Below the pieces are notes generated by a model. It made no database searches. It saw nothing but the letters and a program-made list of their open reading frames with translations, and was not told where the DNA came from. The translations under genes were made by a program, and so were the position numbers. Positions 1 to 57,312 of a DNA stretch of 57,312 bases are shown here, piece after piece. Source of the stretch: a virus (taxonomy: Duplodnaviria > Caudoviricetes). Numbering within the stretch: position 1 is the stretch's first letter; each line of letters begins with the position of its first letter. The stretch lies in the IMG/VR virus record IMGVR_UViG_3300022725_000257, positions 1 to 57,312 of that record. One strand, 5' to 3'.

Positions 1-122
1 ATAACGTGGTAGCGTATAACGGGCGCAGAGATTATGAGTGAATTAAAGACTGAAAATATCGAACTAACTGAAACCGAAAACAACGGCAAGTCTGCGTCCG
101 CAGTTGATACGCATTGTTATAG
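1..122. other. attC-like hairpin H (also at 57184..57307)
   Basis: TAAC-gtggta-GCGTAT-AAC-GGGCGCAGA ... TCTGCGTCC-gca-GTT-G-ATACGC-att-GTTATA; ATG at 34 lies in the loop. Confidence 0.85.
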
Positions 123-127
123 CAACG
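1..127. repeat. Terminal direct repeat, copy 1 (identical to 57186..57312); indicates a circular contig
   Basis: 127 nt identical at both ends; length equals a common assembler k-mer, so likely an assembly overlap. Confidence 0.95.
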
Positions 128-576
128 GGGTGCAAAAGGAGCTTATTGAGTTGTGCCACGATGATTTGCTTGAACCGGCAGTTAAACTTCTGAAGCGAAG
201 TGGAAAAATGTGGAAGTGTAGCAATGTGTTTTGCGATTTGGCGACCGCTGCCAGTGAGCAACCTGACGCATTTGGAATTGGCAGCGGGTTCACTTCTTTA
301 GTGGAAGTCAAAGTAACACGATCAGATTTTCATGCTGGCAAAAAAAAGTTTTTCCGCCAACATCCTGAATGGGGGATGGGAAATTACAGATTTTACCTTT
401 GCCCAGAAGGGTTGATAAAGCCGGATGAAATTCCTGAAAATTGGGGATTGGCGTATTGGACTGAAAAAAAAGCAAATGTAATTGTGAAACCCGACTGGCA
501 GGAAAGCCACCAAAAACGAGAAATAGCTTTTGTGAACAGCGTACTCAGACGTATTAATGCTGACGAGTTGCTATAA
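34..576 (+). CDS. PD-(D/E)XK nuclease-like protein (MmcB-like); cassette gene
   Basis: Motif EQPDAFG...LVEVKVTRSDF...GNYRFYLCP. Confidence 0.65.
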   Translation: MSELKTENIELTETENNGKSASAVDTHCYSNGVQKELIELCHDDLLEPAVKLLKRSGKMWKCSNVFCDLATAASEQPDAFGIGSGFTSLVEVKVTRSDFHAGKKKFFRQHPEWGMGNYRFYLCPEGLIKPDEIPENWGLAYWTEKKANVIVKPDWQESHQKREIAFVNSVLRRINADELL

Positions 577-692
577 CGGATCGGCGTTTAAGCGGCGCTG
601 AAATTAAATAACAACTAAAAATCAGAAATAGAATTATGAGTCAGATTACAGAAAAGGACGCGGCAGCGTCCGCCTTGAAACGCTTGTTAACC
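571..692. other. attC-like hairpin I
   Basis: TAAC-ggatcg-GCGTTT-AAGCGG-CGCTG ... CAGCG-T-CCGC-c-TT-G-AAACGC-tt-GTTA; ATG at 636 in the loop. Confidence 0.85.
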
Positions 693-902
693 GCCCGGTG
701 GTATTTACTGGAACATCCGTGGTGCCACAGTAGTCAAGCTGGAACAGCAATATTGGCGGGAAATCCTGACCCACACCTGGGCACTTTTGTTGCAGATACG
801 GAAATGATGATGGATGATTGTGATTTTGAAGATGAAAATCAGCCGAGATCTATTGCTCAGCATATTGTTGACCTACATAATGCAAGCATAGAGGGCGGTT
901 AA
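636..902 (+). CDS. Hypothetical protein; cassette gene
   Basis: 88-aa ORF; stop is the TAA of the closing TAAC. Confidence 0.75.
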   Translation: MSQITEKDAAASALKRLLTARWYLLEHPWCHSSQAGTAILAGNPDPHLGTFVADTEMMMDDCDFEDENQPRSIAQHIVDLHNASIEGG

Positions 903-942
903 CATAGTATTGAGCAAAATTGAAATCCTAATATAAAGGGAA

Positions 943-1452
943 ATGGTTATGAAAAAAGAAATATTACAACGGGTCAAAACGCAGCTCAAAAATAATTGGT
1001 ATGTAGATCAGGACGACATACAAGCCCTTATTGATATTGCTGAACAGGCTGATATCGAAAAGATAAGAGATATCGTAGATGATGAATTGTGGGACGTTTT
1101 TTCAAGCTCACAACTTAACAGGCTTCACAGAGCGTTCGACAGCGCAAAAAAACAATTAGTAAAAGATAAAAAACCGCAGCACACCCCGCACAAAGTGTAT
1201 CAAAGCTTATTTGATTTCTTTCATATAGAGCACAGGCTGGTCTTAACGGAGGGTGAAATGGATGATATTGTGTATGTCGTCAAAGAATTCATAGACCATT
1301 CACATCAAAGATATATCGAGGATACGGCAGAATTTACGGTAAGGATAAAATCACCCGCAGCCGAGGAGACCTATGTGTATCCACTTGATGATTTTAACCG
1401 GTTCAGAAGACTATACAAAAAATTTGTTCGGAAAAAATTAAATAGAAAGTAA
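943..1452 (+). CDS. Hypothetical protein
   Basis: 169-aa ORF, co-directional, tightly packed. Confidence 0.75.
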   Translation: MVMKKEILQRVKTQLKNNWYVDQDDIQALIDIAEQADIEKIRDIVDDELWDVFSSSQLNRLHRAFDSAKKQLVKDKKPQHTPHKVYQSLFDFFHIEHRLVLTEGEMDDIVYVVKEFIDHSHQRYIEDTAEFTVRIKSPAAEETYVYPLDDFNRFRRLYKKFVRKKLNRK

Positions 1453-1455
1453 AAA

Positions 1456-1761
1456 ATGAAAGCACCTGATAAAATATACCTACAAATTGACGAAATAGAA
1501 CACAAAGACTCAACTTTTGAAGCAGTTACTTGGTGCAAAGATAGAATCAACGATTCAGATGTTGAATACATAAGGGTTGATAATGTTCTCAAAAGCCTAA
1601 ATGATGAACTTAAAAAAATGCCTGATGAAGAACTTTTAAATTTTGTAGATGAGATAGAAAAATGGTGTTATTTAGGCATAAATGATGAGCCTCATATAAG
1701 TCTTAATGGCATTATTAGGGCAATAGAAATTCTTGAACAAAAACGCAAAGAAAACTTGTAA
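1456..1761 (+). CDS. Hypothetical phage protein
   Basis: 101-aa ORF, N-term MKAPDKIYLQ...TWCKDRINDSDVEYIR resembles small phage proteins. Confidence 0.75.
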   Translation: MKAPDKIYLQIDEIEHKDSTFEAVTWCKDRINDSDVEYIRVDNVLKSLNDELKKMPDEELLNFVDEIEKWCYLGINDEPHISLNGIIRAIEILEQKRKENL

Positions 1762-1940
1762 TGAAAGAACTTGTATTTGTAACCCTTGATTGGGCAGCGA
1801 ACCCTATAACTACGATTGATGGACAGATTTTGCCCCGAAAAGCAGAGATGTTGCTCAACGGGGACTATTACCCAAACAACCGTGTTGGCGAGTGGCCAAG
1901 GAACCCTAAAACAGGCAAAAAACTTCCTATATATGAGTAA
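1761..1940 (+). CDS. Small hypothetical protein (59 aa, missing from the ORF track)
   Basis: TAATG overlap with upstream stop; MKELVFVTLDW...GEWPRNPKTGKKLPIYE. Confidence 0.65.
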   Translation: MKELVFVTLDWAANPITTIDGQILPRKAEMLLNGDYYPNNRVGEWPRNPKTGKKLPIYE

Positions 1941-2286
1941 TAAAAATAATCCGTATTCCGGTATGAACCCTCTTGATAAATTTCCGCACCCCTTTGATCC
2001 TAAGTACGAGGAAAAAATGAAAAAGTTAAAAAGAAATGACCCCGACAAATTTGTTAATTGGCCGCTGGTAAATGGCAATTATAGTACAAAAAATGGAAGC
2101 AGAGTTACAATATTTGGCAAACGCAATGGATGTAGCCAAGTAGACTTCGATTGGTTTGAAGAAGGTGGGTGTGTTGACTGCATCCCGCAGCCATACCCGG
2201 AAAAGTATGATAATAATGATGTGCGGCTTGTTTGGCACTGTGATGTTTGCGGTGGTGGATCTGCAAAACTATACAAAGATAAATGA
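1933..2286 (+). CDS. Hypothetical protein with two CxxC motifs
   Basis: Start moved to ATG 1933 because 1761..1940 occupies the upstream part; CVDC and CDVC. Confidence 0.65.
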   Translation: MSNKNNPYSGMNPLDKFPHPFDPKYEEKMKKLKRNDPDKFVNWPLVNGNYSTKNGSRVTIFGKRNGCSQVDFDWFEEGGCVDCIPQPYPEKYDNNDVRLVWHCDVCGGGSAKLYKDK

Positions 2287-2307
2287 TATGAATTGAGCAA
2301 TGAGGCA

Positions 2308-2437
2308 GGGTAACGTTGCTGCAATTAAGCGGCGGCGTTAATCAGGCCCGTTGGACTATGGAAACCGTTAATCTAATATTTTAATTGAGACTGTAATAAG
2401 GACGGCCTTGCCGTCCGACTTAAATTGCTTGTTATAT
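2308..2437. other. attC-like hairpin J
   Basis: TAAC-gttgct-GCAATT-AAG-CGG-CGGC ... GCCG-T-CCG-A-CTT-A-AATTGC-tt-GTTA; first 26 nt identical to site C (55385). Confidence 0.85.
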
Positions 2438-2774
2438 GCCGATTGACTATAGCGAATACCCGGAAAATTGGAAAGAGATAAGCGAGTACATTCGTTTTGA
2501 GCGTGCTGGTAACCGATGCGAAAGTTGCGGAGCTGAAAATGGAAAGCCGCACCCTGTTACTGGTAGTAAGGTTGTTTTGACAGTAGCACATATTCGACAT
2601 GAAAAATCGGATGTGAGGTATAACCCTGATGCATATGATCCTGACGATGAGGAAAATAATTTAGTGGCAGAATGCCAAAGATGTCATCTTACAAGGGATG
2701 CAAAGTTGCACGCTCGAAACCGTAAATACGGTCGAAAGCATAACCGTAAAGAACAACTGCGCTTAGGCATATAA
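2436..2774 (+). CDS. HNH-like endonuclease; cassette gene
   Basis: YPENW...RAGNRCESC...LTVAH...NLVAECQRCH. Confidence 0.75.
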   Translation: MPIDYSEYPENWKEISEYIRFERAGNRCESCGAENGKPHPVTGSKVVLTVAHIRHEKSDVRYNPDAYDPDDEENNLVAECQRCHLTRDAKLHARNRKYGRKHNRKEQLRLGI

Positions 2775-2889
2775 CGTGGGAGGCGTAAGCGGTCAGGCAG
2801 AATTATGAATAACGAAAAAGCAAATACTATGAATAAGCAAGAAACTGTAACCGGACAAGAAGCCTGTCCGCTTGACGCCTTTGTTATAG
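2769..2889. other. attC-like hairpin K
   Basis: TAAC-gtggg-AGGCGT-AAGCGG-t-CAGGC ... GCCTG-T-CCGCTT-G-ACGCCT-tt-GTTA; ATG at 2805 in the loop. Confidence 0.85.
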
Positions 2890-3524
2890 CGCAAAGGGAG
2901 GCGCTCGAAGCATTGCGGGAAATGCCCGATGATTGCTGTGATATTTTTACAGACCCGCCGTACAATGTTGGAAAAGATTATGGTGTTTGGGACGATTCAA
3001 TGCCCGATCAAGAATATGAACGGTGGATAAGTGATGTTCTGACTGAATGCAAAAGGGTTGCCGTTAATATGGTTGTTTACGTTCCTAAAAAATGGAATTT
3101 ACTTTACTGGAATGTTCTTGGTGATTCATTTCAGGAAATAATACTCCCATTTAGACCGGCCGGTGCAATACGGTATGGGTATTCAAATCAGTTCAATAAG
3201 CTACTTACAAATGCGAGACCGAAAAGGGAAAAGCCGGTACTCAACGTTTGGGATAATATGCAACAGCCGGGGCTTGGATTCTTTTTTAGAGAGGATACAT
3301 TAGGCAACCCCGGCTACACATCTGAGGCAATTACACGAAGGGCATTGGAACAGCTTTTGAGCCATGAATTTATTTATGACCCGTTTATGGGTGTTGGAAC
3401 TACTGCCGTTGCCGCTGAGAAAGCCGGAAAGAAATGGGCAGGAACTGAGCTTAATCCTGAATTTATTGAAAAAGCATGGACACGAATACATGAATACAGG
3501 AACCAACTTGAACTTGCGCTATAA
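2805..3524 (+). CDS. N6-adenine/N4-cytosine DNA methyltransferase (beta order); cassette gene
   Basis: FTDPPY (motif IV) precedes DPFMGVGTT (motif I). Confidence 0.9.
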   Translation: MNNEKANTMNKQETVTGQEACPLDAFVIAQREALEALREMPDDCCDIFTDPPYNVGKDYGVWDDSMPDQEYERWISDVLTECKRVAVNMVVYVPKKWNLLYWNVLGDSFQEIILPFRPAGAIRYGYSNQFNKLLTNARPKREKPVLNVWDNMQQPGLGFFFREDTLGNPGYTSEAITRRALEQLLSHEFIYDPFMGVGTTAVAAEKAGKKWAGTELNPEFIEKAWTRIHEYRNQLELAL

Positions 3525-3643
3525 CGGTTTAGCGTTTGTGCGGCGCTTTAATAAAGTTAATTAGAATAACAAAATTTATAATCCAATGATTAAGCAAAAA
3601 ATAGAACAAGAAAAAGCGTCCGATACGAAACGCATTGTTATGC
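3519..3643. other. attC-like hairpin L
   Basis: TAAC-ggttta-GCGTTT-GTG-CGG-CGCTTT ... AAAGCG-T-CCG-a-TAC-G-AAACGC-att-GTTA; ATG at 3586 in the loop. Confidence 0.85.
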
Positions 3644-3843
3644 AACCGATTACAGTATGGGAAAAGTTTAGTAAAAAGAAACAAAAGTATGAGCATAACC
3701 ATATTGAAGATGGACACCTTACCGGAGATACACCCATTGCAAGAACTGAGGAGCAGAAAAAAGAATGGGATAATACATATTGGCGAAAAAAGTTTGGTTA
3801 CCTGAAGGATGGAAAAGTAGTTGAAACTGAAATAGCTTATTAG
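3586..3843 (+). CDS. Hypothetical protein; cassette gene
   Basis: 85-aa ORF between GTTATGCAACC and GGTTGCATAAC, starting in the hairpin loop. Confidence 0.7.
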   Translation: MIKQKIEQEKASDTKRIVMQPITVWEKFSKKKQKYEHNHIEDGHLTGDTPIARTEEQKKEWDNTYWRKKFGYLKDGKVVETEIAY

Positions 3844-3846
3844 GTT

Positions 3847-3932
3847 GCATAACAAAAGTTTCTGTTGCAAGCCGGACAAGGTGTGGACAACCTTCATGCG
3901 TTTAGCTTGTCAGCAGGAAACTAAGGTTAGAA
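3847..3932. other. attC-like hairpin M
   Basis: TAAC-aaa-AGTTT-CTGTTG-CAAGC ... GCTTG-T-CAGCAG-G-AAACT-aag-GTTAG; extra T and G on the right arm. Confidence 0.75.
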
Positions 3933-3940
3933 AAATTAAC

Positions 3941-4420
3941 ATGAAAATAATATTTTTAGATATTGATGGTGTATTAAATTCTAACGCTTGGTTTAAAAGT
4001 GAAGAATATAATATAAAAGCAAAAAATATGTCTTTTCCTGATACACATCTGGATAAAAAATGTATTTTTAATTTAAATTATTTGTGCAATTTATCTGGTG
4101 CGGATATCGTGATTAGTTCTACTTGGCGTGAATTTGATTATTGTGCCTCAGCTCTGAGGAGAAATGGTGTTACTGGTAATATAATAGGCACTACACCATG
4201 TTTAAGAAAAAAGCTTGAAAACGGTTTATATATAGGCAAAACCCGAGGGGAAGAAATTCAGGCTTGGTTAGATAATAACGGTTACGAATTCTATGTAATA
4301 ATAGATGACTGTTCTGATATGCTTAGATCACAAAAAAAATATTTCGTCCAGATAAATGGAACAGTAGGTTTAACTAAAAATAATGTTTTACAAGCTCTTA
4401 AAATTTTAAATATTGAATAA
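3941..4420 (+). CDS. HAD-superfamily phosphatase (Swiss-Army-knife RNA-repair HAD type)
   Basis: MKIIFLDIDGVL, IVISSTWR, RGEEI, YVIIDD; ATG 3941 preferred. Confidence 0.85.
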   Translation: MKIIFLDIDGVLNSNAWFKSEEYNIKAKNMSFPDTHLDKKCIFNLNYLCNLSGADIVISSTWREFDYCASALRRNGVTGNIIGTTPCLRKKLENGLYIGKTRGEEIQAWLDNNGYEFYVIIDDCSDMLRSQKKYFVQINGTVGLTKNNVLQALKILNIE

Positions 4421-4425
4421 TTGAT

Positions 4426-4569
4426 ATGCTATATTTTTTTGTAGGTTTTTTGGTGGGTTTTATAACATCCATGTTAGGGCCTAAATTTATTAGATTTTTA
4501 ATATATAAATCACCCAATGACTTGTTAGTTAGTAAAGCTATTAAAAGAGTTGTTGAACACCAAAATTAA
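4426..4569 (+). CDS. Small membrane peptide (47 aa, missing from the ORF track)
   Basis: MLYFFVGFLVGFITSMLGPKF..., starts 5 nt after the upstream stop. Confidence 0.5.
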   Translation: MLYFFVGFLVGFITSMLGPKFIRFLIYKSPNDLLVSKAIKRVVEHQN

Positions 4570-4581
4570 AGATCTTATAAG

Positions 4582-4674
4582 CAGTTGCATCGGGGCATCG
4601 AGGAAGCGGGTCCCATCGGTGGCATACAGCGTCTTACGAGGCGGGACTAGGTGTGCTAAACCCTGATGTGATTG
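4582..4674 (+). ncRNA. Candidate structured RNA / long hairpin between convergent genes
   Basis: CAGTTGCATCGGGG pairs with CCCTGATGTGATTG using 4 G-U pairs; inner GGTCCC/GGGACT stem; GC-rich in an AT-rich context. Confidence 0.4.
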
Positions 4675-4678
4675 ATTA

Positions 4679-5338
4679 TTAATTTAAGTTTCTCTTTGAT
4701 CTGTTTCTTAATATATCATTAATTTCATCAGCAGTATAAACACTATTTCCTAATGTGTGTATTTTTTCTGTTACATTAGTGGCTTCATTTTTACCAATAA
4801 TTCCTTTACGCACAGCATCACTTATTTGATCTGTTATGTGTTTTGCCCACTTCTCTAATCTGTTTGATGACATTTTCCCATATACAATCATACTTTCCCG
4901 GGCTTCATCACTGTTATGCGGTGTTCCTTCCATATATAATCGTAATGCATAAGCTGAAACTATCAACCAGGATTCATTCATTCTTTCATACCGGTTGCCA
5001 TTAATTGGTTCAAAGGAATCACATGCGCTTGCAAGTGCATCCGCTAAATGCTCAATGAGCATAGCATTTGTTGGGGCAATCTTTTTTACATACACTAAAT
5101 ACTTTATCTGATTAAGCATCAGATCATAAAGAACCTCTTGATCTTCTTCAGGGATCTCAATTTTTCCTTGATCATCTACATCATGATGCTCTGTATAAAC
5201 AGGCTTACCAACACGTTTATAAAAATCGAGTGATTTTTGCTTTGATATCTTTTCATTATAAAAGCTCAAAGCAAGCGATGTTGAAGCAATTGTTATAACC
5301 AATAGTAGGATACATAAAATTAATATAGGTGTAGTCAT
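4679..5338 (-). CDS. Hypothetical protein with N-terminal membrane anchor
   Basis: 219 aa; hydrophobic N-terminus. Confidence 0.75.
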   Translation of the reverse strand: MTTPILILCILLLVITIASTSLALSFYNEKISKQKSLDFYKRVGKPVYTEHHDVDDQGKIEIPEEDQEVLYDLMLNQIKYLVYVKKIAPTNAMLIEHLADALASACDSFEPINGNRYERMNESWLIVSAYALRLYMEGTPHNSDEARESMIVYGKMSSNRLEKWAKHITDQISDAVRKGIIGKNEATNVTEKIHTLGNSVYTADEINDILRNRSKRNLN

Positions 5339-5364
5339 CTTTTTTTTTATGATTTAATTTATTA

Positions 5365-6792
5365 TTAAAATGGCTGATCGTCATCGTCCAAAGGAAGATT
5401 ATGTGGCATGTTCTGTGTACCTACAGGTCGTAAGGATGGTTTTCTATCATCTCTGCCCGGGTTTTGGGTACGCCATTCTGCATAATGTGAAATAAAATCC
5501 ATTTTAAATGTCCCGAGCATTCCATTCCTGTTTTTTGCGATATCAATAAATCCAATACCAGTTGTCGATTGCCCTTTGTATTCATCGTGGCCAAAAAGTT
5601 CCGGGCGGTTTAGAAATATAACACAATCAGCATCCTGTTCCAATGTACCACTCTCTCTTAGATCATCCAGTTTTGGTTGAGCGCCGGGCCGTTTAAGACA
5701 TTCCCTTGATAATTGTGAGCAGGCAATAACCGGGGTGTTGGTTTCTTTAGCCAAAGCTTTAAGGCCTCTTGATATACTGGATATCTCTTGCTCTCTGTTG
5801 CCTTCTTTATAGCCACTCATTAACTGCAAATAATCAACAAAAAGCATATCATAGCCTTGTGTTACTTTTGCTTTATATTTAGCGGCTAATTCATGTATCC
5901 CTATTGCAGGGGTGTCTTCTATGTATAAATCAGAATGGTATAACTTCTCGCTTGCCTTCATCAGATGATCCATATCATCCTTATTTATAGATCCTGATCT
6001 TATCTTAGTGAAATTTACACGACTTTCAAGAGCCATTTGTCTAAGTATTATGTCCCTATTTACCATTTCACCATTCCATACGAAGGGCCGGCGCTTAAAA
6101 TCACTTTTAAGGGATGCTGCATAAAAAGCGTTCTTTATAATGAACGCCGATTTACCAACGCCAGGTCTTGCCCCAATAATATAAAGACTGCCATCCTGAT
6201 AACCGTTGGTGTATTTATCTAATGGAGTTCCGGTTGGGGCGCCAGAAAGCCCGGGGTTTTCCTTGCGATACTCAATATATTCAAGAGCCTGATATATAAT
6301 ATCTTTACTATATCCACCTGTTTCATTATAAAAATCTGTTCCAAGTTTTGATGCTAATGAATTTAGTTCCCCAATAAGTTCCCGGCTATCCGAAGATTCA
6401 CTGTAGGCTTTATTGGCCACCTCTGTAGTTAATAAAATTAGATCTCTCTTTGCCTTTTTATCTTTGAGTATATCAATATAATCTAACGCAACTCGTTCCC
6501 CTACTCCGTGATCGGCAGCAATTTGATAAATTGATTGCTCACCTCCAGCTTTTTCAAGTGTCTGATTTTTTCTAAGCTGCTCAATGATTAAATTTGTATC
6601 AACTTTTTTATTGTTGTTATACAGATCTAATATTGCTTTGTATATAACCCTGTGTTGCGGGGAGTAAAAAACTTCTATATTTTGCTTTAACTCTTGTATA
6701 CATATATCAAGCATGTCTGGCATAAACATCATGCTTGATAATAACTCTACTTCAATTTCTGTTGCCTGCGGCGGTATCTTTGCGTTGTCCAT
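5365..6792 (-). CDS. dnaB: Replicative DNA helicase, DnaB family
   Basis: IPPQ N-terminus, Walker A GARPGVGKS, FVDYLQL, CSQLSR, LRESGTLEQDAD, AKNRNG. Confidence 0.97.
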   Translation of the reverse strand: MDNAKIPPQATEIEVELLSSMMFMPDMLDICIQELKQNIEVFYSPQHRVIYKAILDLYNNNKKVDTNLIIEQLRKNQTLEKAGGEQSIYQIAADHGVGERVALDYIDILKDKKAKRDLILLTTEVANKAYSESSDSRELIGELNSLASKLGTDFYNETGGYSKDIIYQALEYIEYRKENPGLSGAPTGTPLDKYTNGYQDGSLYIIGARPGVGKSAFIIKNAFYAASLKSDFKRRPFVWNGEMVNRDIILRQMALESRVNFTKIRSGSINKDDMDHLMKASEKLYHSDLYIEDTPAIGIHELAAKYKAKVTQGYDMLFVDYLQLMSGYKEGNREQEISSISRGLKALAKETNTPVIACSQLSRECLKRPGAQPKLDDLRESGTLEQDADCVIFLNRPELFGHDEYKGQSTTGIGFIDIAKNRNGMLGTFKMDFISHYAEWRTQNPGRDDRKPSLRPVGTQNMPHNLPLDDDDQPF

Positions 6793-6794
6793 AT

Positions 6795-7793
6795 CTATGT
6801 TCTAAAACTTGGTAAAAATAATTCTTTCCCTTCTACAACTTTCGATTCTCTCCAAATATGTTCTTCGGGATCTAATCCTCTCTCTTTACAAACTTCTTTA
6901 TATTTATCTTGCCTCAACCAGCCTGCTTTTAAATAATCAGAAACTGTATTCATTTTATTCTGAGTTTCATTAAAGGCATACCACCGGTCAACCCATTTAT
7001 CTATAGCCTCCATTTTTTTTCGGCCGTAATAGGTATTCCAATCCCTGCGATGGGCTTCTTTTATCATATTGCTTCTTGCTCGGACTTCTAATCCGCCAAG
7101 TAACTCCCTGCCTGTATAAACATTTAATGCTCTTTTAATGTCTTTCTTTTTTTTAGGTGTTAACCTGGTATTTGCATCACTTAGTTTGTTAAAAGAATCA
7201 ACAAAGCTTTTATAATCAATCTTCCCGCCAGAATATTTTTCTTCAGATGATGCAACATAAGGTTCAATATCAGTGTTGCCAATGCCCTCATTATCTTCAT
7301 GATTGTCAACATTGACATCCTTATTGTTAACATTTTTACTTTGTTTGTTAACAATAGTTACATCAAAACTTACAGAGCCAAGCTCTTTTTCCACATAATT
7401 ATCAACATCAATAAGTAAATATCTGTGATCGAGTGTTATAGATTTTCTGCGCTTGCAGGCCGCGATGAAGCTCTTTTGTATATCTTTGCTTGTTAATATG
7501 CCATAAGTTTTAAACATCTTTTTATCAAATACATTAGCATAAAGCGCGTGCTCAATAAGATTGTTGATAACTTCCTTACTCACCGGATACTCCGGCCGGT
7601 TGTATTCAGCTATATATAGCATAATAAAGTCATCATCAACAGCAAGGTAATAGCCTTCCTCAAAAAACATTTTTTCGAGAATTGTCCAGTAAAAACCAGC
7701 CCCAGGCAAACCCGTTAAAGAACTATAAATTTTTAACGGTTTAGTTTGCATTGCGGTAGATGAGTGAATAAAAAAATCAAGACCTTTATTCAT
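6795..7793 (-). CDS. Phage replication initiator (DUF4373/Lin1244-like N-terminus)
   Basis: GLDFF...GAGFYWTILEKMFFEEGYY...GILTSKDIQ; directly upstream of dnaB; internal iteron-like repeats. Confidence 0.75.
   Translation of the reverse strand: MNKGLDFFIHSSTAMQTKPLKIYSSLTGLPGAGFYWTILEKMFFEEGYYLAVDDDFIMLYIAEYNRPEYPVSKEVINNLIEHALYANVFDKKMFKTYGILTSKDIQKSFIAACKRRKSITLDHRYLLIDVDNYVEKELGSVSFDVTIVNKQSKNVNNKDVNVDNHEDNEGIGNTDIEPYVASSEEKYSGGKIDYKSFVDSFNKLSDANTRLTPKKKKDIKRALNVYTGRELLGGLEVRARSNMIKEAHRRDWNTYYGRKKMEAIDKWVDRWYAFNETQNKMNTVSDYLKAGWLRQDKYKEVCKERGLDPEEHIWRESKVVEGKELFLPSFRT
7304..7353. repeat. Iteron-like triplet TGT(T/C)AACA with 21-bp period inside the initiator gene
   Basis: TGTCAACA 7304, TGTTAACA 7325, TGTTAACA 7346. 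Confidence 0.7.
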
Positions 7794-8055
7794 TATGCCG
7801 GTATTTACGAAGTTCTATAATCTTCTCTCCTCCGTATTCTTTGGGTCTGTGGTACTCAATAAAGCCTTGGTTAATTAACTTATATAAATGATCCCTAAGC
7901 CGGCGCTTTCCCATTTGGCTATCTTTAGCTAAAAAACTTTGTGATTTTTGTATGCGGTTCTTTTTGAAAGTCCAAAGATACAAAAAGGTAGATATAACTG
8001 GGGGAGAAAGGCCGAGCGCATTACAGTCTCGTATAATGTCCTGTACTTGTTTCAT
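7786..8055 (-). CDS. Winged-helix DNA-binding protein
   Basis: SQSFLAKDSQMGKRRLRDHLYKLINQGFIE resembles a wHTH. Confidence 0.65.
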   Translation of the reverse strand: MKQVQDIIRDCNALGLSPPVISTFLYLWTFKKNRIQKSQSFLAKDSQMGKRRLRDHLYKLINQGFIEYHRPKEYGGEKIIELRKYRHNE

Positions 8056-8098
8056 TGATATAGTTGTTTTGTTATGGTTAACATATCTGGATCAGGTA

Positions 8099-8968
8099 TC
8101 ACTTTTTTTTTACAGACTCTGGAACATTGTTAATAAGCTTGCCGTATTTTTGCTCCATTTTATTAAGTATTTTTTGTGCTGCACCCACTGATAAATTTCT
8201 TTGAACAATACGTATTTCACCTGTTTCTTCATCGGTTACTTCTTTGTATATAAACGGTTGCCATTCATCGGCTTCATTGGGATTTTGCAGGTGCATAAAA
8301 TACGCTTCAATATCTTCTAACATCTTTTTTGATGCTGGTTTTTTTTCAGCCACAACAGATTGTTTTTCAACTTGTGTTTTATTTTCAACCCCCAAGTGTT
8401 TTTCTTCTTCATGCAAGGCCTCGCTTGGCAGAACCGGCTCTTTCCAATAAAACTTTATGTATTCAGGCTTTCCGTTTTGTTTTTTTACTTTGCTTTTAAA
8501 CTGGTATGAATTCCATCCAGGCTGCCAACTGTTGCTAACCTCGACCCCAATTTGTGGTACAAGTTTAAGATACCTTCCAATACCTATTTTACTAAGCACC
8601 CTTTTCTCGGCAAAGGCTAAAGCACTTTCGAGCGCTGTTAAGGTGAACTGTCCTCGTTCCCTGGTATCAAGAGTAGCCCCCTCACTTTTTTCTATCCAAT
8701 CAGATTCTTTATTCTGTCGAATTTTTATTGTAAACCTAACCTTTTCTCCCGGTAAAAGCTCAAATTGATTTTGCCAATTAAACGGGCCAATTACGCTATC
8801 AAGGCGATGCTCTGCTGATTCTTTTTTAATATAAGGTGTTGCAAATGCCTTAATTACATAGCCATTTTTACTGTTGTAGTCATAGGCGCTTACAATAACC
8901 CATTCTATATCATCAACTTTAAATTTTTCGGATAGCTTTTCGTAAATTTCTTTTTGATCTTTATTCAT
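8099..8968 (-). CDS. Rad52/Rad22-like single-strand annealing protein
   Basis: LSEKF..DDIEW...PYI...RLDSVIGPFNWQ...KR...GIGRYL. Confidence 0.75.
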   Translation of the reverse strand: MNKDQKEIYEKLSEKFKVDDIEWVIVSAYDYNSKNGYVIKAFATPYIKKESAEHRLDSVIGPFNWQNQFELLPGEKVRFTIKIRQNKESDWIEKSEGATLDTRERGQFTLTALESALAFAEKRVLSKIGIGRYLKLVPQIGVEVSNSWQPGWNSYQFKSKVKKQNGKPEYIKFYWKEPVLPSEALHEEEKHLGVENKTQVEKQSVVAEKKPASKKMLEDIEAYFMHLQNPNEADEWQPFIYKEVTDEETGEIRIVQRNLSVGAAQKILNKMEQKYGKLINNVPESVKKK

Positions 8969-8991
8969 AGGTATATGTCATAAATTTGTTA

Positions 8992-9026
8992 TTGACAATA
9001 ATAAGACAATGCCATATTATTGTCAA
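8992..9026. promoter_or_regulatory. Symmetric bidirectional sigma70-type promoter
   Basis: TTGACA-17nt-TATTAT on both strands within one inverted repeat, between divergent genes. Confidence 0.8.
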
Positions 9027-9040
9027 AAAATTATAGCAAT

Positions 9041-9313
9041 ATGGATAATATTTATTTTCAAACAATTATTCTATCAATTAAAAAAGATGACAAGCCCGCT
9101 GAAGATTATGCATTTATTGGACTTTCTGCGTTCACAAAAAATGAATGGGATAAAGTATTAAAAGAAAATAAAACAATAACCGATGTGTTATCTGAAACGG
9201 ACGCTATCAAGTTAGGTGTGCCAGTACCAATAGAAAAGGCTATTACGAACCCTGAACACAAAGATTTGGTAGATATGATAAGAGATGAGTTAATGAATAA
9301 AAACAATATATAA
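9041..9313 (+). CDS. Hypothetical protein
   Basis: ATG 9041 downstream of the promoter; TAATG overlap with the MTase. Confidence 0.7.
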   Translation: MDNIYFQTIILSIKKDDKPAEDYAFIGLSAFTKNEWDKVLKENKTITDVLSETDAIKLGVPVPIEKAITNPEHKDLVDMIRDELMNKNNI

Positions 9314-10590
9314 TGGATTATTTTTCAGTTTGTAGTGGTATAGGGGGTTTTGAATGTGGCATAGAGTGTGCGGTAAAAGGATGGGAGTGTGTTGGTTTTT
9401 CTGAGATTGATAAATACGCAACTGCTATATATAATTTTCATTATCCTAAACATAAAAATTATGGAGACATCACAAAAATCACTATTCCCGAATTACCCGA
9501 TTTCAACATTCTCGTTGGAGGATTTCCGTGTCAATCTTTTAGCATTGCTGGCAAAAGACAAGGATTTAAGGACACAAGAGGCACTATATTTTTTAACATC
9601 GCACAAATTTGTAAGGTTAAACAACCTGAATGGGTTCTACTCGAAAACGTTAAAGGTTTACTTAGTCATGAATCTGGAAAGACTATTGCAAGGATCTACC
9701 AAATTCTTACCGAGCTTGGTTATACCGTTGGTTGGGAGGTGGTTAATAGTTGCCACTTCGGAGTCCCACAAAACCGAGAGCGAATCTTTATTGTCGGACA
9801 TCTTAGAGCCGCCGGAGGGCGTGCCGGAGAAATATTACCTATCAGAAAAAAAGATAATAGGCCTCCTAAAAGGGCAATCAAAACCCCAATTGCTCGATGC
9901 TTCACAGCAGGGGGGAATTCAGGGGGATTGCACAGCTCGATGACGTTAATTCAAAATAAATTCACGGCAAAGGGTAATGCTTATTGTCTAACACCAAACT
10001 ATAACAAGGGGCTTTGTTCAATAAACAAAAACAAACATACACATGTTGTAGAAAAAAAACAGGTTAAATCCGGCACATGGCGCACACACAAAGATGGTGA
10101 AGGCTTTAGAGAGCTTGAAAACCCCAATATTTCTCCATGTATTCCGGCGCGGGCACGGGAAGATGGAAGCGGTCAACCAGTGATTATGAGCCATTACGGG
10201 CATAAAGACAAACCACCTAAAGAGCATGATATCGTTCCGACATTAAAAGCCGAATCGCATGGCCATCAACCCATGGTGAAAACCTCTCTAACACCCGACA
10301 GAATAGATAAGCGGCAAAACGGACGAAGACTTAAAGACAATGATGAACCAAGTTTTACGCTTACTTCACAGGATAAGCATGGTGTTCAGCAAGGATTTAA
10401 TATTCGGCGCTTTACGCCTATTGAGTGTGAACGGCTGCAAGGTTTTCTGGACGACTGGACAAAATTCGGAATCATTGATGGTGAAACCATTGAAATGAGC
10501 GATACGCAACGATACAAAACATTAGGTAATGCTGTTACGGTAAATGTTGTAGAAGCGATTATAAAAAAGATAGATGCCGTTGTTAATTAG
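9313..10590 (+). CDS. dcm: DNA (cytosine-5)-methyltransferase
   Basis: CSGIGG, GGFPCQSFS, ENVKG, PQNRERIF, RRFTPIECERLQGF, YKTLGNAV. Confidence 0.95.
   Translation: MDYFSVCSGIGGFECGIECAVKGWECVGFSEIDKYATAIYNFHYPKHKNYGDITKITIPELPDFNILVGGFPCQSFSIAGKRQGFKDTRGTIFFNIAQICKVKQPEWVLLENVKGLLSHESGKTIARIYQILTELGYTVGWEVVNSCHFGVPQNRERIFIVGHLRAAGGRAGEILPIRKKDNRPPKRAIKTPIARCFTAGGNSGGLHSSMTLIQNKFTAKGNAYCLTPNYNKGLCSINKNKHTHVVEKKQVKSGTWRTHKDGEGFRELENPNISPCIPARAREDGSGQPVIMSHYGHKDKPPKEHDIVPTLKAESHGHQPMVKTSLTPDRIDKRQNGRRLKDNDEPSFTLTSQDKHGVQQGFNIRRFTPIECERLQGFLDDWTKFGIIDGETIEMSDTQRYKTLGNAVTVNVVEAIIKKIDAVVN
9461..9943 (+). CDS. Overprinted alternative-frame ORF inside dcm (possible second MTase subunit)
   Basis: 160 aa stop-free with ATTATG start; ends in SLLSDILE...VPEKYYLS, a C5-MTase-associated motif absent from the main frame. 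Confidence 0.55.
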   Translation: METSQKSLFPNYPISTFSLEDFRVNLLALLAKDKDLRTQEALYFLTSHKFVRLNNLNGFYSKTLKVYLVMNLERLLQGSTKFLPSLVIPLVGRWLIVATSESHKTESESLLSDILEPPEGVPEKYYLSEKKIIGLLKGQSKPQLLDASQQGGIQGDCTAR

Positions 10591-10882
10591 TATGCAATAT
10601 AGGCAGGTTTGATTTTATAAACTCTCTGGCAGATCCTATATCAGGAAAAAATCCGTCAACATAATCCTCCCAACGTGAATATTGACGGTATTCAAGTGCT
10701 TTAGCAGACCTCCCAAACAAATCAACACTTGAATAAACAGGATGTACACCTATGGGTATATCAGGTAAGATATTGCAGGATATAAATATAGTGTTTATCG
10801 TTTGTGTTTCCAGCGCCGGGTTAATATTCTTTAAACGACCTATTCCTTCCATTGACTGAAAATCAATTTGACAAATTTTCAT
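10583..10882 (-). CDS. Hypothetical protein
   Basis: 99 aa, overlaps the upstream stop. Confidence 0.65.
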   Translation of the reverse strand: MKICQIDFQSMEGIGRLKNINPALETQTINTIFISCNILPDIPIGVHPVYSSVDLFGRSAKALEYRQYSRWEDYVDGFFPDIGSAREFIKSNLPILHTN

Positions 10883-11190
10883 TGTACTCTCGTTAAATTC
10901 TTAATTGTTGCGAGCCGGTGCAGTTTATAAAATCGCCCATTTACATACAAAGCTTTATCAATACCTATAATTTCTCCTGGTAGCCCGTAAAGACCATCAA
11001 CAGAGCCCGCCTGTCCGTCTTCTAAAACAAAGTATGTTACCGGGTTATCCTTGCACATATCAATTTTTATAATACGTGCATTTTTTTGATGCGCCTGATA
11101 GTTAATCTCATTCTGGTATATAAAGATCAATGTTACAAGCAGGGTTCCCGCTATAACTATTGCTAAGATGTATTTAATTAGATTATTCAT
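10879..11190 (-). CDS. Hypothetical protein with N-terminal membrane anchor
   Basis: Hydrophobic N-terminal segment. Confidence 0.7.
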   Translation of the reverse strand: MNNLIKYILAIVIAGTLLVTLIFIYQNEINYQAHQKNARIIKIDMCKDNPVTYFVLEDGQAGSVDGLYGLPGEIIGIDKALYVNGRFYKLHRLATIKNLTRVQ

Positions 11191-11193
11191 AAT

Positions 11194-11625
11194 TTAAAAT
11201 GGTAGATCATCTTCGGTGAAATCTGCTACTCCAAGATCATCCTGTTTTTTTGGTTCAGGTTTTGGTATTTGAATGCGGCTGGGCTTATTAGAATCCTTAT
11301 TGCTAAGCATAGTTAACACTCGACCAGTTATTTTTGTGCGTGTTACTTCTTGGTCATCTTTATTGGTATATGTTTCTGTTTTAAGGCTTCCTTCTACACA
11401 AACTTTATCACCTTTTGAAAGATAATTCTTACAGACTTCAGCAGACTTTCCAAAAAAGGTAATATCATGCCATTCGGTGCGCTCTTTGTATTCACCGTTA
11501 TTATCTTTCCACTTTTCCGAAGTGGCTAAAGACAAATTAGCAATCTCAACACCTGTATCTGTTATTTTACATGATGGATCGTGGCCAAGGTTGCCTATTA
11601 ATATAACTCTATTAATTGTGCTCAT
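11194..11625 (-). CDS. ssb: Single-stranded DNA-binding protein
   Basis: INRVILIGNLGHDP, ATSEKW, TEWH, acidic DDLPF tail. Confidence 0.97.
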   Translation of the reverse strand: MSTINRVILIGNLGHDPSCKITDTGVEIANLSLATSEKWKDNNGEYKERTEWHDITFFGKSAEVCKNYLSKGDKVCVEGSLKTETYTNKDDQEVTRTKITGRVLTMLSNKDSNKPSRIQIPKPEPKKQDDLGVADFTEDDLPF

Positions 11626-11627
11626 AA

Positions 11628-12083
11628 TTATTGATTTAGTATTTTTATTGTTTTTTCAGCTTTATTTTTATTCAATCCTGTTTCTGGATCACATAGAACT
11701 GTTCTGGTTAACCTGTGCTCGGATGTAATATCGTGATTATCCGTTGTTATAATCACATAACTGTGCAAACTGTATTCATAAGAAAAAATCCAATCATTAA
11801 TAAGCAAAGACCGGGCTGTATTTGACTTACTAACAGCTCCAACTACAGGCGGCTGGATTTCGTTTTTTACAAAGATCCATTTTAAATCTTCTAAGCAGTA
11901 TTCTTTTCTCCAACAGCAAATCACAACTACACCAACCGGGCCTGGAACGCTCTCATCAATATAATTTAGTTGTGAACAAGCTTGTTCGTTGAAATCAAGC
12001 CTGGTTTTTTTACCATCGTTAATATCAACCAAGCATTTTTTGTTTAATAATACACCGTTAATTTCAATAAAAATAATCTTCAT
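11628..12083 (-). CDS. Degenerate HAD-like protein, paralog of 3941..4420
   Basis: MKIIFIEINGVL / ICCWR / YVIITTD / TGL align to the HAD gene, but DxD is replaced by ExN. Confidence 0.7.
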   Translation of the reverse strand: MKIIFIEINGVLLNKKCLVDINDGKKTRLDFNEQACSQLNYIDESVPGPVGVVVICCWRKEYCLEDLKWIFVKNEIQPPVVGAVSKSNTARSLLINDWIFSYEYSLHSYVIITTDNHDITSEHRLTRTVLCDPETGLNKNKAEKTIKILNQ

Positions 12084-12499
12084 GTAAGGACAGGTTTCAA
12101 AAGTATCACAACGCTATCGGTTCCAACAAATATTTCTAAAGCAGTAGATTCACCGGTTATATGATATCCCTTCTGTTTTATTTCAAGCTCAACATGCTCC
12201 AGATTATCAACATCAATGTTGTGCTCTTTAATACGTGGATCATCCAGTTCTATAAGATCAATTTTTATACCGTTAATGTAGCTTAGTTTGTTATCGGTAA
12301 AGTTCCTGCCTGAATACCGGACACTAAGGATCACGGTTTCCTGTTCAATCGCTACTAAATCACGTAATGTACGTATAGTAACTCCCCCAAATTTCTTTGA
12401 AGTGTAACGCTTATATGGGGAGTTTGGGTCATGGTGGTAACGAAAATGTTTACCAATAAATACGCCATTCACTTTGTATAAAAAATTATAAACTTTCAT
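12080..12499 (-). CDS. Hypothetical protein
   Basis: ATG 12499 overlaps the upstream stop. Confidence 0.65.
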   Translation of the reverse strand: MKVYNFLYKVNGVFIGKHFRYHHDPNSPYKRYTSKKFGGVTIRTLRDLVAIEQETVILSVRYSGRNFTDNKLSYINGIKIDLIELDDPRIKEHNIDVDNLEHVELEIKQKGYHITGESTALEIFVGTDSVVILLKPVLT

Positions 12500-12951
12500 A
12501 ATCCGTAGATTAACATTGCAGCATCCCTGCAATGCTGATTAGTTGTTTTAGTTTTATTGTATCCAGTCAAGTTTACAAATTGTTCGTGTGTCAATTTAGT
12601 TTTTTTTGGAACTACTTCAGCAACCAAATAGCCGCCGCGCCGGATACCTTCAATAAGTAACTCCGTTTCTCGTTTAACACCTCCTACGTTTTGTGCTATC
12701 TTTTTTTCTTTTCGTATGTTCTTACTACGCCTGAAAGAGGGCTTAATGTGTTGCGGAGATTCAATGAATATTCCAACTTGGGTTGGTGTAAACTTTTCTA
12801 CTATAAAATCATAGGTGTTCCAAAAGTCTGAAGTGTGTAGAATTAAATCCCCAGTTGCTCTTTTCATGACAGCAAGCCCGGTTGTAGTACCACAGTCTAT
12901 GCCTACAAGAACATCCTGAAGTTTAATCCGTTGTATATGTTTTATGTTCAT
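12496..12951 (-). CDS. RuvC-like / RNase H-fold Holliday junction resolvase
   Basis: VGIDCGTTTGLA...FIES...HCRDAAML. Confidence 0.65.
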   Translation of the reverse strand: MNIKHIQRIKLQDVLVGIDCGTTTGLAVMKRATGDLILHTSDFWNTYDFIVEKFTPTQVGIFIESPQHIKPSFRRSKNIRKEKKIAQNVGGVKRETELLIEGIRRGGYLVAEVVPKKTKLTHEQFVNLTGYNKTKTTNQHCRDAAMLIYGL

Positions 12952-13180
12952 TGTTTACCGGGCCATTATCTATAGCCACGCCTTTCGTTTGTTTATCAAA
13001 CCTTGCGTTTGCTTTATATGATTGCTCAGCAAACTCATGCAAATCCGGCCGGTTGGTTTCAAAAGATTTAAGGCGCTTTCTATACGCTCTTTCTTGTTTG
13101 CATTCTTCCCAAACTATAAAACCAATTTCGGTAGCCATCAGCATAAGTACGCTGAGCAGTATATAATTATCTCCAATCAT
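12923..13180 (-). CDS. Hypothetical membrane protein
   Basis: Start at MIGDNY; one hydrophobic segment. Confidence 0.55.
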   Translation of the reverse strand: MIGDNYILLSVLMLMATEIGFIVWEECKQERAYRKRLKSFETNRPDLHEFAEQSYKANARFDKQTKGVAIDNGPVNNEHKTYTTD

Positions 13181-13487
13181 CGTTGAAATATTTATATTTC
13201 TTTTTTCTGTCCTCGGGTAATTTACCAATACCAACACCAATGATGTACCACAGTTCATTAAGAACCTCGGCAATTGCTTCCGATTCGGCTTTTGCGTCCA
13301 GGCTTTTGCTTAGGTCGCTGTTGCGGCGGACTCTCGAATAAAAGCTGTCTTTGTTTGCAATATCTCCTGCAAGTCGAGCCAATTCAGACATATTCAATAC
13401 GCCTCGTATGCGCTGTAGAAACCTATAGCTGCGGGGTCGTATAAATTCTTCTGTGTCTACCATTGTTTTTGTTTTGTTTTTACTCAT
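13167..13487 (-). CDS. Putative HTH DNA-binding protein
   Basis: LNMSELARLAG...SFYSRV. Confidence 0.55.
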   Translation of the reverse strand: MSKNKTKTMVDTEEFIRPRSYRFLQRIRGVLNMSELARLAGDIANKDSFYSRVRRNSDLSKSLDAKAESEAIAEVLNELWYIIGVGIGKLPEDRKKKYKYFNDDWR

Positions 13488-13509
13488 ATTTCTAATAGTT
13501 AAGTTTTGG

Positions 13510-13809
13510 TTATTCGTGTAAATATGCTGTTATTTTCTTAGTTATTTTATTCCGATAAATCTTTATCGGAATCCAATCTCCGGGCCTAATATCGATATAT
13601 ATCTCATGGGGTATTGGGATATTATATATGTTGCCCTTCACGTCAATAGCCTGCAATGTGTATTCCGGTTGACCGGCGCTGATAGATGCGTTGCTGTGTA
13701 TGGTTATTGATTCAACCTTACACGGGCGTATTTTTACCTCATGTAGGTGTGTATATAGATACGGTGATATCAATAAAAGTAAAATAGCAATTAAACCCAG
13801 CCGTTTCAT
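13510..13809 (-). CDS. Hypothetical protein with N-terminal hydrophobic segment
   Basis: 99 aa. Confidence 0.65.
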   Translation of the reverse strand: MKRLGLIAILLLLISPYLYTHLHEVKIRPCKVESITIHSNASISAGQPEYTLQAIDVKGNIYNIPIPHEIYIDIRPGDWIPIKIYRNKITKKITAYLHE

Positions 13810-14096
13810 AATTTCTCCTTTTTGTAGTAGGCTTTATTACGTAATTGTTTCATGGCTTCTGGCCATAGCGTTTCCCAGCTTTCTATGCGGTCAACTTTCA
13901 TTTGTACCCATCCTGATTTTGGCACGAAATTATTATTTATCCCGTACTGTAAGGCCTGGTGTAATGTTCCCTTGCATGAAAACACACACCTATCGTAGGT
14001 GAGGTCTTCATTGAGCTTATCACAATCAATGTATCCATCGTATAGATTGCTTGGCCATATCACAAGTTGTCGTAAAGGGTTAATTAGTATGTTCAT
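13806..14096 (-). CDS. Hypothetical early protein
   Basis: Preceded by the shared AGCAAATGCT-ATG leader. Confidence 0.7.
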   Translation of the reverse strand: MNILINPLRQLVIWPSNLYDGYIDCDKLNEDLTYDRCVFSCKGTLHQALQYGINNNFVPKSGWVQMKVDRIESWETLWPEAMKQLRNKAYYKKEKL

Positions 14097-14178
14097 AGCA
14101 TTTGCTTTTTTAGGTTCGGATTTAAAAGGTTTCCAAAAAACTGCACAAAATTTTTATTAATGTCAAATATTTGTGCAG
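14094..14178 (-). promoter_or_regulatory. Diverged copy of the early promoter/leader module
   Basis: TTGACA on the minus strand at 14166-14161, same leader end, TGCACAAA...TTTGTGCA inverted repeat. Confidence 0.6.
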
Positions 14179-14189
14179 ATTGTATGCTG

Positions 14190-14468
14190 TTAATTATCGC
14201 CATCATATACAGGCTCTTTGTTTGTTAGATGTTGGTTTGCATACAAATATGTAAGGCCCCGCTTTTTATAATTAAGCTCAAGCCATATCACACAGTCTTT
14301 ACGGCTGCCGCATGTGTTAAGTACCTTATATGTGCCTTCGTCAATTTTCTGCCGTATCTCCCATATATGCAACCGGTCATCCACGCGGATAAAAAAGATC
14401 GGTTCATCAATTTCTCTTGCGTAATATAGACCGGGTTCAATTTTTTTTGCTGTAATTTTATTAGTCAT
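14190..14468 (-). CDS. Hypothetical early protein
   Basis: 92 aa in a packed minus-strand operon. Confidence 0.7.
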   Translation of the reverse strand: MTNKITAKKIEPGLYYAREIDEPIFFIRVDDRLHIWEIRQKIDEGTYKVLNTCGSRKDCVIWLELNYKKRGLTYLYANQHLTNKEPVYDGDN

Positions 14469-14979
14469 TTTCTTCTCCTTTTAAAATTCCGTTAGAGATT
14501 AAACAATCTATAACCATTCCAGACCCTGATTGTAATTTTGCAAATATACTGTGTCCGTTTTTGTAATCTTCATGCAACTCTTTTGCTGTGTCATACACAT
14601 TACAATGTGTTGCTGATGTGTGGTCATCAGGAAAGGGTAAGTCTTCATAGGTATTAAACCGGCCACCTACAGGTTCTACACCGGTTATCTTATATGCGTA
14701 ATTCATGTATGTTCTGTGCTTATAAAACACCAATATCCCGTCTTTTGGAAGCTCGGCGCTTTCAGAATACCCTTCATACATTCGTACCTGGTAGGGGTCT
14801 TCCTTTGTTCCATGATACACGCAAACATGCTGATAACAGCCGTGCTCATGGATCTTTTGAGAAACAATTTCCTCGGCATTCTTAACCGCCTCGTTAAGGT
14901 CTTCAAAGGTTTTTTCGGTAACATCTACCGCATCGCTGGGGTTATCTATATAATCTAATCTTATTTCTAATGTGTACAT
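14461..14979 (-). CDS. Hypothetical early protein
   Basis: 172 aa. Confidence 0.75.
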   Translation of the reverse strand: MYTLEIRLDYIDNPSDAVDVTEKTFEDLNEAVKNAEEIVSQKIHEHGCYQHVCVYHGTKEDPYQVRMYEGYSESAELPKDGILVFYKHRTYMNYAYKITGVEPVGGRFNTYEDLPFPDDHTSATHCNVYDTAKELHEDYKNGHSIFAKLQSGSGMVIDCLISNGILKGEEND

Positions 14980-14995
14980 AGTGTTATCTTTTGCG

Positions 14996-15223
14996 TTAAT
15001 GGTATCGCTTAATGGTTGGAATTAACTTAAAGTTATTTTCTTCGGCATATTTTTTTGCAAAGCGTAACGCCTCACTTTCCGAAAAAAACGAATTTATATT
15101 TGAGTGATATTCTGCCTTAGAAGCATCATCGTGAGTAACTTTATCTACAAAATACATTCGCCTGGATGTGGTCTTTGTCTGTGGTATTGAATGTGATTCT
15201 ATCTCTACTGTTATATTAGCCAT
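14996..15223 (-). CDS. Hypothetical early protein
   Basis: ATG supplied by the repeated module. Confidence 0.7.
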   Translation of the reverse strand: MANITVEIESHSIPQTKTTSRRMYFVDKVTHDDASKAEYHSNINSFFSESEALRFAKKYAEENNFKLIPTIKRYH

Positions 15224-15363
15224 AGCATTTGCTGTTTGGTTGTTGGGCGCGGTTTGAAATGTGAGCTATTAATTTGCACAATAATTCGTTCAATGTCAAG
15301 TGCTTTTTTTATAATAAAAACAGACAGTTATGTATTACATAACTGTCTATCCGTATTATGTTT
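15221..15363 (-). repeat. ~140-bp terminator+promoter+leader module, copy 1
   Basis: Near-identical to 18127..18264 and 19881..20023; hairpin, TTGACA-17-CAAATT, leader ending at ATG. Confidence 0.9.
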
Positions 15364-15568
15364 CTTCTATGGAGATTGTCCCAATACGATTACCATTAAT
15401 GTCCCGGATTAACTTTTCATGATTCATTGCGTGTGGCAAGTCCTCCAATAAATCATATGTTAAGCGGGCGCATTGAAACACTTGCCTATATACGGCGGCA
15501 GGTAATAAATTCTGCTCTGTATCATAGAATGCTTCGTTAGTTATATCAAACTCTATTTTTATCTTCAT
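15356..15568 (-). CDS. Hypothetical early protein
   Basis: Start at MKIKIEFD. Confidence 0.65.
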   Translation of the reverse strand: MKIKIEFDITNEAFYDTEQNLLPAAVYRQVFQCARLTYDLLEDLPHAMNHEKLIRDINGNRIGTISIEET

Positions 15569-15839
15569 TATTGCTTTGTTTTTGAGTTGAAAAAATTTCA
15601 TTTCCTCGCTCAATAAGCGTATTAATAGCCTTAGAGCGCGTGTCTGCTATATTGTTATCTATAAACACGGGTTCGCCGTCTCGGTATATCTGAAACCACC
15701 ACCGGTTTTCGTCCATTTTTTCAAGCCTGAAAAAAAGATTGTTTATAGTCATCGCAAAGTCATCCATATCTTTATTATTAAAGATATTTTCTAACTGTTC
15801 GATTGCTTTTTCAAGCTTTTCGTATAGTTTTTTACCCAT
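15546..15839 (-). CDS. Hypothetical early protein
   Basis: Start at MGKKLYE. Confidence 0.65.
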   Translation of the reverse strand: MGKKLYEKLEKAIEQLENIFNNKDMDDFAMTINNLFFRLEKMDENRWWFQIYRDGEPVFIDNNIADTRSKAINTLIERGNEIFSTQKQSNNEDKNRV

Positions 15840-15868
15840 AATATTCTCGTTTGTGGTTTTTAAATTAA

Positions 15869-16144
15869 CTACCACCCGTAGGTGTAATCTTTATTCCGCA
15901 TGTTTTGTGATATTCTTTGGGCAAGGGCAAAAGCTTCTTTTATGCCCTTACTATCAGCCACAAATGTCTTACCTGTGCAGCAATTCTCTACACATGCTGT
16001 GCCATTTAAGAATAGTGTAAGGGTTACGCAGGGCGGCCGGCCTTTACGTCCGTATTCATATATTTTTCTTATTTCGCCACCGACTGTAAGAAGTTCCGGA
16101 TTATCAGTTTCGTGAATTTGATCTGTTGATATTATGTGATGCAT
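15869..16144 (-). CDS. Hypothetical early protein
   Basis: 91 aa. Confidence 0.65.
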   Translation of the reverse strand: MHHIISTDQIHETDNPELLTVGGEIRKIYEYGRKGRPPCVTLTLFLNGTACVENCCTGKTFVADSKGIKEAFALAQRISQNMRNKDYTYGW

Positions 16145-16167
16145 AATTATTTATTTTAGTTATATAT

Positions 16168-16199
16168 AAATCCCGTGTGCCGGTCAAAACACACGGGAT
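16168..16199. repeat. Intergenic hairpin ATCCCGTGTG...CACACGGGAT, repeated at 17175..17206
   Basis: 31/32 identical copies flanking gene 16208..17125. Confidence 0.85.
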
Positions 16200-16207
16200 G
16201 CGGGAAA

Positions 16208-17125
16208 TTATATTGTTTTCACTAAATGATACCGAGACCATTCAGGTTTTATTATAATCGCCTCGCATGGTTCATAGGGTAATACAAGCCACACTACTTC
16301 TCCACCATGCTCTTTATGTGCTATAGCTTGATCAAGCGCATCTTGTGATGGGTTTGCCCGGTCTTCCCAGCCGAATTTATCTCCAGCTTCATCAAGCTCA
16401 AATTCAGGGAATTCAGCCTCGCATCGCTCTTGTTCATAGGTCATGCGGTATTCATATCCTTCCTTATACATTGTTTTCAGCCGATCAGAGCCGTGATTTT
16501 CAATCCACGCCTTACGCAACGCTTCTTCTTTTTGCTCTTTTGCCTTTCTTTCTTCTCGTTTTTTACGAATTCTGTCGGTTTCGGCTTCTTTAATTTTTTG
16601 CTGGATATCTGATATAAAGTTACGCACGTCTTCGTCCAATATACCTTCGTATAATGAAGTCGAACGATGTGAACGATCTGCTAAAAACTTCTCGGCAGCC
16701 TCCTTGTTATCAAGGTATTTGTTGCGCTGGTCGGTTTTGATTGCCTCTATATGATCTTTTATTTTATTATTTAAATTGCGGGCATGAATTTTTGTCATTT
16801 CTTCAATATGTGTGTAGGCAACACATATTTTTTCTGATTCTCTACCCGTAATCTTATTTATGATTTTAATATAATCATTTGAAAATTGGTTTAAGTTGAA
16901 TTCACATTGCATATCATTTATTCTGTATCCTTTTTGCTCCTCTTCTTCAAGAAAATTGTTAATCTTTTGCGGATCTTCGTATTCAATAAGACCGTTTTTA
17001 AACGCATATATCTTCGTTATTAATGATCGAATTCTTGCTTCTGATATCAGATCTTTTTTTAGATGTTTTGTTAGTTCGGCAATAGCCGGTTCTTTTGTTT
17101 TTGATAACATATCTGCTTGTTTCAT
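16208..17125 (-). CDS. Hypothetical early protein with coiled-coil-like region
   Basis: 305 aa, E/K-rich. Confidence 0.8.
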   Translation of the reverse strand: MKQADMLSKTKEPAIAELTKHLKKDLISEARIRSLITKIYAFKNGLIEYEDPQKINNFLEEEEQKGYRINDMQCEFNLNQFSNDYIKIINKITGRESEKICVAYTHIEEMTKIHARNLNNKIKDHIEAIKTDQRNKYLDNKEAAEKFLADRSHRSTSLYEGILDEDVRNFISDIQQKIKEAETDRIRKKREERKAKEQKEEALRKAWIENHGSDRLKTMYKEGYEYRMTYEQERCEAEFPEFELDEAGDKFGWEDRANPSQDALDQAIAHKEHGGEVVWLVLPYEPCEAIIIKPEWSRYHLVKTI

Positions 17126-17220
17126 AAGTATTACCTATTTGGTTTTGATTGTTCCAGGGCAGTTGCCCCGGGTTAAATCCCGTGTGCTGGTCAAAACACA
17201 CGGGATAATCATCTTTGGGG

Positions 17221-18129
17221 TTATGCGGTTTCAAGTGCATGTTCTGCATGGGTGTAGTATTGGGCTAAGAATTCGGTTGCTTTCTCTGCCCGGCTTGCGG
17301 CCCCTATAATGTAATATTCGCCTTTGTCCTGTTTAAGCGCTTTGATCCACCCTTGGATATAAGCTGTTGAATTTTCCATTATAGCTCCACGTATTCCAAA
17401 TTCTTGGCATAGAAATGATGCTCCAATTTCGGCGGTCAATTCCTCTTTGGAATATTCTTTCATATCAGATTTCCCCCTCAACTCTCTATCCAGCCGGGAT
17501 TTGTGGCCGGTTGAGTGTATAATCTCATGGAAATATGTTTTATAGTAATATTCCGGATTTTTAAAATCCGAAAGTTGTGGCATAACAATGCGATCTAAAG
17601 CGGGGTTATACATAGCCCTTGGCCCAACGCCCTTTGTGATTTGCTGTGCTGCCATATAATGATTGATAAAGCGCTCTGCTGAACTTATAGTCGAATGGTT
17701 AACAGCCGGAAGTTCCGGTAATTTTTTATCCTCTATGCCCTCGCATTGCTCATAGTTGAACACATTGTAGTACCGCAATACATACCTTTCATCGAATTCA
17801 CTGTTATGTAAACCCAGGGTTTCTTCTTGATCAACCTGTTTCCCATCTATATAATACATAGGCATCCAAAACACGACCGGCGTGGATTTTTCTCCTTCAA
17901 TCACAGATCCTCCAAGCTTTTTTGCCTGTTTATATGTCAACTAAAATGGTGAGGCGTATTTATAACTCAAGGATAAGATTAATCTATTAACACCCGAATA
18001 GGGTCTGCCTGTAATGGCGTTTCGGGGTGTGTGCCCTTCAGTAGACCACGGTTTTTCCCACGGTATAATGTTTTGTTCGAGAGCTTCTATGAAGCGGTCG
18101 GTTATTAACTTATATACTTTATTTTTCAT
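17221..18129 (-). pseudogene. ardC: ArdC-like antirestriction/ssDNA-binding zincin, interrupted by an in-frame TAG at 17943-17941
   Basis: IIPWEKPW...PRNAITGRPYSGVN (ArdC N-domain), SPF*LTYKQA, then YNVFN, FHEIIHSTGH, YSKEELTAEIGA. Confidence 0.85.
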
Positions 18130-18264
18130 AGCATTTGCTGTTTGGTTGTTGAGTGCGGTTTGAAATTTGAGCTATTAATTTGCACAATAATTTGTTCAAT
18201 GTCAAGTGCTTTTTTTTATAATAAAAACAGGTAGTTATCATGATAACTACCTTTCTGTATTATG
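18127..18264 (-). repeat. Terminator+promoter+leader module, copy 2
   Basis: Same module; hairpin changed but still paired (AGGTAGTTATCA/TGATAACTACCT). Confidence 0.9.
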
Positions 18265-18459
18265 GCTTGTTGGCTCTTGGTATCCTACCCAATCAAATGC
18301 CCATTCTTTCAAAAGTTCGGGTGATTCGGTCGGGTGTCTGTGCATGAGAATTGCAAATAATGCGTGTGCATCCTGTTCGTTATCATGCCCGGTTTCCCAT
18401 GGTCGAAAGTTTTCTTTTAAATCATCAGTAAAATGATTTTCTGAAAATTTCATGTTCAT
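18247..18459 (-). CDS. Hypothetical early protein
   Basis: 70 aa. Confidence 0.65.
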   Translation of the reverse strand: MNMKFSENHFTDDLKENFRPWETGHDNEQDAHALFAILMHRHPTESPELLKEWAFDWVGYQEPTSHNTER

Positions 18460-18521
18460 TTTTTTGGTTCTAAATTAAAAACCCCACCAGGCGCTTTGCC
18501 TGATGGGGTAACCCTAACACA

Positions 18522-19040
18522 TTACCAGCCGCATTTTGCGTATTGTGGGGTTGAAGATATAATCTTGTCGGCTACAAGAGCTTTGAGAAACCCCAAAAGA
18601 TCGTATGATTCCCTATATAAGATGCCCGTTTCAACATCATTAGCAAATTTTTTGAAAAGTCTATGGACTTCGCTCTGGTAATTTATACTTTGCAGTAGCT
18701 TATACACGCAAACCGGGTGCTTTGTGTCTTTGTTTGTACTTTCTTCAAGCGCTTTTCTGATATCATGCTGTTCATTACGAACTGCTTCAGCATAATTTTT
18801 TTCGTAATATTTCTCGTACTGTAATACAACACAAGCGCATTCCAGGTCAGCAAGTGATGCAATAACAGCATTTGCTATTTCTCTTTTTGTACTTAATTCT
18901 TCAATGCAATCAGACAAAGAATCTGATTGCATTAAGAATCGTTTGACTTGATCTGCTGTTGTTTCTGTATTTACAAACAGATCATACAAACCGTTGCGTA
19001 ATTCAACATATTCCTGTGGGCTATGTATGAACGAACTCAT
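18522..19040 (-). CDS. Hypothetical early protein
   Basis: Start at MSSFIHS immediately after the upstream stop. Confidence 0.7.
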   Translation of the reverse strand: MSSFIHSPQEYVELRNGLYDLFVNTETTADQVKRFLMQSDSLSDCIEELSTKREIANAVIASLADLECACVVLQYEKYYEKNYAEAVRNEQHDIRKALEESTNKDTKHPVCVYKLLQSINYQSEVHRLFKKFANDVETGILYRESYDLLGFLKALVADKIISSTPQYAKCGW

Positions 19041-19041
19041 A

Positions 19042-19665
19042 TTACGCCTCCTGCAAGTTTGATGGTTCAAAGTTATTTACCGCTTCAACGATCTCATTAA
19101 AGAGCGGTTTCATTAGCGCTAAATGGTTTTTCTTTCGAGGATATTCATTTCTGCGTCCATCGGGCCAGTGATACGGCATAAGCATCGGCATTACCATACC
19201 AGCGGCACGCTTTATTGCGCCGCCTTTATAGTGCGCTTCATCAATAGTTTCAAAAATGATTCGTGGATATTTTGTATCAGCATTCACAATTTTAAAAACT
19301 ACCGAAGGTACATTTATGGAGTCTAAGAATCTCAACAGATCAAGAAGCACTTTAACTTGAATGGTAAGTTCAACATCCGGATCATCTTCGGGTACAACAA
19401 ATGGTATGTTCGGGTAATTTCCATTCAGGAACGAATGCGCTTGGGCTACAAAATCAGCATTTAAGGCCTGTTTTTCGTCAATCTCATATACTGCTGAATC
19501 TTCAAAGTGTTGATTTTCTTCATGCGTTTCAACATACACCAGTTTATGGCCGTCGACAGCTACCATGTGTGGCCCGTGGCAAGCAACGCCTGTGAGCGCC
19601 AATCTGTTTCCATCTTTTCCCGCAATGTACTTAGAGAGATTTTTTATAAGTCTGTTCGAAATCAT
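19042..19665 (-). CDS. DNA polymerase III beta-clamp-like protein (partial length)
   Basis: RLALTGV...MVAVDGHKL...GNYPN...MVMPM match beta-clamp central/C-terminal motifs. Confidence 0.55.
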   Translation of the reverse strand: MISNRLIKNLSKYIAGKDGNRLALTGVACHGPHMVAVDGHKLVYVETHEENQHFEDSAVYEIDEKQALNADFVAQAHSFLNGNYPNIPFVVPEDDPDVELTIQVKVLLDLLRFLDSINVPSVVFKIVNADTKYPRIIFETIDEAHYKGGAIKRAAGMVMPMLMPYHWPDGRRNEYPRKKNHLALMKPLFNEIVEAVNNFEPSNLQEA

Positions 19666-19688
19666 AATATTAGGGTTTTTGGTTGTGA

Positions 19689-19883
19689 TTATACTAAAAA
19701 GTCTTCAAGGTAATCCGGCTCAAGGCCAAATTGCTCATAGCAATAATCAAAGGGTAATTCCCCTGATTCAATACGGCTAATTAATTCTTGCCTGTGTTGC
19801 TTGAAGCGTTCTTCCGCCTGATCTTGGGTAAGCCCTTCACGTTGGCGTATAATATCTTTTATGTGTTGTCTGTGTGTATCCAT
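19689..19883 (-). CDS. Hypothetical early protein
   Basis: 64 aa, ATG from the repeated module; FGLEPDY tail. Confidence 0.7.
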   Translation of the reverse strand: MDTHRQHIKDIIRQREGLTQDQAEERFKQHRQELISRIESGELPFDYCYEQFGLEPDYLEDFLV

Positions 19884-20023
19884 AGCATTTGCTGTTTGGT
19901 TGTTGAGTGCGGTTTGAAATTTGAGCTATTAATTTGCACAATAATTTGTTCAATGTCAAGTGCTTTTTTTATAATAAAAACAGACAGTTATGTATTACAT
20001 AACTGTCTATCCGTATTATGTTT
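19881..20023 (-). repeat. Terminator+promoter+leader module, copy 3
   Basis: Near-identical to copy 1. Confidence 0.9.
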
Positions 20024-20461
20024 TTACTGCCTCGTTGCCTGTGCTGCAAGCTTCGCAACACGTGATGCGTAATGCTCAATAGCCTGCATTTTGCGTTGTG
20101 CGGCGTTGCGCTTTAGTTCACTCTTAGTAACACTTGATATAGCATTAATCCAGTCTGAAATATCTGTTATTTCAGAAGATAAGCCATGAGGATATGTGTT
20201 CTTTAACTCTTTGTCTATACCCTCAATCGCAATATATGCGTTATCCGTTTCGCCTACGTCTATGTACTCGTTGTCGGTAGGCGCAATGTTCGGTAAGAAA
20301 TAATCTTCAGCAATAAATTGCTGTTCTATGCCTATTTTTTCGTTAATTACTCTTAATACTTCATCAGTATTAAGAGCGTTTTTATTTTCAAAATATACGC
20401 AGTCATTGTGTGCGTGGCCTTGTGCGTCTCTGTACGTTATTGTGAGTATTATCCAGCTCAT
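20024..20461 (-). CDS. Hypothetical early protein
   Basis: 145 aa. Confidence 0.7.
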   Translation of the reverse strand: MSWIILTITYRDAQGHAHNDCVYFENKNALNTDEVLRVINEKIGIEQQFIAEDYFLPNIAPTDNEYIDVGETDNAYIAIEGIDKELKNTYPHGLSSEITDISDWINAISSVTKSELKRNAAQRKMQAIEHYASRVAKLAAQATRQ

Positions 20462-20518
20462 AAGAAAGAAGGTTTATGTTAAGGTTTATCCCTCTCATTA
20501 AAGAGAGGGATTTTTAGG

Positions 20519-20785
20519 TTAATGTTGTGCCATTTCTTGGTTGTATTCATCAACAAGTTGATGGAATATTTTTCTATTTCCATCGGTCATTTCGCAATAC
20601 ATACGCACCATAGCGTGGAATGTGCGCCACGGCATGCCCTTGTAGTCCAATGCGTATCCACGATATTTGCGGTAAAAATGTTGGCCCAAGCGCTTACCGT
20701 ATAACTCGATTAGCCGATCACGTATATCGTGCGGAAAGTTGTAGCAGAAATGAAAAAATTCTGTTGTTATTTCATGTTTTTCCAT
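20519..20785 (-). CDS. Hypothetical early protein
   Basis: 88 aa, ATG inside the 61-bp repeat. Confidence 0.7.
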   Translation of the reverse strand: MEKHEITTEFFHFCYNFPHDIRDRLIELYGKRLGQHFYRKYRGYALDYKGMPWRTFHAMVRMYCEMTDGNRKIFHQLVDEYNQEMAQH

Positions 20786-20843
20786 GATTAAACCTTTGGT
20801 TTAAAAGTTAGTTTTAAAAAGGGAATGGATTTTTCCATTCCCT
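20783..20843 (-). repeat. 61-bp hairpin+leader repeat, identical at 21166..21226
   Basis: CATGATTAAACC...AGGGAATGGA-tttt-TCCATTCCCT in both copies. Confidence 0.9.
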
Positions 20844-20853
20844 TTGTTAGGCG

Positions 20854-21168
20854 TTATGCTACCTGCTTGAGCTTATTTAACAATCTGTATTTCTCACTGT
20901 TCAGTGAGCTTTTTTGTTGTTTAAGCTTGTTCAGATCTTTCTCGATCTTATCGAGTTGCTTCTGTATTTGTTCTTGGTTTAGCTCTTTAGAGCTTTTTTG
21001 GTTTTTCACTGTTGCCTTTCGTTTTTTAGAAGTCGTAGACTTCTTTTTGGTTTTGGTTGTTTTTTTGGTGGGTTTCGCCGGCTTGGGTGATGCGGGCCGT
21101 GGTTGTACGCCTGATGTATCGCTTGGTGCATATACAGGTACATAGTCGATGGTTGATAGAACTTTCAT
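20854..21168 (-). CDS. Lys-rich basic protein with coiled-coil-like tail
   Basis: KPAKPTKKTTKTKKKSTT... Confidence 0.65.
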   Translation of the reverse strand: MKVLSTIDYVPVYAPSDTSGVQPRPASPKPAKPTKKTTKTKKKSTTSKKRKATVKNQKSSKELNQEQIQKQLDKIEKDLNKLKQQKSSLNSEKYRLLNKLKQVA

Positions 21169-21236
21169 GATTAAACCTTTGGTTTAAAAGTTAGTTTTAA
21201 AAAGGGAATGGATTTTTCCATTCCCTATGTTGGGTG

Positions 21237-21451
21237 TTAGATGGTTTCAAAGAAACCATCCGTGAGCGTTGCATGTGATTCCTGCTCGATTTCGGCAAGC
21301 ATCTGTTCGTGGCTCAACTTGCCTGCGTAATAATCTTTGATTATTTGGTCAACACTGGAAGCTGAAAGCTCCGGAAATTCGGATTGAATTTGCTCGTGTA
21401 GGTCGTGATTTGCGGGTTGTGTAGGTCGTGATTTGCGGGTTGTGTATACAT
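21237..21451 (-). pseudogene. First early gene, frameshifted by a 23-bp tandem duplication
   Basis: Leader-matched ATG at 21451 reads a 63-aa protein only if one 23-bp unit is removed. Confidence 0.6.
21396..21446. repeat. Tandem repeat, 2.2 x 23 bp
   Basis: GTGTAGGTCGTGATTTGCGGGTT twice plus GTGTA. Confidence 0.95.
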
Positions 21452-22488
21452 AGCGTTTGCTGTTTGCGTTAAGGTTTAAAAATGCATCGTAGATGCATCG
21501 CTCGAAACATTGCGTTTGCCGTGTCGAACTGCTTTCAAACTGCAAATTTTTTTGTGCAAAATTCAAGTTAGAAAAATCTAATGGCTTTTTAGAACCAAAG
21601 GTTCTACAGAAACATTATATTGCTGGTGGCATATCGGGTATTGACTCGATATATGTTATTTTTACAAGAAAAATAACATAAATTCTGATTTGCTTTATTC
21701 AGCTTTGCCCTAAGTAGGCTCCATTCCCTTTATTCGCCGATTTCCAAAATTTCTATGAATAGAATTTTTGGACAAAGATTCATTAATCGTGCGATATAGG
21801 CTTGTAATGTGTGTTCCTGCATTATGTGAAATCACTCGATTCACGCCAATTTTGTGCACTTTTGGGCTAATGCCCAAAGAATTGTGCTTCACGTGCATTT
21901 TGGACAAAATTTTATTCAAAAATCAGGCTATACAGCCTTTATTCGCTTCGTACAATTCTATGTCAATGGCAGTATTACTCCAATACAGGCATTCGAAATG
22001 TTGTCAGCGGCATTTGAACAAAATTTTGTATACACAAAATTGTTCATTTCAGAGATTTAAGTCATGTTTTACAAAATTTCGTGCGTGTTTTTACCCTTGA
22101 AATTACGTTGTATAATTTATCTTATGTAAAGTTGAATAGTTTTAGGGGTTTGTTTTTTTATCAATCCCCTCCCCTCCCCTATCGGGATGCTGAAGTGATC
22201 AGGAACCAGTCAACGTGCATGTATGCATTGCGTGCAGTTTGCCCGTGCTTAGCGTGTTGCGTGTGTGCGCATAATGCCGGGGCGGGCGGCGTGCGGGCAC
22301 CCCCCGGGGGCGTTGAGTGCGGCGCGGTTGTTGTTATAATGGTATGCTGGATAGCAATAATATCAGAGTTTCCGTGGACGGGGTGGGGGGTTGTTTATAT
22401 ATGGGTGGGTAAAAATATAATAGAAGACATGATATAAGGAATTTTTCTCAGTGTTTATTACATTATTGCATTAACTAAATACAATATT

Positions 22489-23139
22489 ATGAGTTATAAA
22501 CATTGGTATAAAAAGAGTTCTGTTAACAATAACGACAACTTAAATTCAAAGGAAAAACCCGATAAAACACACCCTACCCGGCTTTCCGATATAAGAGAGG
22601 TTGACCGGCGCAGGCATGAGGTGTTAGATTATTTATTGCTTGGCTACGAAGCTGATTTTATAGCCCACACGTTAGGAGAAAGAAAACAGCTTATAGAAGA
22701 TGATATAAAACATATTATGGAAATTGGTTATAAGGCAAGGGATGAAGATCTTACCGAGGTTCGTGATGAGGTTGTCCGTATGCACCGGTTATCAGCAAGG
22801 GAGGCCCTAAAAGCCTGGCATGATTCTAAAAAGCCTGAAAAGACAATCAAAGTTAAAAATTACGTAGACGAATACGGGAACCCGAAAGAGGAGGTTACTG
22901 AAACCACTAAAACAAATTCCGGGGATTCCAGGCACCTAAAGAATTTTACCGAATCAGCTAAGGAGCTTGGTAAGGTTACCGGCGCTCAGAAGCATAAAGA
23001 ATTAGAGATTAACCAGAAAAATGAGCACAACCAATTAAATATTTTAAATCCTAACACAACCCAGCTACCGGATGCATTGGATAGGTGGACAACACGCCCG
23101 GATAATGATGACACAAAACTTGAAATTGATGAGGATTAG
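22489..23139 (+). CDS. Putative terminase small subunit
   Basis: HTH-like RRRHEVLDYLLLGY...IAHTLG...IEDDIK; first gene of the late arm, upstream of TerL. Confidence 0.55.
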   Translation: MSYKHWYKKSSVNNNDNLNSKEKPDKTHPTRLSDIREVDRRRHEVLDYLLLGYEADFIAHTLGERKQLIEDDIKHIMEIGYKARDEDLTEVRDEVVRMHRLSAREALKAWHDSKKPEKTIKVKNYVDEYGNPKEEVTETTKTNSGDSRHLKNFTESAKELGKVTGAQKHKELEINQKNEHNQLNILNPNTTQLPDALDRWTTRPDNDDTKLEIDED

Positions 23140-23142
23140 ATT

Positions 23143-23784
23143 ATGAATAAAGCATGCCGGCCATTTGAAAAGGAAGAGATAGCATTAATGTTTGAAGGTT
23201 TTAAAACCGAAGAATACGGAAATCGGGACAGAGCAATATTTGCAGTTGGAATATCAACCGGTTTTAGAATAAATGAGATTTTGTCTCTAAGGGTCAAAGA
23301 CGTATATAATGAAATTGGAGATCCATACGATAAAATAAAAGTCCAGAAGCGTAACATGAAAGGCGGGAAGTCTCGGCCACCTAAAAAAATATTCCCGGAA
23401 ACAAAGCTATATTTATCACATTGGTATGATGAACTTATGCGCCGATGGACAGTACACAGATCATCTAAATGCTTCATGTCTGAAAAAGGGGGTGCTATAT
23501 CAGCAGAAACCTTTAGGGTTTGTATTAACAGGGTATGTAAAAAGGTTGGCATAGAGACCAAAGAAATTGGCACCCATTCGATGCGTAAAACTTTTGCCAA
23601 TGCTGTATATGATTATTGGGTAAAACAAGCTAAAGAGGGAAGGCGCATAGAGCCAATGCGGATGGTGCAAATTGAGCTTGCACATTCAAACATAGATGAC
23701 ACCTACCGGTATTTGAATTTTAAGCTCGAAGAAAAGGGAGATGATGTTTTTCATGAATATAATATGCTCGCAGGCCTATACTAA
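23143..23784 (+). CDS. Tyrosine recombinase, catalytic domain only
   Basis: RDRA...TGFRINEIL, MKGGK, THSMRKTF, LAHS, TYRYL. Confidence 0.92.
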   Translation: MNKACRPFEKEEIALMFEGFKTEEYGNRDRAIFAVGISTGFRINEILSLRVKDVYNEIGDPYDKIKVQKRNMKGGKSRPPKKIFPETKLYLSHWYDELMRRWTVHRSSKCFMSEKGGAISAETFRVCINRVCKKVGIETKEIGTHSMRKTFANAVYDYWVKQAKEGRRIEPMRMVQIELAHSNIDDTYRYLNFKLEEKGDDVFHEYNMLAGLY

Positions 23785-23853
23785 AAATTCAAATTAAATT
23801 CTGTAAAAGTTTGCAAAAAACATAAATTCTAATGTTATCTTAAAGCGCCGGAA

Positions 23854-24101
23854 TGTTAACATTATTGTATAGAATGTTGACATCTATACTATATATGTTA
23901 ACACAAAATTTAACCTCTGGTGCACGCAAATTAGGCAAACGCAATACTACCTTATACGTACGTATATAGTAGTAGGACAACCCTGTGTGCACATGTTAAC
24001 ATTTACCTTTTAGATGTTAACATTTTTATATCGGTGGTTAACAAATTTACGTTTTTTAGCACATATAGATATAGAATATAGAATATAGAATATATATATA
24101 T
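23854..24101. promoter_or_regulatory. Origin-like / recombination-site-like locus
   Basis: TGTTAACA-type boxes at 23854, 23875, 23896 and 23994, 24015, 24036; central palindrome 23945..23974; AT-rich ATATAGA repeats 24064..24101. Confidence 0.65.
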
Positions 24102-24194
24102 ACTAAAGCTGGTTAGAAATTGGTTTTCAAAAGAGGAAAAATTCCTGAGAGTGAAATATTGCTTTTATAGTTGATAATCTTTAGAATGATACTC

Positions 24195-25940
24195 ATGAGT
24201 AAAAGCGATAAAACAGAAATTATTTGGCCGTATTACCCGCAACCTAAACAGGAAAAGGCCTGGGATTTAATGGCTCCTTTTGCAGCAAAAACGGTTAACG
24301 GGTATGGTGCTGCCAAATTCGGCGGTAAAAGTTGGAATATTCGAAGTATCGCAAATATGCACTTAATGGCTCGTCCCTTACATGCCGCTATCTTTGCCAG
24401 AGAATATGATCAGTTAAAAGATCTGCATATTGAACCGATTAAAACTGAAATGCAGGATTTCATAAAGCTTGGCAAAGTAAAATGGAACTCAAATGACAAA
24501 CAGTTTACTTACAAAGAAACCGGTTCTGTTTTAAAGTTTATACAGATTAACCGGCCGGCTGATATACGTAAGCATAATGGTAAGGGTTTTGACATGGTTT
24601 TAGTGGATGAAGCACAACAGTTTACAGATTTCGAATTAAAATATTTTCCTTCTTTATGCCGGCCTTCAGCAATTGCTACAAACGCTCGAAGCCGTATTAA
24701 AAAACAAATAAAAATTGCGGGTTCCGATAGCGAAAAGAAAGAACTTAAAAAGCTATATGAAAAGTATTATTACAAACCGAAGGTTATGATGTGTTTTAAT
24801 TGGGGTGATACAGGGCACAACTATCTCGTTTCTCACTTTTGGGAGGGATGTTCGCATGAAAAATCCGAAGAACGAACGTTAGACGGGTTTGAGACTGAGG
24901 TTGTTAAAGATTTAAAAACTGGGGAAAAAAAAGTTAAGTATGTTGAAGATCCTGATGACTTTGCCTTTATTTTTGCGGACTGGCGGGATAACAAAATTGG
25001 TTATCGGGAAAACCCGGAATACATACGTTCCTTGAAACGATTACCTGAGCCATATCGGACGGCATATATGGATGGAGATCCTTACGCTTTTGCGGGGCTG
25101 AAATACCAGGTTGTTCCGTATATACATGAAGTTGATCTGGATGAATTGTTTTTACCCTACGGGGGTATAGTACCAGATCATTGGCGTTTAGTGGGTGCCC
25201 TTGACCCTGGTAGTGCAGATTATTGTTCATTCTCTGTGTATGCCATAAGTCCAGAAGGTAAAAAGTATCAGCTTACTGATTACTATGAAAAAGAAAAAAG
25301 GCTTGAAGATCATGTAGACGATATTTACGAGGATATAAAAAACTGTCGTTGGTTGCCGAAAGACAAGATTGTTTTACCGGAGTATGTAATTGCCGGGAAG
25401 GACGCTTTTGCCCGACAAAACCGATATTCGATTATGTCTCATGATATTACCTTATCGGATATATTTTGGAACAGGTATGGTATAAAGTTAGTAGAATGTA
25501 TTAATGACCGGCGCAAGGGAGCAATAGCTGTAGGTAATGCATTGCATTACAAAGTAAATGAAGATACTGGGGATTTTGAAACAGAGCCAAAGTTATATTT
25601 TGGTTGTTACTATAAGACGGTTGGCGGGGAAGAAAGGCAAAAAATAAGTGCTTGTCCACACACTATAAACGAACTTAAAAGCTTGGTAAGTGATGACCGG
25701 GATGTTGAAGATATAAAGCAGGGGCCGGGCATACCCGATCATGCGTTTGATAAAACGAAATACTTTTTACTTGGGGCTTTGAACCCTGTTACAATGAAAT
25801 CAGAGAAAAGAGAATTAGCACAACATAGTGATTATGGAAGAATACCTAAAAATCAGGTATATTCTGATAATGAAAAAAGCCCGTCTACACTCAATGATGT
25901 ATTTGCTGGTAATCGTGTACCCTTAACAGAAACTATATAG
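24195..25940 (+). CDS. terL: Terminase large subunit
   Basis: PQPKQ, GAAKFGGKS (Walker A), VLVDEAQQF (Walker B), ALDPG and DHAFD nuclease motifs. Confidence 0.92.
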   Translation: MSKSDKTEIIWPYYPQPKQEKAWDLMAPFAAKTVNGYGAAKFGGKSWNIRSIANMHLMARPLHAAIFAREYDQLKDLHIEPIKTEMQDFIKLGKVKWNSNDKQFTYKETGSVLKFIQINRPADIRKHNGKGFDMVLVDEAQQFTDFELKYFPSLCRPSAIATNARSRIKKQIKIAGSDSEKKELKKLYEKYYYKPKVMMCFNWGDTGHNYLVSHFWEGCSHEKSEERTLDGFETEVVKDLKTGEKKVKYVEDPDDFAFIFADWRDNKIGYRENPEYIRSLKRLPEPYRTAYMDGDPYAFAGLKYQVVPYIHEVDLDELFLPYGGIVPDHWRLVGALDPGSADYCSFSVYAISPEGKKYQLTDYYEKEKRLEDHVDDIYEDIKNCRWLPKDKIVLPEYVIAGKDAFARQNRYSIMSHDITLSDIFWNRYGIKLVECINDRRKGAIAVGNALHYKVNEDTGDFETEPKLYFGCYYKTVGGEERQKISACPHTINELKSLVSDDRDVEDIKQGPGIPDHAFDKTKYFLLGALNPVTMKSEKRELAQHSDYGRIPKNQVYSDNEKSPSTLNDVFAGNRVPLTETI

Positions 25941-25942
25941 TT

Positions 25943-26332
25943 ATGCCATTTTTTGAACCTGTAAATCCCGACCAGCCTCTTGTTAAGCGAATCCGCCATA
26001 ACCGCACGGACACATTCAAATTCCAGAACCAAAGTCAGGATAAAGATGGAAACCCTTTTGATTTTACAGGTATGACTTTTGTAATGGAGATTAAAGACCG
26101 GCGCGGTGGCACTGTTGTTGTAACCATACCAAATGAAAATTTTGCGGTTGAACAAAGTGATGATGGTGCGGCAGCTGGTGTTTTTGATAAGTTTTTAATA
26201 ACTCATCCCCCTGCGGATTTTGCTGATTTAATAAGTGAGCCGTTTGAGTATTACTATGATATACAAATAACTGATGGGGGTGGTGAGCTTTTTACGCCAA
26301 TAAAAGGGCCTTTTGTTATAATAGATGATTAA
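25943..26332 (+). CDS. Virion-associated protein (BppU-N-like)
   Basis: DKDGNPFDFTG...YYYDIQIT...GPFVI pattern. Confidence 0.5.
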   Translation: MPFFEPVNPDQPLVKRIRHNRTDTFKFQNQSQDKDGNPFDFTGMTFVMEIKDRRGGTVVVTIPNENFAVEQSDDGAAAGVFDKFLITHPPADFADLISEPFEYYYDIQITDGGGELFTPIKGPFVIIDD

Positions 26333-29300
26333 TGGCATACCTTAGACAAATATTCACAAAAATCTACCGAGCATCTAATGCCTTTAGTAAAATTATTAGA
26401 GCTAACCAATTTCTTGAAAAGACAAAAACAAGATTTACAGTTGACTATACACCCGGCGCTTTTGCCCTTGAAGGATTTGATGTTACAGGTGTAGGAAATG
26501 ATATAACCCTTGAGTGGATTGCCCGAGCCGAATTTGATAATTACAGGGTATATCGTTCAAGCGACAATCAGACATTCACAATGATTGTTGAGCTTGGCGT
26601 GGGTGTTGAGATGTATCAAGATAATAACTTAACGCAGGACACGTATTACTACTATGTTGTTGGCGTGCTGCCATCAGGTTTTGAAAGTTTAAAAACAGAT
26701 ACTATCTCTGTATTTGCCAATGAACCTCCCGGCGATCCAGTTAATTTGGCTGTTGTTGCCGAAAATGAGCAGGCGGTATTGACGTGGGACGCTGTAGATG
26801 ACAGCAATCTTCTTGAATATATTTTGTATTTAGACGGTGTTGAAGTTGACCGAACCACACAAACGCAATTCACATTTACCGGGCTAACTAACGGCCAGCA
26901 ATACACTTTTGGAGTACAAGCTATTGATGATTTGTCAGCTACAAGCGGGGTATCTGATATCATAGACACCGTTGCGGACACTATAGCCCCGGCGATTCCC
27001 ACGGGACTTTCGGTTGATGGTGCAGACACTGTTGCGGATTTATCGTGGAATGCAAATAGTGAACCGGATTTGGCTGGATATAATGTGTATGTAGACGGGG
27101 TGAAGGACAATGGCTCTATTGTAACAGGAACATCTTACCAAGCAACCGGATTGACTAATAATACGACCGTAGATTTTCAGGTGTCGGCCGTTGATGGTGA
27201 TGGTAATGAAAGTGGCCTTAGTGATATCGTATCAGAGTTCATTGAGGATACCGTTGCCCCGGCCGCGCCTGTTAATTTTACTGTTAATGACCTTAATGGT
27301 ATTGCTGATTTGTTTTGGGATGCATCGGCTGATGGTGATTTTAAAGAATCTCGTGTTTATTTAGATGGGGTTTTTCAAGGAGTTACAACTTCTACGACAT
27401 TTCAGATAACCGGGCTTACTGTTGGCCAGCAATATACCTACGAAGTATCTCATGTTGATACATCCGATAACGAATCTTCTAAAGCTCAAGTCGTTTCTGT
27501 AATGGCAGATGATATTGCCCCGGCCGCGCCAACGGGCTTAGTTGCGGTTGGAGAAAACGAAGTAGCAGACCTTTCCTGGAATGCAAATAGTGAACCGGAT
27601 TTGGCTGGGTACAATGTGTACGTTAATGGTGTTAAAGATAACGGTTCTGTAATAACTGCAACATCTTACCAGGTAACCGGCCTTACTAACGGGGCCAGTT
27701 ATGACTTTCAGGTTTCAGCCGTTGATGATTTCGATAATGAATCACCGCTAAGTGCTATTGTAAGTGAAGTGATAGAAGACACGTTAGCCCCTGCAACACC
27801 AACAGGGCTTACGGTTATACCTGGTGATACAGTTTTAGATTGCTCTTGGAGTGCAAATAGTGAACCGGATTTAGCCGGGTACAATGTGTACGTTAATGGT
27901 GTTAAAGATAACGGTTCTGTAATAACTGCAACATCTTACCAGGTAACCGGCCTTACTAACGGAGTTAGTTATGATATACAGGTTTCAGCCATTGATACAA
28001 GTGATAATGAATCGCTGCTAAGCGCCATTGTTTCGGGAACACCAGTTGTTCTTTTAGCCGAAAGTGTTGGTTTAGGTGTAGCAACGAATGGTATAGATCA
28101 ATACATAGACACAAATCAAACTTCATACAGTTTTTTTGGCGTTGCCTTCACTATAGAGTTTTATTTTAAAACAACGTCTACAACCAAAAGTACGCTTTTA
28201 GGTTCAGTAAACGATGGATTTACAACATTTTTACAGATATTTATTAATGCGAATGCATCCCAAACTGAATCAGCAGATAATTTAGTTATTGTTTTTAGGG
28301 ATGATTTAAGTAATGCGAAAACCTTTGGTACCAATTCACCACCAAAAAGTTTAACAGATGGAAACATGCATCATTTAGCATTTACTTTTACTGAGGTTAA
28401 TGATGTAAATTTATATGTAGATGGTGAAAAAGCACCCCTCTCACAAGCATCTAATGATACAATAGATCCTGCATCCTTTGTGGATTTTGAAAATAATTTA
28501 ACAATTGGAGCAAGAAATTTACGGGGGGTTATTGACAGCTTTTTTGATGGCTTAATACACGAGGTACGTATATGGGATGTGGAAAAAACTGAAACGCAAA
28601 TACAAAATCTTATTAACAGTGATCTTGTAGGAAATGAAACAAATCTCGTTAATTTTTATAAGTTCAGTGAAAACGCAGGAAATTTAACTAAAGATGCCGT
28701 GTCTGGCATTGATGGAGATTTAGTTGGAAACACTGATAATATAATGTGGAGTGATGTTTCGAAAAAGACTTCTGCTTTGTTTGACACTGATTTTGAACAG
28801 ATTATTATTAATAAAGATGTTTTTGGTGGTTTATCTGAATTTACTATTGAGTGCTGGTTTAGGGAAACATCTACAGGTTCCAGGAGGGGTATTATATCAA
28901 ACTTTTTAAGCACTGCCTCCGTGCATCATTTACTACGAAGTGATGAGGGTCAAATACAATTCTTTTTACGAAATGCTGCTGATGATCAGTTTTCTGTTTC
29001 TTATAATCCTACTACAACATTAGTATGGCACCACGTAGCAGTAACGGTATCACACATAAATAATGAGATTAAGCTTTATGTAGACGGCGTTGAAAGAGAT
29101 AGTACAATAATAACCGGAAACCCTAAGAATCCTTCTCAAGAACGCACTGTTTTAGGCGGAGAAGAACCATCTACTGCCTCAAGTTTATTTTTTAAAGGTT
29201 ACATTGATGATGTGAGATTTTGGGATGATGTGAGAACCCAGATAGAGATTCAAACATTAAGAAAAAATAGCCTTACAGGGGGTGAGACAAATCTTTTACA

Positions 29301-30111
29301 CTATTATAATTTCGATGATAAGGCGCCTTGGAAAGCTATTGACAGCGCTGGTAGTGAAGACGGCGACATAATAAATTCAATTTACGTACCGGTTGATGGT
29401 ACATATTCTGTTATAAGCGATAACACACTTATAACAAATGGAGTAGATCAAGCCGCAAATATTGGAGCAGAGGATATAGCTTCTGAGCTTGCTAACAACA
29501 TAACGGTAGAGTTTTGGTTTAGGACATCAGACACATCATTACAACGTGTTTTGGGTGTAACAGAAGATATAGGAAAAACTTTATTTGTTATTCATATTAA
29601 CGCTGATGAAACAGATTTAAACGTTCCCGGAAAAGTCCAATTAATAATTAGGGATGAAATCGGAAATATAATGAAAAGGGCGTTTTCAAGCGCACAAACA
29701 ATCAACGACAACAAGTGGCATCACTTAGCTATTTCAAAAGCCCAAAACAAGGATACTAAAATGTATTTAGATGGATTAGAAGTGCCTGTAGCTATAGGAG
29801 AAAACTTAACACCAAACACTTTTAATCCTTCGTTAACTTATCCTATATATTTTGGGGCTGGAAATGTACGTGATGTATCTTTATCTACTCCATTTACAGG
29901 AATGTTAAAAGATCTTAGGATTTGGAAAATAATACGTAATAAATGGGAGATAAGAGACTTTTATCAGAACTTATTACAAGGAGATGAAGATAATTTGATG
30001 CATTACTATAAATTTAATGAAGGCTCAGGAGATGTTTTTACTGATACCGTAACTGGTGCCACTAAAACATTAATTGGTAATGTTTCAGATAATATGTGGG
30101 GGCAGGTATGA
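26332..30111 (+). CDS. FN3-repeat and LamG/ConA-like domain virion protein (putative adhesin/fibre)
   Basis: About six FN3 repeats (APAAPTGL...LSWNANSEPDLAGYNVY...GLTNG..Y.FQVSAVD) then three LamG-like domains (FTIE.WF, WHHVAVT, LYVDG, IDDVRFW). Confidence 0.85.
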   Translation: MAYLRQIFTKIYRASNAFSKIIRANQFLEKTKTRFTVDYTPGAFALEGFDVTGVGNDITLEWIARAEFDNYRVYRSSDNQTFTMIVELGVGVEMYQDNNLTQDTYYYYVVGVLPSGFESLKTDTISVFANEPPGDPVNLAVVAENEQAVLTWDAVDDSNLLEYILYLDGVEVDRTTQTQFTFTGLTNGQQYTFGVQAIDDLSATSGVSDIIDTVADTIAPAIPTGLSVDGADTVADLSWNANSEPDLAGYNVYVDGVKDNGSIVTGTSYQATGLTNNTTVDFQVSAVDGDGNESGLSDIVSEFIEDTVAPAAPVNFTVNDLNGIADLFWDASADGDFKESRVYLDGVFQGVTTSTTFQITGLTVGQQYTYEVSHVDTSDNESSKAQVVSVMADDIAPAAPTGLVAVGENEVADLSWNANSEPDLAGYNVYVNGVKDNGSVITATSYQVTGLTNGASYDFQVSAVDDFDNESPLSAIVSEVIEDTLAPATPTGLTVIPGDTVLDCSWSANSEPDLAGYNVYVNGVKDNGSVITATSYQVTGLTNGVSYDIQVSAIDTSDNESLLSAIVSGTPVVLLAESVGLGVATNGIDQYIDTNQTSYSFFGVAFTIEFYFKTTSTTKSTLLGSVNDGFTTFLQIFINANASQTESADNLVIVFRDDLSNAKTFGTNSPPKSLTDGNMHHLAFTFTEVNDVNLYVDGEKAPLSQASNDTIDPASFVDFENNLTIGARNLRGVIDSFFDGLIHEVRIWDVEKTETQIQNLINSDLVGNETNLVNFYKFSENAGNLTKDAVSGIDGDLVGNTDNIMWSDVSKKTSALFDTDFEQIIINKDVFGGLSEFTIECWFRETSTGSRRGIISNFLSTASVHHLLRSDEGQIQFFLRNAADDQFSVSYNPTTTLVWHHVAVTVSHINNEIKLYVDGVERDSTIITGNPKNPSQERTVLGGEEPSTASSLFFKGYIDDVRFWDDVRTQIEIQTLRKNSLTGGETNLLHYYNFDDKAPWKAIDSAGSEDGDIINSIYVPVDGTYSVISDNTLITNGVDQAANIGAEDIASELANNITVEFWFRTSDTSLQRVLGVTEDIGKTLFVIHINADETDLNVPGKVQLIIRDEIGNIMKRAFSSAQTINDNKWHHLAISKAQNKDTKMYLDGLEVPVAIGENLTPNTFNPSLTYPIYFGAGNVRDVSLSTPFTGMLKDLRIWKIIRNKWEIRDFYQNLLQGDEDNLMHYYKFNEGSGDVFTDTVTGATKTLIGNVSDNMWGQV

Positions 30112-31658
30112 TAGCAACAAATACAAAAATAATTAAAATCAATAACTCATTCATACGCTTACAATTTGATCAGGGTTTTAGGGACGGCACGCAGTTTTGG
30201 GCAACCGGAACGCCGGATGATGGTACAGATTTTGTTTATTGGTTTGCCGAATACGACAACCAAACAGGTGTTTTTTTAAAAAGATGTGTTAGTGAAAAAT
30301 TTAGTGGTGGGTTTTCTACAGGTTTTAGTATTGATAGTCAGCAAAATTTGTATGTGATGAGTCGAGAAGGGCCGTTGTATAAATTAAATTATTATGATTT
30401 TTCTCTTGAAATATTACTTACAGAAACAGCAGTTCCGGCTGGGTTAGTAGTTGTAGAAGACCAGTCGGAAATATGGGTTCCTGCATTTGTAAATTTAGTA
30501 AAAGTATACGATTTGGAAACAGGTGATTTTAAAAGCCAACACACTTATTCAACGGCAACAAATAACGCTAAATATTTTTTACATGAAAAAACCATATTTA
30601 ACATTATTGATAGCATAAATGATGAATTTATTATTTCATTTATAAACACAGAAACTAAGCAAGCAAATATAAGCGCAGATTTACTTTCGGCGAGGCCAGT
30701 AACCCAAATAAGCACAAAGTCTTTTTTTATACAAAAAGGTTTTGTGTATTTAGTGTGGAAAGAAAATAGTGATAATTCACAAATTTATATGGGTAAATGG
30801 GATATAGAATCCTTTAATAATATTTGGATAAAATTATTACCCCAAAGCTTTAGCGGGAGTAGTAATACAGAAATAGTATTAGATGGAACCGATAAAATTT
30901 ATTACACATGGGACGATAACGACACAGCAAGGGCGGCTTGTCTGCAAGTAGACGCTAATGGAAACAATCCTGTATTGTTATGGGAAAATGGTAATATTCT
31001 TAGCTCATCAACTTTAAGCGTAAACTCAACTTGGCTTGAAATAGAAAAAGAATCTACAGGGTTTTTATTTATTTTACATAGTGTTGGCGCTGGAATATCG
31101 GTGTTAGATAAATTAACCGGTGAAAAAGTTATTGGGACACAACCCTCCCCACCAAGGTCTAACTTTATAAAAATTATACCGCTTACAGACTCTGATCAAG
31201 TCGGGTTTAGACAAATGCGGCTTAGCTCGGAAGACTGGGAGTCTTTTATCCCTGGCACAGAAGATATTGTTCGACCATCAACAGGATATGTAAACAACGG
31301 GTTAACATTTGATGATCCATTTAACATAACCGAATTTGATAACAAAAAGTATTTGCGGTTAGCAATGTTTATCCTCGAAGCATTTAGAACAGGTGGGTCA
31401 AGCGAAGGTTTAACTTTAACATTGCAGATTATAAAAGAATACACAGACTCCACACCAGACGAAATTTTGTTTTCAGAAGACGTAACGGGCTTTAGTATAC
31501 TGTTTGAACAAACAACTACTAAAGAAATAAGAGTAGATCAAATTATTGATTTAACAAATACTAAAAGAATATATTTAAATATAACAGAAAGCAGCCCTGT
31601 AGATTTTTTACCAACAGATACATTTATTATTGACTTATATGCAGACTTTGATTTTTAA
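30108..31658 (+). CDS. Hypothetical virion protein, possible beta-propeller
   Basis: AT-rich gene, ATGA overlap, beta-rich repeats. Confidence 0.6.
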   Translation: MIATNTKIIKINNSFIRLQFDQGFRDGTQFWATGTPDDGTDFVYWFAEYDNQTGVFLKRCVSEKFSGGFSTGFSIDSQQNLYVMSREGPLYKLNYYDFSLEILLTETAVPAGLVVVEDQSEIWVPAFVNLVKVYDLETGDFKSQHTYSTATNNAKYFLHEKTIFNIIDSINDEFIISFINTETKQANISADLLSARPVTQISTKSFFIQKGFVYLVWKENSDNSQIYMGKWDIESFNNIWIKLLPQSFSGSSNTEIVLDGTDKIYYTWDDNDTARAACLQVDANGNNPVLLWENGNILSSSTLSVNSTWLEIEKESTGFLFILHSVGAGISVLDKLTGEKVIGTQPSPPRSNFIKIIPLTDSDQVGFRQMRLSSEDWESFIPGTEDIVRPSTGYVNNGLTFDDPFNITEFDNKKYLRLAMFILEAFRTGGSSEGLTLTLQIIKEYTDSTPDEILFSEDVTGFSILFEQTTTKEIRVDQIIDLTNTKRIYLNITESSPVDFLPTDTFIIDLYADFDF

Positions 31659-31716
31659 GTTGAATCTTTGGAAAACGAATTGTTACTTTAACTAACCTTT
31701 AATATAATTTACTATT

Positions 31717-31818
31717 ATGCCAAAAGACACGAAAGTACCCGAAGGAACCAAAACAGAAACCGTTGAAGGCCATACAGTAACTGTGCCCCGAACCAGGCGT
31801 CCAGCGCCGGGAAAATAA
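31717..31818 (+). CDS. Small hypothetical peptide (33 aa)
   Basis: ACTATTATG start; MPKDTKVPEGTKTETVEGHTVTVPRTRRPAPGK. Confidence 0.45.
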   Translation: MPKDTKVPEGTKTETVEGHTVTVPRTRRPAPGK

Positions 31819-31829
31819 ACAGGTGTTAA

Positions 31830-32462
31830 ATGAATTACGATGGGTTTATTGACCGGGTAAACGACAAGGTTCGTACAGATGATGAGTGGCCAGTAAGCGC
31901 CAGCGCAACCGCTGAACAGGTGGAATTATCCTATTTAGCGGCAATAGCAGTTGCCGCAACATTACCATTATCTGCTTTTACCGGTTCTTTTTTTACTGAT
32001 ACAGCTTTAACAGGAGCCACCAGTGTTTTACCGGCATTAGATAAATATGTACTGCCAAACACAATGTTTAGGTTTCGCGATGACCTTGGTATTTCAACAG
32101 TAAGCATAGACGGTATTGAATACCAACTTTTTGAAGCACAAAATGCTCAGACTATCCGCCAAAAAGCCCGCAACAACCTATATAAAGACAGTGTTCTTTT
32201 TTCTATTGACCTTAAAGACCGACTTCTTTACGTGCTAACTGGGCAATCCGTTAAGGTAAGACACCTTACTGAATTCACTAAGCCAGCTGTAGCGGATATT
32301 GGATCAACCACGTATCCCCTAACAGGCACCCATGCAGAGCAAGCGGCCACCATTGCCGCCTCGCACGTTCTTGGAGAGCTTAAAAGAGACCCTGCCGGCG
32401 CACAATTTCAAACACTGTTAAACAACATATACTCAACAACCAACCCTCAACCTGCTGAATAA
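31830..32462 (+). CDS. Putative virion/head-tail protein
   Basis: 210 aa, coupled to the portal gene. Confidence 0.5.
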   Translation: MNYDGFIDRVNDKVRTDDEWPVSASATAEQVELSYLAAIAVAATLPLSAFTGSFFTDTALTGATSVLPALDKYVLPNTMFRFRDDLGISTVSIDGIEYQLFEAQNAQTIRQKARNNLYKDSVLFSIDLKDRLLYVLTGQSVKVRHLTEFTKPAVADIGSTTYPLTGTHAEQAATIAASHVLGELKRDPAGAQFQTLLNNIYSTTNPQPAE

Positions 32463-34738
32463 TGGGTAAAAAACAATTCCGTATAGACCAGATTCAGTAC
32501 TATGTTTGGGCGCTGTCCCAAGACTGGAAATCTATGCCAGGGGGTTATGATGCGGAAAACAAACACAAACGCCTTAAAGACATGGCCGGGGGTTATAAGG
32601 GTGTTATTCAAGCGAGCCTTTCAACCCTGGATACCCTTATTGAGGCGGAATTAAAAGAAGACGCTTACCACCAGCAAATGTATTGGTTGTGGGTAGACCG
32701 CGCCATAGAAGCTATTGGTATGATTGAAGCCGATGGCCTTGATATAGCTCAAAGAGGCCGGCTGTATGCACATTCATACCGAAAAGCTCATGAAAACAAT
32801 AGCAAGTACAACGCTTTTATATCCCTTGTTAAACCCAATCTTGATATCTATGAGAACCAGATCAACCAAAGTAACGTTGTATTTGAAGCTGTTCCAAACG
32901 ACAGCGCAACCGATGCCCAGGCCATAGCTGATTTTAATGATTATACATCAGAGATTCTTAACCAAAACAATTGGGAATCTGTTAAATCGAGGATGGTGCA
33001 TGATTTTGCTGCCTTTGGTTCAGGTATTGTTAAAGTAGAATACCGCCAAGATGAACAGTCTGCCGATGCGACATTTATTGAGGAGCAGATACGAAGCGGC
33101 AATCCTATATCATTTAACGAATGGGAACGAGCTAAGAATATTTTTAAAGCTCATGCTATTGAGTACGTAGATACTTTTGAAATTATAGCCAACCGGTTTG
33201 CCAACGGGCAAGGCTCATGGGATATGGCTGGCTCCGACAAACACCCTTATGTTCACAGGGTTACTCAAAAAAGACTTTCGTGGCTTAAACGCCAATATCC
33301 AGAACATGCAGAAAGAATAAAGCCCAGCACTTCAGATGTTTATATAACCTGCAACCCCCGGGGGTATATACTCAATCACGATGATGAAGACAGTGCAACA
33401 TTAAAGCAGACATATATACGTTTCCCGGTAAGCTACGATTTAACAGTTCCTGTTCAGCTTGATGATGGCAGTATTGAACGTGTTGTTAATCCAATAAGGC
33501 GAAGTGCAGTGTTACGTGTTGACCGCATAGAAGGCGTTGGAATAGTAGATATGGCCCTTGATGAATATGCTCATAATATGTTGCCTTTTATACAGGCTGT
33601 TAACTTTCCATCTTCAAAACATTCCCGAGGTATAGGGAACTGTAAATACGGGTATGCCCCGCAGAAAGTACATCAAATTATGTTTAACGGTCAATTAAGA
33701 ATGTTTGACCGAATGGTTAAAGGAGGAGGATGGTTCTTTAAAGAAGTTATTGATAAACAAGAGATCCGAGCGCAACAAAAAGAAGGCACATGGATTGGTA
33801 TTGACCGCAGTAAACTCCCCGCAGACCTGCAAAACAGGCCTATTAGAGAGCTTGTCGCCGAAAACAGCCAATTACAATTTCCACCCATATATGAGCGGAT
33901 ACAGGGATTAACCGAACGGTACATAAATACAGCTATGAGCACCCCGCCAAGTGAAAAAGGTATCCGGCAAGGTAGTTCAGCCCGGCAGGATTTAGCTCTT
34001 ATTAACCAAGCTCAAAGCTCAAAAGCCGGGGGAGCGCACAACTTTGAACTTTCAATGCAACCGCTTGGCAAGATAGTACACAGTAATATTGTGCAGTTCG
34101 ATGGCAAGAAGATCAATCTTGAGTTTGTAACCAATGACAGTGAATCGCCTGCCGGTATCCGGCGCGTAGTTTTAAATCAGGTTATAAACGAAAAAGTTGT
34201 TTTTGATCCTACAGCCGAAGATGACGGAAGGATGAGCCGATGGAAAATTATCCCAACAAAGATTCGCAACAATCTTATGAGCCTGCGATTTACCACACGC
34301 CTTGCCACACGAAGTCTGTTGCCAACGAACCCGACAGAGCGCCGGCTGTTTATGAGCGATTTTATACAACGCATATTCCCGCTAACAGAAACAGAAAGGG
34401 GTATAGAGCTGCTTAAATGGCTTGTTGAGGAAGGTATAGGTGGGGTGCCAAGTTTTGAAAACAAAATAAAGAAAATTGAAGAATCCATAAGCCGGGACAG
34501 GCAATTCCAACAGCAGATCCAACAGCAACAGTTAGCATCTGAACAGCAAGAAAAACAATTTGAGCAACAAGTTAAGCTCGAAGAACTTAGCCAGGAACTG
34601 AAACGCTTAGAAGATATCGAAGATAAAAACGATCAAGATAGTATCATAAAAGGACTCAATATGCTGATGGATGCCCAACAGCAAGGAGTGCCGGTTCAAG
34701 GATTATTGGAACAACTACAACTCATAACCCAAAGATAG
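32462..34738 (+). CDS. Portal protein (P22-like)
   Basis: 758 aa; FGSGIVKVEY, LPFI, Q-rich coiled-coil C-terminus; sits before scaffold and capsid. Confidence 0.8.
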   Translation: MGKKQFRIDQIQYYVWALSQDWKSMPGGYDAENKHKRLKDMAGGYKGVIQASLSTLDTLIEAELKEDAYHQQMYWLWVDRAIEAIGMIEADGLDIAQRGRLYAHSYRKAHENNSKYNAFISLVKPNLDIYENQINQSNVVFEAVPNDSATDAQAIADFNDYTSEILNQNNWESVKSRMVHDFAAFGSGIVKVEYRQDEQSADATFIEEQIRSGNPISFNEWERAKNIFKAHAIEYVDTFEIIANRFANGQGSWDMAGSDKHPYVHRVTQKRLSWLKRQYPEHAERIKPSTSDVYITCNPRGYILNHDDEDSATLKQTYIRFPVSYDLTVPVQLDDGSIERVVNPIRRSAVLRVDRIEGVGIVDMALDEYAHNMLPFIQAVNFPSSKHSRGIGNCKYGYAPQKVHQIMFNGQLRMFDRMVKGGGWFFKEVIDKQEIRAQQKEGTWIGIDRSKLPADLQNRPIRELVAENSQLQFPPIYERIQGLTERYINTAMSTPPSEKGIRQGSSARQDLALINQAQSSKAGGAHNFELSMQPLGKIVHSNIVQFDGKKINLEFVTNDSESPAGIRRVVLNQVINEKVVFDPTAEDDGRMSRWKIIPTKIRNNLMSLRFTTRLATRSLLPTNPTERRLFMSDFIQRIFPLTETERGIELLKWLVEEGIGGVPSFENKIKKIEESISRDRQFQQQIQQQQLASEQQEKQFEQQVKLEELSQELKRLEDIEDKNDQDSIIKGLNMLMDAQQQGVPVQGLLEQLQLITQR

Positions 34739-34742
34739 AAAC

Positions 34743-36185
34743 ATGTTAACAGATTTATTTACAAGCCTTGGTATATATTACGATGCTCCAGATGACTCCG
34801 GCGTACAGCAAACAAAATCCCTTGAGGAGCTTACAAATGAAAGGGTAACACCTAATACACCCGATACCCCGGATACTCCGAAAGAAAAAGATGAGGATGA
34901 ACGCCAAGAGGAACCAAAAGAAAAAGCTTCAGAAAAAAAACCTGATAGCGAGGAACAACCTGATGGCGAACAGGCAGATACACCCAAGGGCGAAGCTGGT
35001 GAACAGCCCAGCGAGGAAGGTAAAAAACCTAAAGAAGCAACTGAAAAAGAAGATGAGGAGCCGGGTTTTTTCTATGACCCTGAAGTTCATGTAGAAGGGG
35101 AGCCAGCACACACCAATAAATTTCAGACAAGAGAAAAAGCCGAATTTGCCGCTATAAACAAAGCGGATTTGCTCAAGAAAAAATTAGAGCAAATGAAAGA
35201 AGACAATATAGATCGGGGTGCCGTTCCCCTACCCAAAGCGTTGCAAGAAAATATCGAGATGCTCGACAACCTAACATCTCTTGAGTTTGTTCATCAAATG
35301 GAAGATGATGACCTACGGGAATTTCTAAATGAATCGGATCGTTCTCGGCAATTATTAGACCGAAAGCACGATAGAGTTAAAAATGAAGCAGAGCTAAGAC
35401 AGGCTAAAAGCGAATACGAAGAAAAACAAATTAAGCTCTATGATGACCTTACGGCACTTATGAGTCAGGATGAGATCCAAAAGAATCTCAATAAAATTGG
35501 TGATCCGCAAAAAGGTAAAGAATACCTGAATAGTGTTATTGATCAAAAGGTTAAAGATGAGACCGAGCAGATGCGCCAAGATCTTCAAGAATGGATTGAT
35601 AAAGTTGATTCAGGCGAAATTGATTTATCAATCAAAGAATTCGACCAGCAGAAACAGACAAAACTTGATGCCATTAAAGACAAAGCGGAATCCGTTCGAA
35701 AGACCCATCAGCCGGTGTTAGAAACCTTTGATTCACTGCATGACCTGCACAAAAAAGTTGGAGAAAAACAAGCACTAACTCCTGAACAAAAAGCAGAGAA
35801 TATGTGGAGATCTTTCGATGAATTTCAGAAAGACCGCGCCGGAGACCTGCCAATACTTGCTGACAATGCAGATGCCCGAATGGAGCTTGTTGCTGCTAAA
35901 AAATTTGCTGTAGCTAACGCCTCCGATTACAACGATCTGCAACACCCGGCCGATTGGGTAAAAGCAATAACCGATGGATGGGAAAGCCATAAAAAGAAAA
36001 TACGAGCCAATAATCAGCGTAACAAGATACAGGATAAAAAAACCGAGGATGAACAGCCCGATGATATACCAAAGCCCGGAGACCAAACCAAGCTTAAAGG
36101 CGATGGAAGCAAGATGGTAGAAACCACCAACAAGAAAAACCTCGACAAACTTGAACAACTAACAAATGCGCGTGTAGGCGCTTAA
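34743..36185 (+). CDS. Putative scaffolding protein
   Basis: Acidic low-complexity N-terminus, coiled-coil-like body, position after portal. Confidence 0.65.
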   Translation: MLTDLFTSLGIYYDAPDDSGVQQTKSLEELTNERVTPNTPDTPDTPKEKDEDERQEEPKEKASEKKPDSEEQPDGEQADTPKGEAGEQPSEEGKKPKEATEKEDEEPGFFYDPEVHVEGEPAHTNKFQTREKAEFAAINKADLLKKKLEQMKEDNIDRGAVPLPKALQENIEMLDNLTSLEFVHQMEDDDLREFLNESDRSRQLLDRKHDRVKNEAELRQAKSEYEEKQIKLYDDLTALMSQDEIQKNLNKIGDPQKGKEYLNSVIDQKVKDETEQMRQDLQEWIDKVDSGEIDLSIKEFDQQKQTKLDAIKDKAESVRKTHQPVLETFDSLHDLHKKVGEKQALTPEQKAENMWRSFDEFQKDRAGDLPILADNADARMELVAAKKFAVANASDYNDLQHPADWVKAITDGWESHKKKIRANNQRNKIQDKKTEDEQPDDIPKPGDQTKLKGDGSKMVETTNKKNLDKLEQLTNARVGA

Positions 36186-36199
36186 TTAAGGAGTGTATT

Positions 36200-36844
36200 A
36201 TGAGCTATAAACAAATTCCAGGTTCGGTTCAAATGTTCGTTAACGAAAAAGGAACCTTCAGAATAGGATTGAGAAACTTATATCCAGACGACAACCGGCT
36301 GTTATATAAAAGAGATAAAGAGAATAATCTTATTGACGAGTGGCCGGATGTTGTAGTTCGTACCGAAGACGAAAGCGACCCGCTTGTAATGAGTGTGCCC
36401 GAAGCTATACTAAAAGCTCAGGGGGTTATCCCCAGCTCTGTTGAATGTGATTCGGGGGATTTTGAGATTAAAAAAGGGGCTAAATACAAGCCGGCCAATT
36501 GGGGGCAGGACAATATCGAATACACCGGCGCAAAGAAAACCCCGTACAAAGGCAAGCCCAAAGAGGTGGAGCCGGAACCAGAACCAAAACAACCCACAGA
36601 ACCCCCAAAGAAAGCTGAAGAACAAACAGAATCTAAAGAACCAGCCGAAGTAAAAATAAAAGAAAATCCTTTATCAAAAGGTTCAGCAGAATTAAGTGCT
36701 AAAGAGGCGGTTGAGATTATAGAAACCTATGACTATGAAGAACTTGAAGACATAGGGTTTTACACCGAAGATACTTTATCCCGGCCGCGTAAAACAGTGC
36801 AAGATGCCTGGACGCAAAAAGGTAAAACCAAAGAAACCCCATAG
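36200..36844 (+). CDS. Hypothetical protein
   Basis: 214 aa with P/E/K linker. Confidence 0.75.
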   Translation: MSYKQIPGSVQMFVNEKGTFRIGLRNLYPDDNRLLYKRDKENNLIDEWPDVVVRTEDESDPLVMSVPEAILKAQGVIPSSVECDSGDFEIKKGAKYKPANWGQDNIEYTGAKKTPYKGKPKEVEPEPEPKQPTEPPKKAEEQTESKEPAEVKIKENPLSKGSAELSAKEAVEIIETYDYEELEDIGFYTEDTLSRPRKTVQDAWTQKGKTKETP

Positions 36845-36848
36845 ACCC

Positions 36849-36889
36849 AACCCCGTGAGGTTTTGCCATTAGCCTTGCGGGGTTTTTTT
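36849..36889 (+). terminator. Rho-independent terminator
   Basis: AACCCCGTGAGG...CCTTGCGGGGTT followed by a T-run. Confidence 0.75.
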
Positions 36890-36893
36890 AATA

Positions 36894-37035
36894 TTGATTT
36901 TCTATTCAAAAATAACCAAATTACCTGTGGTTCAAGGAAAGCAGATCCTTTCCCCTGACAAAATGATCTTTGTCCGAGCCTTAAAAGACAAACATCAGTA
37001 GCCGACTCAGGCTATGTACCGATCTGCATACAGCC
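36894..37035 (+). promoter_or_regulatory. Capsid-gene promoter and structured 5' leader
   Basis: TTGATT-17-CAAATT, then three 6-bp stems with NNGATC loops. Confidence 0.55.
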
Positions 37036-37076
37036 TGCACAACCCGTCTACGCTTGAACCTAAAAATTATATTGCA

Positions 37077-38615
37077 ATGAAAAACTTACTATATGCGTTT
37101 TACGCACGTATTGGGGAAGGTGTAACAAATATTTTATCCAGCCTTACCCTTATCGCACTTTTACTTGCTACCGATTACATCAGCGCACTACTTGTTGGTG
37201 GGGCCGGCGCATTTTTAGCAATAAAAGGACTCCTTGCTAAAGTCTTTGATGATCCCGAGCTTAAACAAGCGTGGGAAATGGAAGCTCTTAAAGAGGGAGA
37301 AAACCAGACAGAATTCACAGAACTGGAAATGGGAACCACTTTTGCCGCAGATGGAGCAGAACGGAGTGAACGAGTACTCGCCGCCCCAATTCTGTTTTAC
37401 GACAAACTCCGTCAAGGAGACGGTGGAGGACGTTATGTCAACATTAAAGTTGATAAACCACTTTTTGATGATATCCAAGATATTCTTAAAAAGTTCCGGT
37501 ATAGCTCTCAAGATCGTGTTGGCACCGAACTTGAAGCCGAACGAGGCGCTGTGCGTGCTGTGGTAGATAATATCTTTCAAGCTATTAAAGAGACACAGAT
37601 TAAACAAGGTTTTCAAGAAACCGCTAATGCAACCCCGGGTTCATTAATGCGTCATCTTGTTACTTTGCTTTCTCGAAATACATCTAAGCGCATGGATGTT
37701 GGTATCTTTTACGCTCTTACAGCAGGATATGATCTGCACCACTTCGTAAATGTTGGCCTTCGTAAAAGCTTATCCGATGGTGCCGTTCCGGTTGCAGAAC
37801 CCAAAGCCGGGGTATACTTGCCACCAACGGAGCATCCTAATATGTATGTTTGGCAGCCTAATAATGTTATGACCCAAGTCGCCTTTTCAACTACACAAGG
37901 CACTCATGGAGATAACATTAATACCGAGGTTAATAAAATCACAGATGCCGCTACCCCGGGGCTTGCATGGTTACGACAGGTTTATCGCACAGCATGGAGG
38001 GAAAATGTAATCCCTGCCCGCATGCGTGTGGATGGTGTTGAGCGCCCGTATTATATACTATACGTGCCCGGCCGCGTAAGAGACCTGATTGAGCAGGATA
38101 CCGCCTTTATGAACCTGTTTAATAGCGCCTACCAAGGTATTGTTGAATCCAATCCATTGCTTCAAAATGATGACCTGTTGTATAAAACACTTATTATCAG
38201 GGACTCTAAATGGCTGGAAGACCCATACTTCTCATTGGCTAATAACTTTAATGCCGCTGCAAGCACGGACACCAACGCAACAGCTATGTCGTATAACTTA
38301 ACGACTATAGATGGATTCCCGTGGGCCGATATCGACCCCGGAACCCGAAGTGTTGCCACTGGATCTGCTCTTGAGGGTAGCTTCAACGATATGAGCCAGA
38401 TTGCTCGTTGCTTCCTTCTTGGTGCCAACGCCGTTGTTCGAGCAACAGGTAAAGACTATGCCTTAGAACGTATGGAAGTTACCGATTATGGTAATAATGA
38501 TGGTATTGGCCAAGATAAATACTTTGGTCAGAACCGTGTTGATAGTTTTACCAATGAAGGTAACTATGACCAAACGATTCAATCATTGTGTTTCGTGGTT
38601 TACCAAGGCGCGTAA
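37077..38615 (+). CDS. Major capsid protein (N4-gp56/DUF4043-like)
   Basis: Position after scaffold, own promoter and terminator, YYILYV...ARCFLLGANA...DYGN..GIG motifs; ATG 37077 preferred. Confidence 0.75.
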   Translation: MKNLLYAFYARIGEGVTNILSSLTLIALLLATDYISALLVGGAGAFLAIKGLLAKVFDDPELKQAWEMEALKEGENQTEFTELEMGTTFAADGAERSERVLAAPILFYDKLRQGDGGGRYVNIKVDKPLFDDIQDILKKFRYSSQDRVGTELEAERGAVRAVVDNIFQAIKETQIKQGFQETANATPGSLMRHLVTLLSRNTSKRMDVGIFYALTAGYDLHHFVNVGLRKSLSDGAVPVAEPKAGVYLPPTEHPNMYVWQPNNVMTQVAFSTTQGTHGDNINTEVNKITDAATPGLAWLRQVYRTAWRENVIPARMRVDGVERPYYILYVPGRVRDLIEQDTAFMNLFNSAYQGIVESNPLLQNDDLLYKTLIIRDSKWLEDPYFSLANNFNAAASTDTNATAMSYNLTTIDGFPWADIDPGTRSVATGSALEGSFNDMSQIARCFLLGANAVVRATGKDYALERMEVTDYGNNDGIGQDKYFGQNRVDSFTNEGNYDQTIQSLCFVVYQGA

Positions 38616-38627
38616 TACATAAATCAT

Positions 38628-38657
38628 AATACTGCCGGTTAATTCCGGCAGTATTTT
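38628..38657 (+). terminator. Terminator after the capsid gene
   Basis: AATACTGCCGG-ttaatt-CCGGCAGTATT plus Ts. Confidence 0.75.
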
Positions 38658-38669
38658 AATATTTACTAT

Positions 38670-39536
38670 ATGTCTGGAACACAACCCACCATCTTCCTTG
38701 AAGAAGTATACGCTGTTATTGATAATGAACTGGATGACTTAGCTACCGATGATCTTATTAGCCAATCTGTATACAGCAAAAAATCTGCCAAAAGACAACA
38801 ACTATATGCTATAAACGCCGCCGACCGGCACATTTGTCTTCAAATAGCTTTATCAAGTTTAGTAAGTGTCTTTGTTCCGAAAAGCCTGCGCACCGTTTTC
38901 TTTAACCGGCAAACAGAATATGTAGGAAAAGTTATTGATGCCCATGCAGCAATAAAAGATATTGACGAAATACAATTTTCCTACCTTACCGATGAAACCC
39001 AATACCTTGATGTAATAAGTGTGTTATCAAATTTCGCTTTTGCGTATAACACCTTGCCGGTAGAAACAGCGCCCCAAATATCAGAAATATTAACACACGG
39101 ATTGGAAGGCCAGGTGCATAACCGCGATGAATTTGTATACACCCTGCCAAGCGGCACACAGTTTAAACCAGTAGATAATAATAGGCAGTTTTTTGTACAG
39201 CCTAACAGCCGTAAAATGGTGTTAAGTAATGCCTTTGATAGCGATATGTGGGTGCAATTTATTGCACAAGTGGCCCCTGTTCGAGCCAAAACAGCTCAAA
39301 TGACAAAAGGCGAACTGGATGAATACCAGATACTGGCCCCCTACTGGACACGGGAATGGCTGATAAACAAAGCCCTCTTAGAAATATTACCCCGTAGGGT
39401 TATTGTTGAAACTGGCTATGATGCTCTTGAACAACAGTCAAAAGCTGAGGCCTTCCAAAACCGCCCCGGAACAGGCAATGTTATTATCGAAGGAGATGAA
39501 CTTGGCGGTAACTATGAATCAAACTTCTACTTTTAA
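38670..39536 (+). CDS. Putative head-tail adaptor / tail tubular protein
   Basis: Position after capsid; 288 aa. Confidence 0.5.
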   Translation: MSGTQPTIFLEEVYAVIDNELDDLATDDLISQSVYSKKSAKRQQLYAINAADRHICLQIALSSLVSVFVPKSLRTVFFNRQTEYVGKVIDAHAAIKDIDEIQFSYLTDETQYLDVISVLSNFAFAYNTLPVETAPQISEILTHGLEGQVHNRDEFVYTLPSGTQFKPVDNNRQFFVQPNSRKMVLSNAFDSDMWVQFIAQVAPVRAKTAQMTKGELDEYQILAPYWTREWLINKALLEILPRRVIVETGYDALEQQSKAEAFQNRPGTGNVIIEGDELGGNYESNFYF

Positions 39537-42500
39537 TGATTTCCCAAAATATCATAGAAAACCTTTCAAACCTGCCGGGGGCAACGCGCCGGAAATTAAA
39601 CCTTACCCCCGGAGACGACAACCCTGATTCTCTGTGGTTAGATATTGTTAATGCCCGCCTGGAGGTAGATGGTCAATATGTTTTTTGGAAAACCCGTGGA
39701 GGCTCCACACTCGTTAATGGGTTTTTTGGTAATGTTATTACCGTTAAGGCTATTCAGGCGGAACTTAACGGGGTAATAACCGATTATATCGTTGTGCATA
39801 CCGCTGGTGGTAAAGTATACCTTTGGAACATAGCTTTAGCACAATCAAACGAGATTGTATCCGGGGGGTTCTCAACAACCGAGCAGATACAAATTATTAA
39901 TATCGGCCGGTTTGTTTTTATGTTTGACTATGACGGAGGCCAAAAAAAATATTATGATCTGTCAAAAGACGTTTCCTTTGATTATATGGATTACAACCGG
40001 GCATTAATACATACAACAAACACACGTAGTGGTGATATAAAAGAAGATGTAGATAATATTTTTAATTTTAAAATATCATCAGATATTATTGTCTTCCCGA
40101 ATATTGATAAAGGGTTAGGTGATGAAGTATTTTCTTCCGCCGGGTTTTCTGATGGGGACTCTGAATCCTTAGATCCATCAATATTTAAAGAAAACTCTTT
40201 TTTCTATACATATAATAGTGGCAAATTCTTAAAGGACAACGATGGAAATGTATACAAAAGATCACAGTTTATAACATTTGCCCCCGGCAGCAATAATTTT
40301 GGATTTACGGTAAATGGCACGGGTGCCGATTTTACTATCAATAAATACTATATACCGCTTGATAATAGGGGAGAGCCTGCCTATAAGTCTTATAAGACGA
40401 CAATCACAAATATAAAAAATGGGGTTATTTTTTGGGATGACCTTGCAGGGGTTGAACAAAGCGTTTCTCCAGGCACCATAGCAGAAGAAGACATTAATAC
40501 TAACTATTCAATTTTTCCTTATTCGCCCGACCTTGAAGACCTGATAGGCCGGCCAGCAACCTTTACTCTTAATGATGAAGGCACTGCTGTAATAAATACT
40601 TTTGATTATGTTGAACCATTTATTTTTCGACAATACGTAGCATTTGATTTTCTTATAGATGGTTCAGCAACCTTGCTCGGGCTGCCAGGCCAAGTAAAAG
40701 TAGGAACCAAAGACATCATGAGTAAAGGTGTTATTGATGTTGCATTAACAACAACAGCTCCTGACAATAATATAGAGAAAAGATTCTTGTGCGCAACTCG
40801 CTGGCAAACCACTTCAGACGCCGCCTTTAATCCCTCCAGTGAAACATACAGTAACTCTCCACTATTTATCATTGGAGAGTTTATTAATAGCGATATAATT
40901 ATTATTGACTCAACACCAGATCGTAAACTCATACGGGCCATTAATGAGATTATACCTGTTATATCGGGTGTTACTGATTTATTTAACACACAAGAACTAA
41001 AACCAAATAGTGTAGCACAATTTTCCGGTGCCATAATGCACGGAGGGTATACTGTTGACCGCAATATCCCGAATGTATATACAAATGCAAGTGTTGCAGG
41101 CAAAGGAAATATATATATCAATTTTACACAAACTCAGCAACTGGTAAATAATATGGCGGTTGCTTTTATGTTTGAATATGCGGATGGTAAAAAAAGCAAT
41201 GTTTTAGAAACCGAGCATTTTTTGCAACAAGAAGGTGTTCAGCAAACAGGTACAAATATTTGTGGGCAAGTAAAAGCAACCGCATCTCATACAATAACTG
41301 CGGGAGCTGGAACTGATGATACATTGACAATAACATACGATGGTTATGTGCTAAATATACCACTAACCACTGTGTCTCATTCAACCGCAGGCGCTGTTGC
41401 AGAGGCAATTCGTAGCTTTGTTGAAGCTGATCCCGATATACAGCTATCTGCTGTTGTGGAAAACACAACAACTGTTGTTTACACCGAAGAAAGGTGGGGT
41501 GATGAATTTAACGGAGAAATTATTGATGTGAATCCCGCAGCAACAGGTGTTACCTTCGATACTGAAGACCCAGTATTATCATCAGGTGTTGAACCTGAAG
41601 GAACAGGAAGTATAGTTTATTTAACACAAATAGATAATATTCTTCAATCAGGAGAACAAGGTCAGGGCCAACTAACAATTGACGGGGTAATGTCAAATAC
41701 ATGGCTGGTCGATGAGGGCGAGTTTTTATCAAGTGTTTTTAATAAGATTGTTGATGCAGTTAACAACAGCTCATTGGCTTCAGATTGGACAGCGACACTG
41801 GACTTTGATATACAAGAATTTGGCGGTGCAAATGGAGTAAAGATAGAAAGTAATGTTAAAGGAGATGTGTCTTTTGATGACTTAGAAGCAAAAGTTGTGT
41901 ACAGCTCTGATTTGAGTTATCAAATAGCCGGAAAAGATCTCGTACCAACCTCATCGGTATCTTTCACAAATGGGGCAACAACGGCCTGTCTTAACTCAAC
42001 AGCAAGCCTTGATGTAACATCAAATGGGTTGGCCGCTTCAACAACAGAAGATCATGTTATAACTATAGATGGAGAAGATACACCCGCAATAACGATATTA
42101 GATACCGACACGACAGAGCAAATTGTTGATAAATATATTACTGAGATTGCTAATCAAGAGCAAATTGACCGGTTTTGGAAAGCAACAAAAACTGATCAAG
42201 GGGGCGGTACGTGGAGGCTGGTGTTAACATATAGAGAACGCGGAGAACAGTTTAATGGCAAGGAAGTAACAATAACAGGTAATACTGATGTAGCAGTAAC
42301 AGTAAACTCTCCCAGTGCTGGAGGCACTGGCGGCGGCCAAGAAGAAGAAACATTTAACCCGAATCAATTACAAATACACTCGCTAAATACATTAATATCA
42401 AGAGTTCATGTGCTATTAAGAAAAACGGCTACTCCTGAAAACACCTTTCACCCCTTTGCTTCATACAACATAACAGCCCCCGAATGCCACGGTAAGCCTA

Positions 42501-43546
42501 TAGAACTTCCTGCAACAACAGAAGATGCTAACCAGGTAGAAGCTAATTTGTTTACTTTACCACCGGCCAATGAAATACTTGAATCCGTTGAATTGTCAAA
42601 TTATGTAAATGTAGGTATACCGGCGCAACAATTTAATATATCAACCCAAGAAGAAATTGCTGATAATAGCAAAATTAAAAAGGTTGTGCCCTTAGACTTT
42701 GACCAAGATCGCACAGTCATGCGTTTTAGAGTAGCTGTTTTTACCGACCAGAATATACAAACGGGGTTCTTGGTTGACCAGACCGTTAATGGCAATCGTA
42801 TATTTACCGGGGATTTTCAGGTGTCATTTGACCAGCTTATTGCCCGTAGCCGTGAAGGCGTGTCAAATATCAACGGGAGAATCTTTTGGGACACTAATTT
42901 TGGGATATATATTTGGGCAGGCCAAGGTACCCCCCAAAAATTATTTGACCGAAGGCGTTATAGCGCTTCATCTAATAAACTTAAAGATGTAGTTTACAAC
43001 GAACGATACAATGAATTTTGGCTTTTCTTTGCAGACAACGATGTACTTGTTGTAGACGAAGAAACCTTACTAACGCGCCGGATGGATTATAGCGGACTTG
43101 GTACAGTATATACAGGGACCTACCTTAAAGATAAGTTTTATATTGGCTCCGATACAAACCTTATGATCACCGATGATCATGCTGTAACCGATGACAATGG
43201 CGCTGCCTTTTCTGGGCAGGCGTCCACCAAACATATTGGCAGCGAAACCGAACAGGTTAGATTAATAGATTTAACCGTTGGGGGGCAGCAGTTTCAGGTA
43301 ACAGCCGACACAGATTACCAGGCCGAACGATTTATAGGCAACAGTGATGTATGGGATAAACAGTTTACAAGCGATCTAACCGTTGGCCCAAAAACCCTTG
43401 CTATACACGGAAAGGTCTTTAGTATACATCGGTATGCGGTTATGCCAAGAATAAAGATAACCTTTCCTGCAACAACAGGTGGATTTATTTCACATATTAT
43501 ATTAAAATACATACCAACCCTAAATATTGGAGAAGCCAGAGAATGA
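39536..43546 (+). CDS. Putative tail nozzle/stabilisation protein with inserted repeat domains
   Basis: NARL...KTRGG N-terminus and YNEFWLFF C-terminal region typical of podovirus nozzle proteins; 1336 aa. Confidence 0.6.
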   Translation: MISQNIIENLSNLPGATRRKLNLTPGDDNPDSLWLDIVNARLEVDGQYVFWKTRGGSTLVNGFFGNVITVKAIQAELNGVITDYIVVHTAGGKVYLWNIALAQSNEIVSGGFSTTEQIQIINIGRFVFMFDYDGGQKKYYDLSKDVSFDYMDYNRALIHTTNTRSGDIKEDVDNIFNFKISSDIIVFPNIDKGLGDEVFSSAGFSDGDSESLDPSIFKENSFFYTYNSGKFLKDNDGNVYKRSQFITFAPGSNNFGFTVNGTGADFTINKYYIPLDNRGEPAYKSYKTTITNIKNGVIFWDDLAGVEQSVSPGTIAEEDINTNYSIFPYSPDLEDLIGRPATFTLNDEGTAVINTFDYVEPFIFRQYVAFDFLIDGSATLLGLPGQVKVGTKDIMSKGVIDVALTTTAPDNNIEKRFLCATRWQTTSDAAFNPSSETYSNSPLFIIGEFINSDIIIIDSTPDRKLIRAINEIIPVISGVTDLFNTQELKPNSVAQFSGAIMHGGYTVDRNIPNVYTNASVAGKGNIYINFTQTQQLVNNMAVAFMFEYADGKKSNVLETEHFLQQEGVQQTGTNICGQVKATASHTITAGAGTDDTLTITYDGYVLNIPLTTVSHSTAGAVAEAIRSFVEADPDIQLSAVVENTTTVVYTEERWGDEFNGEIIDVNPAATGVTFDTEDPVLSSGVEPEGTGSIVYLTQIDNILQSGEQGQGQLTIDGVMSNTWLVDEGEFLSSVFNKIVDAVNNSSLASDWTATLDFDIQEFGGANGVKIESNVKGDVSFDDLEAKVVYSSDLSYQIAGKDLVPTSSVSFTNGATTACLNSTASLDVTSNGLAASTTEDHVITIDGEDTPAITILDTDTTEQIVDKYITEIANQEQIDRFWKATKTDQGGGTWRLVLTYRERGEQFNGKEVTITGNTDVAVTVNSPSAGGTGGGQEEETFNPNQLQIHSLNTLISRVHVLLRKTATPENTFHPFASYNITAPECHGKPIELPATTEDANQVEANLFTLPPANEILESVELSNYVNVGIPAQQFNISTQEEIADNSKIKKVVPLDFDQDRTVMRFRVAVFTDQNIQTGFLVDQTVNGNRIFTGDFQVSFDQLIARSREGVSNINGRIFWDTNFGIYIWAGQGTPQKLFDRRRYSASSNKLKDVVYNERYNEFWLFFADNDVLVVDEETLLTRRMDYSGLGTVYTGTYLKDKFYIGSDTNLMITDDHAVTDDNGAAFSGQASTKHIGSETEQVRLIDLTVGGQQFQVTADTDYQAERFIGNSDVWDKQFTSDLTVGPKTLAIHGKVFSIHRYAVMPRIKITFPATTGGFISHIILKYIPTLNIGEARE

Positions 43547-44334
43547 CAATCTTAGAACAGCTTGCTCAACAAGGTCAGTCAATAGGTAATAATGAAGATG
43601 CCCTGCGTGGACGAAGGGAATTCTCCAGGGGTTCGTTTTCTAATCTTATTAATGATATTGTTGCACGTGGAACATCATTAGCAGACAGTAACTTAACCGC
43701 TGAAGATTTATTCGGAGAAGATATCCAACGCCTTAATGATGCAGCCCGTCAAAACGCTAATGCAACTAAGCAGGCTATATCCCGGTCTTTACTTTCCGGC
43801 ACAGGGGATGTAGCGGGCACCGCAGGCACCGCTTTGTTGCAAACCGGCCAAAACCTGCAAAGCCAGTTAGGGCAGAATCAATCCCGGTTTACTCAGCTTG
43901 CCAGCCAAATTAATCAGCAAGAAAGAGGTCGGGGATTAAACCTGTTACAATCAGGGTTGGGTGCAGGACAGAACCTGTTGCAATTTGATCAAAACCTGTT
44001 GGATTCAATCATCAACCGGCGTATACTGCAAGAACAGGCTAAACGCCAACGCCGTGCTAATTTAATTGGTGGAGCCTTACAGGCGGCCGGCGCAGGAGCA
44101 GCGCTTCTTTGTTGGGTAGCTGTAGAACTTTATGGGGAAGGGACGCAAAAAACCAATACCATCCGGGCATTTTTGTACGGGAACAAAGAAAAAGATCCTG
44201 TCGTTAAAAAATTCTTTTTATTATACAAAAAGCATGGCCGGAAATGGGCAAACGAAATCAAGGAAAACATTTTACTACGTAGTAAAATAAACACGTTATT
44301 TAATAACATATATGAAATCGCAACCGGAGAATAA
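43543..44334 (+). CDS. Putative ejection protein with CFI-box-like C-terminus
   Basis: Q/G/A-rich; ends CWVAVELYG...IRAFL...FFLLYKKHG. Confidence 0.6.
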   Translation: MTILEQLAQQGQSIGNNEDALRGRREFSRGSFSNLINDIVARGTSLADSNLTAEDLFGEDIQRLNDAARQNANATKQAISRSLLSGTGDVAGTAGTALLQTGQNLQSQLGQNQSRFTQLASQINQQERGRGLNLLQSGLGAGQNLLQFDQNLLDSIINRRILQEQAKRQRRANLIGGALQAAGAGAALLCWVAVELYGEGTQKTNTIRAFLYGNKEKDPVVKKFFLLYKKHGRKWANEIKENILLRSKINTLFNNIYEIATGE

Positions 44335-44336
44335 CT

Positions 44337-45404
44337 ATGCTTACCCGTGATGATTTTTTTGATGAAGACTTACAGGTGTTATTCCCCGGGGTTACCCCCG
44401 ATAGTGCCCAGTTACAAAATACCGTTAATGAGTTTTTTCCGGTTGACCAGTTATCCCAGGCCGAACAAGCAGAATTAGCTGGACTACAAGCCCGCGCCCA
44501 GCGCTTAGCACCTATACAGACCCCACAGGGAGTAGGATCATCGGCTATACCGGGCAACCCTTTTTCAACGGACAACAGCCCGGTAATAAATAATTTTTTA
44601 GGAGCCTTAACAAACACCTTTAATGCTATACGCCAACGCCGGCTTACCCGGCCCGGAGAGCAAGGAAGGATTCTCCAGGAAGGAGCCGAACAGGTTCGCC
44701 AACGCGCCGGCCAATTAGAAGAAAACGATCCCCGCCGCCGCCAGCTTTTATCAGGAGCAGAACGTATAGACCAAGTGGCAGATCAAACATCCCCTATTGC
44801 AAGGCTAAGTATACTACAAAACCGCGCCCAGCAAGCCCAAGGTCAACAGCAGGCGCGGTCTGATGTTCTTGGGGAACTCGTTCCAAGCCTTATCGAGCGA
44901 GCCGCTGATGTACGTGGCCGGCTCGCAGAAAACCGGCAGGCCGCAGAAACCGAAGCCGAACTCAAAGAACTCGATTTTAAATTTGATAGTGCATTATTAA
45001 CGCAAAGAGGCACACAACAGCTTGTAGAATTAGGAAAAGAACTTGATAATGAACTTGCTGCTATTCGCGAAAAAGCAACCCAGGACAACAGTGCCGGGAG
45101 GTCTGGACTTGTTTCTGCCGGAGATATTAATAACCTGCGCCAAACTGTTGGATCAATGGTGCAAGAGATCAACCGCGAAATTGAACTTGCCAACCAAACT
45201 GTTGCGGATCCCAATGAGCTTGAAAAAATCCAGCAAGGCTTACGTAAACAAAAAAGAGACCTTATAAGCCGTGTTTTCCAAACAGCAGGCGCAACAGCCG
45301 GCCTTCCCCAAGAAGATATTGATAATCTTATTAACCAGTTCAATGCTGCCGATTCAACGGCCAGTGGGGGCGTTAGTTTTACTGATATAATCGGGGGTAA
45401 CTAA
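44337..45404 (+). CDS. Putative ejection protein
   Basis: Q/A/E-rich helical protein between tail genes and the giant protein. Confidence 0.55.
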   Translation: MLTRDDFFDEDLQVLFPGVTPDSAQLQNTVNEFFPVDQLSQAEQAELAGLQARAQRLAPIQTPQGVGSSAIPGNPFSTDNSPVINNFLGALTNTFNAIRQRRLTRPGEQGRILQEGAEQVRQRAGQLEENDPRRRQLLSGAERIDQVADQTSPIARLSILQNRAQQAQGQQQARSDVLGELVPSLIERAADVRGRLAENRQAAETEAELKELDFKFDSALLTQRGTQQLVELGKELDNELAAIREKATQDNSAGRSGLVSAGDINNLRQTVGSMVQEINREIELANQTVADPNELEKIQQGLRKQKRDLISRVFQTAGATAGLPQEDIDNLINQFNAADSTASGGVSFTDIIGGN

Positions 45405-48400
45405 TGGATGAATTAGAACGGCTTTTTAATGCTATACAGCAAACCGGGGTTATACAAGATCTACCCGACCTGGAAACCTTCCGCTCAAGCCTTACCGGCA
45501 ACCAGCAGGCCCAACAAAACTTGCACCAGGTGTTATCAAACAGCGATAAATTTACCGATATTCCTGACTTTGAAACATTCCGGCAATCACTTTTTAATCG
45601 TCAAGGCCAGCCCACGGAATCTCCCGGCGGCTCTACAGACCCAGCTCAGCCAGCGCCGGCGCTGCCAAGTACAGAGCTTCCTGATATTCGTAACCAACCG
45701 TTTGAACAAAGAGGATTCAATCAGCAGACTCAACCCGATGAGTTAACACCCCAACAGCGGATAGGTGGGTTAAACCTTCGCGCACAACAGCTTGAACGCC
45801 AAGCGCGTGAATCTCGGTTTACTCAACCCGACAATACCCGGGTAGCAAACCCTGTATTTCAAAATGCTGCTCGCCGGGCACGTGAACAAAGAGATCAACT
45901 TTTACAATCTTTAGACACCGGTCAATCCCGAATCTCATCTGCTGCAAATAGCCTTGCTAAAGGTCTGGCTAACACCCTGGGCACGGATACAATTAAAAGC
46001 ATTGGTGTTGTTTCTGCAATCACAAACCCATTTAATCCGGCAGCCTCTGTATCAAACCTTGCTAACATAGAAGAAAACCCTGTTTTTTCGGTAGGGGCAG
46101 AGCTTGGAAGAAAAGTAGAAGAAACTTTTCCGACAAATCCGGCATTTCAAGAAGAAATGCTTACCTCTGTGTTGCCAACCGGCCTTGCATCAATAATAGC
46201 TTTTGGATTGGGGGGGCTTGCAACAAGAGGGTTAAAGTTAGGTTCATCGTTAGGAAGTGGGGCATTAGGGGCACTAAGTGTTAGTGGTAATGAATTTCAA
46301 CGAGCTATTGATGAAGGCGCTGATCCTGAAGAAGCGTTTGGCGTATGGTTGTTAAACCTACCTGTTGGTGGTATAGAAGCAATTCCTATTGCCAATTCCC
46401 TTAAAAAGCTTGACGAGGCAACAGCAGGCGGGGTGCGGGGAGTATTATCACAAGGTTTTTCTGGGGGAATGGAAGAACTTGTACAGGAGGTTGGCCAGAA
46501 TTTTGCATCAAATGCTATTGGCAAAGGCCTTGTAAACCAAACCCGATCACTGTTTGAAGGTGTGGCTGAAGGTGGTGCGGCTGGGTTTATTCTTGGGGGG
46601 TTAATGCGGGGCACTACTACAGCAATAGGAAATCAATTAAATAAGCTGTCTGCTGAGCAACAAGAGGAGCTTAAAAAATTTCAAGAAACCCTTAATAAAG
46701 AAATTGATAAATCCAAAGGGTCTTTCTACCAGCCAACCGGAACATTATTTAGCAGGCAGGCAGGAGATGAAGGCCGCACGGTAATACGGGAGATTGACTT
46801 AGGCCCCAGTGTGGTTATTGATCCTTCCGCCCCCCCACAGGTATTAGCCGACCAGCTACAAAATGCTGAACAGGAAGCCCAACGCCAACGTAAGGTTCAA
46901 TCAGATGCAGGTAACACGCAAGCCGTTGAAGCATTAGAGGAGCAGATAGAACGTATAAGTTTTGCGCGTCAAGAACTTATTAAAGAAACTATTTCCTCAC
47001 CTAACCCGAACCAGCCTGTAGTAAACGATCAGCAGTTAACAAGTGAAGGACAAGAACTTTTACAAAGAGTTGACTCCGGCGGTCAGCCGGGGTTCGTTAC
47101 AAATAATATGCGCCGGGTAGCTGTTGAAAACGGAATTGAAGTTAATGAGCGAACCACCGTTGAAGATATTATTGGAGATCTTCGAGAGCGTCAAAACTTC
47201 CCACAACCACAGCCTGTTAGCCAACTTGAATCTCAGGAAGGCGTTAATCCCGTTGAGGCCAGCGCCGAAATACTGCCCGATATAGGAATAAAGGTAGATA
47301 GCCAACAACTAACAGGGGCACCCACAACCACCGACCTTAGCTTGTCAATGGCAGTAAGAGACAACGAGGGAAATGTATTTACTGCACCCCGCGAGGAAGC
47401 ACCAAATCACCTTGCTATATTTGAACGCTTTGATCTAAATGTAGAAAATACCGATGGAGGAGGTTTTCTAACTCCTGATGGTCGTTACTTATCCCGTAAT
47501 GAAGCAGCACAATACCAGCAAGCTGTTACTGGCCGCGCCGGGGCAGTTCCCGGGGTTCTTTTTAGTGAAGACTTTGTGCCGCCGCCACCACAAAACGAAG
47601 AAGTTGAAACACTTGGTGGGGCAACTTTTGTAGAGGTTACATCGGATGGGCCTGTTGTTCGTGATATAACCGGAAACCCTATACCGGAAAATGATGCCCG
47701 TGCTACCCGTTCTTTAGCAGAGTTTTTTAGCACACAAACATCCCCTGCCGGCCAAGTCCAACGAACCCAAAGAGATTCTGATCTTACTTTTGCCAGGCGC
47801 GTTGCCCAAGAAAGCACGAACCCCGTTCAGATTGCAAATGAACTTGCTAATCTGGAAGACTTGCAAGGATCGCAGGACAGTGAAATACAAAATAACCTTC
47901 GGGAGCGCTTTGAGCAGGTAACAGGAACAGAGTTGTCCCCGCAGCTTGCGGCTGGTATTCAGCAGCAAACCGCCCGTCAAAACCCACAACCGGTAACATT
48001 AAGTCTCTCGCAGCAAGAAGGACGAGTTGATGAAGGTTTTGAAGTACCTGTTGGACGAACACTTGGTTCAAGAACCGGTCAAAACCTAAGCCCAGAAATT
48101 GTTTTAGGGGCTGTTGACGGCGGTGAGTTTTTTGATAATGCAGCTTCCAGTGTTGAATCTACCTTAGCGGCGTCGTCAAGAGAAACTATTGTGTATATGA
48201 CCCCCGAACAATTTCTTAATCTTGCCGGCGGGCCAACACAAGATAGTGGAGGCCTAAGCCAGGATACTTTGATTGACGCCCTTGAATCACTGGATGAAGG
48301 ATTCGATGTACTCCCTTCTTTAAATTTACGCACAGTCCAAGGCACTGAATCTATGCAGGTCAGCAAGGCTTCACACGCAGAGATAGTACAGGTGCTTTCT

Positions 48401-51400
48401 GATGAAGGCGTTAATATGATACCTGTTAAAGTATCCCACCCGACTATACAGTTTTCTAAAAACAGAGGTGCATTACGTACAATTTTTACCGCACATAGCG
48501 ATAATAACCCCGAACAAATAGCCGATAATATCGGCCGGCGTGAAACAGGGCTACAAAGTGCTATTTACCCAAGCGATATTGATGAACGTAATATAGCGGA
48601 TTCCGGCCGAAGAGAAATTCCTGAATCTGGTGATCCGGGCTTAGGTGAAGGTTCCCGAAGCGAACTTATCGGCCCAGCCCGACAGACCGCAGGAACCGGT
48701 GATGCCCAATTAGCGGGAGCACTTTCCCGAGACAGCGGCCCACAGGAAAGAGTACAAGACCCCGTGCGATTCAGGGATTTAATAAATGAAGTAATTAAAG
48801 CCTTAAAAATAAACGTTAAAAAGGGGAAGCTATCATCATCAGATGCCATTGGCCAGTTTAATACATCAACCGGGCAAATACTTGTAAAGAATACAGAAGC
48901 TATAGATATTATTCTCCATGAAGCTGGGCATGATATAGAGTTTCGCAATCAAGATTTACAGGGTTTATTACGTGTTCACGCAGAAGAACTTATTCCCCTT
49001 AAATATGAATCAGCCCCCGATATCGTTGCCCGTCAAGAAGGATTTGCCGAATTCTTCCGCCTGTACATGCTGAACCCAAAGGCCGCCGAAAAAGCCGCGC
49101 CTAATTTTAACAGGGATTTTCAGAAGTGGTTACAGTCTGATCCTCCTGCCTACGAACCCGGAATATTTGATAAACTTGAACAGGTTAGAACCGGCCACCA
49201 ATTATTTTTACGCCAAGCATCCGACCAGGCTGTAGACGCTGATGTACGTCAAAGTCCCTCAAAAGTTCACACGTTCCTACAGGTACTAAAAGAAAACAGT
49301 ATATCGGATATATGGAATAACTTTAAAAATAGGGCTTATTCACTTATCATTGGTAATGACCGTGCCCTGAGATTAGCCCTGGATAGGTTAAAACAAATTC
49401 ATTTTGAAAATACCGGCGAATCCATAGACTTCGGCCCGCTCTATGATTTTTATAAACTCAACAGGCTTTCAATAGACAGTTATAGTGCGGCGGCTATGGA
49501 TCTTGAGCATGGGGTAATGAACTATCACACCACAAAAAATGAAGGCCCCGGCCTGCGTGAAGCCTTAGAAGTAGCTTTAGGAGATGATTGGAGTAGCCAA
49601 CGCCGAAGGGAGTTTAGCGGGTACTTAGTTGGAAGGAGAATGGTTAATGAGTGGGACCGGTTTTTTGCCGGAGAACTTCCCAACCGACCGAGTAAGTTAA
49701 CTAAGATTGACTATGAGGCGAAGATTGAATTCGCAGAATCAGAAAACCCTTCTTTCAAAAAAGCCGCTGATATGATCAACGAGTACAACAGAAATATGCT
49801 GCAAAAACTTGTTGATTCAGGCCTTATCGAGCAAGCCGCTGCCAACCGAATGCAGGCAAAGATACCCTTTTACGTGCCGCTTTATCGCGAGCAAAACAAA
49901 GAAGACGGGATAAAACCATTCACCGAAAACGCGGTAGGCCTTGCCGATAAAGCCCGGAATTCTCTGATAAAAGCATTTGGGGGATCAGATAAAGAAGTTA
50001 TTGATCCCATCGAGTCTATGATGAAACTCACATACCGGTTCAATAATGCAATAAAGCATAATGATACTAAGGTAGCACTGCTAAACAGTCTTAATATAGC
50101 CGGGCGGGGGTCTGCTGAAATTGGCCAGGAAATTGAAGCTTTTCAGGTTACCCCAAAAACAATAAGTGGTGAGGAAATTAAAAAAGCATTGTCCAAGCAA
50201 AGTGATTGGGCGGCGCTCGATGAACTTGATGCAGAATTGCTTTCTTTGTCTATGTTGGATTTAGATAACTTCGACTTTCCCGATGCTACTATATTCAGAA
50301 CATCTGAGATCAATGAAAAAGGCCGGCCAATTATATATGCACGTGTTAACGGTAAGGTAAGAGCAATACAGTTAAATAACAATGAGTTGGGAATGGAGAT
50401 TTATAACACCCTAACCAGCCAACCATCAAAAAACGCAGATATAATAGCAAATAGCTTAGCTTACCCAGCAAGTGTTCTTAGGACAGGAATAACTACAGAA
50501 CCCAGTTTTTTTATAGCTAATATTGTTAGAGACCAGGTGTCAGCATGGATATTGACAGACGTAGGAGTTAAACCGGGGATTTCATTGGCAGGAGATTTAT
50601 TAACCCGTGCCAGGGAAAATATTAAGGGATTTCAAGGGCCGGCTACAAAAGGGGAGGGTGTTGACGAGAAAACACAGCGTGAATACAGTAGGTTGTACAG
50701 GTCATTTGCCGGAATATCAACCTTTAACCTGTCCGCTATTGATGATGGAAGAATCCAAAAAGAGATTGAAAATCTTAAAAAGAAAAACATTGTTATCCGG
50801 CGCTTAACAAGCGTTAAAGCATTTAATGAACTCCTCGATCTGTCGGAGACCGGCACTCGGCTTTCGATATTTCAGCGAGCTTTTCAGAAAGCTAAGAAAC
50901 GAGGTCTTTCTGATAGAGAAGCTGCCATAGAAGCAGGCTTTGAAGCACGTGATTTTATAGATTTTGGAAGGCACGGATCTGCCACCTTGTATGCCCGGCG
51001 CCTGGTGCCATTTCTCAATGCAGGTATCCAGGGCCTTGACAAAGCAACACGGGTTTTATCAGGGGAAGGAAAGCTGCGGCAAGTGTTATTACCCTTTATT
51101 AAAGATGTTAACGGCCGGCCGCTAACGCCCCAAGAGCAACGAGAGGTTACTGCCGCACGTAAAGCTTGGTTAAAGGTCATGGAGATTGGATCTATCGGGG
51201 CTATATTAGCTGCTATATATGCTGATGATGAAGATTACAACGAAATATCTCCTCAACTTAAAGCTACACACTGGTTTTTACCCGACCCAACACATGACCC
51301 AAAAGAACCCGGACCAAGAAAATTTATTGGTGTTCCCAAGCCATTTGAGCTTGCTGTGGTATCTAACATCATGGAAAATGCGATAGAAGGCTACCGCCAA

Positions 51401-52453
51401 GAAGATCCGGAGTGGTATAAATCTATGGCAAAAAGTATAACCCAGATTATAGCTCCACCATTTACTGCCCCCGGTCTTGCTGTCCCAGCAGAGCTTTGGG
51501 CTAATAAAAGTTTTCATACCGGCGCTCCTATTGTATACCGCCGCCTTAAAGGGTTAGAGTCTTGGCGGCAATACAATTCATATACATCGGATTTTTCAAA
51601 AAGAGTAGGTAAAAAACTTGATCTTTCTCCTGCTATGATTGATCATACAATAATTGGTTTCACAGGTCTCTGGGGGCGAACAGCGCTCAACCTTTCTAAT
51701 TCTGTTAACCCGAATGCCCCAAAAAACGGGTTAGACGACACGTGGGTAGCCCGAAGATTTATTCGCTCCTCAGACCGAGGATCAGCGAGCGAGAGAAGGT
51801 TTTGGAGGTCTGCTGCTGAAGATGAGGGAACCTTTATTACTCGTGCTGCGACATTTAAGGTAGAAGTTGAGGCCGCTGGGGTTGAGGCCGGCCAAGATTA
51901 TTATAACAGTTTAGAAGATCATTACAGGATGTATGCTGCACGTAAATATTTCGACAAAGAAATACGTGAACTTGTACCCGGAATGCAAGTGGATCATCCT
52001 CTTGATCATGCACGAAAAGCATCAAGAAAAATATCACAATTTCGCCGGGAGATATTTGATGAACCCGCCGACCCCGATGAAGGTGAAGTTAATGTATTCA
52101 CGAATATGGCCCCCGATAAAAAACAATTGGCTGATGACCTGCTCGACCGCCTTGCTACAAAATATTATCGTAACTCTCTTATCGCAAGTGGCGACCCGCG
52201 ATGGAAAGGAAGAAGTAAATTTGATTTTGAAGAAACCTTAACAAAAATACGTGTAGAGTTCCCCCGGTTGTTTGTTGAGATCAGGAAAAGATTCTCTCAA
52301 GATACTACCCCGATAAACCCACAACGCCAATACGATGTATACCAGCGGTTCATGAACAGTGATGAACTAAAAACCCGCGTTGATCGGCAAGTCGCCGCAG
52401 AGTTAAGGAAAGTACGTAACCGAATTAACATAAGAAACCGCGAAGATGGATAA
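45404..52453 (+). CDS. Large polyvalent/ejection protein with zincin-like motif and LPD38-like C-terminus
   Basis: 2349 aa; ILHEAGH...EGFAEFF; DFGRHG...VPFLNAGIQG...VPKPFEL...ANKSFHTGAPIV...SPAMIDH. Confidence 0.75.
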   Translation: MDELERLFNAIQQTGVIQDLPDLETFRSSLTGNQQAQQNLHQVLSNSDKFTDIPDFETFRQSLFNRQGQPTESPGGSTDPAQPAPALPSTELPDIRNQPFEQRGFNQQTQPDELTPQQRIGGLNLRAQQLERQARESRFTQPDNTRVANPVFQNAARRAREQRDQLLQSLDTGQSRISSAANSLAKGLANTLGTDTIKSIGVVSAITNPFNPAASVSNLANIEENPVFSVGAELGRKVEETFPTNPAFQEEMLTSVLPTGLASIIAFGLGGLATRGLKLGSSLGSGALGALSVSGNEFQRAIDEGADPEEAFGVWLLNLPVGGIEAIPIANSLKKLDEATAGGVRGVLSQGFSGGMEELVQEVGQNFASNAIGKGLVNQTRSLFEGVAEGGAAGFILGGLMRGTTTAIGNQLNKLSAEQQEELKKFQETLNKEIDKSKGSFYQPTGTLFSRQAGDEGRTVIREIDLGPSVVIDPSAPPQVLADQLQNAEQEAQRQRKVQSDAGNTQAVEALEEQIERISFARQELIKETISSPNPNQPVVNDQQLTSEGQELLQRVDSGGQPGFVTNNMRRVAVENGIEVNERTTVEDIIGDLRERQNFPQPQPVSQLESQEGVNPVEASAEILPDIGIKVDSQQLTGAPTTTDLSLSMAVRDNEGNVFTAPREEAPNHLAIFERFDLNVENTDGGGFLTPDGRYLSRNEAAQYQQAVTGRAGAVPGVLFSEDFVPPPPQNEEVETLGGATFVEVTSDGPVVRDITGNPIPENDARATRSLAEFFSTQTSPAGQVQRTQRDSDLTFARRVAQESTNPVQIANELANLEDLQGSQDSEIQNNLRERFEQVTGTELSPQLAAGIQQQTARQNPQPVTLSLSQQEGRVDEGFEVPVGRTLGSRTGQNLSPEIVLGAVDGGEFFDNAASSVESTLAASSRETIVYMTPEQFLNLAGGPTQDSGGLSQDTLIDALESLDEGFDVLPSLNLRTVQGTESMQVSKASHAEIVQVLSDEGVNMIPVKVSHPTIQFSKNRGALRTIFTAHSDNNPEQIADNIGRRETGLQSAIYPSDIDERNIADSGRREIPESGDPGLGEGSRSELIGPARQTAGTGDAQLAGALSRDSGPQERVQDPVRFRDLINEVIKALKINVKKGKLSSSDAIGQFNTSTGQILVKNTEAIDIILHEAGHDIEFRNQDLQGLLRVHAEELIPLKYESAPDIVARQEGFAEFFRLYMLNPKAAEKAAPNFNRDFQKWLQSDPPAYEPGIFDKLEQVRTGHQLFLRQASDQAVDADVRQSPSKVHTFLQVLKENSISDIWNNFKNRAYSLIIGNDRALRLALDRLKQIHFENTGESIDFGPLYDFYKLNRLSIDSYSAAAMDLEHGVMNYHTTKNEGPGLREALEVALGDDWSSQRRREFSGYLVGRRMVNEWDRFFAGELPNRPSKLTKIDYEAKIEFAESENPSFKKAADMINEYNRNMLQKLVDSGLIEQAAANRMQAKIPFYVPLYREQNKEDGIKPFTENAVGLADKARNSLIKAFGGSDKEVIDPIESMMKLTYRFNNAIKHNDTKVALLNSLNIAGRGSAEIGQEIEAFQVTPKTISGEEIKKALSKQSDWAALDELDAELLSLSMLDLDNFDFPDATIFRTSEINEKGRPIIYARVNGKVRAIQLNNNELGMEIYNTLTSQPSKNADIIANSLAYPASVLRTGITTEPSFFIANIVRDQVSAWILTDVGVKPGISLAGDLLTRARENIKGFQGPATKGEGVDEKTQREYSRLYRSFAGISTFNLSAIDDGRIQKEIENLKKKNIVIRRLTSVKAFNELLDLSETGTRLSIFQRAFQKAKKRGLSDREAAIEAGFEARDFIDFGRHGSATLYARRLVPFLNAGIQGLDKATRVLSGEGKLRQVLLPFIKDVNGRPLTPQEQREVTAARKAWLKVMEIGSIGAILAAIYADDEDYNEISPQLKATHWFLPDPTHDPKEPGPRKFIGVPKPFELAVVSNIMENAIEGYRQEDPEWYKSMAKSITQIIAPPFTAPGLAVPAELWANKSFHTGAPIVYRRLKGLESWRQYNSYTSDFSKRVGKKLDLSPAMIDHTIIGFTGLWGRTALNLSNSVNPNAPKNGLDDTWVARRFIRSSDRGSASERRFWRSAAEDEGTFITRAATFKVEVEAAGVEAGQDYYNSLEDHYRMYAARKYFDKEIRELVPGMQVDHPLDHARKASRKISQFRREIFDEPADPDEGEVNVFTNMAPDKKQLADDLLDRLATKYYRNSLIASGDPRWKGRSKFDFEETLTKIRVEFPRLFVEIRKRFSQDTTPINPQRQYDVYQRFMNSDELKTRVDRQVAAELRKVRNRINIRNREDG

Positions 52454-52991
52454 ATATAAAGAAGTTATAGACCAAAACGGGGGTAATTTTACCTTAGATG
52501 AATTTGCTGTTATAAAAGGAACAACGGCTGAAGATATTGATTTCGATCATTTCAGGGCAGATATAAAGTTTCGTGCATGGCACGGTTACCCAACAATGAT
52601 TACTTCTGCATTTCGCCCCGGGGACGATGGCGCTCATGGCGATGGATTGGCAACAGATAAAATATTGTTTTATACTTACCGTGAGCATGTTGTTGAACCT
52701 ATTGTGCAATGGAGGCTTGCGACCACATTCCCCTGGATGGGAGTTGGTTTATATTTTGATTGGTATTTTACCGACCGACAAGGCCGCCAAAGAAAAGCTT
52801 GCGGTATTCATACCGATAGCCTTGTCAATAAAAACAGGCCCCTAAGGTGGATTCGTACAACAAAGATTATTGATGATGAAAAAGTCAGGTTGTATTATTA
52901 TCAAAACCCTCATACTGGTTTGTTTTTTAACCAGAAAACAAATGAACAAATAACTTTAGATGATGCAATCAGAAACTTTTGGACCACATAA
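52446..52991 (+). CDS. Endolysin, peptidase M15-like
   Basis: ITSAFR...AHGDGLATD...GVGLY...IHTD zinc-peptidase pattern. Confidence 0.7.
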   Translation: MDKYKEVIDQNGGNFTLDEFAVIKGTTAEDIDFDHFRADIKFRAWHGYPTMITSAFRPGDDGAHGDGLATDKILFYTYREHVVEPIVQWRLATTFPWMGVGLYFDWYFTDRQGRQRKACGIHTDSLVNKNRPLRWIRTTKIIDDEKVRLYYYQNPHTGLFFNQKTNEQITLDDAIRNFWTT

Positions 52992-53037
52992 TCACGAATG
53001 TTCTGTAACAAATGGTTCGTTAAAATATCATAAGAGT

Positions 53038-53535
53038 ATGTTAAAGGCATTTTTTATTGAACCATTTTTACATTCGGTTAAAGGCATTTTTGAACATATA
53101 TACATAAAGACTATTTTAGGATTAACAGCGCTTCCGGCGTTATTAGCTTTCGAGTTGTTTAACACACCGTCATTGTGGTGGAAGGGTTTGTTGTGGTTGG
53201 TTGTATTAGACTGGCTGTCTGGGGTTATAACGGCGATTTATAACAAAGAATTTGACTGGAATATAGCTATTAGTAAATGGTATCAAGTAGCAAGTTATAC
53301 TATTATTTGCGCATCAGCATCAATCGTTGCGAATACTTTTGGCGGCTACTTTAGTTATTTTCAATATGTAGTGTATGCAACATTATTTTTAAAAGAATTT
53401 GTTTCAATCCTTAAAACTTTTAATGTGCTTTCTTTGATACAAATTACCCATGCATTTATTGTAAGCGATAAAGGAGAATCTGGTATTCGTGAATTTATTA
53501 AATATCTTAACGAACAAAACAAAAAAAAGGAATAA
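53038..53535 (+). CDS. Holin-like membrane protein
   Basis: Several TM segments; LDWLSGV...KEFVSIL pattern; adjacent to endolysin. Confidence 0.7.
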   Translation: MLKAFFIEPFLHSVKGIFEHIYIKTILGLTALPALLAFELFNTPSLWWKGLLWLVVLDWLSGVITAIYNKEFDWNIAISKWYQVASYTIICASASIVANTFGGYFSYFQYVVYATLFLKEFVSILKTFNVLSLIQITHAFIVSDKGESGIREFIKYLNEQNKKKE

Positions 53536-53538
53536 CAC

Positions 53539-53838
53539 ATGGACATAATTACAGAGTTTTTAACCCCAGAAACGATAACTGGAATTATCGGTTTTATTGT
53601 TGTTGCTGTTGCTGGTAAATTAGGCATAGACTTTATCACAGAAATCGAAAAAATTTTTGAAACCATTAAACGAGCTTTTTCAGAAGATAGCGATGAAGGA
53701 TCTGAATTAAGTGAGCCAGAAAAGCAGGTGGTCAAAGATGAACTATTTGACCTTGCCTTAAAGTTTTATGGTAAGTACCGTAAAACAATAACTGGCCGGT
53801 TGGTAAAAGGAATATCAAAATTTAAATTTTGGGGGTAA
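53539..53838 (+). CDS. Membrane-anchored lysis-module protein
   Basis: N-terminal TM segment. Confidence 0.55.
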   Translation: MDIITEFLTPETITGIIGFIVVAVAGKLGIDFITEIEKIFETIKRAFSEDSDEGSELSEPEKQVVKDELFDLALKFYGKYRKTITGRLVKGISKFKFWG

Positions 53839-54341
53839 TGATGGGAAGACCAATTCGCGAATGGGGTATTGTACGTGCTATCACAAAGAAAGTTCCTAAA
53901 CTTGCCGGAGAAGTTGCCGGAGGAATCGTTGAAGTGATAACCGGTGAAAATCCTGTTGAAGTTGTAAAAGAGCGTATCAGTAAAAAAATTAAAGAAGACA
54001 AAGAGATTAGCCAGTCTGATAAAAATGAACTTATTAAACAACTCGAAGAAACGATGTCCTTGGCTCAACTTGAATATAAAGACCGCGTCAATGCCCGGCA
54101 AACAGAAGTAGATCGCCTAAAGCACGGTAAATCCTGGTTAGCCCAAAACTTCCTATATATATTTAGTTTATTTCTGTTGCTTATAGGTACAGGTATGATC
54201 ATAATGATGTTCTTTTTTCATATTCCTGAACAAAATGAAGACATGATAAAATCTGCCGTTACTATATACTACACAGTAGGTCTCTTTGGAATGTTTCAGT
54301 ATTTCTTTGGTGATGTTGAAAAGAATCGTATAGGTAGATAG
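53838..54341 (+). CDS. Holin-like protein with C-terminal TM helices
   Basis: DRVNAR..E motif, two TM segments, YFFG end. Confidence 0.6.
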   Translation: MMGRPIREWGIVRAITKKVPKLAGEVAGGIVEVITGENPVEVVKERISKKIKEDKEISQSDKNELIKQLEETMSLAQLEYKDRVNARQTEVDRLKHGKSWLAQNFLYIFSLFLLLIGTGMIIMMFFFHIPEQNEDMIKSAVTIYYTVGLFGMFQYFFGDVEKNRIGR

Positions 54342-54396
54342 AACACCCTAAAACTGCTTGTAGTGTTTTGAAATACACTACAGGCTTACCGCATTA

Positions 54397-54457
54397 AGCA
54401 GCCATTTTTACCAGGCCCGGTATCCAGCCTGCTGTATAAAAGTGGTTGCTTTTTTTA
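54397..54457 (+). terminator. Terminator closing the late arm
   Basis: AAGCAGCCATTTT...AAAAGTGGTTGCTT followed by a T-run. Confidence 0.65.
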
Positions 54458-54489
54458 TGTCGAATATTTACAATTTTTTACAACAGCCA

Positions 54490-54518
54490 TTGATTTATTT
54501 TTTTATTTTTGGTAAAAA
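54490..54518 (+). promoter_or_regulatory. Candidate promoter reading into cassette array I
   Basis: TTGATT-17-TAAAAA with extended -10 TG. Confidence 0.4.
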
Positions 54519-54550
54519 ACCACCTCCCGATTGGTACAACCGATTGAACC

Positions 54551-54589
54551 GAGACGGCTCTGTCGTCTGACTTAAATTGCTTGTTATGC
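54551..54589. other. attC-like half-site A (right arm only)
   Basis: GTCGTCTGACTTAAATTGCTTGTTAT matches the right arms of sites C and J; no left arm upstream. Confidence 0.75.
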
Positions 54590-54765
54590 TTACAGAAATC
54601 GACAAACTATTTGGATGCGAAGAAGAATACGATAATGTTTTTGAGGCTGAGATAGATCAGGAGCTGCAAGAGGCGTTTGAAGACATGTGGTGCACCTGTG
54701 GAGCCTATGTAATTCGAAATGGAAAGATAAAAAAAGAAGCAGACTGTTTATGTGGCTATGGATAG
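54586..54765 (+). CDS. Small acidic Cys-containing protein; cassette gene
   Basis: ATG within GTTATG; CTCG...DCLCG. Confidence 0.65.
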   Translation: MLTEIDKLFGCEEEYDNVFEAEIDQELQEAFEDMWCTCGAYVIRNGKIKKEADCLCGYG

Positions 54766-54768
54766 TAA

Positions 54769-54863
54769 GCATAAGGTATTTGCAAATAAGCTGCCCGCGA
54801 AAGTCGTAGGTTGCACAAAATAATAATAACTACAAGCAGGTCAGGTTGATACGATTGTTATGC
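54769..54863. other. attC-like hairpin B (decayed: TAAG instead of TAAC)
   Basis: Homologous to site E (TGCAAATAAGCTGCC...CAAGCAGGTCAG), outer stem mismatched. Confidence 0.7.
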
Positions 54864-55387
54864 CTCCCAATTACAAAGATGTATTTTTTATAATTGATTA
54901 CGAAACAACAGGTGTTGGAAAAAATGATGTACCAATAGAGGTTGGTATTATTGTAACAGACTCTGAATGGACTGAACTTGACAGAATGGAGTCTTTAATC
55001 TATTCGGATTATTCAATTCAATTGCCCCCGGACTACTGGGATAAGGCAAAAGAATTTCACGGTATTGATCAGGAAACAATTAAGCATAAGGGAATATTTG
55101 CAAGCCGTGTAGCAAAGAAAATACATGATTTAGCAAAGAAGTGGAATCCAGTTTGTGGTCGTGTAATTCTTCTTTCTGACAATATTCAGTTTGAATGGAA
55201 ACACACACAATGGCTTTTTAACTACATTGATTTAGACGTGACAGACATATTCCATTACTGTGGGTGGGATACTTCATTACTATCATTGTTTACTTCATTC
55301 AAAGACCCATCTGGTACAGATCACAGGGCGCTATCAGATGTTGAGGGACTTTTGAATGAATTAAGGAGAGTAGCTAAGGAGGGATAA
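54860..55387 (+). CDS. DEDDh 3'-5' exonuclease; cassette gene
   Basis: IDYETTG...IEVG...HGI...DT...HRALSD. Confidence 0.85.
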   Translation: MPPNYKDVFFIIDYETTGVGKNDVPIEVGIIVTDSEWTELDRMESLIYSDYSIQLPPDYWDKAKEFHGIDQETIKHKGIFASRVAKKIHDLAKKWNPVCGRVILLSDNIQFEWKHTQWLFNYIDLDVTDIFHYCGWDTSLLSLFTSFKDPSGTDHRALSDVEGLLNELRRVAKEG

Positions 55388-55474
55388 CGTTGCTGCAATT
55401 AAGCGGCGGCACTAACTGAACAGAAATCGAAACTAAGGGCGGCTTTGCCGCCTGACTTAAATTGCTTGTTATAT
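55382..55474. other. attC-like hairpin C
   Basis: Same arms as site J with a shorter loop. Confidence 0.85.
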
Positions 55475-55476
55475 AT

Positions 55477-55671
55477 ATGACGACAAAGGAATTTTTACTT
55501 GAAAAAGAACTGAACTGGACTCGAATAGAGGAAATGCAGGAAGAATTGAAACGGAATCAAAAAACGATTGATGATCTTATAAAGCGTAATGATGATCTAT
55601 ATGCAAAAATGCAGATAATAGCCCAAGACATGCAGAAAAAAGCTGAGGAGCTTGATAAGGTATATGTATAA
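55477..55671 (+). CDS. Small coiled-coil protein; cassette gene
   Basis: ATG just after GTTATATAT; stop is the TAA of TAAC. Confidence 0.7.
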   Translation: MTTKEFLLEKELNWTRIEEMQEELKRNQKTIDDLIKRNDDLYAKMQIIAQDMQKKAEELDKVYV

Positions 55672-55843
55672 CGGGGAGCTTCAACCAATAAAGAATTAAA
55701 AATGAGCAAAAAACTTAGAGAACAATTTGTGAAAGAAACCGGCAAATCTCCTGCTGATTGGGAGATGGACAGCCCTGTATTTCACCCAAAATATGTTGAA
55801 TGGTTAGAAGCAAAAGCCGGTCAGCACGAACCGATTGTTATGC
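55666..55843. other. attC-like site D (right arm intact, left arm not complementary)
   Basis: GCCGG-T-CAGCAC-G-AACCG-att-GTTAT right arm lies inside CDS 55702..56004. Confidence 0.6.
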
Positions 55844-56004
55844 CACAAAATGAAAGTGAGAAACAGGCCTTTTTTATTGTTACTGTTATGAGAAATATGA
55901 ATAAAGATGAGGTTGAAATGCTTTGCGAAAATCTGCTTGCGAGATATGATATTAATTTACCACGATTGATACAGTGTGTAGAGCAAATTAAGGATGTGCT
56001 ATAA
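55702..56004 (+). CDS. Hypothetical two-part protein spanning an attC-like arm; cassette gene
   Basis: N-part ...YVEWLE, linker AGQHEPIVMP encoded by the arm. Confidence 0.7.
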   Translation: MSKKLREQFVKETGKSPADWEMDSPVFHPKYVEWLEAKAGQHEPIVMPQNESEKQAFFIVTVMRNMNKDEVEMLCENLLARYDINLPRLIQCVEQIKDVL

Positions 56005-56094
56005 CGAAATTGCAAATAAGCTGCCTGCGAAAATCGCAACAGCTTCATATTAAACACTAACTGCAAGCAGGTCAGCTTGATTTGCTTGTTATAC
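55999..56094. other. attC-like hairpin E (most canonical)
   Basis: TATAAC-gaaatt-GCAAAT-AAGCTG-CCTGC ... GCAGG-T-CAGCTT-G-ATTTGC-tt-GTTATA. Confidence 0.9.
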
Positions 56095-56107
56095 TGCGAG
56101 GTAGATT

Positions 56108-56437
56108 ATGGGACTTGATTTTGGACATACCTGCCCTGATATAGACAGGGGAATCGAAGCATTTAAGGATGATTTAAAAATGTTTTTGAGCGAAGTAATA
56201 GATGATGTTTGTCCTTTACTCGAAGGTGAAGTGAAAGATGATCTTGTGAAAAGTTACGCTGATGATATTTATAACGAGTTTGGGGGTAATTTTGAGAATG
56301 TCAGAAAAACCAATGAAGAAATGCGAAGTGAAGCGGACAGGCAAATTGGTGAATTACAGGATGAGGTTGGTGAATTACGATCAGAAATAGAAGACCTTAG
56401 ATACCAACTGGAAAATGAAAGGGCATTAGCAGTGTAA
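56108..56437 (+). CDS. Coiled-coil hypothetical protein; cassette gene
   Basis: HTCPDID...ENVRKTNEEMR; stop is the TAA of TAAC. Confidence 0.75.
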   Translation: MGLDFGHTCPDIDRGIEAFKDDLKMFLSEVIDDVCPLLEGEVKDDLVKSYADDIYNEFGGNFENVRKTNEEMRSEADRQIGELQDEVGELRSEIEDLRYQLENERALAV

Positions 56438-56552
56438 CGTGTGAGGCGTAAGCGGCAAGCAGATTAGAAATTTATGGAAGCTAAAAAACTAAATAAGATG
56501 AATGAAACGAAAACAAAGGCTGAAGCTTGTCCGCTTGATGCGCTTGTTATAC
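56432..56552. other. attC-like hairpin F
   Basis: TAAC-gtgtga-GGCGT-AAGCGG-CAAGC ... GCTTG-T-CCGCTT-G-ATGC..tt-GTTA; same family as K; ATG 56474 in the loop. Confidence 0.85.
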
Positions 56553-56827
56553 AACCGGAGATGATTATGAGTAATGGACAAGATAAAGGTAATAACACAT
56601 ATACAGATTACAGTTTTCAAGGTCAATCACCGTTTGCAGAGAATGCGGTATCATTGCTTTTGGCTGACAATTCAAGTGTAAAATATAAAGGCGAAGAATT
56701 TGAGGCAATACAGTTTCATTATGAGTGTCAAGAAACAGAGCAGTGTTTTACTACAGATGAAATTGATGAAATTAACATTAGAATAGTACTCGCTTCTTAT
56801 AGAAATAGAATGCTTTTAAAGCAATGA
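56474..56827 (+). CDS. Hypothetical protein resembling the N-terminal zinc-ribbon of MqsA/YgiT-type antitoxins; cassette gene
   Basis: SPF...YKGEEF....HYECQETEQCFTTDEIDEIN....YR. Confidence 0.5.
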   Translation: MEAKKLNKMNETKTKAEACPLDALVIQPEMIMSNGQDKGNNTYTDYSFQGQSPFAENAVSLLLADNSSVKYKGEEFEAIQFHYECQETEQCFTTDEIDEINIRIVLASYRNRMLLKQ

Positions 56828-56831
56828 GGTT

Positions 56832-56961
56832 GTATAACGGATGGAGCATAACCGGCAGGCATTACAGGCAATGAATTTGAAACAACTAATAACTGAACTA
56901 TAAATCAGCAATAGCTGATGCCGGACAGCTTGCCTGTCCGCTGTTGATGCTATTGTTATAA
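56832..56961. other. attC-like hairpin G
   Basis: TAAC-ggatgg-AGCAT-AAC-CGG-CAGGCA ... TGCCTG-T-CCG-ct-GTT-G-ATGCT-att-GTTA. Confidence 0.85.
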
Positions 56962-56978
56962 ACACACGGAGCGGTAAA

Positions 56979-57173
56979 ATGAGCACAGATGTAGAAAAAT
57001 TAGATTGGGAAAAGGCAAGAGATTATTTGTCTCGATGTGAAGAGGCATATACCGCTATTGGTAGTGCTGGATCATTTGCAATGAATTTTGTGATAACGCC
57101 TTTGCGCGATAGGCTTAATTCAGGTGAAAGAACTGAACAGCTATACAATGAGATTATGGAGATTGCAATATAG
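56979..57173 (+). CDS. Small hypothetical phage protein; cassette gene
   Basis: 64 aa ending SGERTEQLYNEIMEI; bounded by a 13-bp perfect inverted repeat. Confidence 0.75.
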   Translation: MSTDVEKLDWEKARDYLSRCEEAYTAIGSAGSFAMNFVITPLRDRLNSGERTEQLYNEIMEIAI

Positions 57174-57185
57174 CGGAGTGTGTTT

Positions 57186-57312
57186 ATAACGTGGTAGCGT
57201 ATAACGGGCGCAGAGATTATGAGTGAATTAAAGACTGAAAATATCGAACTAACTGAAACCGAAAACAACGGCAAGTCTGCGTCCGCAGTTGATACGCATT
57301 GTTATAGCAACG
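57186..57312. repeat. Terminal direct repeat, copy 2
   Basis: Identical to 1..127. Confidence 0.95.

Follow-up and report, generated by a model that had tools for sequence, protein, structure and literature searches.

Organization of the Genome Ends

The window, that is, the whole stretch of 57,312 nucleotides (nt) analysed here, consists of a phage genome of 57,185 base pairs (bp) and an end overlap of 127 bp, in which positions 1-127 recur as 57186-57312. Two adjacent arrays of small genes, with about nine and four cassettes, occupy the region 54378..57185/1..4466 and account for approximately 12% of the complete genome. These small genes are very probably integron gene cassettes with attC hairpins between them, in a phage genome devoid of an integron integrase (IntI). 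The identity of the sites, their strand, the cassette boundaries and the turnover of cassettes between relatives are established below. All features of both arrays lie on the + strand. The hairpins, H0 to H12, were scored with R1, a covariance model trained on 20 bottom strands of attC sites (11 bacterial and 9 viral), all from genomes other than this one; these training sites were picked with a motif derived from the window itself. The fraction given for each open reading frame (ORF) is the number of matching positions in the inverted repeat formed by the two ends of its cassette.

The distal end of array 1 is the attC-like H0 (54378..54587), assigned by its repeat family (D9) and fold and missed by R1. 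It has a long AT-rich loop, a decayed 5′ arm (TTAC for TAAC) and a 3′ arm that hardly differs from the 3′ arms of H2 and H9. The ORF after it encodes 59 aa (54586..54765; repeat TTATGCTTAC, 10/10; weak match to phrog_16785), and its ATG overlaps the GTTATG box. H1 (54769..54863), a weak model match (10.9 bits, E 3.1) with arms like those of H4 (families D5 and D17), is followed by the gene of a DEDDh (RNase T-type) exonuclease (54860..55387; PF00929, 7e-12; phrog_192; 10/11), which starts at GTT-ATG and stops at the TAA within ATAAC. An ORF of 64 aa without any family (55477..55671; 10/11) comes after H2 (55382..55474; 24.5 bits, E 0.0012). H3 (55668..55841) is a degenerate attC identified by its fold and missed by R1, with the 3′ arm and the GTTAT box kept and the 5′ arm decayed; an ORF of 100 aa (55702..56004; 8/10) begins in its loop. 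H4 (55999..56094; 31.7 bits, E 1.8e-5) precedes an ORF of 109 aa (56108..56437; phrog_32976; 9/10) having its own GAGG-type ribosome site past the box, and the longest frame of the following ORF, of 117 aa (56474..56827; 11/11), opens in the loop of H5 (56432..56552; 34.9 bits, E 2.7e-6); an internal GGAG+ATG lies after the box. H6 (56832..56961; 24.9 bits), with 80% blastn identity over 141 nt to an attC of the phage contig L057, leads to an ORF of 64 aa with its own GGAG site (56979..57173; 13/13). An ORF of 180 aa (34..576; phrog_631; 11/11) opens in the loop of H7 (57184..57307, equivalent to 1-120 in the end overlap; 21.0 bits, E 0.009) and also stops at the TAA within ATAAC. The last cassette ORF, of 88 aa (636..902; 11/11), starts in the loop of H8 (571..692; 26.1 bits), whose arms are near a Balneolaceae chromosomal attC type; the first in-frame ATG past the box is codon 57. 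At its proximal end (897..903) the array closes, as read from the sequence, with a TTAAC box, with neither an R1 match nor a hairpin after it.

A non-cassette module of four ORFs, also on the + strand and without any Pfam family, separates the two arrays (904..2309). Array 2 begins distally with H9 (2308..2437; 29.0 bits, E 8.6e-5) and an HNH endonuclease gene (2436..2774; phrog_1571, 2e-21; 10/10), followed by H10 (2769..2889; 30.4 bits, E 3.9e-5) and an N6/N4 DNA methyltransferase gene that opens in the H10 loop (2805..3524; PF01555; phrog_67; 12/12). H11 (3519..3643), recognized by its fold and a weak model match (10.8 bits, E 3.2), precedes an ORF of 85 aa (3586..3843; 11/11). H12 (3849..3935) is attC-like (ATAAC ... 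GTTAG) by its fold, is missed by R1 and is 85% conserved in the relative L002. The probable last cassette ORF encodes a HAD_SAK_2 protein (3941..4420; phrog_1818; 8/9) and has its end box at 4460-4466. The cargo is of phage type, with the HNH nuclease, the DNA methyltransferase, the exonuclease and PHROG families; a match to a PHROG phage family was found for 8 of the 13 cassette proteins. Comparison of the array with 50,697 phage records by blastn gave no match, and relatives were found neither with the protein of the gene to the left of the array nor, in metagenomes, with that of the gene to the right.

Structure of the attC Hairpins

At E<0.01, R1 matched 8 of the 13 hairpins, and two further ones were matched weakly (H1 and H11, about 11 bits), all on the + strand; nothing else in the 57 kb reached E<0.1 on either strand, and H0, H3 and H12 were missed. 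The match to an attC covariance model is thus significant with respect to our own model. Over 13 model matches (12 phage attCs and one off-array match at 17580-17611 of the window), 92.4% of the cells were paired, vs. 77.5% in shuffled alignments, none of 500 of which reached this value, and 31-43% in slid ones. Compensatory changes were present in eight pairs. The outer three R-box pairs, formed by the flanks of neighbouring cassettes, failed in four to six of the 13.

The textbook attC core sites are RYYYAAC ... GTTRRRY. In the window, TAAC ... GTTA bounds 12 of the 13 hairpins; the 5′ side of H0 reads TTAC, and the 5′ box of H1 reads ATAAG (TAAG). The R box reads GTTATNN, departing from the textbook form at the fifth base, as it does in Balneolaceae sites located beside IntI. 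In each site, an unpaired spacer separates the TAAC/GTTA R box from an L box of the type AAGCGG/CCGCTTGA, which has an extra G on the 3′ arm. Folds and model alignments agree on an imperfectly paired L''/L', extrahelical bases and a variable loop. The extra base on the 3′ arm appears as CCGCTT-G-A, with A in place of G in H2 and H9; the hairpins also show a bulged T or a T-T mismatch. Loops range from about 20 to 170 nt, and the attCs of the window belong to at least three sequence types. An exact search with the 18-base type-B arm yielded two matches, both due to chance and without hairpins.

Hairpins transcribed with the genes, several of them containing start codons and with stop codons in the TAAC box, could also function at the RNA level, whether in termination, in processing or in translation, the complementarity between start and end closing each mRNA. 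We regard this as extremely improbable. Only one terminator-like site occurs on the + strand of 53800-57312 (five on both strands, 2.1 being expected from shuffles), no Rfam family was matched at gathering thresholds, and the same structures flank cassettes beside IntI in L057 and in bacteria, where they are on the non-coding strand. The preliminary description had already held the hairpins to be DNA recombination sites and not terminators, which agrees with the attC model matches and with the lack of terminator T-runs in the hairpins on the + strand. An added role of the hairpins in RNA, beside recombination, may exist. With regard to other signals, a tRNA scan detected none, and sigma-70-like promoters were not enriched in 53800-57312 (7 found, 11.3 expected from shuffles).

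Private Inverted Repeats

The same description had listed 12 units whose start and end flanks are complementary, and all 12 pairs were present with the scores given there. Perfect repeats of 10-13 bases were found in seven of them (116/577, 686/903, 2431/2775, 2883/3525, 3637/3853, 56546/56838, and 56955/57190). At 54584/54765 the repeat is likewise complete (10/10), although the unit ends in ATAAG instead of ATAAC, and each of the other four has one or two mismatches. A 13th pair, absent from that list, lies on either side of the HAD gene, with GTTAG at 3926 and its partner TAAC at 4463-4466 (8/9).

Unit starts were anchored at GTTA and unit ends at TAAC and compared in register, with GTTAT as the core and positions 6-13 scored. 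Beyond this shared core, cognate flanks had a mean of 6.0 matches out of 8 (12 pairs), vs. 2.48 for non-cognate flanks (132 pairs) and 2.67 for the two flanks of a hairpin as now placed. The cognate sum of 72 was reached in none of 100,000 permuted pairings (mean 33.4, maximum 59), and the longest run from GTT among non-cognate pairs was 9. The permutation of start against end flanks proposed beforehand therefore gave the predicted outcome, foreign flanks matching far less than those of the same unit (6.0 vs. 2.5 of 8). Since the terminal repeat is private to each unit, a reading as transposons with terminal inverted repeats or MITEs was rejected.

Cassette-specific complementarity in which the two ends complete one R box was found not only in the window but also in L002 (11/11 and 20/21) and in Balneolaceae. 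In the latter, 19 cassettes had a mean run of 9.2 vs. 4.9 for foreign pairs. The mostly perfect matches had been taken as a sign of recent mobility; however, private repeats of the same kind, of 7-12 bp, occur in Balneolaceae chromosomal arrays. Both halves of the repeat travel with the cassette. Perfect repeats are therefore no sign of recent movement, and selection that keeps the R box foldable is the simpler explanation.

Strand, Crossover Point and Cassette Boundaries

In integrons, it is the bottom strand of attC that folds and is cut. In the window, the coding (+) strand carries the attC bottom strand, which places the crossover at AA|C in the box closing the preceding ORF; consequently, the mobile unit is a hairpin together with the ORF downstream of it. 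A cassette then reads C + attC + downstream ORF + ...TAA. Once such a unit is excised as a circle, its final bases would pair with those just after GTTA, and such pairing would lengthen the R box to 10-13 bp, corresponding to the private inverted repeat. The unit proposed in the preliminary description, an ORF with the hairpin after it, is thus corrected on the grounds that the + strand corresponds to the attC bottom strand. It must be noted that the private repeat is predicted equally by both candidate boundaries.

The modelled strand coincides with the coding strand of intI, and lies upstream of this gene, both in Balneola and in L057. Each array of the window opens with a hairpin and closes at TAAC without one. 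In addition, L057 and the contig L239 have one cassette in common; the shared segment starts at AAC, takes in the attC and the ORF and stops at the following TAAC, and the DNA flanking it on either side is unrelated. On this sequence evidence, the hairpins are putative substrates of an integron integrase acting on the folded single strand.

Cassette Turnover among Relatives

A search with DnaB revealed one relative, L002, whose contig ends within the array. Its replication genes are 84-90% identical to those of the window, different cassettes being found beside the conserved H12; the cassette content of close relatives differs exactly at R boxes. The DNA on both sides of H12 (85% conserved) differs between window and L002, where the first two ORFs of the 904..2309 module follow this hairpin. 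On the right side, the difference begins just after GTTAGAAA. This cannot be explained by a crossover at AA|C and therefore requires homologous exchange or top-strand recombination. When the array was compared by tblastx with the fetched loci, L002/L049 matched at 940-1761, 3849-3935, and 4464-4681 (the ORF943/1456 module and the flank); no cassette was in common with any fetched locus, barring a distant methyltransferase match in L201.

The same hairpins are found in L057, a phage contig unrelated to ours (no protein-coding similarity to the window by tblastx at E 1e-8), in which the array ends 55 nt before an integron integrase. This protein scored 341.8 bits with TIGR02249, above the cut-off of 265, and is 49% identical to a Balneola IntI. 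The earlier reading of the units as integron cassettes is accordingly supported by the covariance model matches, the compensatory pairing, the IntI beside the L057 hairpins and the cassette turnover at R boxes.

The segment 52000-57312 was also compared with contigs from four sequencing runs of one study, X1 to X4. X1 and X2 may be the source, and X3 and X4 contain the array in pieces only. In these contigs, 18 of the 24 listed loose ends lay at most 25 nt from an R box, as expected from the fact that attCs are repeats. At each of five contig joints in this region the sides are no longer than 40 letters; a G|TT crossover would be compatible with one joint. Neither an excision circle nor a clean cassette deletion was seen among these contigs.

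Candidate Recombinases

No IntI, attI or Pc was found in the window, a recognizable attI being absent from both array ends (903 and 4466). The arrangement is therefore not that of a complete integron, with intI and an adjacent attI. Clusters of attC with at least two sites close together and no intI nearby are termed CALINs, and IntegronFinder applies a spacing rule of <4 kb to such clusters. All spacings in the window are <1.7 kb and, given that IntI is lacking, the region is a CALIN of about 13 cassettes in IntegronFinder terms. For the same reason, any mobility would need an enzyme provided in trans, or a candidate recombinase of the phage.

The sole tyrosine recombinase of the genome, of 213 aa (23143..23784, + strand; PF00589, 59 bits; phrog_216), consists of a catalytic domain only, of the Xer/phage-integrase type. 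It is not an integron integrase, its TIGR02249 score being 28 bits by protein hmmscan, and 14.6 bits being the best value of a six-frame scan, vs. the cut-off of 265. That it nonetheless recombines the hairpins would be in keeping with its being the only such enzyme encoded, with the catalytic R..HxxR..Y pattern recognized by eye and with the 21-bp repeats containing GTTAAC just downstream (23833-24065). In integron integrases, an IntI-specific segment reads the extrahelical bases. The phage protein lacks the N-terminal domain and falls far below the profile cut-off, the related L057 array has a real IntI instead, and the sites are ordinary attCs common to bacteria; an action of this recombinase on them is thus very unlikely. 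An integron integrase would rather be supplied in trans, either from the host, probably a member of the Balneolaceae, or from a co-infecting phage carrying intI. Of the 151 Balneolaceae genomes searched, one contained a relative of the terminase (41% identity), and the assignment of this family as the putative host is weak.

Inverted Cassette ORFs and Coding attC Loops

With respect to the modelled attC strand, cassette ORFs of the window were on the same strand in four cases, on the opposite one in none and unclear in two, while bacterial loci gave 1 same, 39 opposite and 4 unclear. The classical layout, with the ORF on the attC top strand and the attC after it, is absent from the window. The cassette ORFs are therefore inverted relative to those of bacterial arrays, a bias common to most, although not all, of the sampled viral arrays; the loci behind it were selected by motif and gave 26 viral and 40 bacterial cassettes with a strand call.

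ORFs opening within attC loops begin at 34, 636, 2805, 3586, 55702, and 56474. ATG-bearing loops run in frame into the downstream ORF in seven of eight cases (6/7 in the window and 1/1 in L002; binomial 0.0026). The H3 loop encodes the 46 N-terminal residues of ORF 55702-56004, and this peptide resembles the loop peptide of an attC of phage L057 (14 of 34 residues identical, pairwise E 2e-4). Cassette expression would rely on read-through transcription of the phage, with translation starting in or just after attC.

The array could instead be a single block that illegitimate recombination brought in from a host chromosomal integron, and be inert at present, the repeats being leftovers of past events in the bacterium. 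The genome without IntI, the three decayed hairpins and the Balneolaceae-type arms of H8 and H11 are in line with such an origin. Nevertheless, we consider it unlikely, given that the ORFs are on the strand opposite to that of Balneolaceae and other bacterial arrays (4/0 vs. 1/39), that 8 of 13 cassette proteins match PHROG families, that cassette content differs from that of a relative 84-90% identical in its replication genes, and that 7 of the 12 repeats are perfect.

More tentatively, it is possible, although it remains doubtful, that integron cassettes form a mirror-image pool in many phages, one in which the ORF is on the bottom strand downstream of its own attC and the attC loop supplies the translation start, sometimes an exchangeable N-terminal peptide and, in contig L239, a whole methyltransferase gene.

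Comparison with Known Systems and Significance

A motif scan of genomes revealed tandem arrays in Balneola, Gracilimonas, Silanimonas, Rhodanobacter, and others. Chromosomal integrons of Balneolaceae (L139, L148, L203, and L190) share with the window the TAAC/GTTA R box, the AAGCGG/CCGCTTGA L box, the extra G, the variable loop and a private R-box extension of 7-12 bp in each cassette, and their modelled strand is placed relative to intI as in phage L057. In contrast, in Balneolaceae and other bacterial arrays the ORFs are on the opposite strand, as seen in 39 of the 40 cassettes called. The attCs of one Balneolaceae array are nearly uniform, of about 90 nt, while loops in the window reach about 170 nt. 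Furthermore, an IntI above the cut-off was present in two of the three Balneolaceae genomes tested, unlike in the window.

Sedentary chromosomal integrons are known to hold reverse-oriented cassettes, such as toxin-antitoxin cassettes with their own promoters. As in the window, their ORFs are antisense to the usual direction and must bring their own expression signals; however, they are scattered exceptions in classical arrays, whereas the whole array is inverted here. T4-type phages reportedly contain ‘mobile regulatory cassettes’ (PeSLs), said to have been described by Arbiol and colleagues in 2010. These similarly comprise small accessory phage genes between repeated stem-loops, with movement via circles proposed. 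They nevertheless consist of a promoter and a stem-loop and have no link to an integron integrase, in contrast to the attC model matches and non-enriched promoters of the window.

Integrons are regarded as bacterial devices. The first report of attC clusters in phages, all of them small, dates from 2023 (Qi et al., 2023, Front Microbiol, PMC9892861), so that phage CALINs without intI, 17 in that study, have already been published. According to the parts of that paper drawn on here, a CALIN has a minimum of two attCs, DNA methyltransferases are recurrent cargo, and IntI1 recombined phage attCs in an assay; a figure legend gives three attC sites for TJE1, vs. 10 model-supported sites and 13 cassettes in the window (PMC9892861). 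Those parts do not discuss the strand of the ORF relative to the attC bottom strand or coding attC loops (PMC9892861). The inversion of the cassette ORFs relative to bacterial arrays and the start of several ORFs within an attC loop are new points of the present analysis. Polaribacter phage P12002L resembles the window, with one R1 site (30005-30059, - strand) between two methyltransferase genes on the - strand, that is, a same-strand arrangement. In Tetrasphaera phage TJE1, on the contrary, the arrangement is classical, with three R1 matches on the - strand and the annotated genes on the + strand.

An array of this kind, accompanied by its own integron integrase, also occurs in L057, a second phage contig unrelated to the first. 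From the orientation of the cassettes it is predicted that recombination acts on the coding strand of these sites. If the mirror-image pool exists, phage cassettes would be read by read-through and be silent once in a bacterial integron, and the reverse would also apply; an IntI of the host or of a phage would shuffle cassettes during infection, and phages would gain a dedicated route for exchanging accessory genes, those for anti-restriction among them. Should the orientation bias be real, one recombination machinery would serve both phages and bacteria, with gene pools that are largely separate and mutually silent, and such separate pools would bear on the spread of anti-defence genes among phages and on the origin of integron cassettes.

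Genome and array organization

The phage genome is complete, with 57,185 bp, and encodes a terminase, DnaB, an Erf-like annealing protein, a C5 methylase and large structural proteins. Its ends overlap by 127 bases, and direct terminal repeats are the IMG/VR class of the window. This repeat (1–127, identical to 57186–57312) is exactly 127 bp long and starts just where the ATAAC box of hairpin H7 starts; 127 bp is a common assembler word length, and the repeat may have arisen in assembly, as an overlap in a circular or permuted genome, instead of being a physical terminal repeat.

From about 54378 across the genome ends to 4466, small plus-strand ORFs alternate with long imperfect hairpins (H0 to H12), which start at (A)TAAC and finish at GTTA(T). 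Both arrays (array 1, H0–H8; array 2, H9–H12) have a hairpin first (H0, H9) and a TAAC without hairpin last (903, 4466). At the proximal end of array 2 (4460–4479), TAAC and GTTA boxes lie just 6 nt apart with a weak model match (9.5 bits), and may represent a minimal or a remnant recombination site. Past the array end, before the gene at 4679–5338, a G+C-rich non-coding stretch (4560–4680), conserved in the relative L002 and with no match in Rfam, may be a structured RNA.

Other repeats were found elsewhere. In the minus-strand early region there are intergenic repeats of 152 nt (15217–15368, 18123–18274 and 19877–20028; 69–95% identity) and of 77 nt (20780–20856 and 21163–21239; 95% identity), the latter holding a perfect small hairpin; both look like repeated promoter or terminator modules. 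A 188-nt repeat present three times at 27043–28031 (73–89% identity), inside the 1259-aa ORF 26332–30111, probably represents repeated domains of a structural protein.

Identification of the hairpins as attC sites

Among the matches listed, a motif drawn from the hairpins' 3' arms (GTCCGC, TTGA and TTGTTA with short gaps) occurred in over 114 viral and over 120 genome contigs, many of them with a fitting TAAC arm 50–100 nt upstream. The structure, with its R box, unpaired spacer, L box (AAGCGG/CCGCTTGA, with an extra G) and variable stem-loop, is that of a textbook attC. Tandem arrays of the motif occurred, among the matches listed, in genomes of Balneola (at least 7 and at least 5 matches), Gracilimonas, Silanimonas, Rhodanobacter and others.

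A covariance model of the attC bottom strand (R1) was built from 11 bacterial and 9 viral sites; neither the window nor its relatives contributed to these 20. Scanned over the whole window with filters off, it recovered H2, H4, H5, H6, H7, H8, H9 and H10 at 21–35 bits (E < 0.01), while H1 and H11 reached about 11 bits each and H0, H3 and H12 were missed; all matches at E < 0.1 were hairpins on the plus strand. Pairing was assessed on 13 model matches, namely 12 phage attCs (from the window, L002 and the unrelated phage contig L057) and one off-array match at 17580–17611. In this alignment, which was fitted to the model and leans towards structure, 92.4% of cells were paired, versus 77.5% after shuffling (reached in 0 of 500 shuffles) and 31–43% with a slid partner. 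Compensatory changes were present in 8 pairs across the 13 matches, and the three outermost R-box pairs, which are built from two different cassettes in the array, failed in 4–6 of them. Rfam gave no match for the hairpins. A role as terminators had been set against one as DNA recombination sites in the preliminary description; the R1 matches, the compensatory pairing, the absence of terminator T-runs from the plus-strand hairpins and the integron integrase gene (IntI) beside the L057 array bear out recombination sites, and integron-type recombination is the correct interpretation.

Private repeats

Each cassette had been described as bounded by its own inverted repeat, between the unit-start flank and the unit-end flank, and all 12 start/end pairs were recovered with the same scores. 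Start flanks were aligned on GTTA and end flanks on TAAC (12 of each), and each of the 144 start/end combinations was scored in register. Seven own-unit pairs were perfect over 10–13 bases. Past the shared core (positions 6–13), own-unit flanks matched at 6.0 of 8 positions, foreign flanks at 2.48 and the two flanks of the present hairpin at 2.67. The own-pair sum of 72, against a permuted mean of 33.4 and maximum of 59, was reached in none of 100,000 pairing permutations, which confirms the own-unit complementarity beyond the core. The private repeats are therefore real and far above chance expectation, and are the textbook signature of a cassette. A thirteenth unit, the HAD-domain gene 3941–4420, has GTTAG at 3926 and TAAC at 4463–4466 with a match of 8/9.

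It must be noted that the mostly perfect repeats, from which recent mobility had been proposed, do not date the events, since Balneolaceae chromosomal cassettes have private repeats too: in 19 of them the own-pair run averaged 9.2 versus 4.9 for foreign pairs, two low values being mis-pairings where the simple search skipped a site.

Strand, crossover and cassette boundary

In integrons the bottom strand folds, with its extrahelical bases on the 3' arm, and cleavage takes place at AA|C in its 5' box. In the window the extra G lies on the 3' arm of the plus strand. In two Balneola loci (L241, L242) and in L057 the R1-matched strand is the intI coding strand, upstream of intI, which is the classical bottom-strand geometry. 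On these two grounds the plus strand is the attC bottom strand, the predicted crossover is at AA|C, and a cassette consists of a hairpin plus the ORF downstream of it. The private-repeat logic of the units described initially holds, as either boundary predicts a repeat, but their hairpin-to-ORF assignment has to be changed, the hairpin belonging with the downstream ORF.

L057 and the metagenome contig L239 share a DUF551-like cassette (named by eye) that extends from AAC through the attC and the ORF to the next TAAC, with unrelated preceding DNA and following attC. This sharing, together with the array ends and the reading frames of the loop ATGs, independently supports the strand and the boundary.

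Coding hairpins and ORF orientation

In eight of the 13 cassette ORFs the stop codon is the TAA of the TAAC box. Certain ATG starts lie in or directly after GTTAT in three ORFs (54586, 54860 and 2436), and two more (3639 and 55840) have an optional in-frame ATG there; in ORF 636–902, the first in-frame ATG past the box is codon 57 of 88. In 7 of 8 loops that hold an ATG, the frame it opens continued across the 3' arm and joined the downstream ORF (6 of 7 in the window, with H6 as the exception, and 1 of 1 in L002; binomial probability against one-third, 0.0026). The loop leaders of H3 and an L057 attC showed weak protein similarity (14/34 identical). In the cassette shared by L057 and L239 the leaders differ and the arms around them are conserved. 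L239, whose array directly follows the terminase large-subunit gene, also carries at about 1575–828 (minus strand) an attC, read by eye, with cognate arms some 690 nt apart and a complete DNA methyltransferase ORF (DPPY motif) in its variable loop.

For orientation, sites were placed by motif and arm score, and in each interval between two neighbouring sites the longest ORF was assigned to a strand. Relative to the attC bottom strand, bacterial loci gave 1 ORF on the same strand, 39 opposite and 4 unclear; the window gave 4, 0 and 2, L057 3, 0 and 1, and other IMG/VR loci 7, 0 and 6. When sites in other viral loci were placed by R1 matches (98 IMG/VR loci), 20 ORFs shared the strand, 6 lay opposite and 27 were unclear; per array, the same strand prevailed in 12 and the opposite strand in 4, with 14 tied or uncalled. 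Under a stricter open-frame rule the ORF counts were 11, 1 and 42. The single R1 match of Polaribacter phage P12002L shares its strand with the flanking methyltransferase genes. Tetrasphaera phage TJE1 showed the classical layout, its 3 R1 matches lying opposite to the annotated genes (the crude ORF caller erred in one of two intervals); it is among the CALINs, attC clusters lacking an integron integrase, in the text of Qi et al. (2023; PMC9892861). Since the loci were picked with a window-derived motif and IMG/VR contigs can include host DNA, the same-strand bias of viral arrays is a lead and not a settled or universal rule. The inverted, partly coding layout appears to be common, though not universal, among them.

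Integrase

The window has no integron integrase (best six-frame score 14.6 bits against a cut-off of 265). Its sole tyrosine recombinase is a 213-aa catalytic domain protein of Xer/phage-integrase type. L057, identical to metagenome locus L240, has no coding similarity to the window (tblastx, E 1e-8) and carries hairpins of the same type, one of which matches H6 at 80% identity over 141 nt. A TAAC box closes the L057 array 55 nt ahead of a gene scoring 341.8 bits on the integron-integrase model TIGR02249; the product is 49% identical to a Balneola IntI, and phage structural-type genes lie downstream. IntI exceeded the cut-off in 2 of 3 Balneolaceae genomes tested.

The recombinase gene (23143–23784) is in the same frame as a 216-aa ORF of no known function (22489–23139), split by a single TAG plus one codon; they are probably two genes. 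Upstream of that ORF lies a non-coding stretch of about 250 nt (22140–22400) that has C- and G-runs and is very rich in G+C, against about 37–40% for the genome. Repeats spaced by 21 bp and containing TGTTAACA, at 23833–24065 (directly 3' of the recombinase, upstream of the terminase) and 7283–7354 (inside a Lin1244_N-domain gene), may be iterons or recombinase, pac or origin sites.

Cassette exchange

L002 is 84–90% identical to the window at nucleotide level in the replication genes (DnaB, 96%). It keeps H12 (85%), preceded by a different cassette, an NPPF-type methyltransferase with a private repeat of 20/21. After H12, L002 has the ORF943/ORF1456 module that in the window follows the end of array 1, and the difference to the right of H12 starts directly after GTTAGAAA. 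This right-side change is not accounted for by an AA|C crossover; it would fit homologous exchange through the conserved hairpin and the DNA that is conserved from about 4468 on, or else rare recombination of the top strand. In contigs of four coded runs of one study, piecewise matches had breakpoints clustered at attC boxes, as repeats would lead one to expect; a clean excision product did not appear among them.

Cargo, host and relation to known phage integrons

The cargo includes an HNH endonuclease, an N6/N4 methyltransferase, a DEDDh exonuclease and a HAD_SAK_2 protein; 8 of 13 cassette proteins matched a PHROG family (631, 32976, 1818 and 16785 among them). In their arms, H8 and H11 are similar to the Balneolaceae attC type, which suggests that group as host; among 151 Balneolaceae genomes searched, only 1 contained a terminase relative.

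A full-text literature search on integrons in phages returned one paper, Qi et al. (2023; PMC9892861), whose text reports 3 complete integrons, one In0 element and 17 CALINs in phage genomes, with methyltransferases as recurrent cargo and 5 of 6 phage attCs recombined by IntI1, bottom strands better. A whole inverted array, attC loops with starts or genes, and an array of this size were not found in that text, supplements aside. As phage integrons and CALINs are already reported there, the kind of element is known, and the array of the window is a large addition to a class that was described recently; its layout is inverted and in part coding.

Follow-up and report, generated by a model that had tools for sequence, protein, structure and literature searches.

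The window analysed here is a stretch of 57,312 nucleotides that covers IMG/VR record IMGVR_UViG_3300022725_000257. Its terminal 127 bases repeat the first 127, and since the record carries these direct terminal repeats and has a completeness rating of 100%, it represents a complete phage genome, about 57.2 kb in size. The terminase and the long structural ORFs are found on the + strand between 24 and 52 kb, the replication genes on the - strand between 4.7 and 21 kb, and a series of small + strand ORFs extends from about 54.3 kb, over the circular junction, to about 4.4 kb. Shine-Dalgarno motifs are rare among the genes of this phage, whose leaders are mostly A/T-rich and whose starts are mostly of the ATGA type. 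Between the small ORFs, 12 attC-type folded sites form a single array of about 6.4 kb, which runs from 54769 over the circular junction to 3933, all on the + strand. These sites are imperfect hairpins of 87-179 nt that open with TAACG and close with TTGTTA. The array had no match among 50,697 phage records (blastn), an Rfam search of the window returned 0 families, a tRNA search found none, and a protein-based search found no loci in IMG/VR for the ORF at 52960-53535.

The sites, their genes and their polarity

The structure of the sites, with 23 base pairs, was established on an alignment in which ten sites of the window were combined with three taken from other viral contigs. Pairing holds in 84.8% of the alignment cells, against 34-47% when the partners are slid, changes on both sides are seen in 14 of the 23 pairs, and the observed covariation score was reached by 0 of 500 shuffles. 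This alignment, which contains phage sites only and is read on the coding strand, was used to build the covariance model R1. R1 matches 12 distinct sites in the window. They all lie on the + strand within the array, and two of them, S8 and S10, were absent from the training set; outside the array or on the - strand, the best match has an E-value of 0.43 or worse. A repeat search and a crude fold filter had missed most sites because of their bulges. The exact 19-nt right-arm motif, searched in IMG/VR, is found in one unrelated contig (L001), which is AT-rich and lacks the hairpin. The sites used for comparison come from five other IMG/VR records and two metagenome contigs.

The TAAC and GTTA of the cores are invariant in all 13 aligned sites. 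The window cores read TATAAC and GTTAT[AG], with a T where the classical RYYYAAC...GTTRRRY expects R, and the related viral sites have GCCTAAC and GTTAGGC. The distance from TAAC to GTTA spans 80-172 nt in the window (the mis-parsed S8 being left out) and 51-163 nt in the relatives. As in attC, there is an imperfect stem with an unpaired central spacer, extrahelical bases and a variable terminal loop, kept by covariation, and the G and T bulges of the phage sites align with those of the bottom strand of the aadA1 attC. The mismatches (26 G·T and 17 A·C) do not single out the folding strand, and purine content is uninformative, as the sites (0.576) and the bodies of the array ORFs (0.575) do not differ in it.

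The head of the array is marked by S7 (54551-54588, +), a right arm and core alone that R1 does not call, located downstream of a promoter-like AT-rich stretch; its GTTATG provides ATG 54586. It is followed by S8 (54769-54864, +; 40.2 bits, z -0.03), whose left core is TAAG and whose mismatched arms make it chimeric, and from whose GTTATG an ORF starts (ATG 54860). In S9 (55382-55475, +; 57.3 bits), a site of the S3 type, the left core holds the TAA of an RNase_T-like ORF, and the next ORF starts at 55477. S10 (55666-55844, +; 19.9 bits) is degraded, its left arm being unpaired or lost; its 118-nt loop contains ATG 55702, with an in-frame ATG at 55840 in the core, and ORF 55702 (55702-56004, +; 100 aa) has a conserved body that begins directly after the core. 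S11 (55999-56095, +; 78.5 bits, z -3.98) has a non-coding loop, and its ORF starts at ATG 56108, 17 nt past the core. S12 (56432-56553, +; 101.2 bits) is of the S4 type, with loop ATGs at 56474 and 56498, the former opening ORF 56474 (56474-56827, +; 117 aa), and S13 (56832-56962, +; 74.6 bits) has stops in its loop and an ORF starting at 56979.

S1 (57184-57308, +; 86.9 bits) is duplicated at 1-123 by the 127-nt terminal overlap. Its loop ATG opens ORF 34 (34-576, +; 180 aa), in which leader and arm make up residues 1-29 and the family core starts from about H42. ORF 34 ends on the left-core TAA of S2 (571-693, +; 94.5 bits), from whose loop ORF 636 runs (636-902, +; 88 aa), a member of a W-x6-W family with an alternative start at TTG 684 in the core (ttG TTA). 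S3 (2308-2438, +; 77 bits) has stops in its loop, and its ORF starts at GTTATATG (ATG 2436). This ORF (2436-2774) ends on the left-core TAA of S4 (2769-2890, +; 83.4 bits; DNA fold -17.5 kcal/mol, z -3.44). In S4, the left core TAAC is at 2772-2775, the loop ATGs are at 2805 and 2829, and the right core GTTA is at 2883-2886; ATG 2805 opens an N6_N4 DNA methyltransferase recognized by Pfam (2805-3524, +; 239 aa), whose residues 1-26 come from the loop and the right arm. The TAA of the methyltransferase lies in turn in the left core of S5 (3519-3644, +; 84.7 bits), which has a loop ATG at 3586 and an in-frame core ATG at 3640, so that the start of ORF 3586 (3586-3843, +; 85 aa) is ambiguous between the two. 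The last site, S6 (3847-3933, +; 43.5 bits), precedes a HAD gene that starts at 3941.

R1, although built from phage sites only, finds five of five class 1 attCs (42.3, 31.5, 23, 21 and 18.5 bits). With the aadA1 attC of R100, the score is 42.3 bits opposite aadA1 and drops to 11.3 bits on the strand that encodes it, the four attCs of R46 are all matched opposite their genes, and so are two attCs of phage TJE1 (40.5 and 35.4 bits). These classical and experimentally validated attCs are detected at E-values of 1e-8 to 5e-3, which bears out, at the level of sequence and fold, the initial annotation of the hairpins as recombination-type sites. R1 gave no match in phage P12002L or in MW202573, a result that has no bearing on their published sites. 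Since R1 matches only opposite the genes of R100, R46 and TJE1, the genes of our phage lie on the equivalent of the bottom (recombinogenic) attC strand of classical integrons. This polarity on the coding strand is common to all 12 window sites, and it is also found in G001, G002, G004, G005 and L037, which are other site-bearing records and contigs. The array thus departs from the classical cassette, in which the attC is 3' of the ORF and the gene is opposite the recombinogenic strand. Among 60 further viral sites, a simple ORF-length rule, too noisy for the proportion of each polarity to be firm, gave 17 with the gene on the bottom strand, 10 classical and 33 ambiguous or unparsed.

The sole tyrosine recombinase of the phage (23143-23784, 213 aa) has a Xer-like catalytic domain. 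It is not an integron integrase, of which the phage has none, as it scores 28.3 bits against a TIGR02249 cut-off of 265. Four of the five other site-bearing viral records have no tyrosine recombinase, and G003 has only a partial match, below the cut-off, at its contig end. A complete integron has intI and attI adjoining its array, which is not the case here: with 12 attC-type sites and no IntI, the array qualifies as a CALIN, in which recombination, if it occurs, would call for an integrase of the host. The match to attC makes IS200/IS605-type or REP-type hairpins, or a role for the small tyrosine recombinase of the phage itself, appear less likely.

Start codons in the loops and the beginning of homology

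The initial annotation had proposed that the arms of the sites are translated from start codons lying in the loops. The ATGs at 34, 636, 2805, 3586, 55702 and 56474 are indeed all flanked by the TAAC of a left core and the GTTA of a right core, and the ORFs that they open continue across the right arm and the core; the six arm peptides that had been quoted are all found in the translations. Two unrelated proteins share one arm peptide (EACPLDAFVI in the methyltransferase, EACPLDALVI in ORF 56474), and the three frames are used, the G of GTTA being at codon position 2 in S1, 3 in S2 and 1 in S4, S5, S10 and S12. The ATGs built into the core are likewise present, as GTTATG at 54583 and 54857 and as GTTATATG at 2431.

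Of 28 sites, 14 have an in-frame loop ATG that is open to the downstream gene, whereas shuffling the loops leads one to expect 2.63; none of 200,000 draws reached 14. The 28 sites, 11 from the window and 17 from related contigs, are those with a loop of at least 9 nt, six others having been dropped for a shorter loop or an unparsed core. One of the 14, S6 (ATG 3896), was judged a chance case because the HAD domain begins at residue 3 of the 3941 start. In seven of the 14, the ATG is 32-39 nt from TAAC, just behind the left arm. When start context is scored with a matrix derived from 39 genes that do not belong to the array (mean 2.26, sd 4.2 for these genes), the loop ATGs 636, 2805, 3586 and 55702 score between 3.3 and 9.7 and the second loop ATG of S4 scores 11.5; ATG 34 scores 0.86, ATG 56474 -0.55 and the loop ATG of S6 -7.8. 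Among 29 co-oriented sites, the downstream gene uses the frame GTT-Axx in 20 and the upstream ORF stops in the core TAA in 18, so that termination at the left core, which had also been suggested, is common. A second pattern scan, based on the right arm only and followed by reading 13 long-loop sites by eye, gave 7 fused leaders, two of them preceding methyltransferase-like N-termini, 4 sites with none, and 2 leader ORFs that end at most 10 codons past the core, one of which overlaps the next ATG. In about half of the sites, part of the hairpin is thus probably read as protein.

As the initial annotation had predicted, similarity to homologues that lack hairpins begins at the GTTA core, and these homologues do not keep the arm peptides. 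The methyltransferase matches two site-free viral relatives from residues 28 and 33, the core being at residues 27-28, and these relatives extend N-terminally beyond the aligned part by only about 5 residues. Its conserved N-terminal helix starts at the core, and good starts are lacking beyond that point: ATG 2922, which comes next, scores -5.1, and a start there or at TTG (L37) would delete this conserved helix, which precedes the DPPY motif. In the case of ORF 55702, seven homologues share a body that starts right after the core, with mutually unrelated leaders, and in six of the seven, the core encodes Ile rather than Met, and Met is likewise absent ahead of the conserved residues. P0014 carries the 46-residue leader of the window on a different body, and P0012, P0013 and P0015-P0018 carry the body of ORF 55702 behind other leaders. 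A protein-based search for this family found no loci in IMG/VR, and tblastn against phages gave no match. From these alignments, an upstream start appears to be needed for the methyltransferase and for six of the seven homologues of ORF 55702.

For ORFs 34, 636, 3586 and 56474, an upstream start is optional or doubtful. ORF 636 has 105 homologue clusters, which match it from residues 15-19 (the core is at 17-18); their native N-termini lie 5-9 residues before W22, several of them have hydrophilic leaders of about 20 residues that end in LL[AS], and the core TTG (684) could also start this ORF. ORF 3586 has one weak homologue match, from residue 18. As for ORF 34, homologues occur at 80 metagenome loci, of which 78 are devoid of a site, and the matches mostly start at about residue 40. 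P0010, which is 94% identical to ORF 56474, lacks the arm peptide, its N-terminus differing up to a conserved I-M-S-N, a related contig diverges immediately after the ATG at 56567-56569, and this ATG scores 6.7; on these three grounds, ATG 56567 is a likelier functional start of ORF 56474 than the loop ATG. A loop start would hold for the methyltransferase and is doubtful for ORF 56474; ORFs 3586 and 55702 (ATG) and ORF 636 (TTG) have alternative starts in their cores.

The contig L037 informs us on how the leader evolves. It carries a copy of ORF 34, 93% identical at the protein level (tblastn), together with its site. Between the window and L037, the body of ORF 34 shows 45 synonymous and 11 non-synonymous changes (7, 2 and 54 at the three codon positions), and the 26-codon leader shows 3 synonymous and 6 non-synonymous changes (5, 2 and 3). 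A 2-nt deletion in the core of L037 makes the leader ORF stop at the core TAG; because the body nevertheless remains under purifying selection, the fusion of leader and gene is dispensable there. Another viral contig has two copies of one leader: the first is fused to a gene, and the second ends in a TAA that overlaps the ATG region of the next gene. The idea that the arm is a coding linker selected for its peptide hence has to be abandoned, as the leader evolves neutrally and the leader ORF of relatives ends at or just past the core. The pattern is rather what would be expected of a leader ORF that matters by being translated and not by the peptide it encodes; neutral changes without third-position bias would also fit no translation at all.

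Cassette limits and the proposed reading

In integrons, IntI is described as cleaving in 5'-AAC-3' within the R' box of the bottom strand (Nivina et al., PMC5027507), and attCs as sitting at the 3' end of the cassette, mostly overlapping the stop codon (a 2024 paper, PMC11511950). Given the bottom-strand polarity of the phage sites and the cleavage of IntI in AA|C, the crossover is predicted, by analogy, in the left core (TAA|C). L037 shares with the window a block that goes from 57185 to 578 (499 of 579 nt identical). This block begins exactly in the left core of S1 and ends exactly in that of S2, and the DNA is unrelated on both sides of it, the upstream gene and the downstream site being different. 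Because of this block, of the polarity and of the ORFs that end in the core TAA, a site and the gene it precedes look like one cassette, of which the site would be the 5' part.

At the protein level, the junctions between leader and body in the ORF 55702 family and in P0014 lie at the right core, which is a misfit with a single crossover in the left core. Contig breakpoints (among them 55472, 56092 and 56551) are likewise found at both cores; they come from contigs of four DNA runs of one study, which show related arrays and are too short to phase whole cassettes, and site types common to different cassettes would give breakpoints at both cores anyway. The leader and arm modules had been described as mobile, and we do find the same leader or arm before unrelated bodies and the same body behind different leaders; that these modules are donated by the preceding cassette is the part that probably does not hold, considering the bottom-strand genes and the block from left core to left core in L037.

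We consider it somewhat probable, from the sequences compared here, that the sites contain a leader ORF embedded in the attC, which couples or fuses its translation to that of the gene behind it, in reverse-polarity phage cassettes of a CALIN. Each site lies at the 5' end of the gene it precedes, and the previous gene commonly stops in the TAA of the 5' core, which would also be the crossover point, by analogy with the 5'-AA|C cleavage of IntI. In about half of the sites, a start codon in the variable loop, just behind the left arm, opens a frame that crosses the right arm and the core. This frame would then either enter the cassette gene and provide an N-terminal extension of about 17-46 residues or, as in the relatives, stop at the core or a few codons past it, beside the own start of the gene. 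Translation of the leader would open the mRNA hairpin and, through either fusion or termination-reinitiation, deliver ribosomes to the cassette gene, the leader peptide itself being a by-product. That such cassettes would constitute a distinct class in phages, in which a 5' bottom-strand attC supplies the initiation region and the first codons and the cassette ends at its own TAA and crossover, is a more tentative proposal, to which we give somewhat less than even chances.

The loop ATGs could also be incidental, the real starts being at the core (GTTATG, or the TTG in TTGTTA) or downstream, and the open arms resulting from a fixed arm sequence and purine-rich loops. S6, which is wholly open in front of a gene that does not need it, speaks for this, as do the core ATGs at 3640 and 55840 and ATG 56567, with its score, its conservation in P0010 and the related contig that breaks right after it. 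The frameshift in L037 can be read in the same way. The neutral evolution of the leader is the strongest point of this sceptical view. We nevertheless hold it for quite unlikely, since it does not account for the excess of open loop ATGs, for their recurrent position in good start context, or for the methyltransferase and the six ORF 55702 homologues, in which no start is available from the core up to the conserved residues, and since the unfused leader ORFs stop at the core or overlap the next start.

The geometry put forward in the initial annotation, in which crossover occurs at the right core (G|TTA) and the loop, the start and the arm are donated by the preceding cassette to the next inserted ORF, is unlikely too, though less so. 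It would explain the exchanged leaders and bodies of P0014 and of P0012, P0013 and P0015-P0018, the occurrence of one right arm before different ORFs (S3, S7 and S9; positions 1-41 of L037), the three contig breakpoints, and the half site with only a right arm beside the promoter-like stretch at the head of the array. It is at odds with a coding strand that is the classical bottom strand, which places AA|C cleavage in the left core (PMC5027507), and with L037, which shares S1 with its unique loop and ORF 34 and neither the upstream gene nor the downstream site; the breakpoints at both site ends are expected as well if cassettes share site types. We regard it as highly improbable that the hairpins are not recombination sites and that they act in the RNA as processing sites, attenuators or terminators, genes being shuffled by homologous recombination at the conserved arms. 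The lack of an integron integrase in the phage, the chimeric S8 and truncated S10, which suggest breakage inside sites, and the mismatch counts that favour neither strand would be in line with it. Against this, a model built from phage sites alone detects classical and validated attCs, the cores, unpaired spacer, G/T bulges and variable loop resemble those of attC, and IntI1 recombined five of the six phage attCs tested by Qi et al. (PMC9892861).

If phage arrays do combine the opposite polarity with a start codon built into the hairpin, this shows how promoterless accessory genes such as methyltransferases and nucleases remain translatable after shuffling, and gene callers gain a rule for placing the N-termini of these cassette genes. 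The arm-derived peptides (x-P-L-D/E-x-x-V-I/M) would then be a marker for these cassettes in viromes, and the sites a natural test bed for the strand choice of integron integrases. Should a reverse-polarity class exist, its cassettes would be self-contained translation units, expressible wherever they are inserted in a phage operon, with a hairpin opened by the ribosomes coming from the previous gene.

Relation to known systems

As usually seen, an integron cassette consists of a gene followed by its attC, the promoter is outside, and the hairpin obstructs translation. Stem-loops are also associated with modular genes in T4-type phages, in which promoter-early stem-loop (PeSL) cassettes are promoter and terminator modules exchanged by homologous recombination. 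As here, small accessory genes are found between conserved regulatory stem-loops, at which the breaks of modular shuffling occur; the PeSLs differ in having no attC anatomy, and we know of no description of coding through their stem.

CALINs with methyltransferase cassettes have been published in virulent phages, and their attCs are recombined by IntI1 (Qi et al. 2023, PMC9892861). The sites of these CALINs are similar to ours in being imperfect hairpins with inverted xxTAAC and GTTAxx cores, an unpaired spacer, bulged G and T and a variable loop, and the arrays are similar in lying between small genes, including N6_N4 methyltransferases, and in having no integrase gene. Our sites differ from the published ones in their cores, which are mostly GTTAT[AG] and not GTTRRRY. 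Their polarity differs from that of TJE1, R100 and R46, as the genes here are on the bottom-strand side and the site precedes the gene. A term search of the main text of PMC9892861 finds neither "start codon" nor "translat". Our literature search returned no title or abstract on attC bottom-strand genes with loop-embedded starts, and the supplements on the 17 published phage CALINs might bear on orientation there.

Translation through integron sites has precedents as well. Short ORFs in attC, and ORF-11, ORF-17 and ORF-18 in attI1, raise the translation of cassettes (Hanau-Bercot 2002; Jacquier 2009; reviewed in PMC8876359), and the short ORFs in attC and ORF-11 relieve hairpins by termination-reinitiation, according to this review. 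The leader ORFs proposed here are comparable to these in lying inside the site, with their own initiation region, and in crossing the crossover or core region, and in both cases the stop can come from the core (TAG in GTTAG, as in L037). What distinguishes them is that the ORFs of that review are single cases on the class 1 top strand, whereas about half of the sites here have such a leader, which lies on the bottom-strand side and is often fused in frame to the gene. Cassette ORFs whose start and first residues come from across the cassette boundary have also been met before, occasionally, after an insertion or the loss of an attC; here the same situation is recurrent and built into the site. 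Thus, phage CALINs, ORF-11 and short ORFs in attC are already known, and what we describe is a variant of them.

A degraded site and a possible decayed site within the cassette array

The degraded site S10 (55666-55844) can be compared with its counterparts in related contigs from two DNA runs, X2 and X4. In these contigs, the S10 loop is preceded by an upstream sequence other than the one found in the window (at window position 55679), and this upstream sequence resembles an intact left arm. Since the same loop stands there behind an apparently intact arm, the left arm of S10 seems to have been lost from the window through a deletion.

Another part of the array is a run of five consecutive ORFs (from ORF 636 to ORF 2286) that follow each other without any intervening site (window 897-2310). 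The TAA stop of ORF 636 falls within GGTTAACA, and the N-terminus of ORF 943 is similar to the leader of P0013, the homologue in which this leader is fused to the body of ORF 55702. This region may correspond to a decayed site.

Array boundary and replication module

The last gene of the array (3941-4420) encodes a HAD_SAK_2 domain, as does a second gene located in the replication module (11628-12083). The convergent genes 4426-4569 (+ strand) and 4679-5338 (- strand) are separated by some 100 nt of GC-rich sequence (4570-4670), which could represent a terminator or a structured RNA. In the replication module, a palindrome of about 49 nt with arms that are 83-89% complementary also occurs three times between - strand genes (15311-15359, 18218-18263 and 19971-20019); the first and third copies, at 15.3 kb and 20.0 kb, do not differ in sequence.

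The tyrosine recombinase region

The 213-aa tyrosine recombinase consists of the catalytic domain only. A 216-aa ORF (22489-23139), for which no family match was found, stops 3 nt ahead of it. The two together (22489-23784) have the summed length of a full integrase, but a TAG separates them. Upstream of ORF 22489-23139, the stretch 22150-22400 is devoid of any long ORF and is rich in G and C, with runs of both, unlike the rest of the genome (39.6% GC). Immediately 3' of the recombinase gene (23830-24110), a GTTAACA-type word occurs five to six times, arranged in inverted repeats (23873-23903 and 23994-24024) that are followed by a short tandem run of ATAGAATAT. This segment may serve in packaging or in the binding of a recombinase.

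Sites in other contigs

The metagenome contig L053 contains two copies of a repeat some 125 nt long (787-912 and 1467-1592), each of them directly upstream of an attC-like left core. This contig also encodes a homologue of ORF 34 (the 180-aa array ORF) with an in-frame loop start. The viral contig L016 (record G003), at the end of which lies a partial tyrosine recombinase match, carries sites of the same family (5990-10420), with the genes on the opposite strand, which is the classical polarity.

Follow-up and report, generated by a model that had tools for sequence, protein, structure and literature searches.

The window analysed here, i.e. the whole stretch of 57,312 bp, is a complete phage genome whose ends overlap (positions 2-119 equal 57187-57304) and which encodes a terminase, a capsid protein, a DnaB helicase, a C5 methylase and a 213-aa tyrosine recombinase. 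Neither tRNA genes nor Rfam matches were found in the window. From about 54.5 kb, across the contig ends and up to 4.47 kb, it carries an array of small genes on the + strand, separated by imperfect hairpins whose outer limits read TATAAC ... GTTATA. About 15 attC-like junctions, all on the + strand, can be distinguished. Ten are intact hairpins (C, E, F, G, H, I, K, L, M and N), while S0, B, D, J and T are decayed or core-less, the array starting with a decayed hairpin (S0) and ending with R boxes only (T).

In the part of the array that precedes the contig end, S0 (54530..54587) keeps a 3′ arm of the C/K type and GTTATGC next to a degenerate 5′ arm, and its 3′ R half, read as the reverse complement TGTAAGCATAAC, agrees with the 5′ half of B, GTAAGCATAAG, over 10 bases. 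The first cassette gene (54577..54765, 62 aa) weakly matches phrog_16785. It is followed by B (54766..54862), a decayed E-type site in which AAC has become AAG; B obtained 25.4 bits (E 0.005) with R1, a covariance model built from ten phage sites in coding-strand orientation, B itself lying outside the training set. The next gene (54860..55387) encodes a DEDD exonuclease of the RNase_T family (PF00929, E 7e-12), and its stop codon is the TAA of GATAAC. The intact hairpin C (55383..55473), identified by arm alignment and model, precedes a 64-aa gene (55477..55671). D (55668..55695) is a 5′ half-site consisting of TATAAC and the start of an arm, for which no 3′ arm was found, and it precedes a 100-aa gene (55702..56004). 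Site E (55999..56094), the one reported in the first-pass annotation and recovered by both arm alignment and model, is followed by a 109-aa gene (56108..56437; phrog_32976, function unknown). Hairpin F (56432..56553) holds in its loop the ATG of the next gene (56474..56827, 117 aa), and the intact hairpin G (56833..56960) separates the latter from a 64-aa gene (56979..57173). Hairpin H (57185..57306), repeated at 1-121 by the overlap of the contig ends, carries the ATG of gene 34-576 in its loop.

Beyond the contig end, all features again lying on the + strand, this gene (34..576) encodes 180 aa matching phrog_631, conserved from residue 36, directly after the hairpin-encoded part. Hairpin I (572..698) has three extra bases and bears in its loop the start of an 88-aa gene (636..902), whose end, GGTTAA|C, constitutes junction J (R box only). 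The following stretch (903..2308) is free of hairpins and holds four genes (943-1452, 1456-1761 and an ORF at 1816-2286 read as two, with an internal ATG at 1936); TGTAAC at 1778-1783 represents a further boundary, used as such in a variant described below. In G001, a related phage, a homologue from this stretch directly follows a copy of hairpin N. Hairpin K (2309..2436), of the same type as C, is followed by an HNH endonuclease gene (2436..2774; phrog_1571, E 2e-21), and hairpin L (2770..2888) contains in its loop the ATG (2805) of an N6/N4 DNA methyltransferase gene (2805..3524; PF01555) with a hairpin-encoded leader of about 27 aa. M (3522..3652) likewise contains the start of an 85-aa gene (3586..3843). 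N (3848..3931), a short intact hairpin, was missed by the model and identified from the arm alignment and its copy in G001. The last cassette gene (3941..4420) encodes a HAD domain of the RNA-repair type (PF18143, E 1e-30), and the array ends at T (4451..4470), a terminal junction TATAAC-ATCCAT-GTTAGGG whose R boxes lack a hairpin core.

A blastn search of positions 52400-57312 against the phage collection gave no match, and only three relatives of the terminase were found, two of which (L002 and L003) come without sites. Pattern scans of viral contigs yielded 24 loci, one being the relative G001 itself. Among the other 23, all but two contain model sites at E ≤1, and several hold arrays. The sole match of a 19-nt arm pattern in viral contigs, in L004, lies inside an unrelated coding region and was judged to be due to chance.

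Strand asymmetry of the hairpins

Site E starts with CTATAAC and ends with GTTATAC, and its 3′ arm, GCAGG-T-CAGCTT-G-ATTTGC, pairs with the 5′ arm GCAAAT-AAGCTG-CCTGC; a re-reading of 55999-56094 agrees exactly with the initial description. The outer inverted repeats RYYYAAC ... GTTRRRY, one of the hallmarks of integron attC sites, are present in the array. Of the 14 tabulated junctions, 13 have a 5′ box ending in TAAC, B having TAAG instead, and the 3′ box begins with GTTA at all 12 junctions possessing a 3′ half.

Extra bases were located by reverse-complementing the 3′ arm of every site and aligning it with the 5′ arm of the same site. In all ten intact sites, the 3′ arm of the + strand, opposite the 5′-AAC, has one to four extra bases within the stem. 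None of the ten has any in the stem of the 5′ arm, in which only the spacer beside AAC is longer. The extra base closest to the R box is a G in eight sites and an A in C and K. Another, about 6 bp further on, is a T, seen as a bulge in nine sites and as a T/T mismatch in L; further extra bases between the G and T positions can be read from the arm alignment in five or six sites. The extra T and G that the first-pass annotation had placed in the 3′ arm of the coding strand at most intact sites are found in all ten, G being replaced by A in two of them. The spacers beside the R box are lopsided, with 6-7 nt on the 5′ arm versus 2-3 nt on the 3′ arm (4 + 4 in site N), unlike the usual attC spacer of 5-6 nt on each arm.

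The hairpins exceed what chance would produce. The word TTGTTATA occurs 16 times against 4.6 expected, a count reached in none of 100 shuffles. RNAalifold returned 21 pairs for the ten sites, with compensatory changes in 10, and the pairing of the N copy in G001 is kept through a double, compensatory stem change. In 10 of 12 sites, the fold of the + strand is more stable than that of the - strand. GC skew was considered as additional strand evidence and set aside: it amounts to +0.12 in the + strand arms, yet the whole coding strand has an equal skew.

In the attC sites described by Nivina et al. 2016 (PMC5027507), the first extrahelical base is usually a G in the L″ box, the last is a conserved T, a 6-bp stem separates the two, and the integrase cuts within the AAC of the bottom strand. 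The inner repeats of the array, with G then T extra bases opposite the AAC that would be cleaved, display this feature of integron attC sites in all ten intact hairpins. Because their extra-base geometry fits the bottom-strand rule set out in that account, the sequences support the + (coding) strand of the phage as the equivalent of the attC bottom strand.

Likeness to attC sites of known integrons

The covariance model was applied to three controls. With filters off, a 3.5-kb scan of plasmid R46 ranked the real attC sites as its top four matches (4/4), all opposite the resistance-gene strand, at 9-17 bits (E 0.01-0.5). In the Tetrasphaera phage TJE1, the three sites were all matched, each immediately following an annotated gene of the other strand. 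In the Desulfobacteraceae integron L049, all three matches share the strand of intI, and each lies a short way downstream of an opposite-strand ORF. Scores on these foreign sites range from 9 to 22 bits and are individually low, their weight coming from the consistency across controls. With default filters the model found a single site in 12 loci of integrase relatives and hence is no general attC finder. R46, TJE1 and L049 thus establish a likeness to known attC sites with sequence and structure scored together. The likeness can be seen directly in site L, the 3′ arm of which, in reverse complement, reads TATAAC-AAA-GGCGT[C]AAGCGG[A]CAGGC, a layout like that of the top strand of the aadA1 attC in R46, GTCTAAC-AATTC-GTT[C]AAGCCG[A]CGCCGC. 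The bottom strands of the oxa2 and aadA1 attC sites are, in addition, similar to the phage consensus GTCCG-CTTGA. Judged by the strand of these matches, the three controls have the classical polarity and the window has the reverse.

Clusters of attC sites lacking an integron integrase (CALINs) are defined by two or more attC sites that share a strand and lie less than 4 kb from each other, in the absence of a neighbouring IntI (PMC4889954, PMC9892861). The window has ten intact + strand sites with spacings of up to about 1.7 kb and no IntI in the genome. Its genes do not lie, as in a classical cassette, on the top strand and upstream of their own attC. We consider it probable that the phage hairpins are true integron attC sites, and that the array is a CALIN of reversed coding polarity in a complete phage genome.

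R-box halves and mobile units

For each site, the first 12 nt from the 3′ GTT onwards were compared with the last 12 nt, up to and including the 5′ AAC, of the site that follows. Across each gene, the R halves are complementary at 73 of 88 variable positions, versus 32 of 88 for the halves of the same site, and none of 200,000 permutations attained 73 (mean 35, maximum 64). At 7 of the 11 junctions, seven or eight of the eight variable positions are complementary, and the paired halves extend to 10-12 nt. The same pattern was obtained in an unrelated phage, G003 (41/48 across the gene vs 20/48 within the site). Each gene thus has one half of a single R box on either side, the arrangement to be expected of a unit that had once been a circle closed there. 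This pairing is predicted by both polarity models, inverted and classical, and by itself does not tell to which gene a hairpin is assigned.

Read on the coding strand, the mobile unit would comprise C, the hairpin, GTTRRRY, the gene and RYYYAA, with a crossover that separates A from C in the 5′ AAC, frequently just behind the stop TAA of the gene itself; IntI would bind the + strand and cut it at AA|C. For the gene starting at 56979, the inverted model had been predicted to give the circle junction GTGTGTTTATAA|CGGATGGAGC, which agrees with the sequence, the junction under the classical model being ...CATTG|TTATAAACACAC. The initial count of units whose stop codon is the TAA of TAAC, 8 of 12, needs correction in its denominator only, the eight being confirmed among 14 bounded units.

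Contigs from four public runs of one study, one of which is possibly the source of the window, provided two cases of co-segregation. In run X3, a 541-nt contig contains positions 572-907 with 0 differences between flanks that are both unlike the window; this segment runs from TATAAC through hairpin I and gene 636-902 to GGTTAAC. A contig of run X2 passes from 2775, at which the AAC of L has its C, to 3859 through five other letters. The variant lacks exactly the L hairpin, the methylase, the M hairpin and gene 3586-3843, and retains the upstream HNH gene together with an N-like hairpin. A loose end in the same run lies behind 1785, where the contig passes into an N-like arm after TGTAAC (1778-1783). 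Three further candidates (joints 2336 to 2397 and 2437 to 1, and a loose end before 2401) were rejected as variants, as they result from cross-mapping of sites C and S0 onto K.

Integron integrases and probable recombination in trans

No integron integrase was found in the 57-kb window: the TIGR02249 profile reached 14.6 bits in the search of the window and 28 bits with the 213-aa recombinase, for a cut-off of 265. No attI was recognised in the window either. Since the window is devoid of an integron integrase, recombination must take place in trans, and the IntI would be supplied by the host or by a co-infecting phage, for example G003.

The layout of a complete integron, with intI and attI beside the array, is absent from the window and present in G003. 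G003 is a phage, as indicated by its terminase, portal, capsid and tape-measure proteins, and has no protein in common with the window. It nevertheless carries six sites of the H, G and I types of the window together with a true integron integrase, which scores 341 bits with TIGR02249 against the cut-off of 265 and whose best solved structure is 2a3v (IntI4; E 2.5e-61, residues 10-301). The six model matches, the cassette ORFs (RtcB among them) and intI all lie on one strand, the genes running towards intI. The array ends with ...GTGTTTATAAC, followed by 49 nt without a hairpin and then by the ATG of intI. The orientation of intI relative to the sites is that of class 1 integrons, intI1 of R46 and its model matches both being on the minus strand; only the genes of G003 are turned. 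Seen from intI, the hairpin is on the far side of the cargo in both R46 and G003, a position which in G003 is upstream of the gene.

The nearest other integrases are 43-47% identical to that of G003 and belong to Desulfobacterota and Nitrospirae MAGs. An integrase identical to that of G003 is encoded in L047, labelled as a Balneola sp. MAG, which is only a hint as to the host.

Any tyrosine recombinase was detected in 6 of 22 site-bearing viral records and in one of the six records that are at least 90% complete. The five others, which bear arrays and no such enzyme, would agree with the sites being relics, shuffled nowadays only by homologous or illegitimate recombination between conserved hairpins and by no site-specific enzyme. 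The lack of an IntI in the window, the four or five decayed or core-less junctions (S0, B, D, J and T) and the occurrence of N-type and L014/L023-type hairpins with unrelated flanks point the same way. We nonetheless regard this explanation as unlikely. The near-complete complementarity of R halves at 7 of 11 junctions argues for recent precise events, variants within a single study differ in the presence of entire units, the breaks falling at AAC, and an intact IntI exists in G003, a phage with the same type of site. On our preferred reading, that of attC sites recombined in trans, the array would still be active in the phage.

Proposed association of each hairpin with the downstream gene

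The downstream genes of five of the ten intact hairpins (F, H, I, L and M) start in the hairpin loop, with a recurring start context GA(A/G)TTATG, and continue across the 3′ arm and the GTTATA box, the frame differing between genes. Half of the units have their start codon and some 20-30 leader codons inside the hairpin. Searches with the cassette proteins in viral and metagenome contigs found homologues outside arrays only. In methylase homologues of this kind, which have no site, the match sets in only at residue 28 or 33, with the start codon some 10 codons before it; the homologue of gene 636-902 outside any array matches from residue 15 and lacks the leader.

Polarity was determined by an interval test, in which the strand of the longest open frame between neighbouring sites is compared with the model strand. 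The longest frame is on the model strand in 9 of 10 intervals of the window, 2/2 in G001, 5/5 in G003 and 1/1 in L021, versus 0/3 in R46 and 0/2 in TJE1. The Polaribacter phage P12002L has both of its two intervals reversed, a weak support given model E values of 0.04-1.3. Polarity is mixed or tied elsewhere (L018, 2/5; L029, 1/3; L024, 1/4; L022, 0/1, a tie; L017, 0/1). By this test, reversed polarity appears clear in the window, G001, G003 and L021, and our claim covers these arrays and does not extend to all phage arrays. The interval test supersedes an earlier open-frame heuristic that recovered the classical control poorly; among 32 viral matches, that heuristic had found a frame of at least 47 codons ending at the 5′ R box on the same strand in 28, and an opposite-strand frame of at least 47 codons ending at the site in 12.

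The first-pass annotation had proposed an inverted polarity with the coding strand as the recombinogenic strand, and six agreeing lines of sequence evidence support this proposal. The check that it suggested was which gene a hairpin accompanies in relatives. The two run-contig cases have the hairpin moving with the downstream gene, and two other comparisons do not. Hairpin N and its copy in G001 are bordered by different genes on both sides, and L014 and L023 have in common only the loop and the 3′ arm, their homology ending just after the 3′ GTTATGC. These two cases indicate that breaks at or near the 3′ R box also occur. In the IMG/VR loci taken alone, a given type of hairpin is found repeatedly, each time between other, unrelated neighbours.

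The classical polarity would assign each hairpin to the upstream gene, with a crossover at the downstream G|TT of the + strand and recombination of the - strand. It could account for the end of the L014/L023 homology, for hairpin N being kept in G001 beside a different downstream gene, and for the eight upstream genes of 14 units that stop in the TAA of TAAC, like many classical cassettes. Its difficulties are more serious: the extra bases sit on the wrong arm, the model matches real attC sites only opposite their genes, and a crossover at G|TT would cut the five loop-starting genes, which are read in different frames, from their start codons. Moreover, G003 has no hairpin between its last gene and intI, and the X2 variant drops the core of L and keeps the HNH gene upstream of it, while keeping the core of N and dropping the gene upstream of that. 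We thus hold the classical assignment to be very unlikely, and the sequence comparisons support the reversed one, in which each hairpin belongs with the gene downstream.

The 213-aa recombinase and a possible RNA role

The 213-aa tyrosine recombinase (23143-23784) is the only recombinase in the window and is 100% identical in G001, two facts that would make it a candidate for recombining the hairpins itself. The protein, however, is reduced to the catalytic domain, falls far short of the integron integrase cut-off and is closest to XerH and XerD; its gene lies about 20 kb from the array, beside GTTAAC repeats of its own, and among the 22 other site-bearing records only G001 has it. A search of G003 returned one marginal match (E 9e-4), inside the IntI gene. 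That this enzyme acts on the hairpins seems to us most improbable.

Hairpins working at the RNA level only, as terminators, processing sites or elements of translation control that merely look like attC, would fit the more stable folding of the strand present in the mRNA, the loop start codons of five sites and their recurring context, but this deserves next to no credence given the complementarity of R halves across a gene, for which RNA offers no rationale, a single terminator-like + strand call within the sites (an inner sub-hairpin of E), promoter-like calls no more numerous than in shuffles, the lack of Rfam matches in the window and the linkage to IntI in G003. Hairpins serving as recombination sites may have an RNA role in addition.

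Relation to known systems and significance

Integrons are defined by promoterless genes located upstream of their own attC and read from a promoter beside the integrase. Compared with the class 1 integron of R46 and with the VCR sites and VchIntIA (2a3v), the array of the window shares the AAC ... GTT R boxes, the arrangement of sites on one strand, loops of variable length, the G and T extra bases of the inner repeats 6 bp apart on one arm, and R halves that pair in the circle. It differs by its genes on the bottom strand, by a hairpin that precedes the gene, by loop starts in half of the units, by its uneven spacers (6-7 vs 2-3 nt), by paired R halves of 10-12 nt and by the lack of an integrase. 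An all-reversed array would show that the recombination machinery does not fix coding polarity. Its expression logic would also be different, presumably with read-through from upstream, hairpin-encoded leaders and new units entering at the far end of the operon.

Single antisense cassettes, for example toxin-antitoxin cassettes, are found in chromosomal integrons, where the gene is on the bottom strand of the cassette and has its own promoter within a classical array. In the window, by contrast, the reversal extends to all genes of the array, which are presumably expressed by read-through from upstream. Phages of the T4 type have promoter-stem-loop modules, short conserved hairpins flanking swappable accessory genes, which are thought to move by homologous recombination. 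As commonly described, and in contrast to the present sites, these modules possess neither AAC/GTT boxes nor the extra-base signature nor an integrase.

Clusters of attC sites without an integrase have already been published for phages. The main text of Qi et al. 2023 (PMC9892861) describes them in 17 phages and reports that IntI1 recombines five of six phage attC sites. The array of the window resembles these CALINs by its location in a phage genome, the presence of at least two attC sites, the lack of an IntI and a methyltransferase among the cargo. According to the same text, TJE1 is typical and P12002L has divergent site directions; with our model, TJE1 is classical, and the weak matches of P12002L are on the coding strand. 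The parts of the main text consulted make no mention of reversed gene polarity, and the coordinates of the tested sites are in the supplements. Our literature search found no description of reversed cassette polarity in phage arrays, which is, as far as found, apparently new. In the inverted-integrase group outlined by Cury et al. 2016 (PMC4889954), exemplified by Treponema, the orientation of the integrase gene with respect to the attC sites is inverted. G003 has in common with that group an integrase and cassette genes that point one way. It differs in that its integrase keeps the class 1 geometry towards the sites and the genes are turned instead.

A reason for the reversal could be that the array, and intI where present, stays co-directional with the other phage genes. 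Tentatively, and at slightly less than even odds, these arrays might be considered a separate phage-resident integron lineage, with reversed polarity, frequent loop starts, an integrase that is downstream where there is one, and a cassette pool exchanged among phages. If so, all phage transcription would be one-directional and would expose the recombinogenic strand as the non-template strand. Unrelated phages would swap small accessory and counter-defence genes (methylases, HNH, RtcB, RNA-repair HAD, exonuclease) from this pool, using integrases of phage or host origin. Phages, one of them with its own integron integrase, appear to exchange accessory genes across unrelated genomes by site-specific cassettes. 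Integron finders that expect top-strand genes would misplace the boundaries of reversed cassettes. Since exact junctions are predicted, the reversed-polarity model is directly testable.

Reversed cassettes in two other phages

A reversed-cassette array, with the genes on the equivalent of the attC bottom strand and each hairpin 5′ of its gene, occurs together with a full integron integrase on the contig of an unrelated phage, G003 (G003:31864-36358, corresponding to 8861-13355 of locus L036). The integrase gene lies 3′ of the array and is co-directional with it, the terminase genes follow a short way 3′ of the integrase, and RtcB is one of the reversed cassettes. In G001, a close relative of the window phage, the terminase is 96% identical and the cassettes differ. 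The G001 cassette region, on the minus strand (L012 10264-11349), includes a second methylase type with an NPPF motif, and one of the G001 sites is a very short, classical-looking hairpin of 56 nt with a 3-nt loop.

Sites and boundaries within the array

The 3′ arm of hairpin I, an intact attC-like site, encodes ALKRLL (636-700), and the similar DVLKQ forms the start of an array-free homologue of gene 636-902 (L099 1117-1170). The arm may have arisen partly from N-terminal codons of the gene itself.

At 1778-1790, which reads TGTAACCCT, one variant contig uses the AAC as a boundary, and the bases that follow it resemble a 3′ half able to pair with the 5′ half of the intact hairpin K, AGGGTAAC. 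This segment could be a site whose core was lost.

Regions outside the array

Past the array end, the non-coding stretch 4498-4680 shows ~92% conservation in G001. It is GC-rich and structured in appearance (GCATCGGGGCATCGAGG...GGTGGCATACAGCG...), and Rfam and tRNA searches returned no match for it.

A second non-coding stretch, 23784-24150, separates the small tyrosine recombinase from the terminase. It contains about five ATGTTAAC(A) palindromes as well as an ATAGAAT/TATA tandem run. Its possible roles are those of a site belonging to the recombinase itself, of a packaging site or of an origin.

An unusual G-rich and C-rich patch with CCCCT and GGGG runs (22100-22440), 5′ of ORF 22489-23139, is locally high in G+C within surroundings of 37%. 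A probable receptor-binding or decoration protein of 1259 aa is encoded at 26332-30111; it carries several domains of the fibronectin type III and laminin-G/concanavalin-like types.
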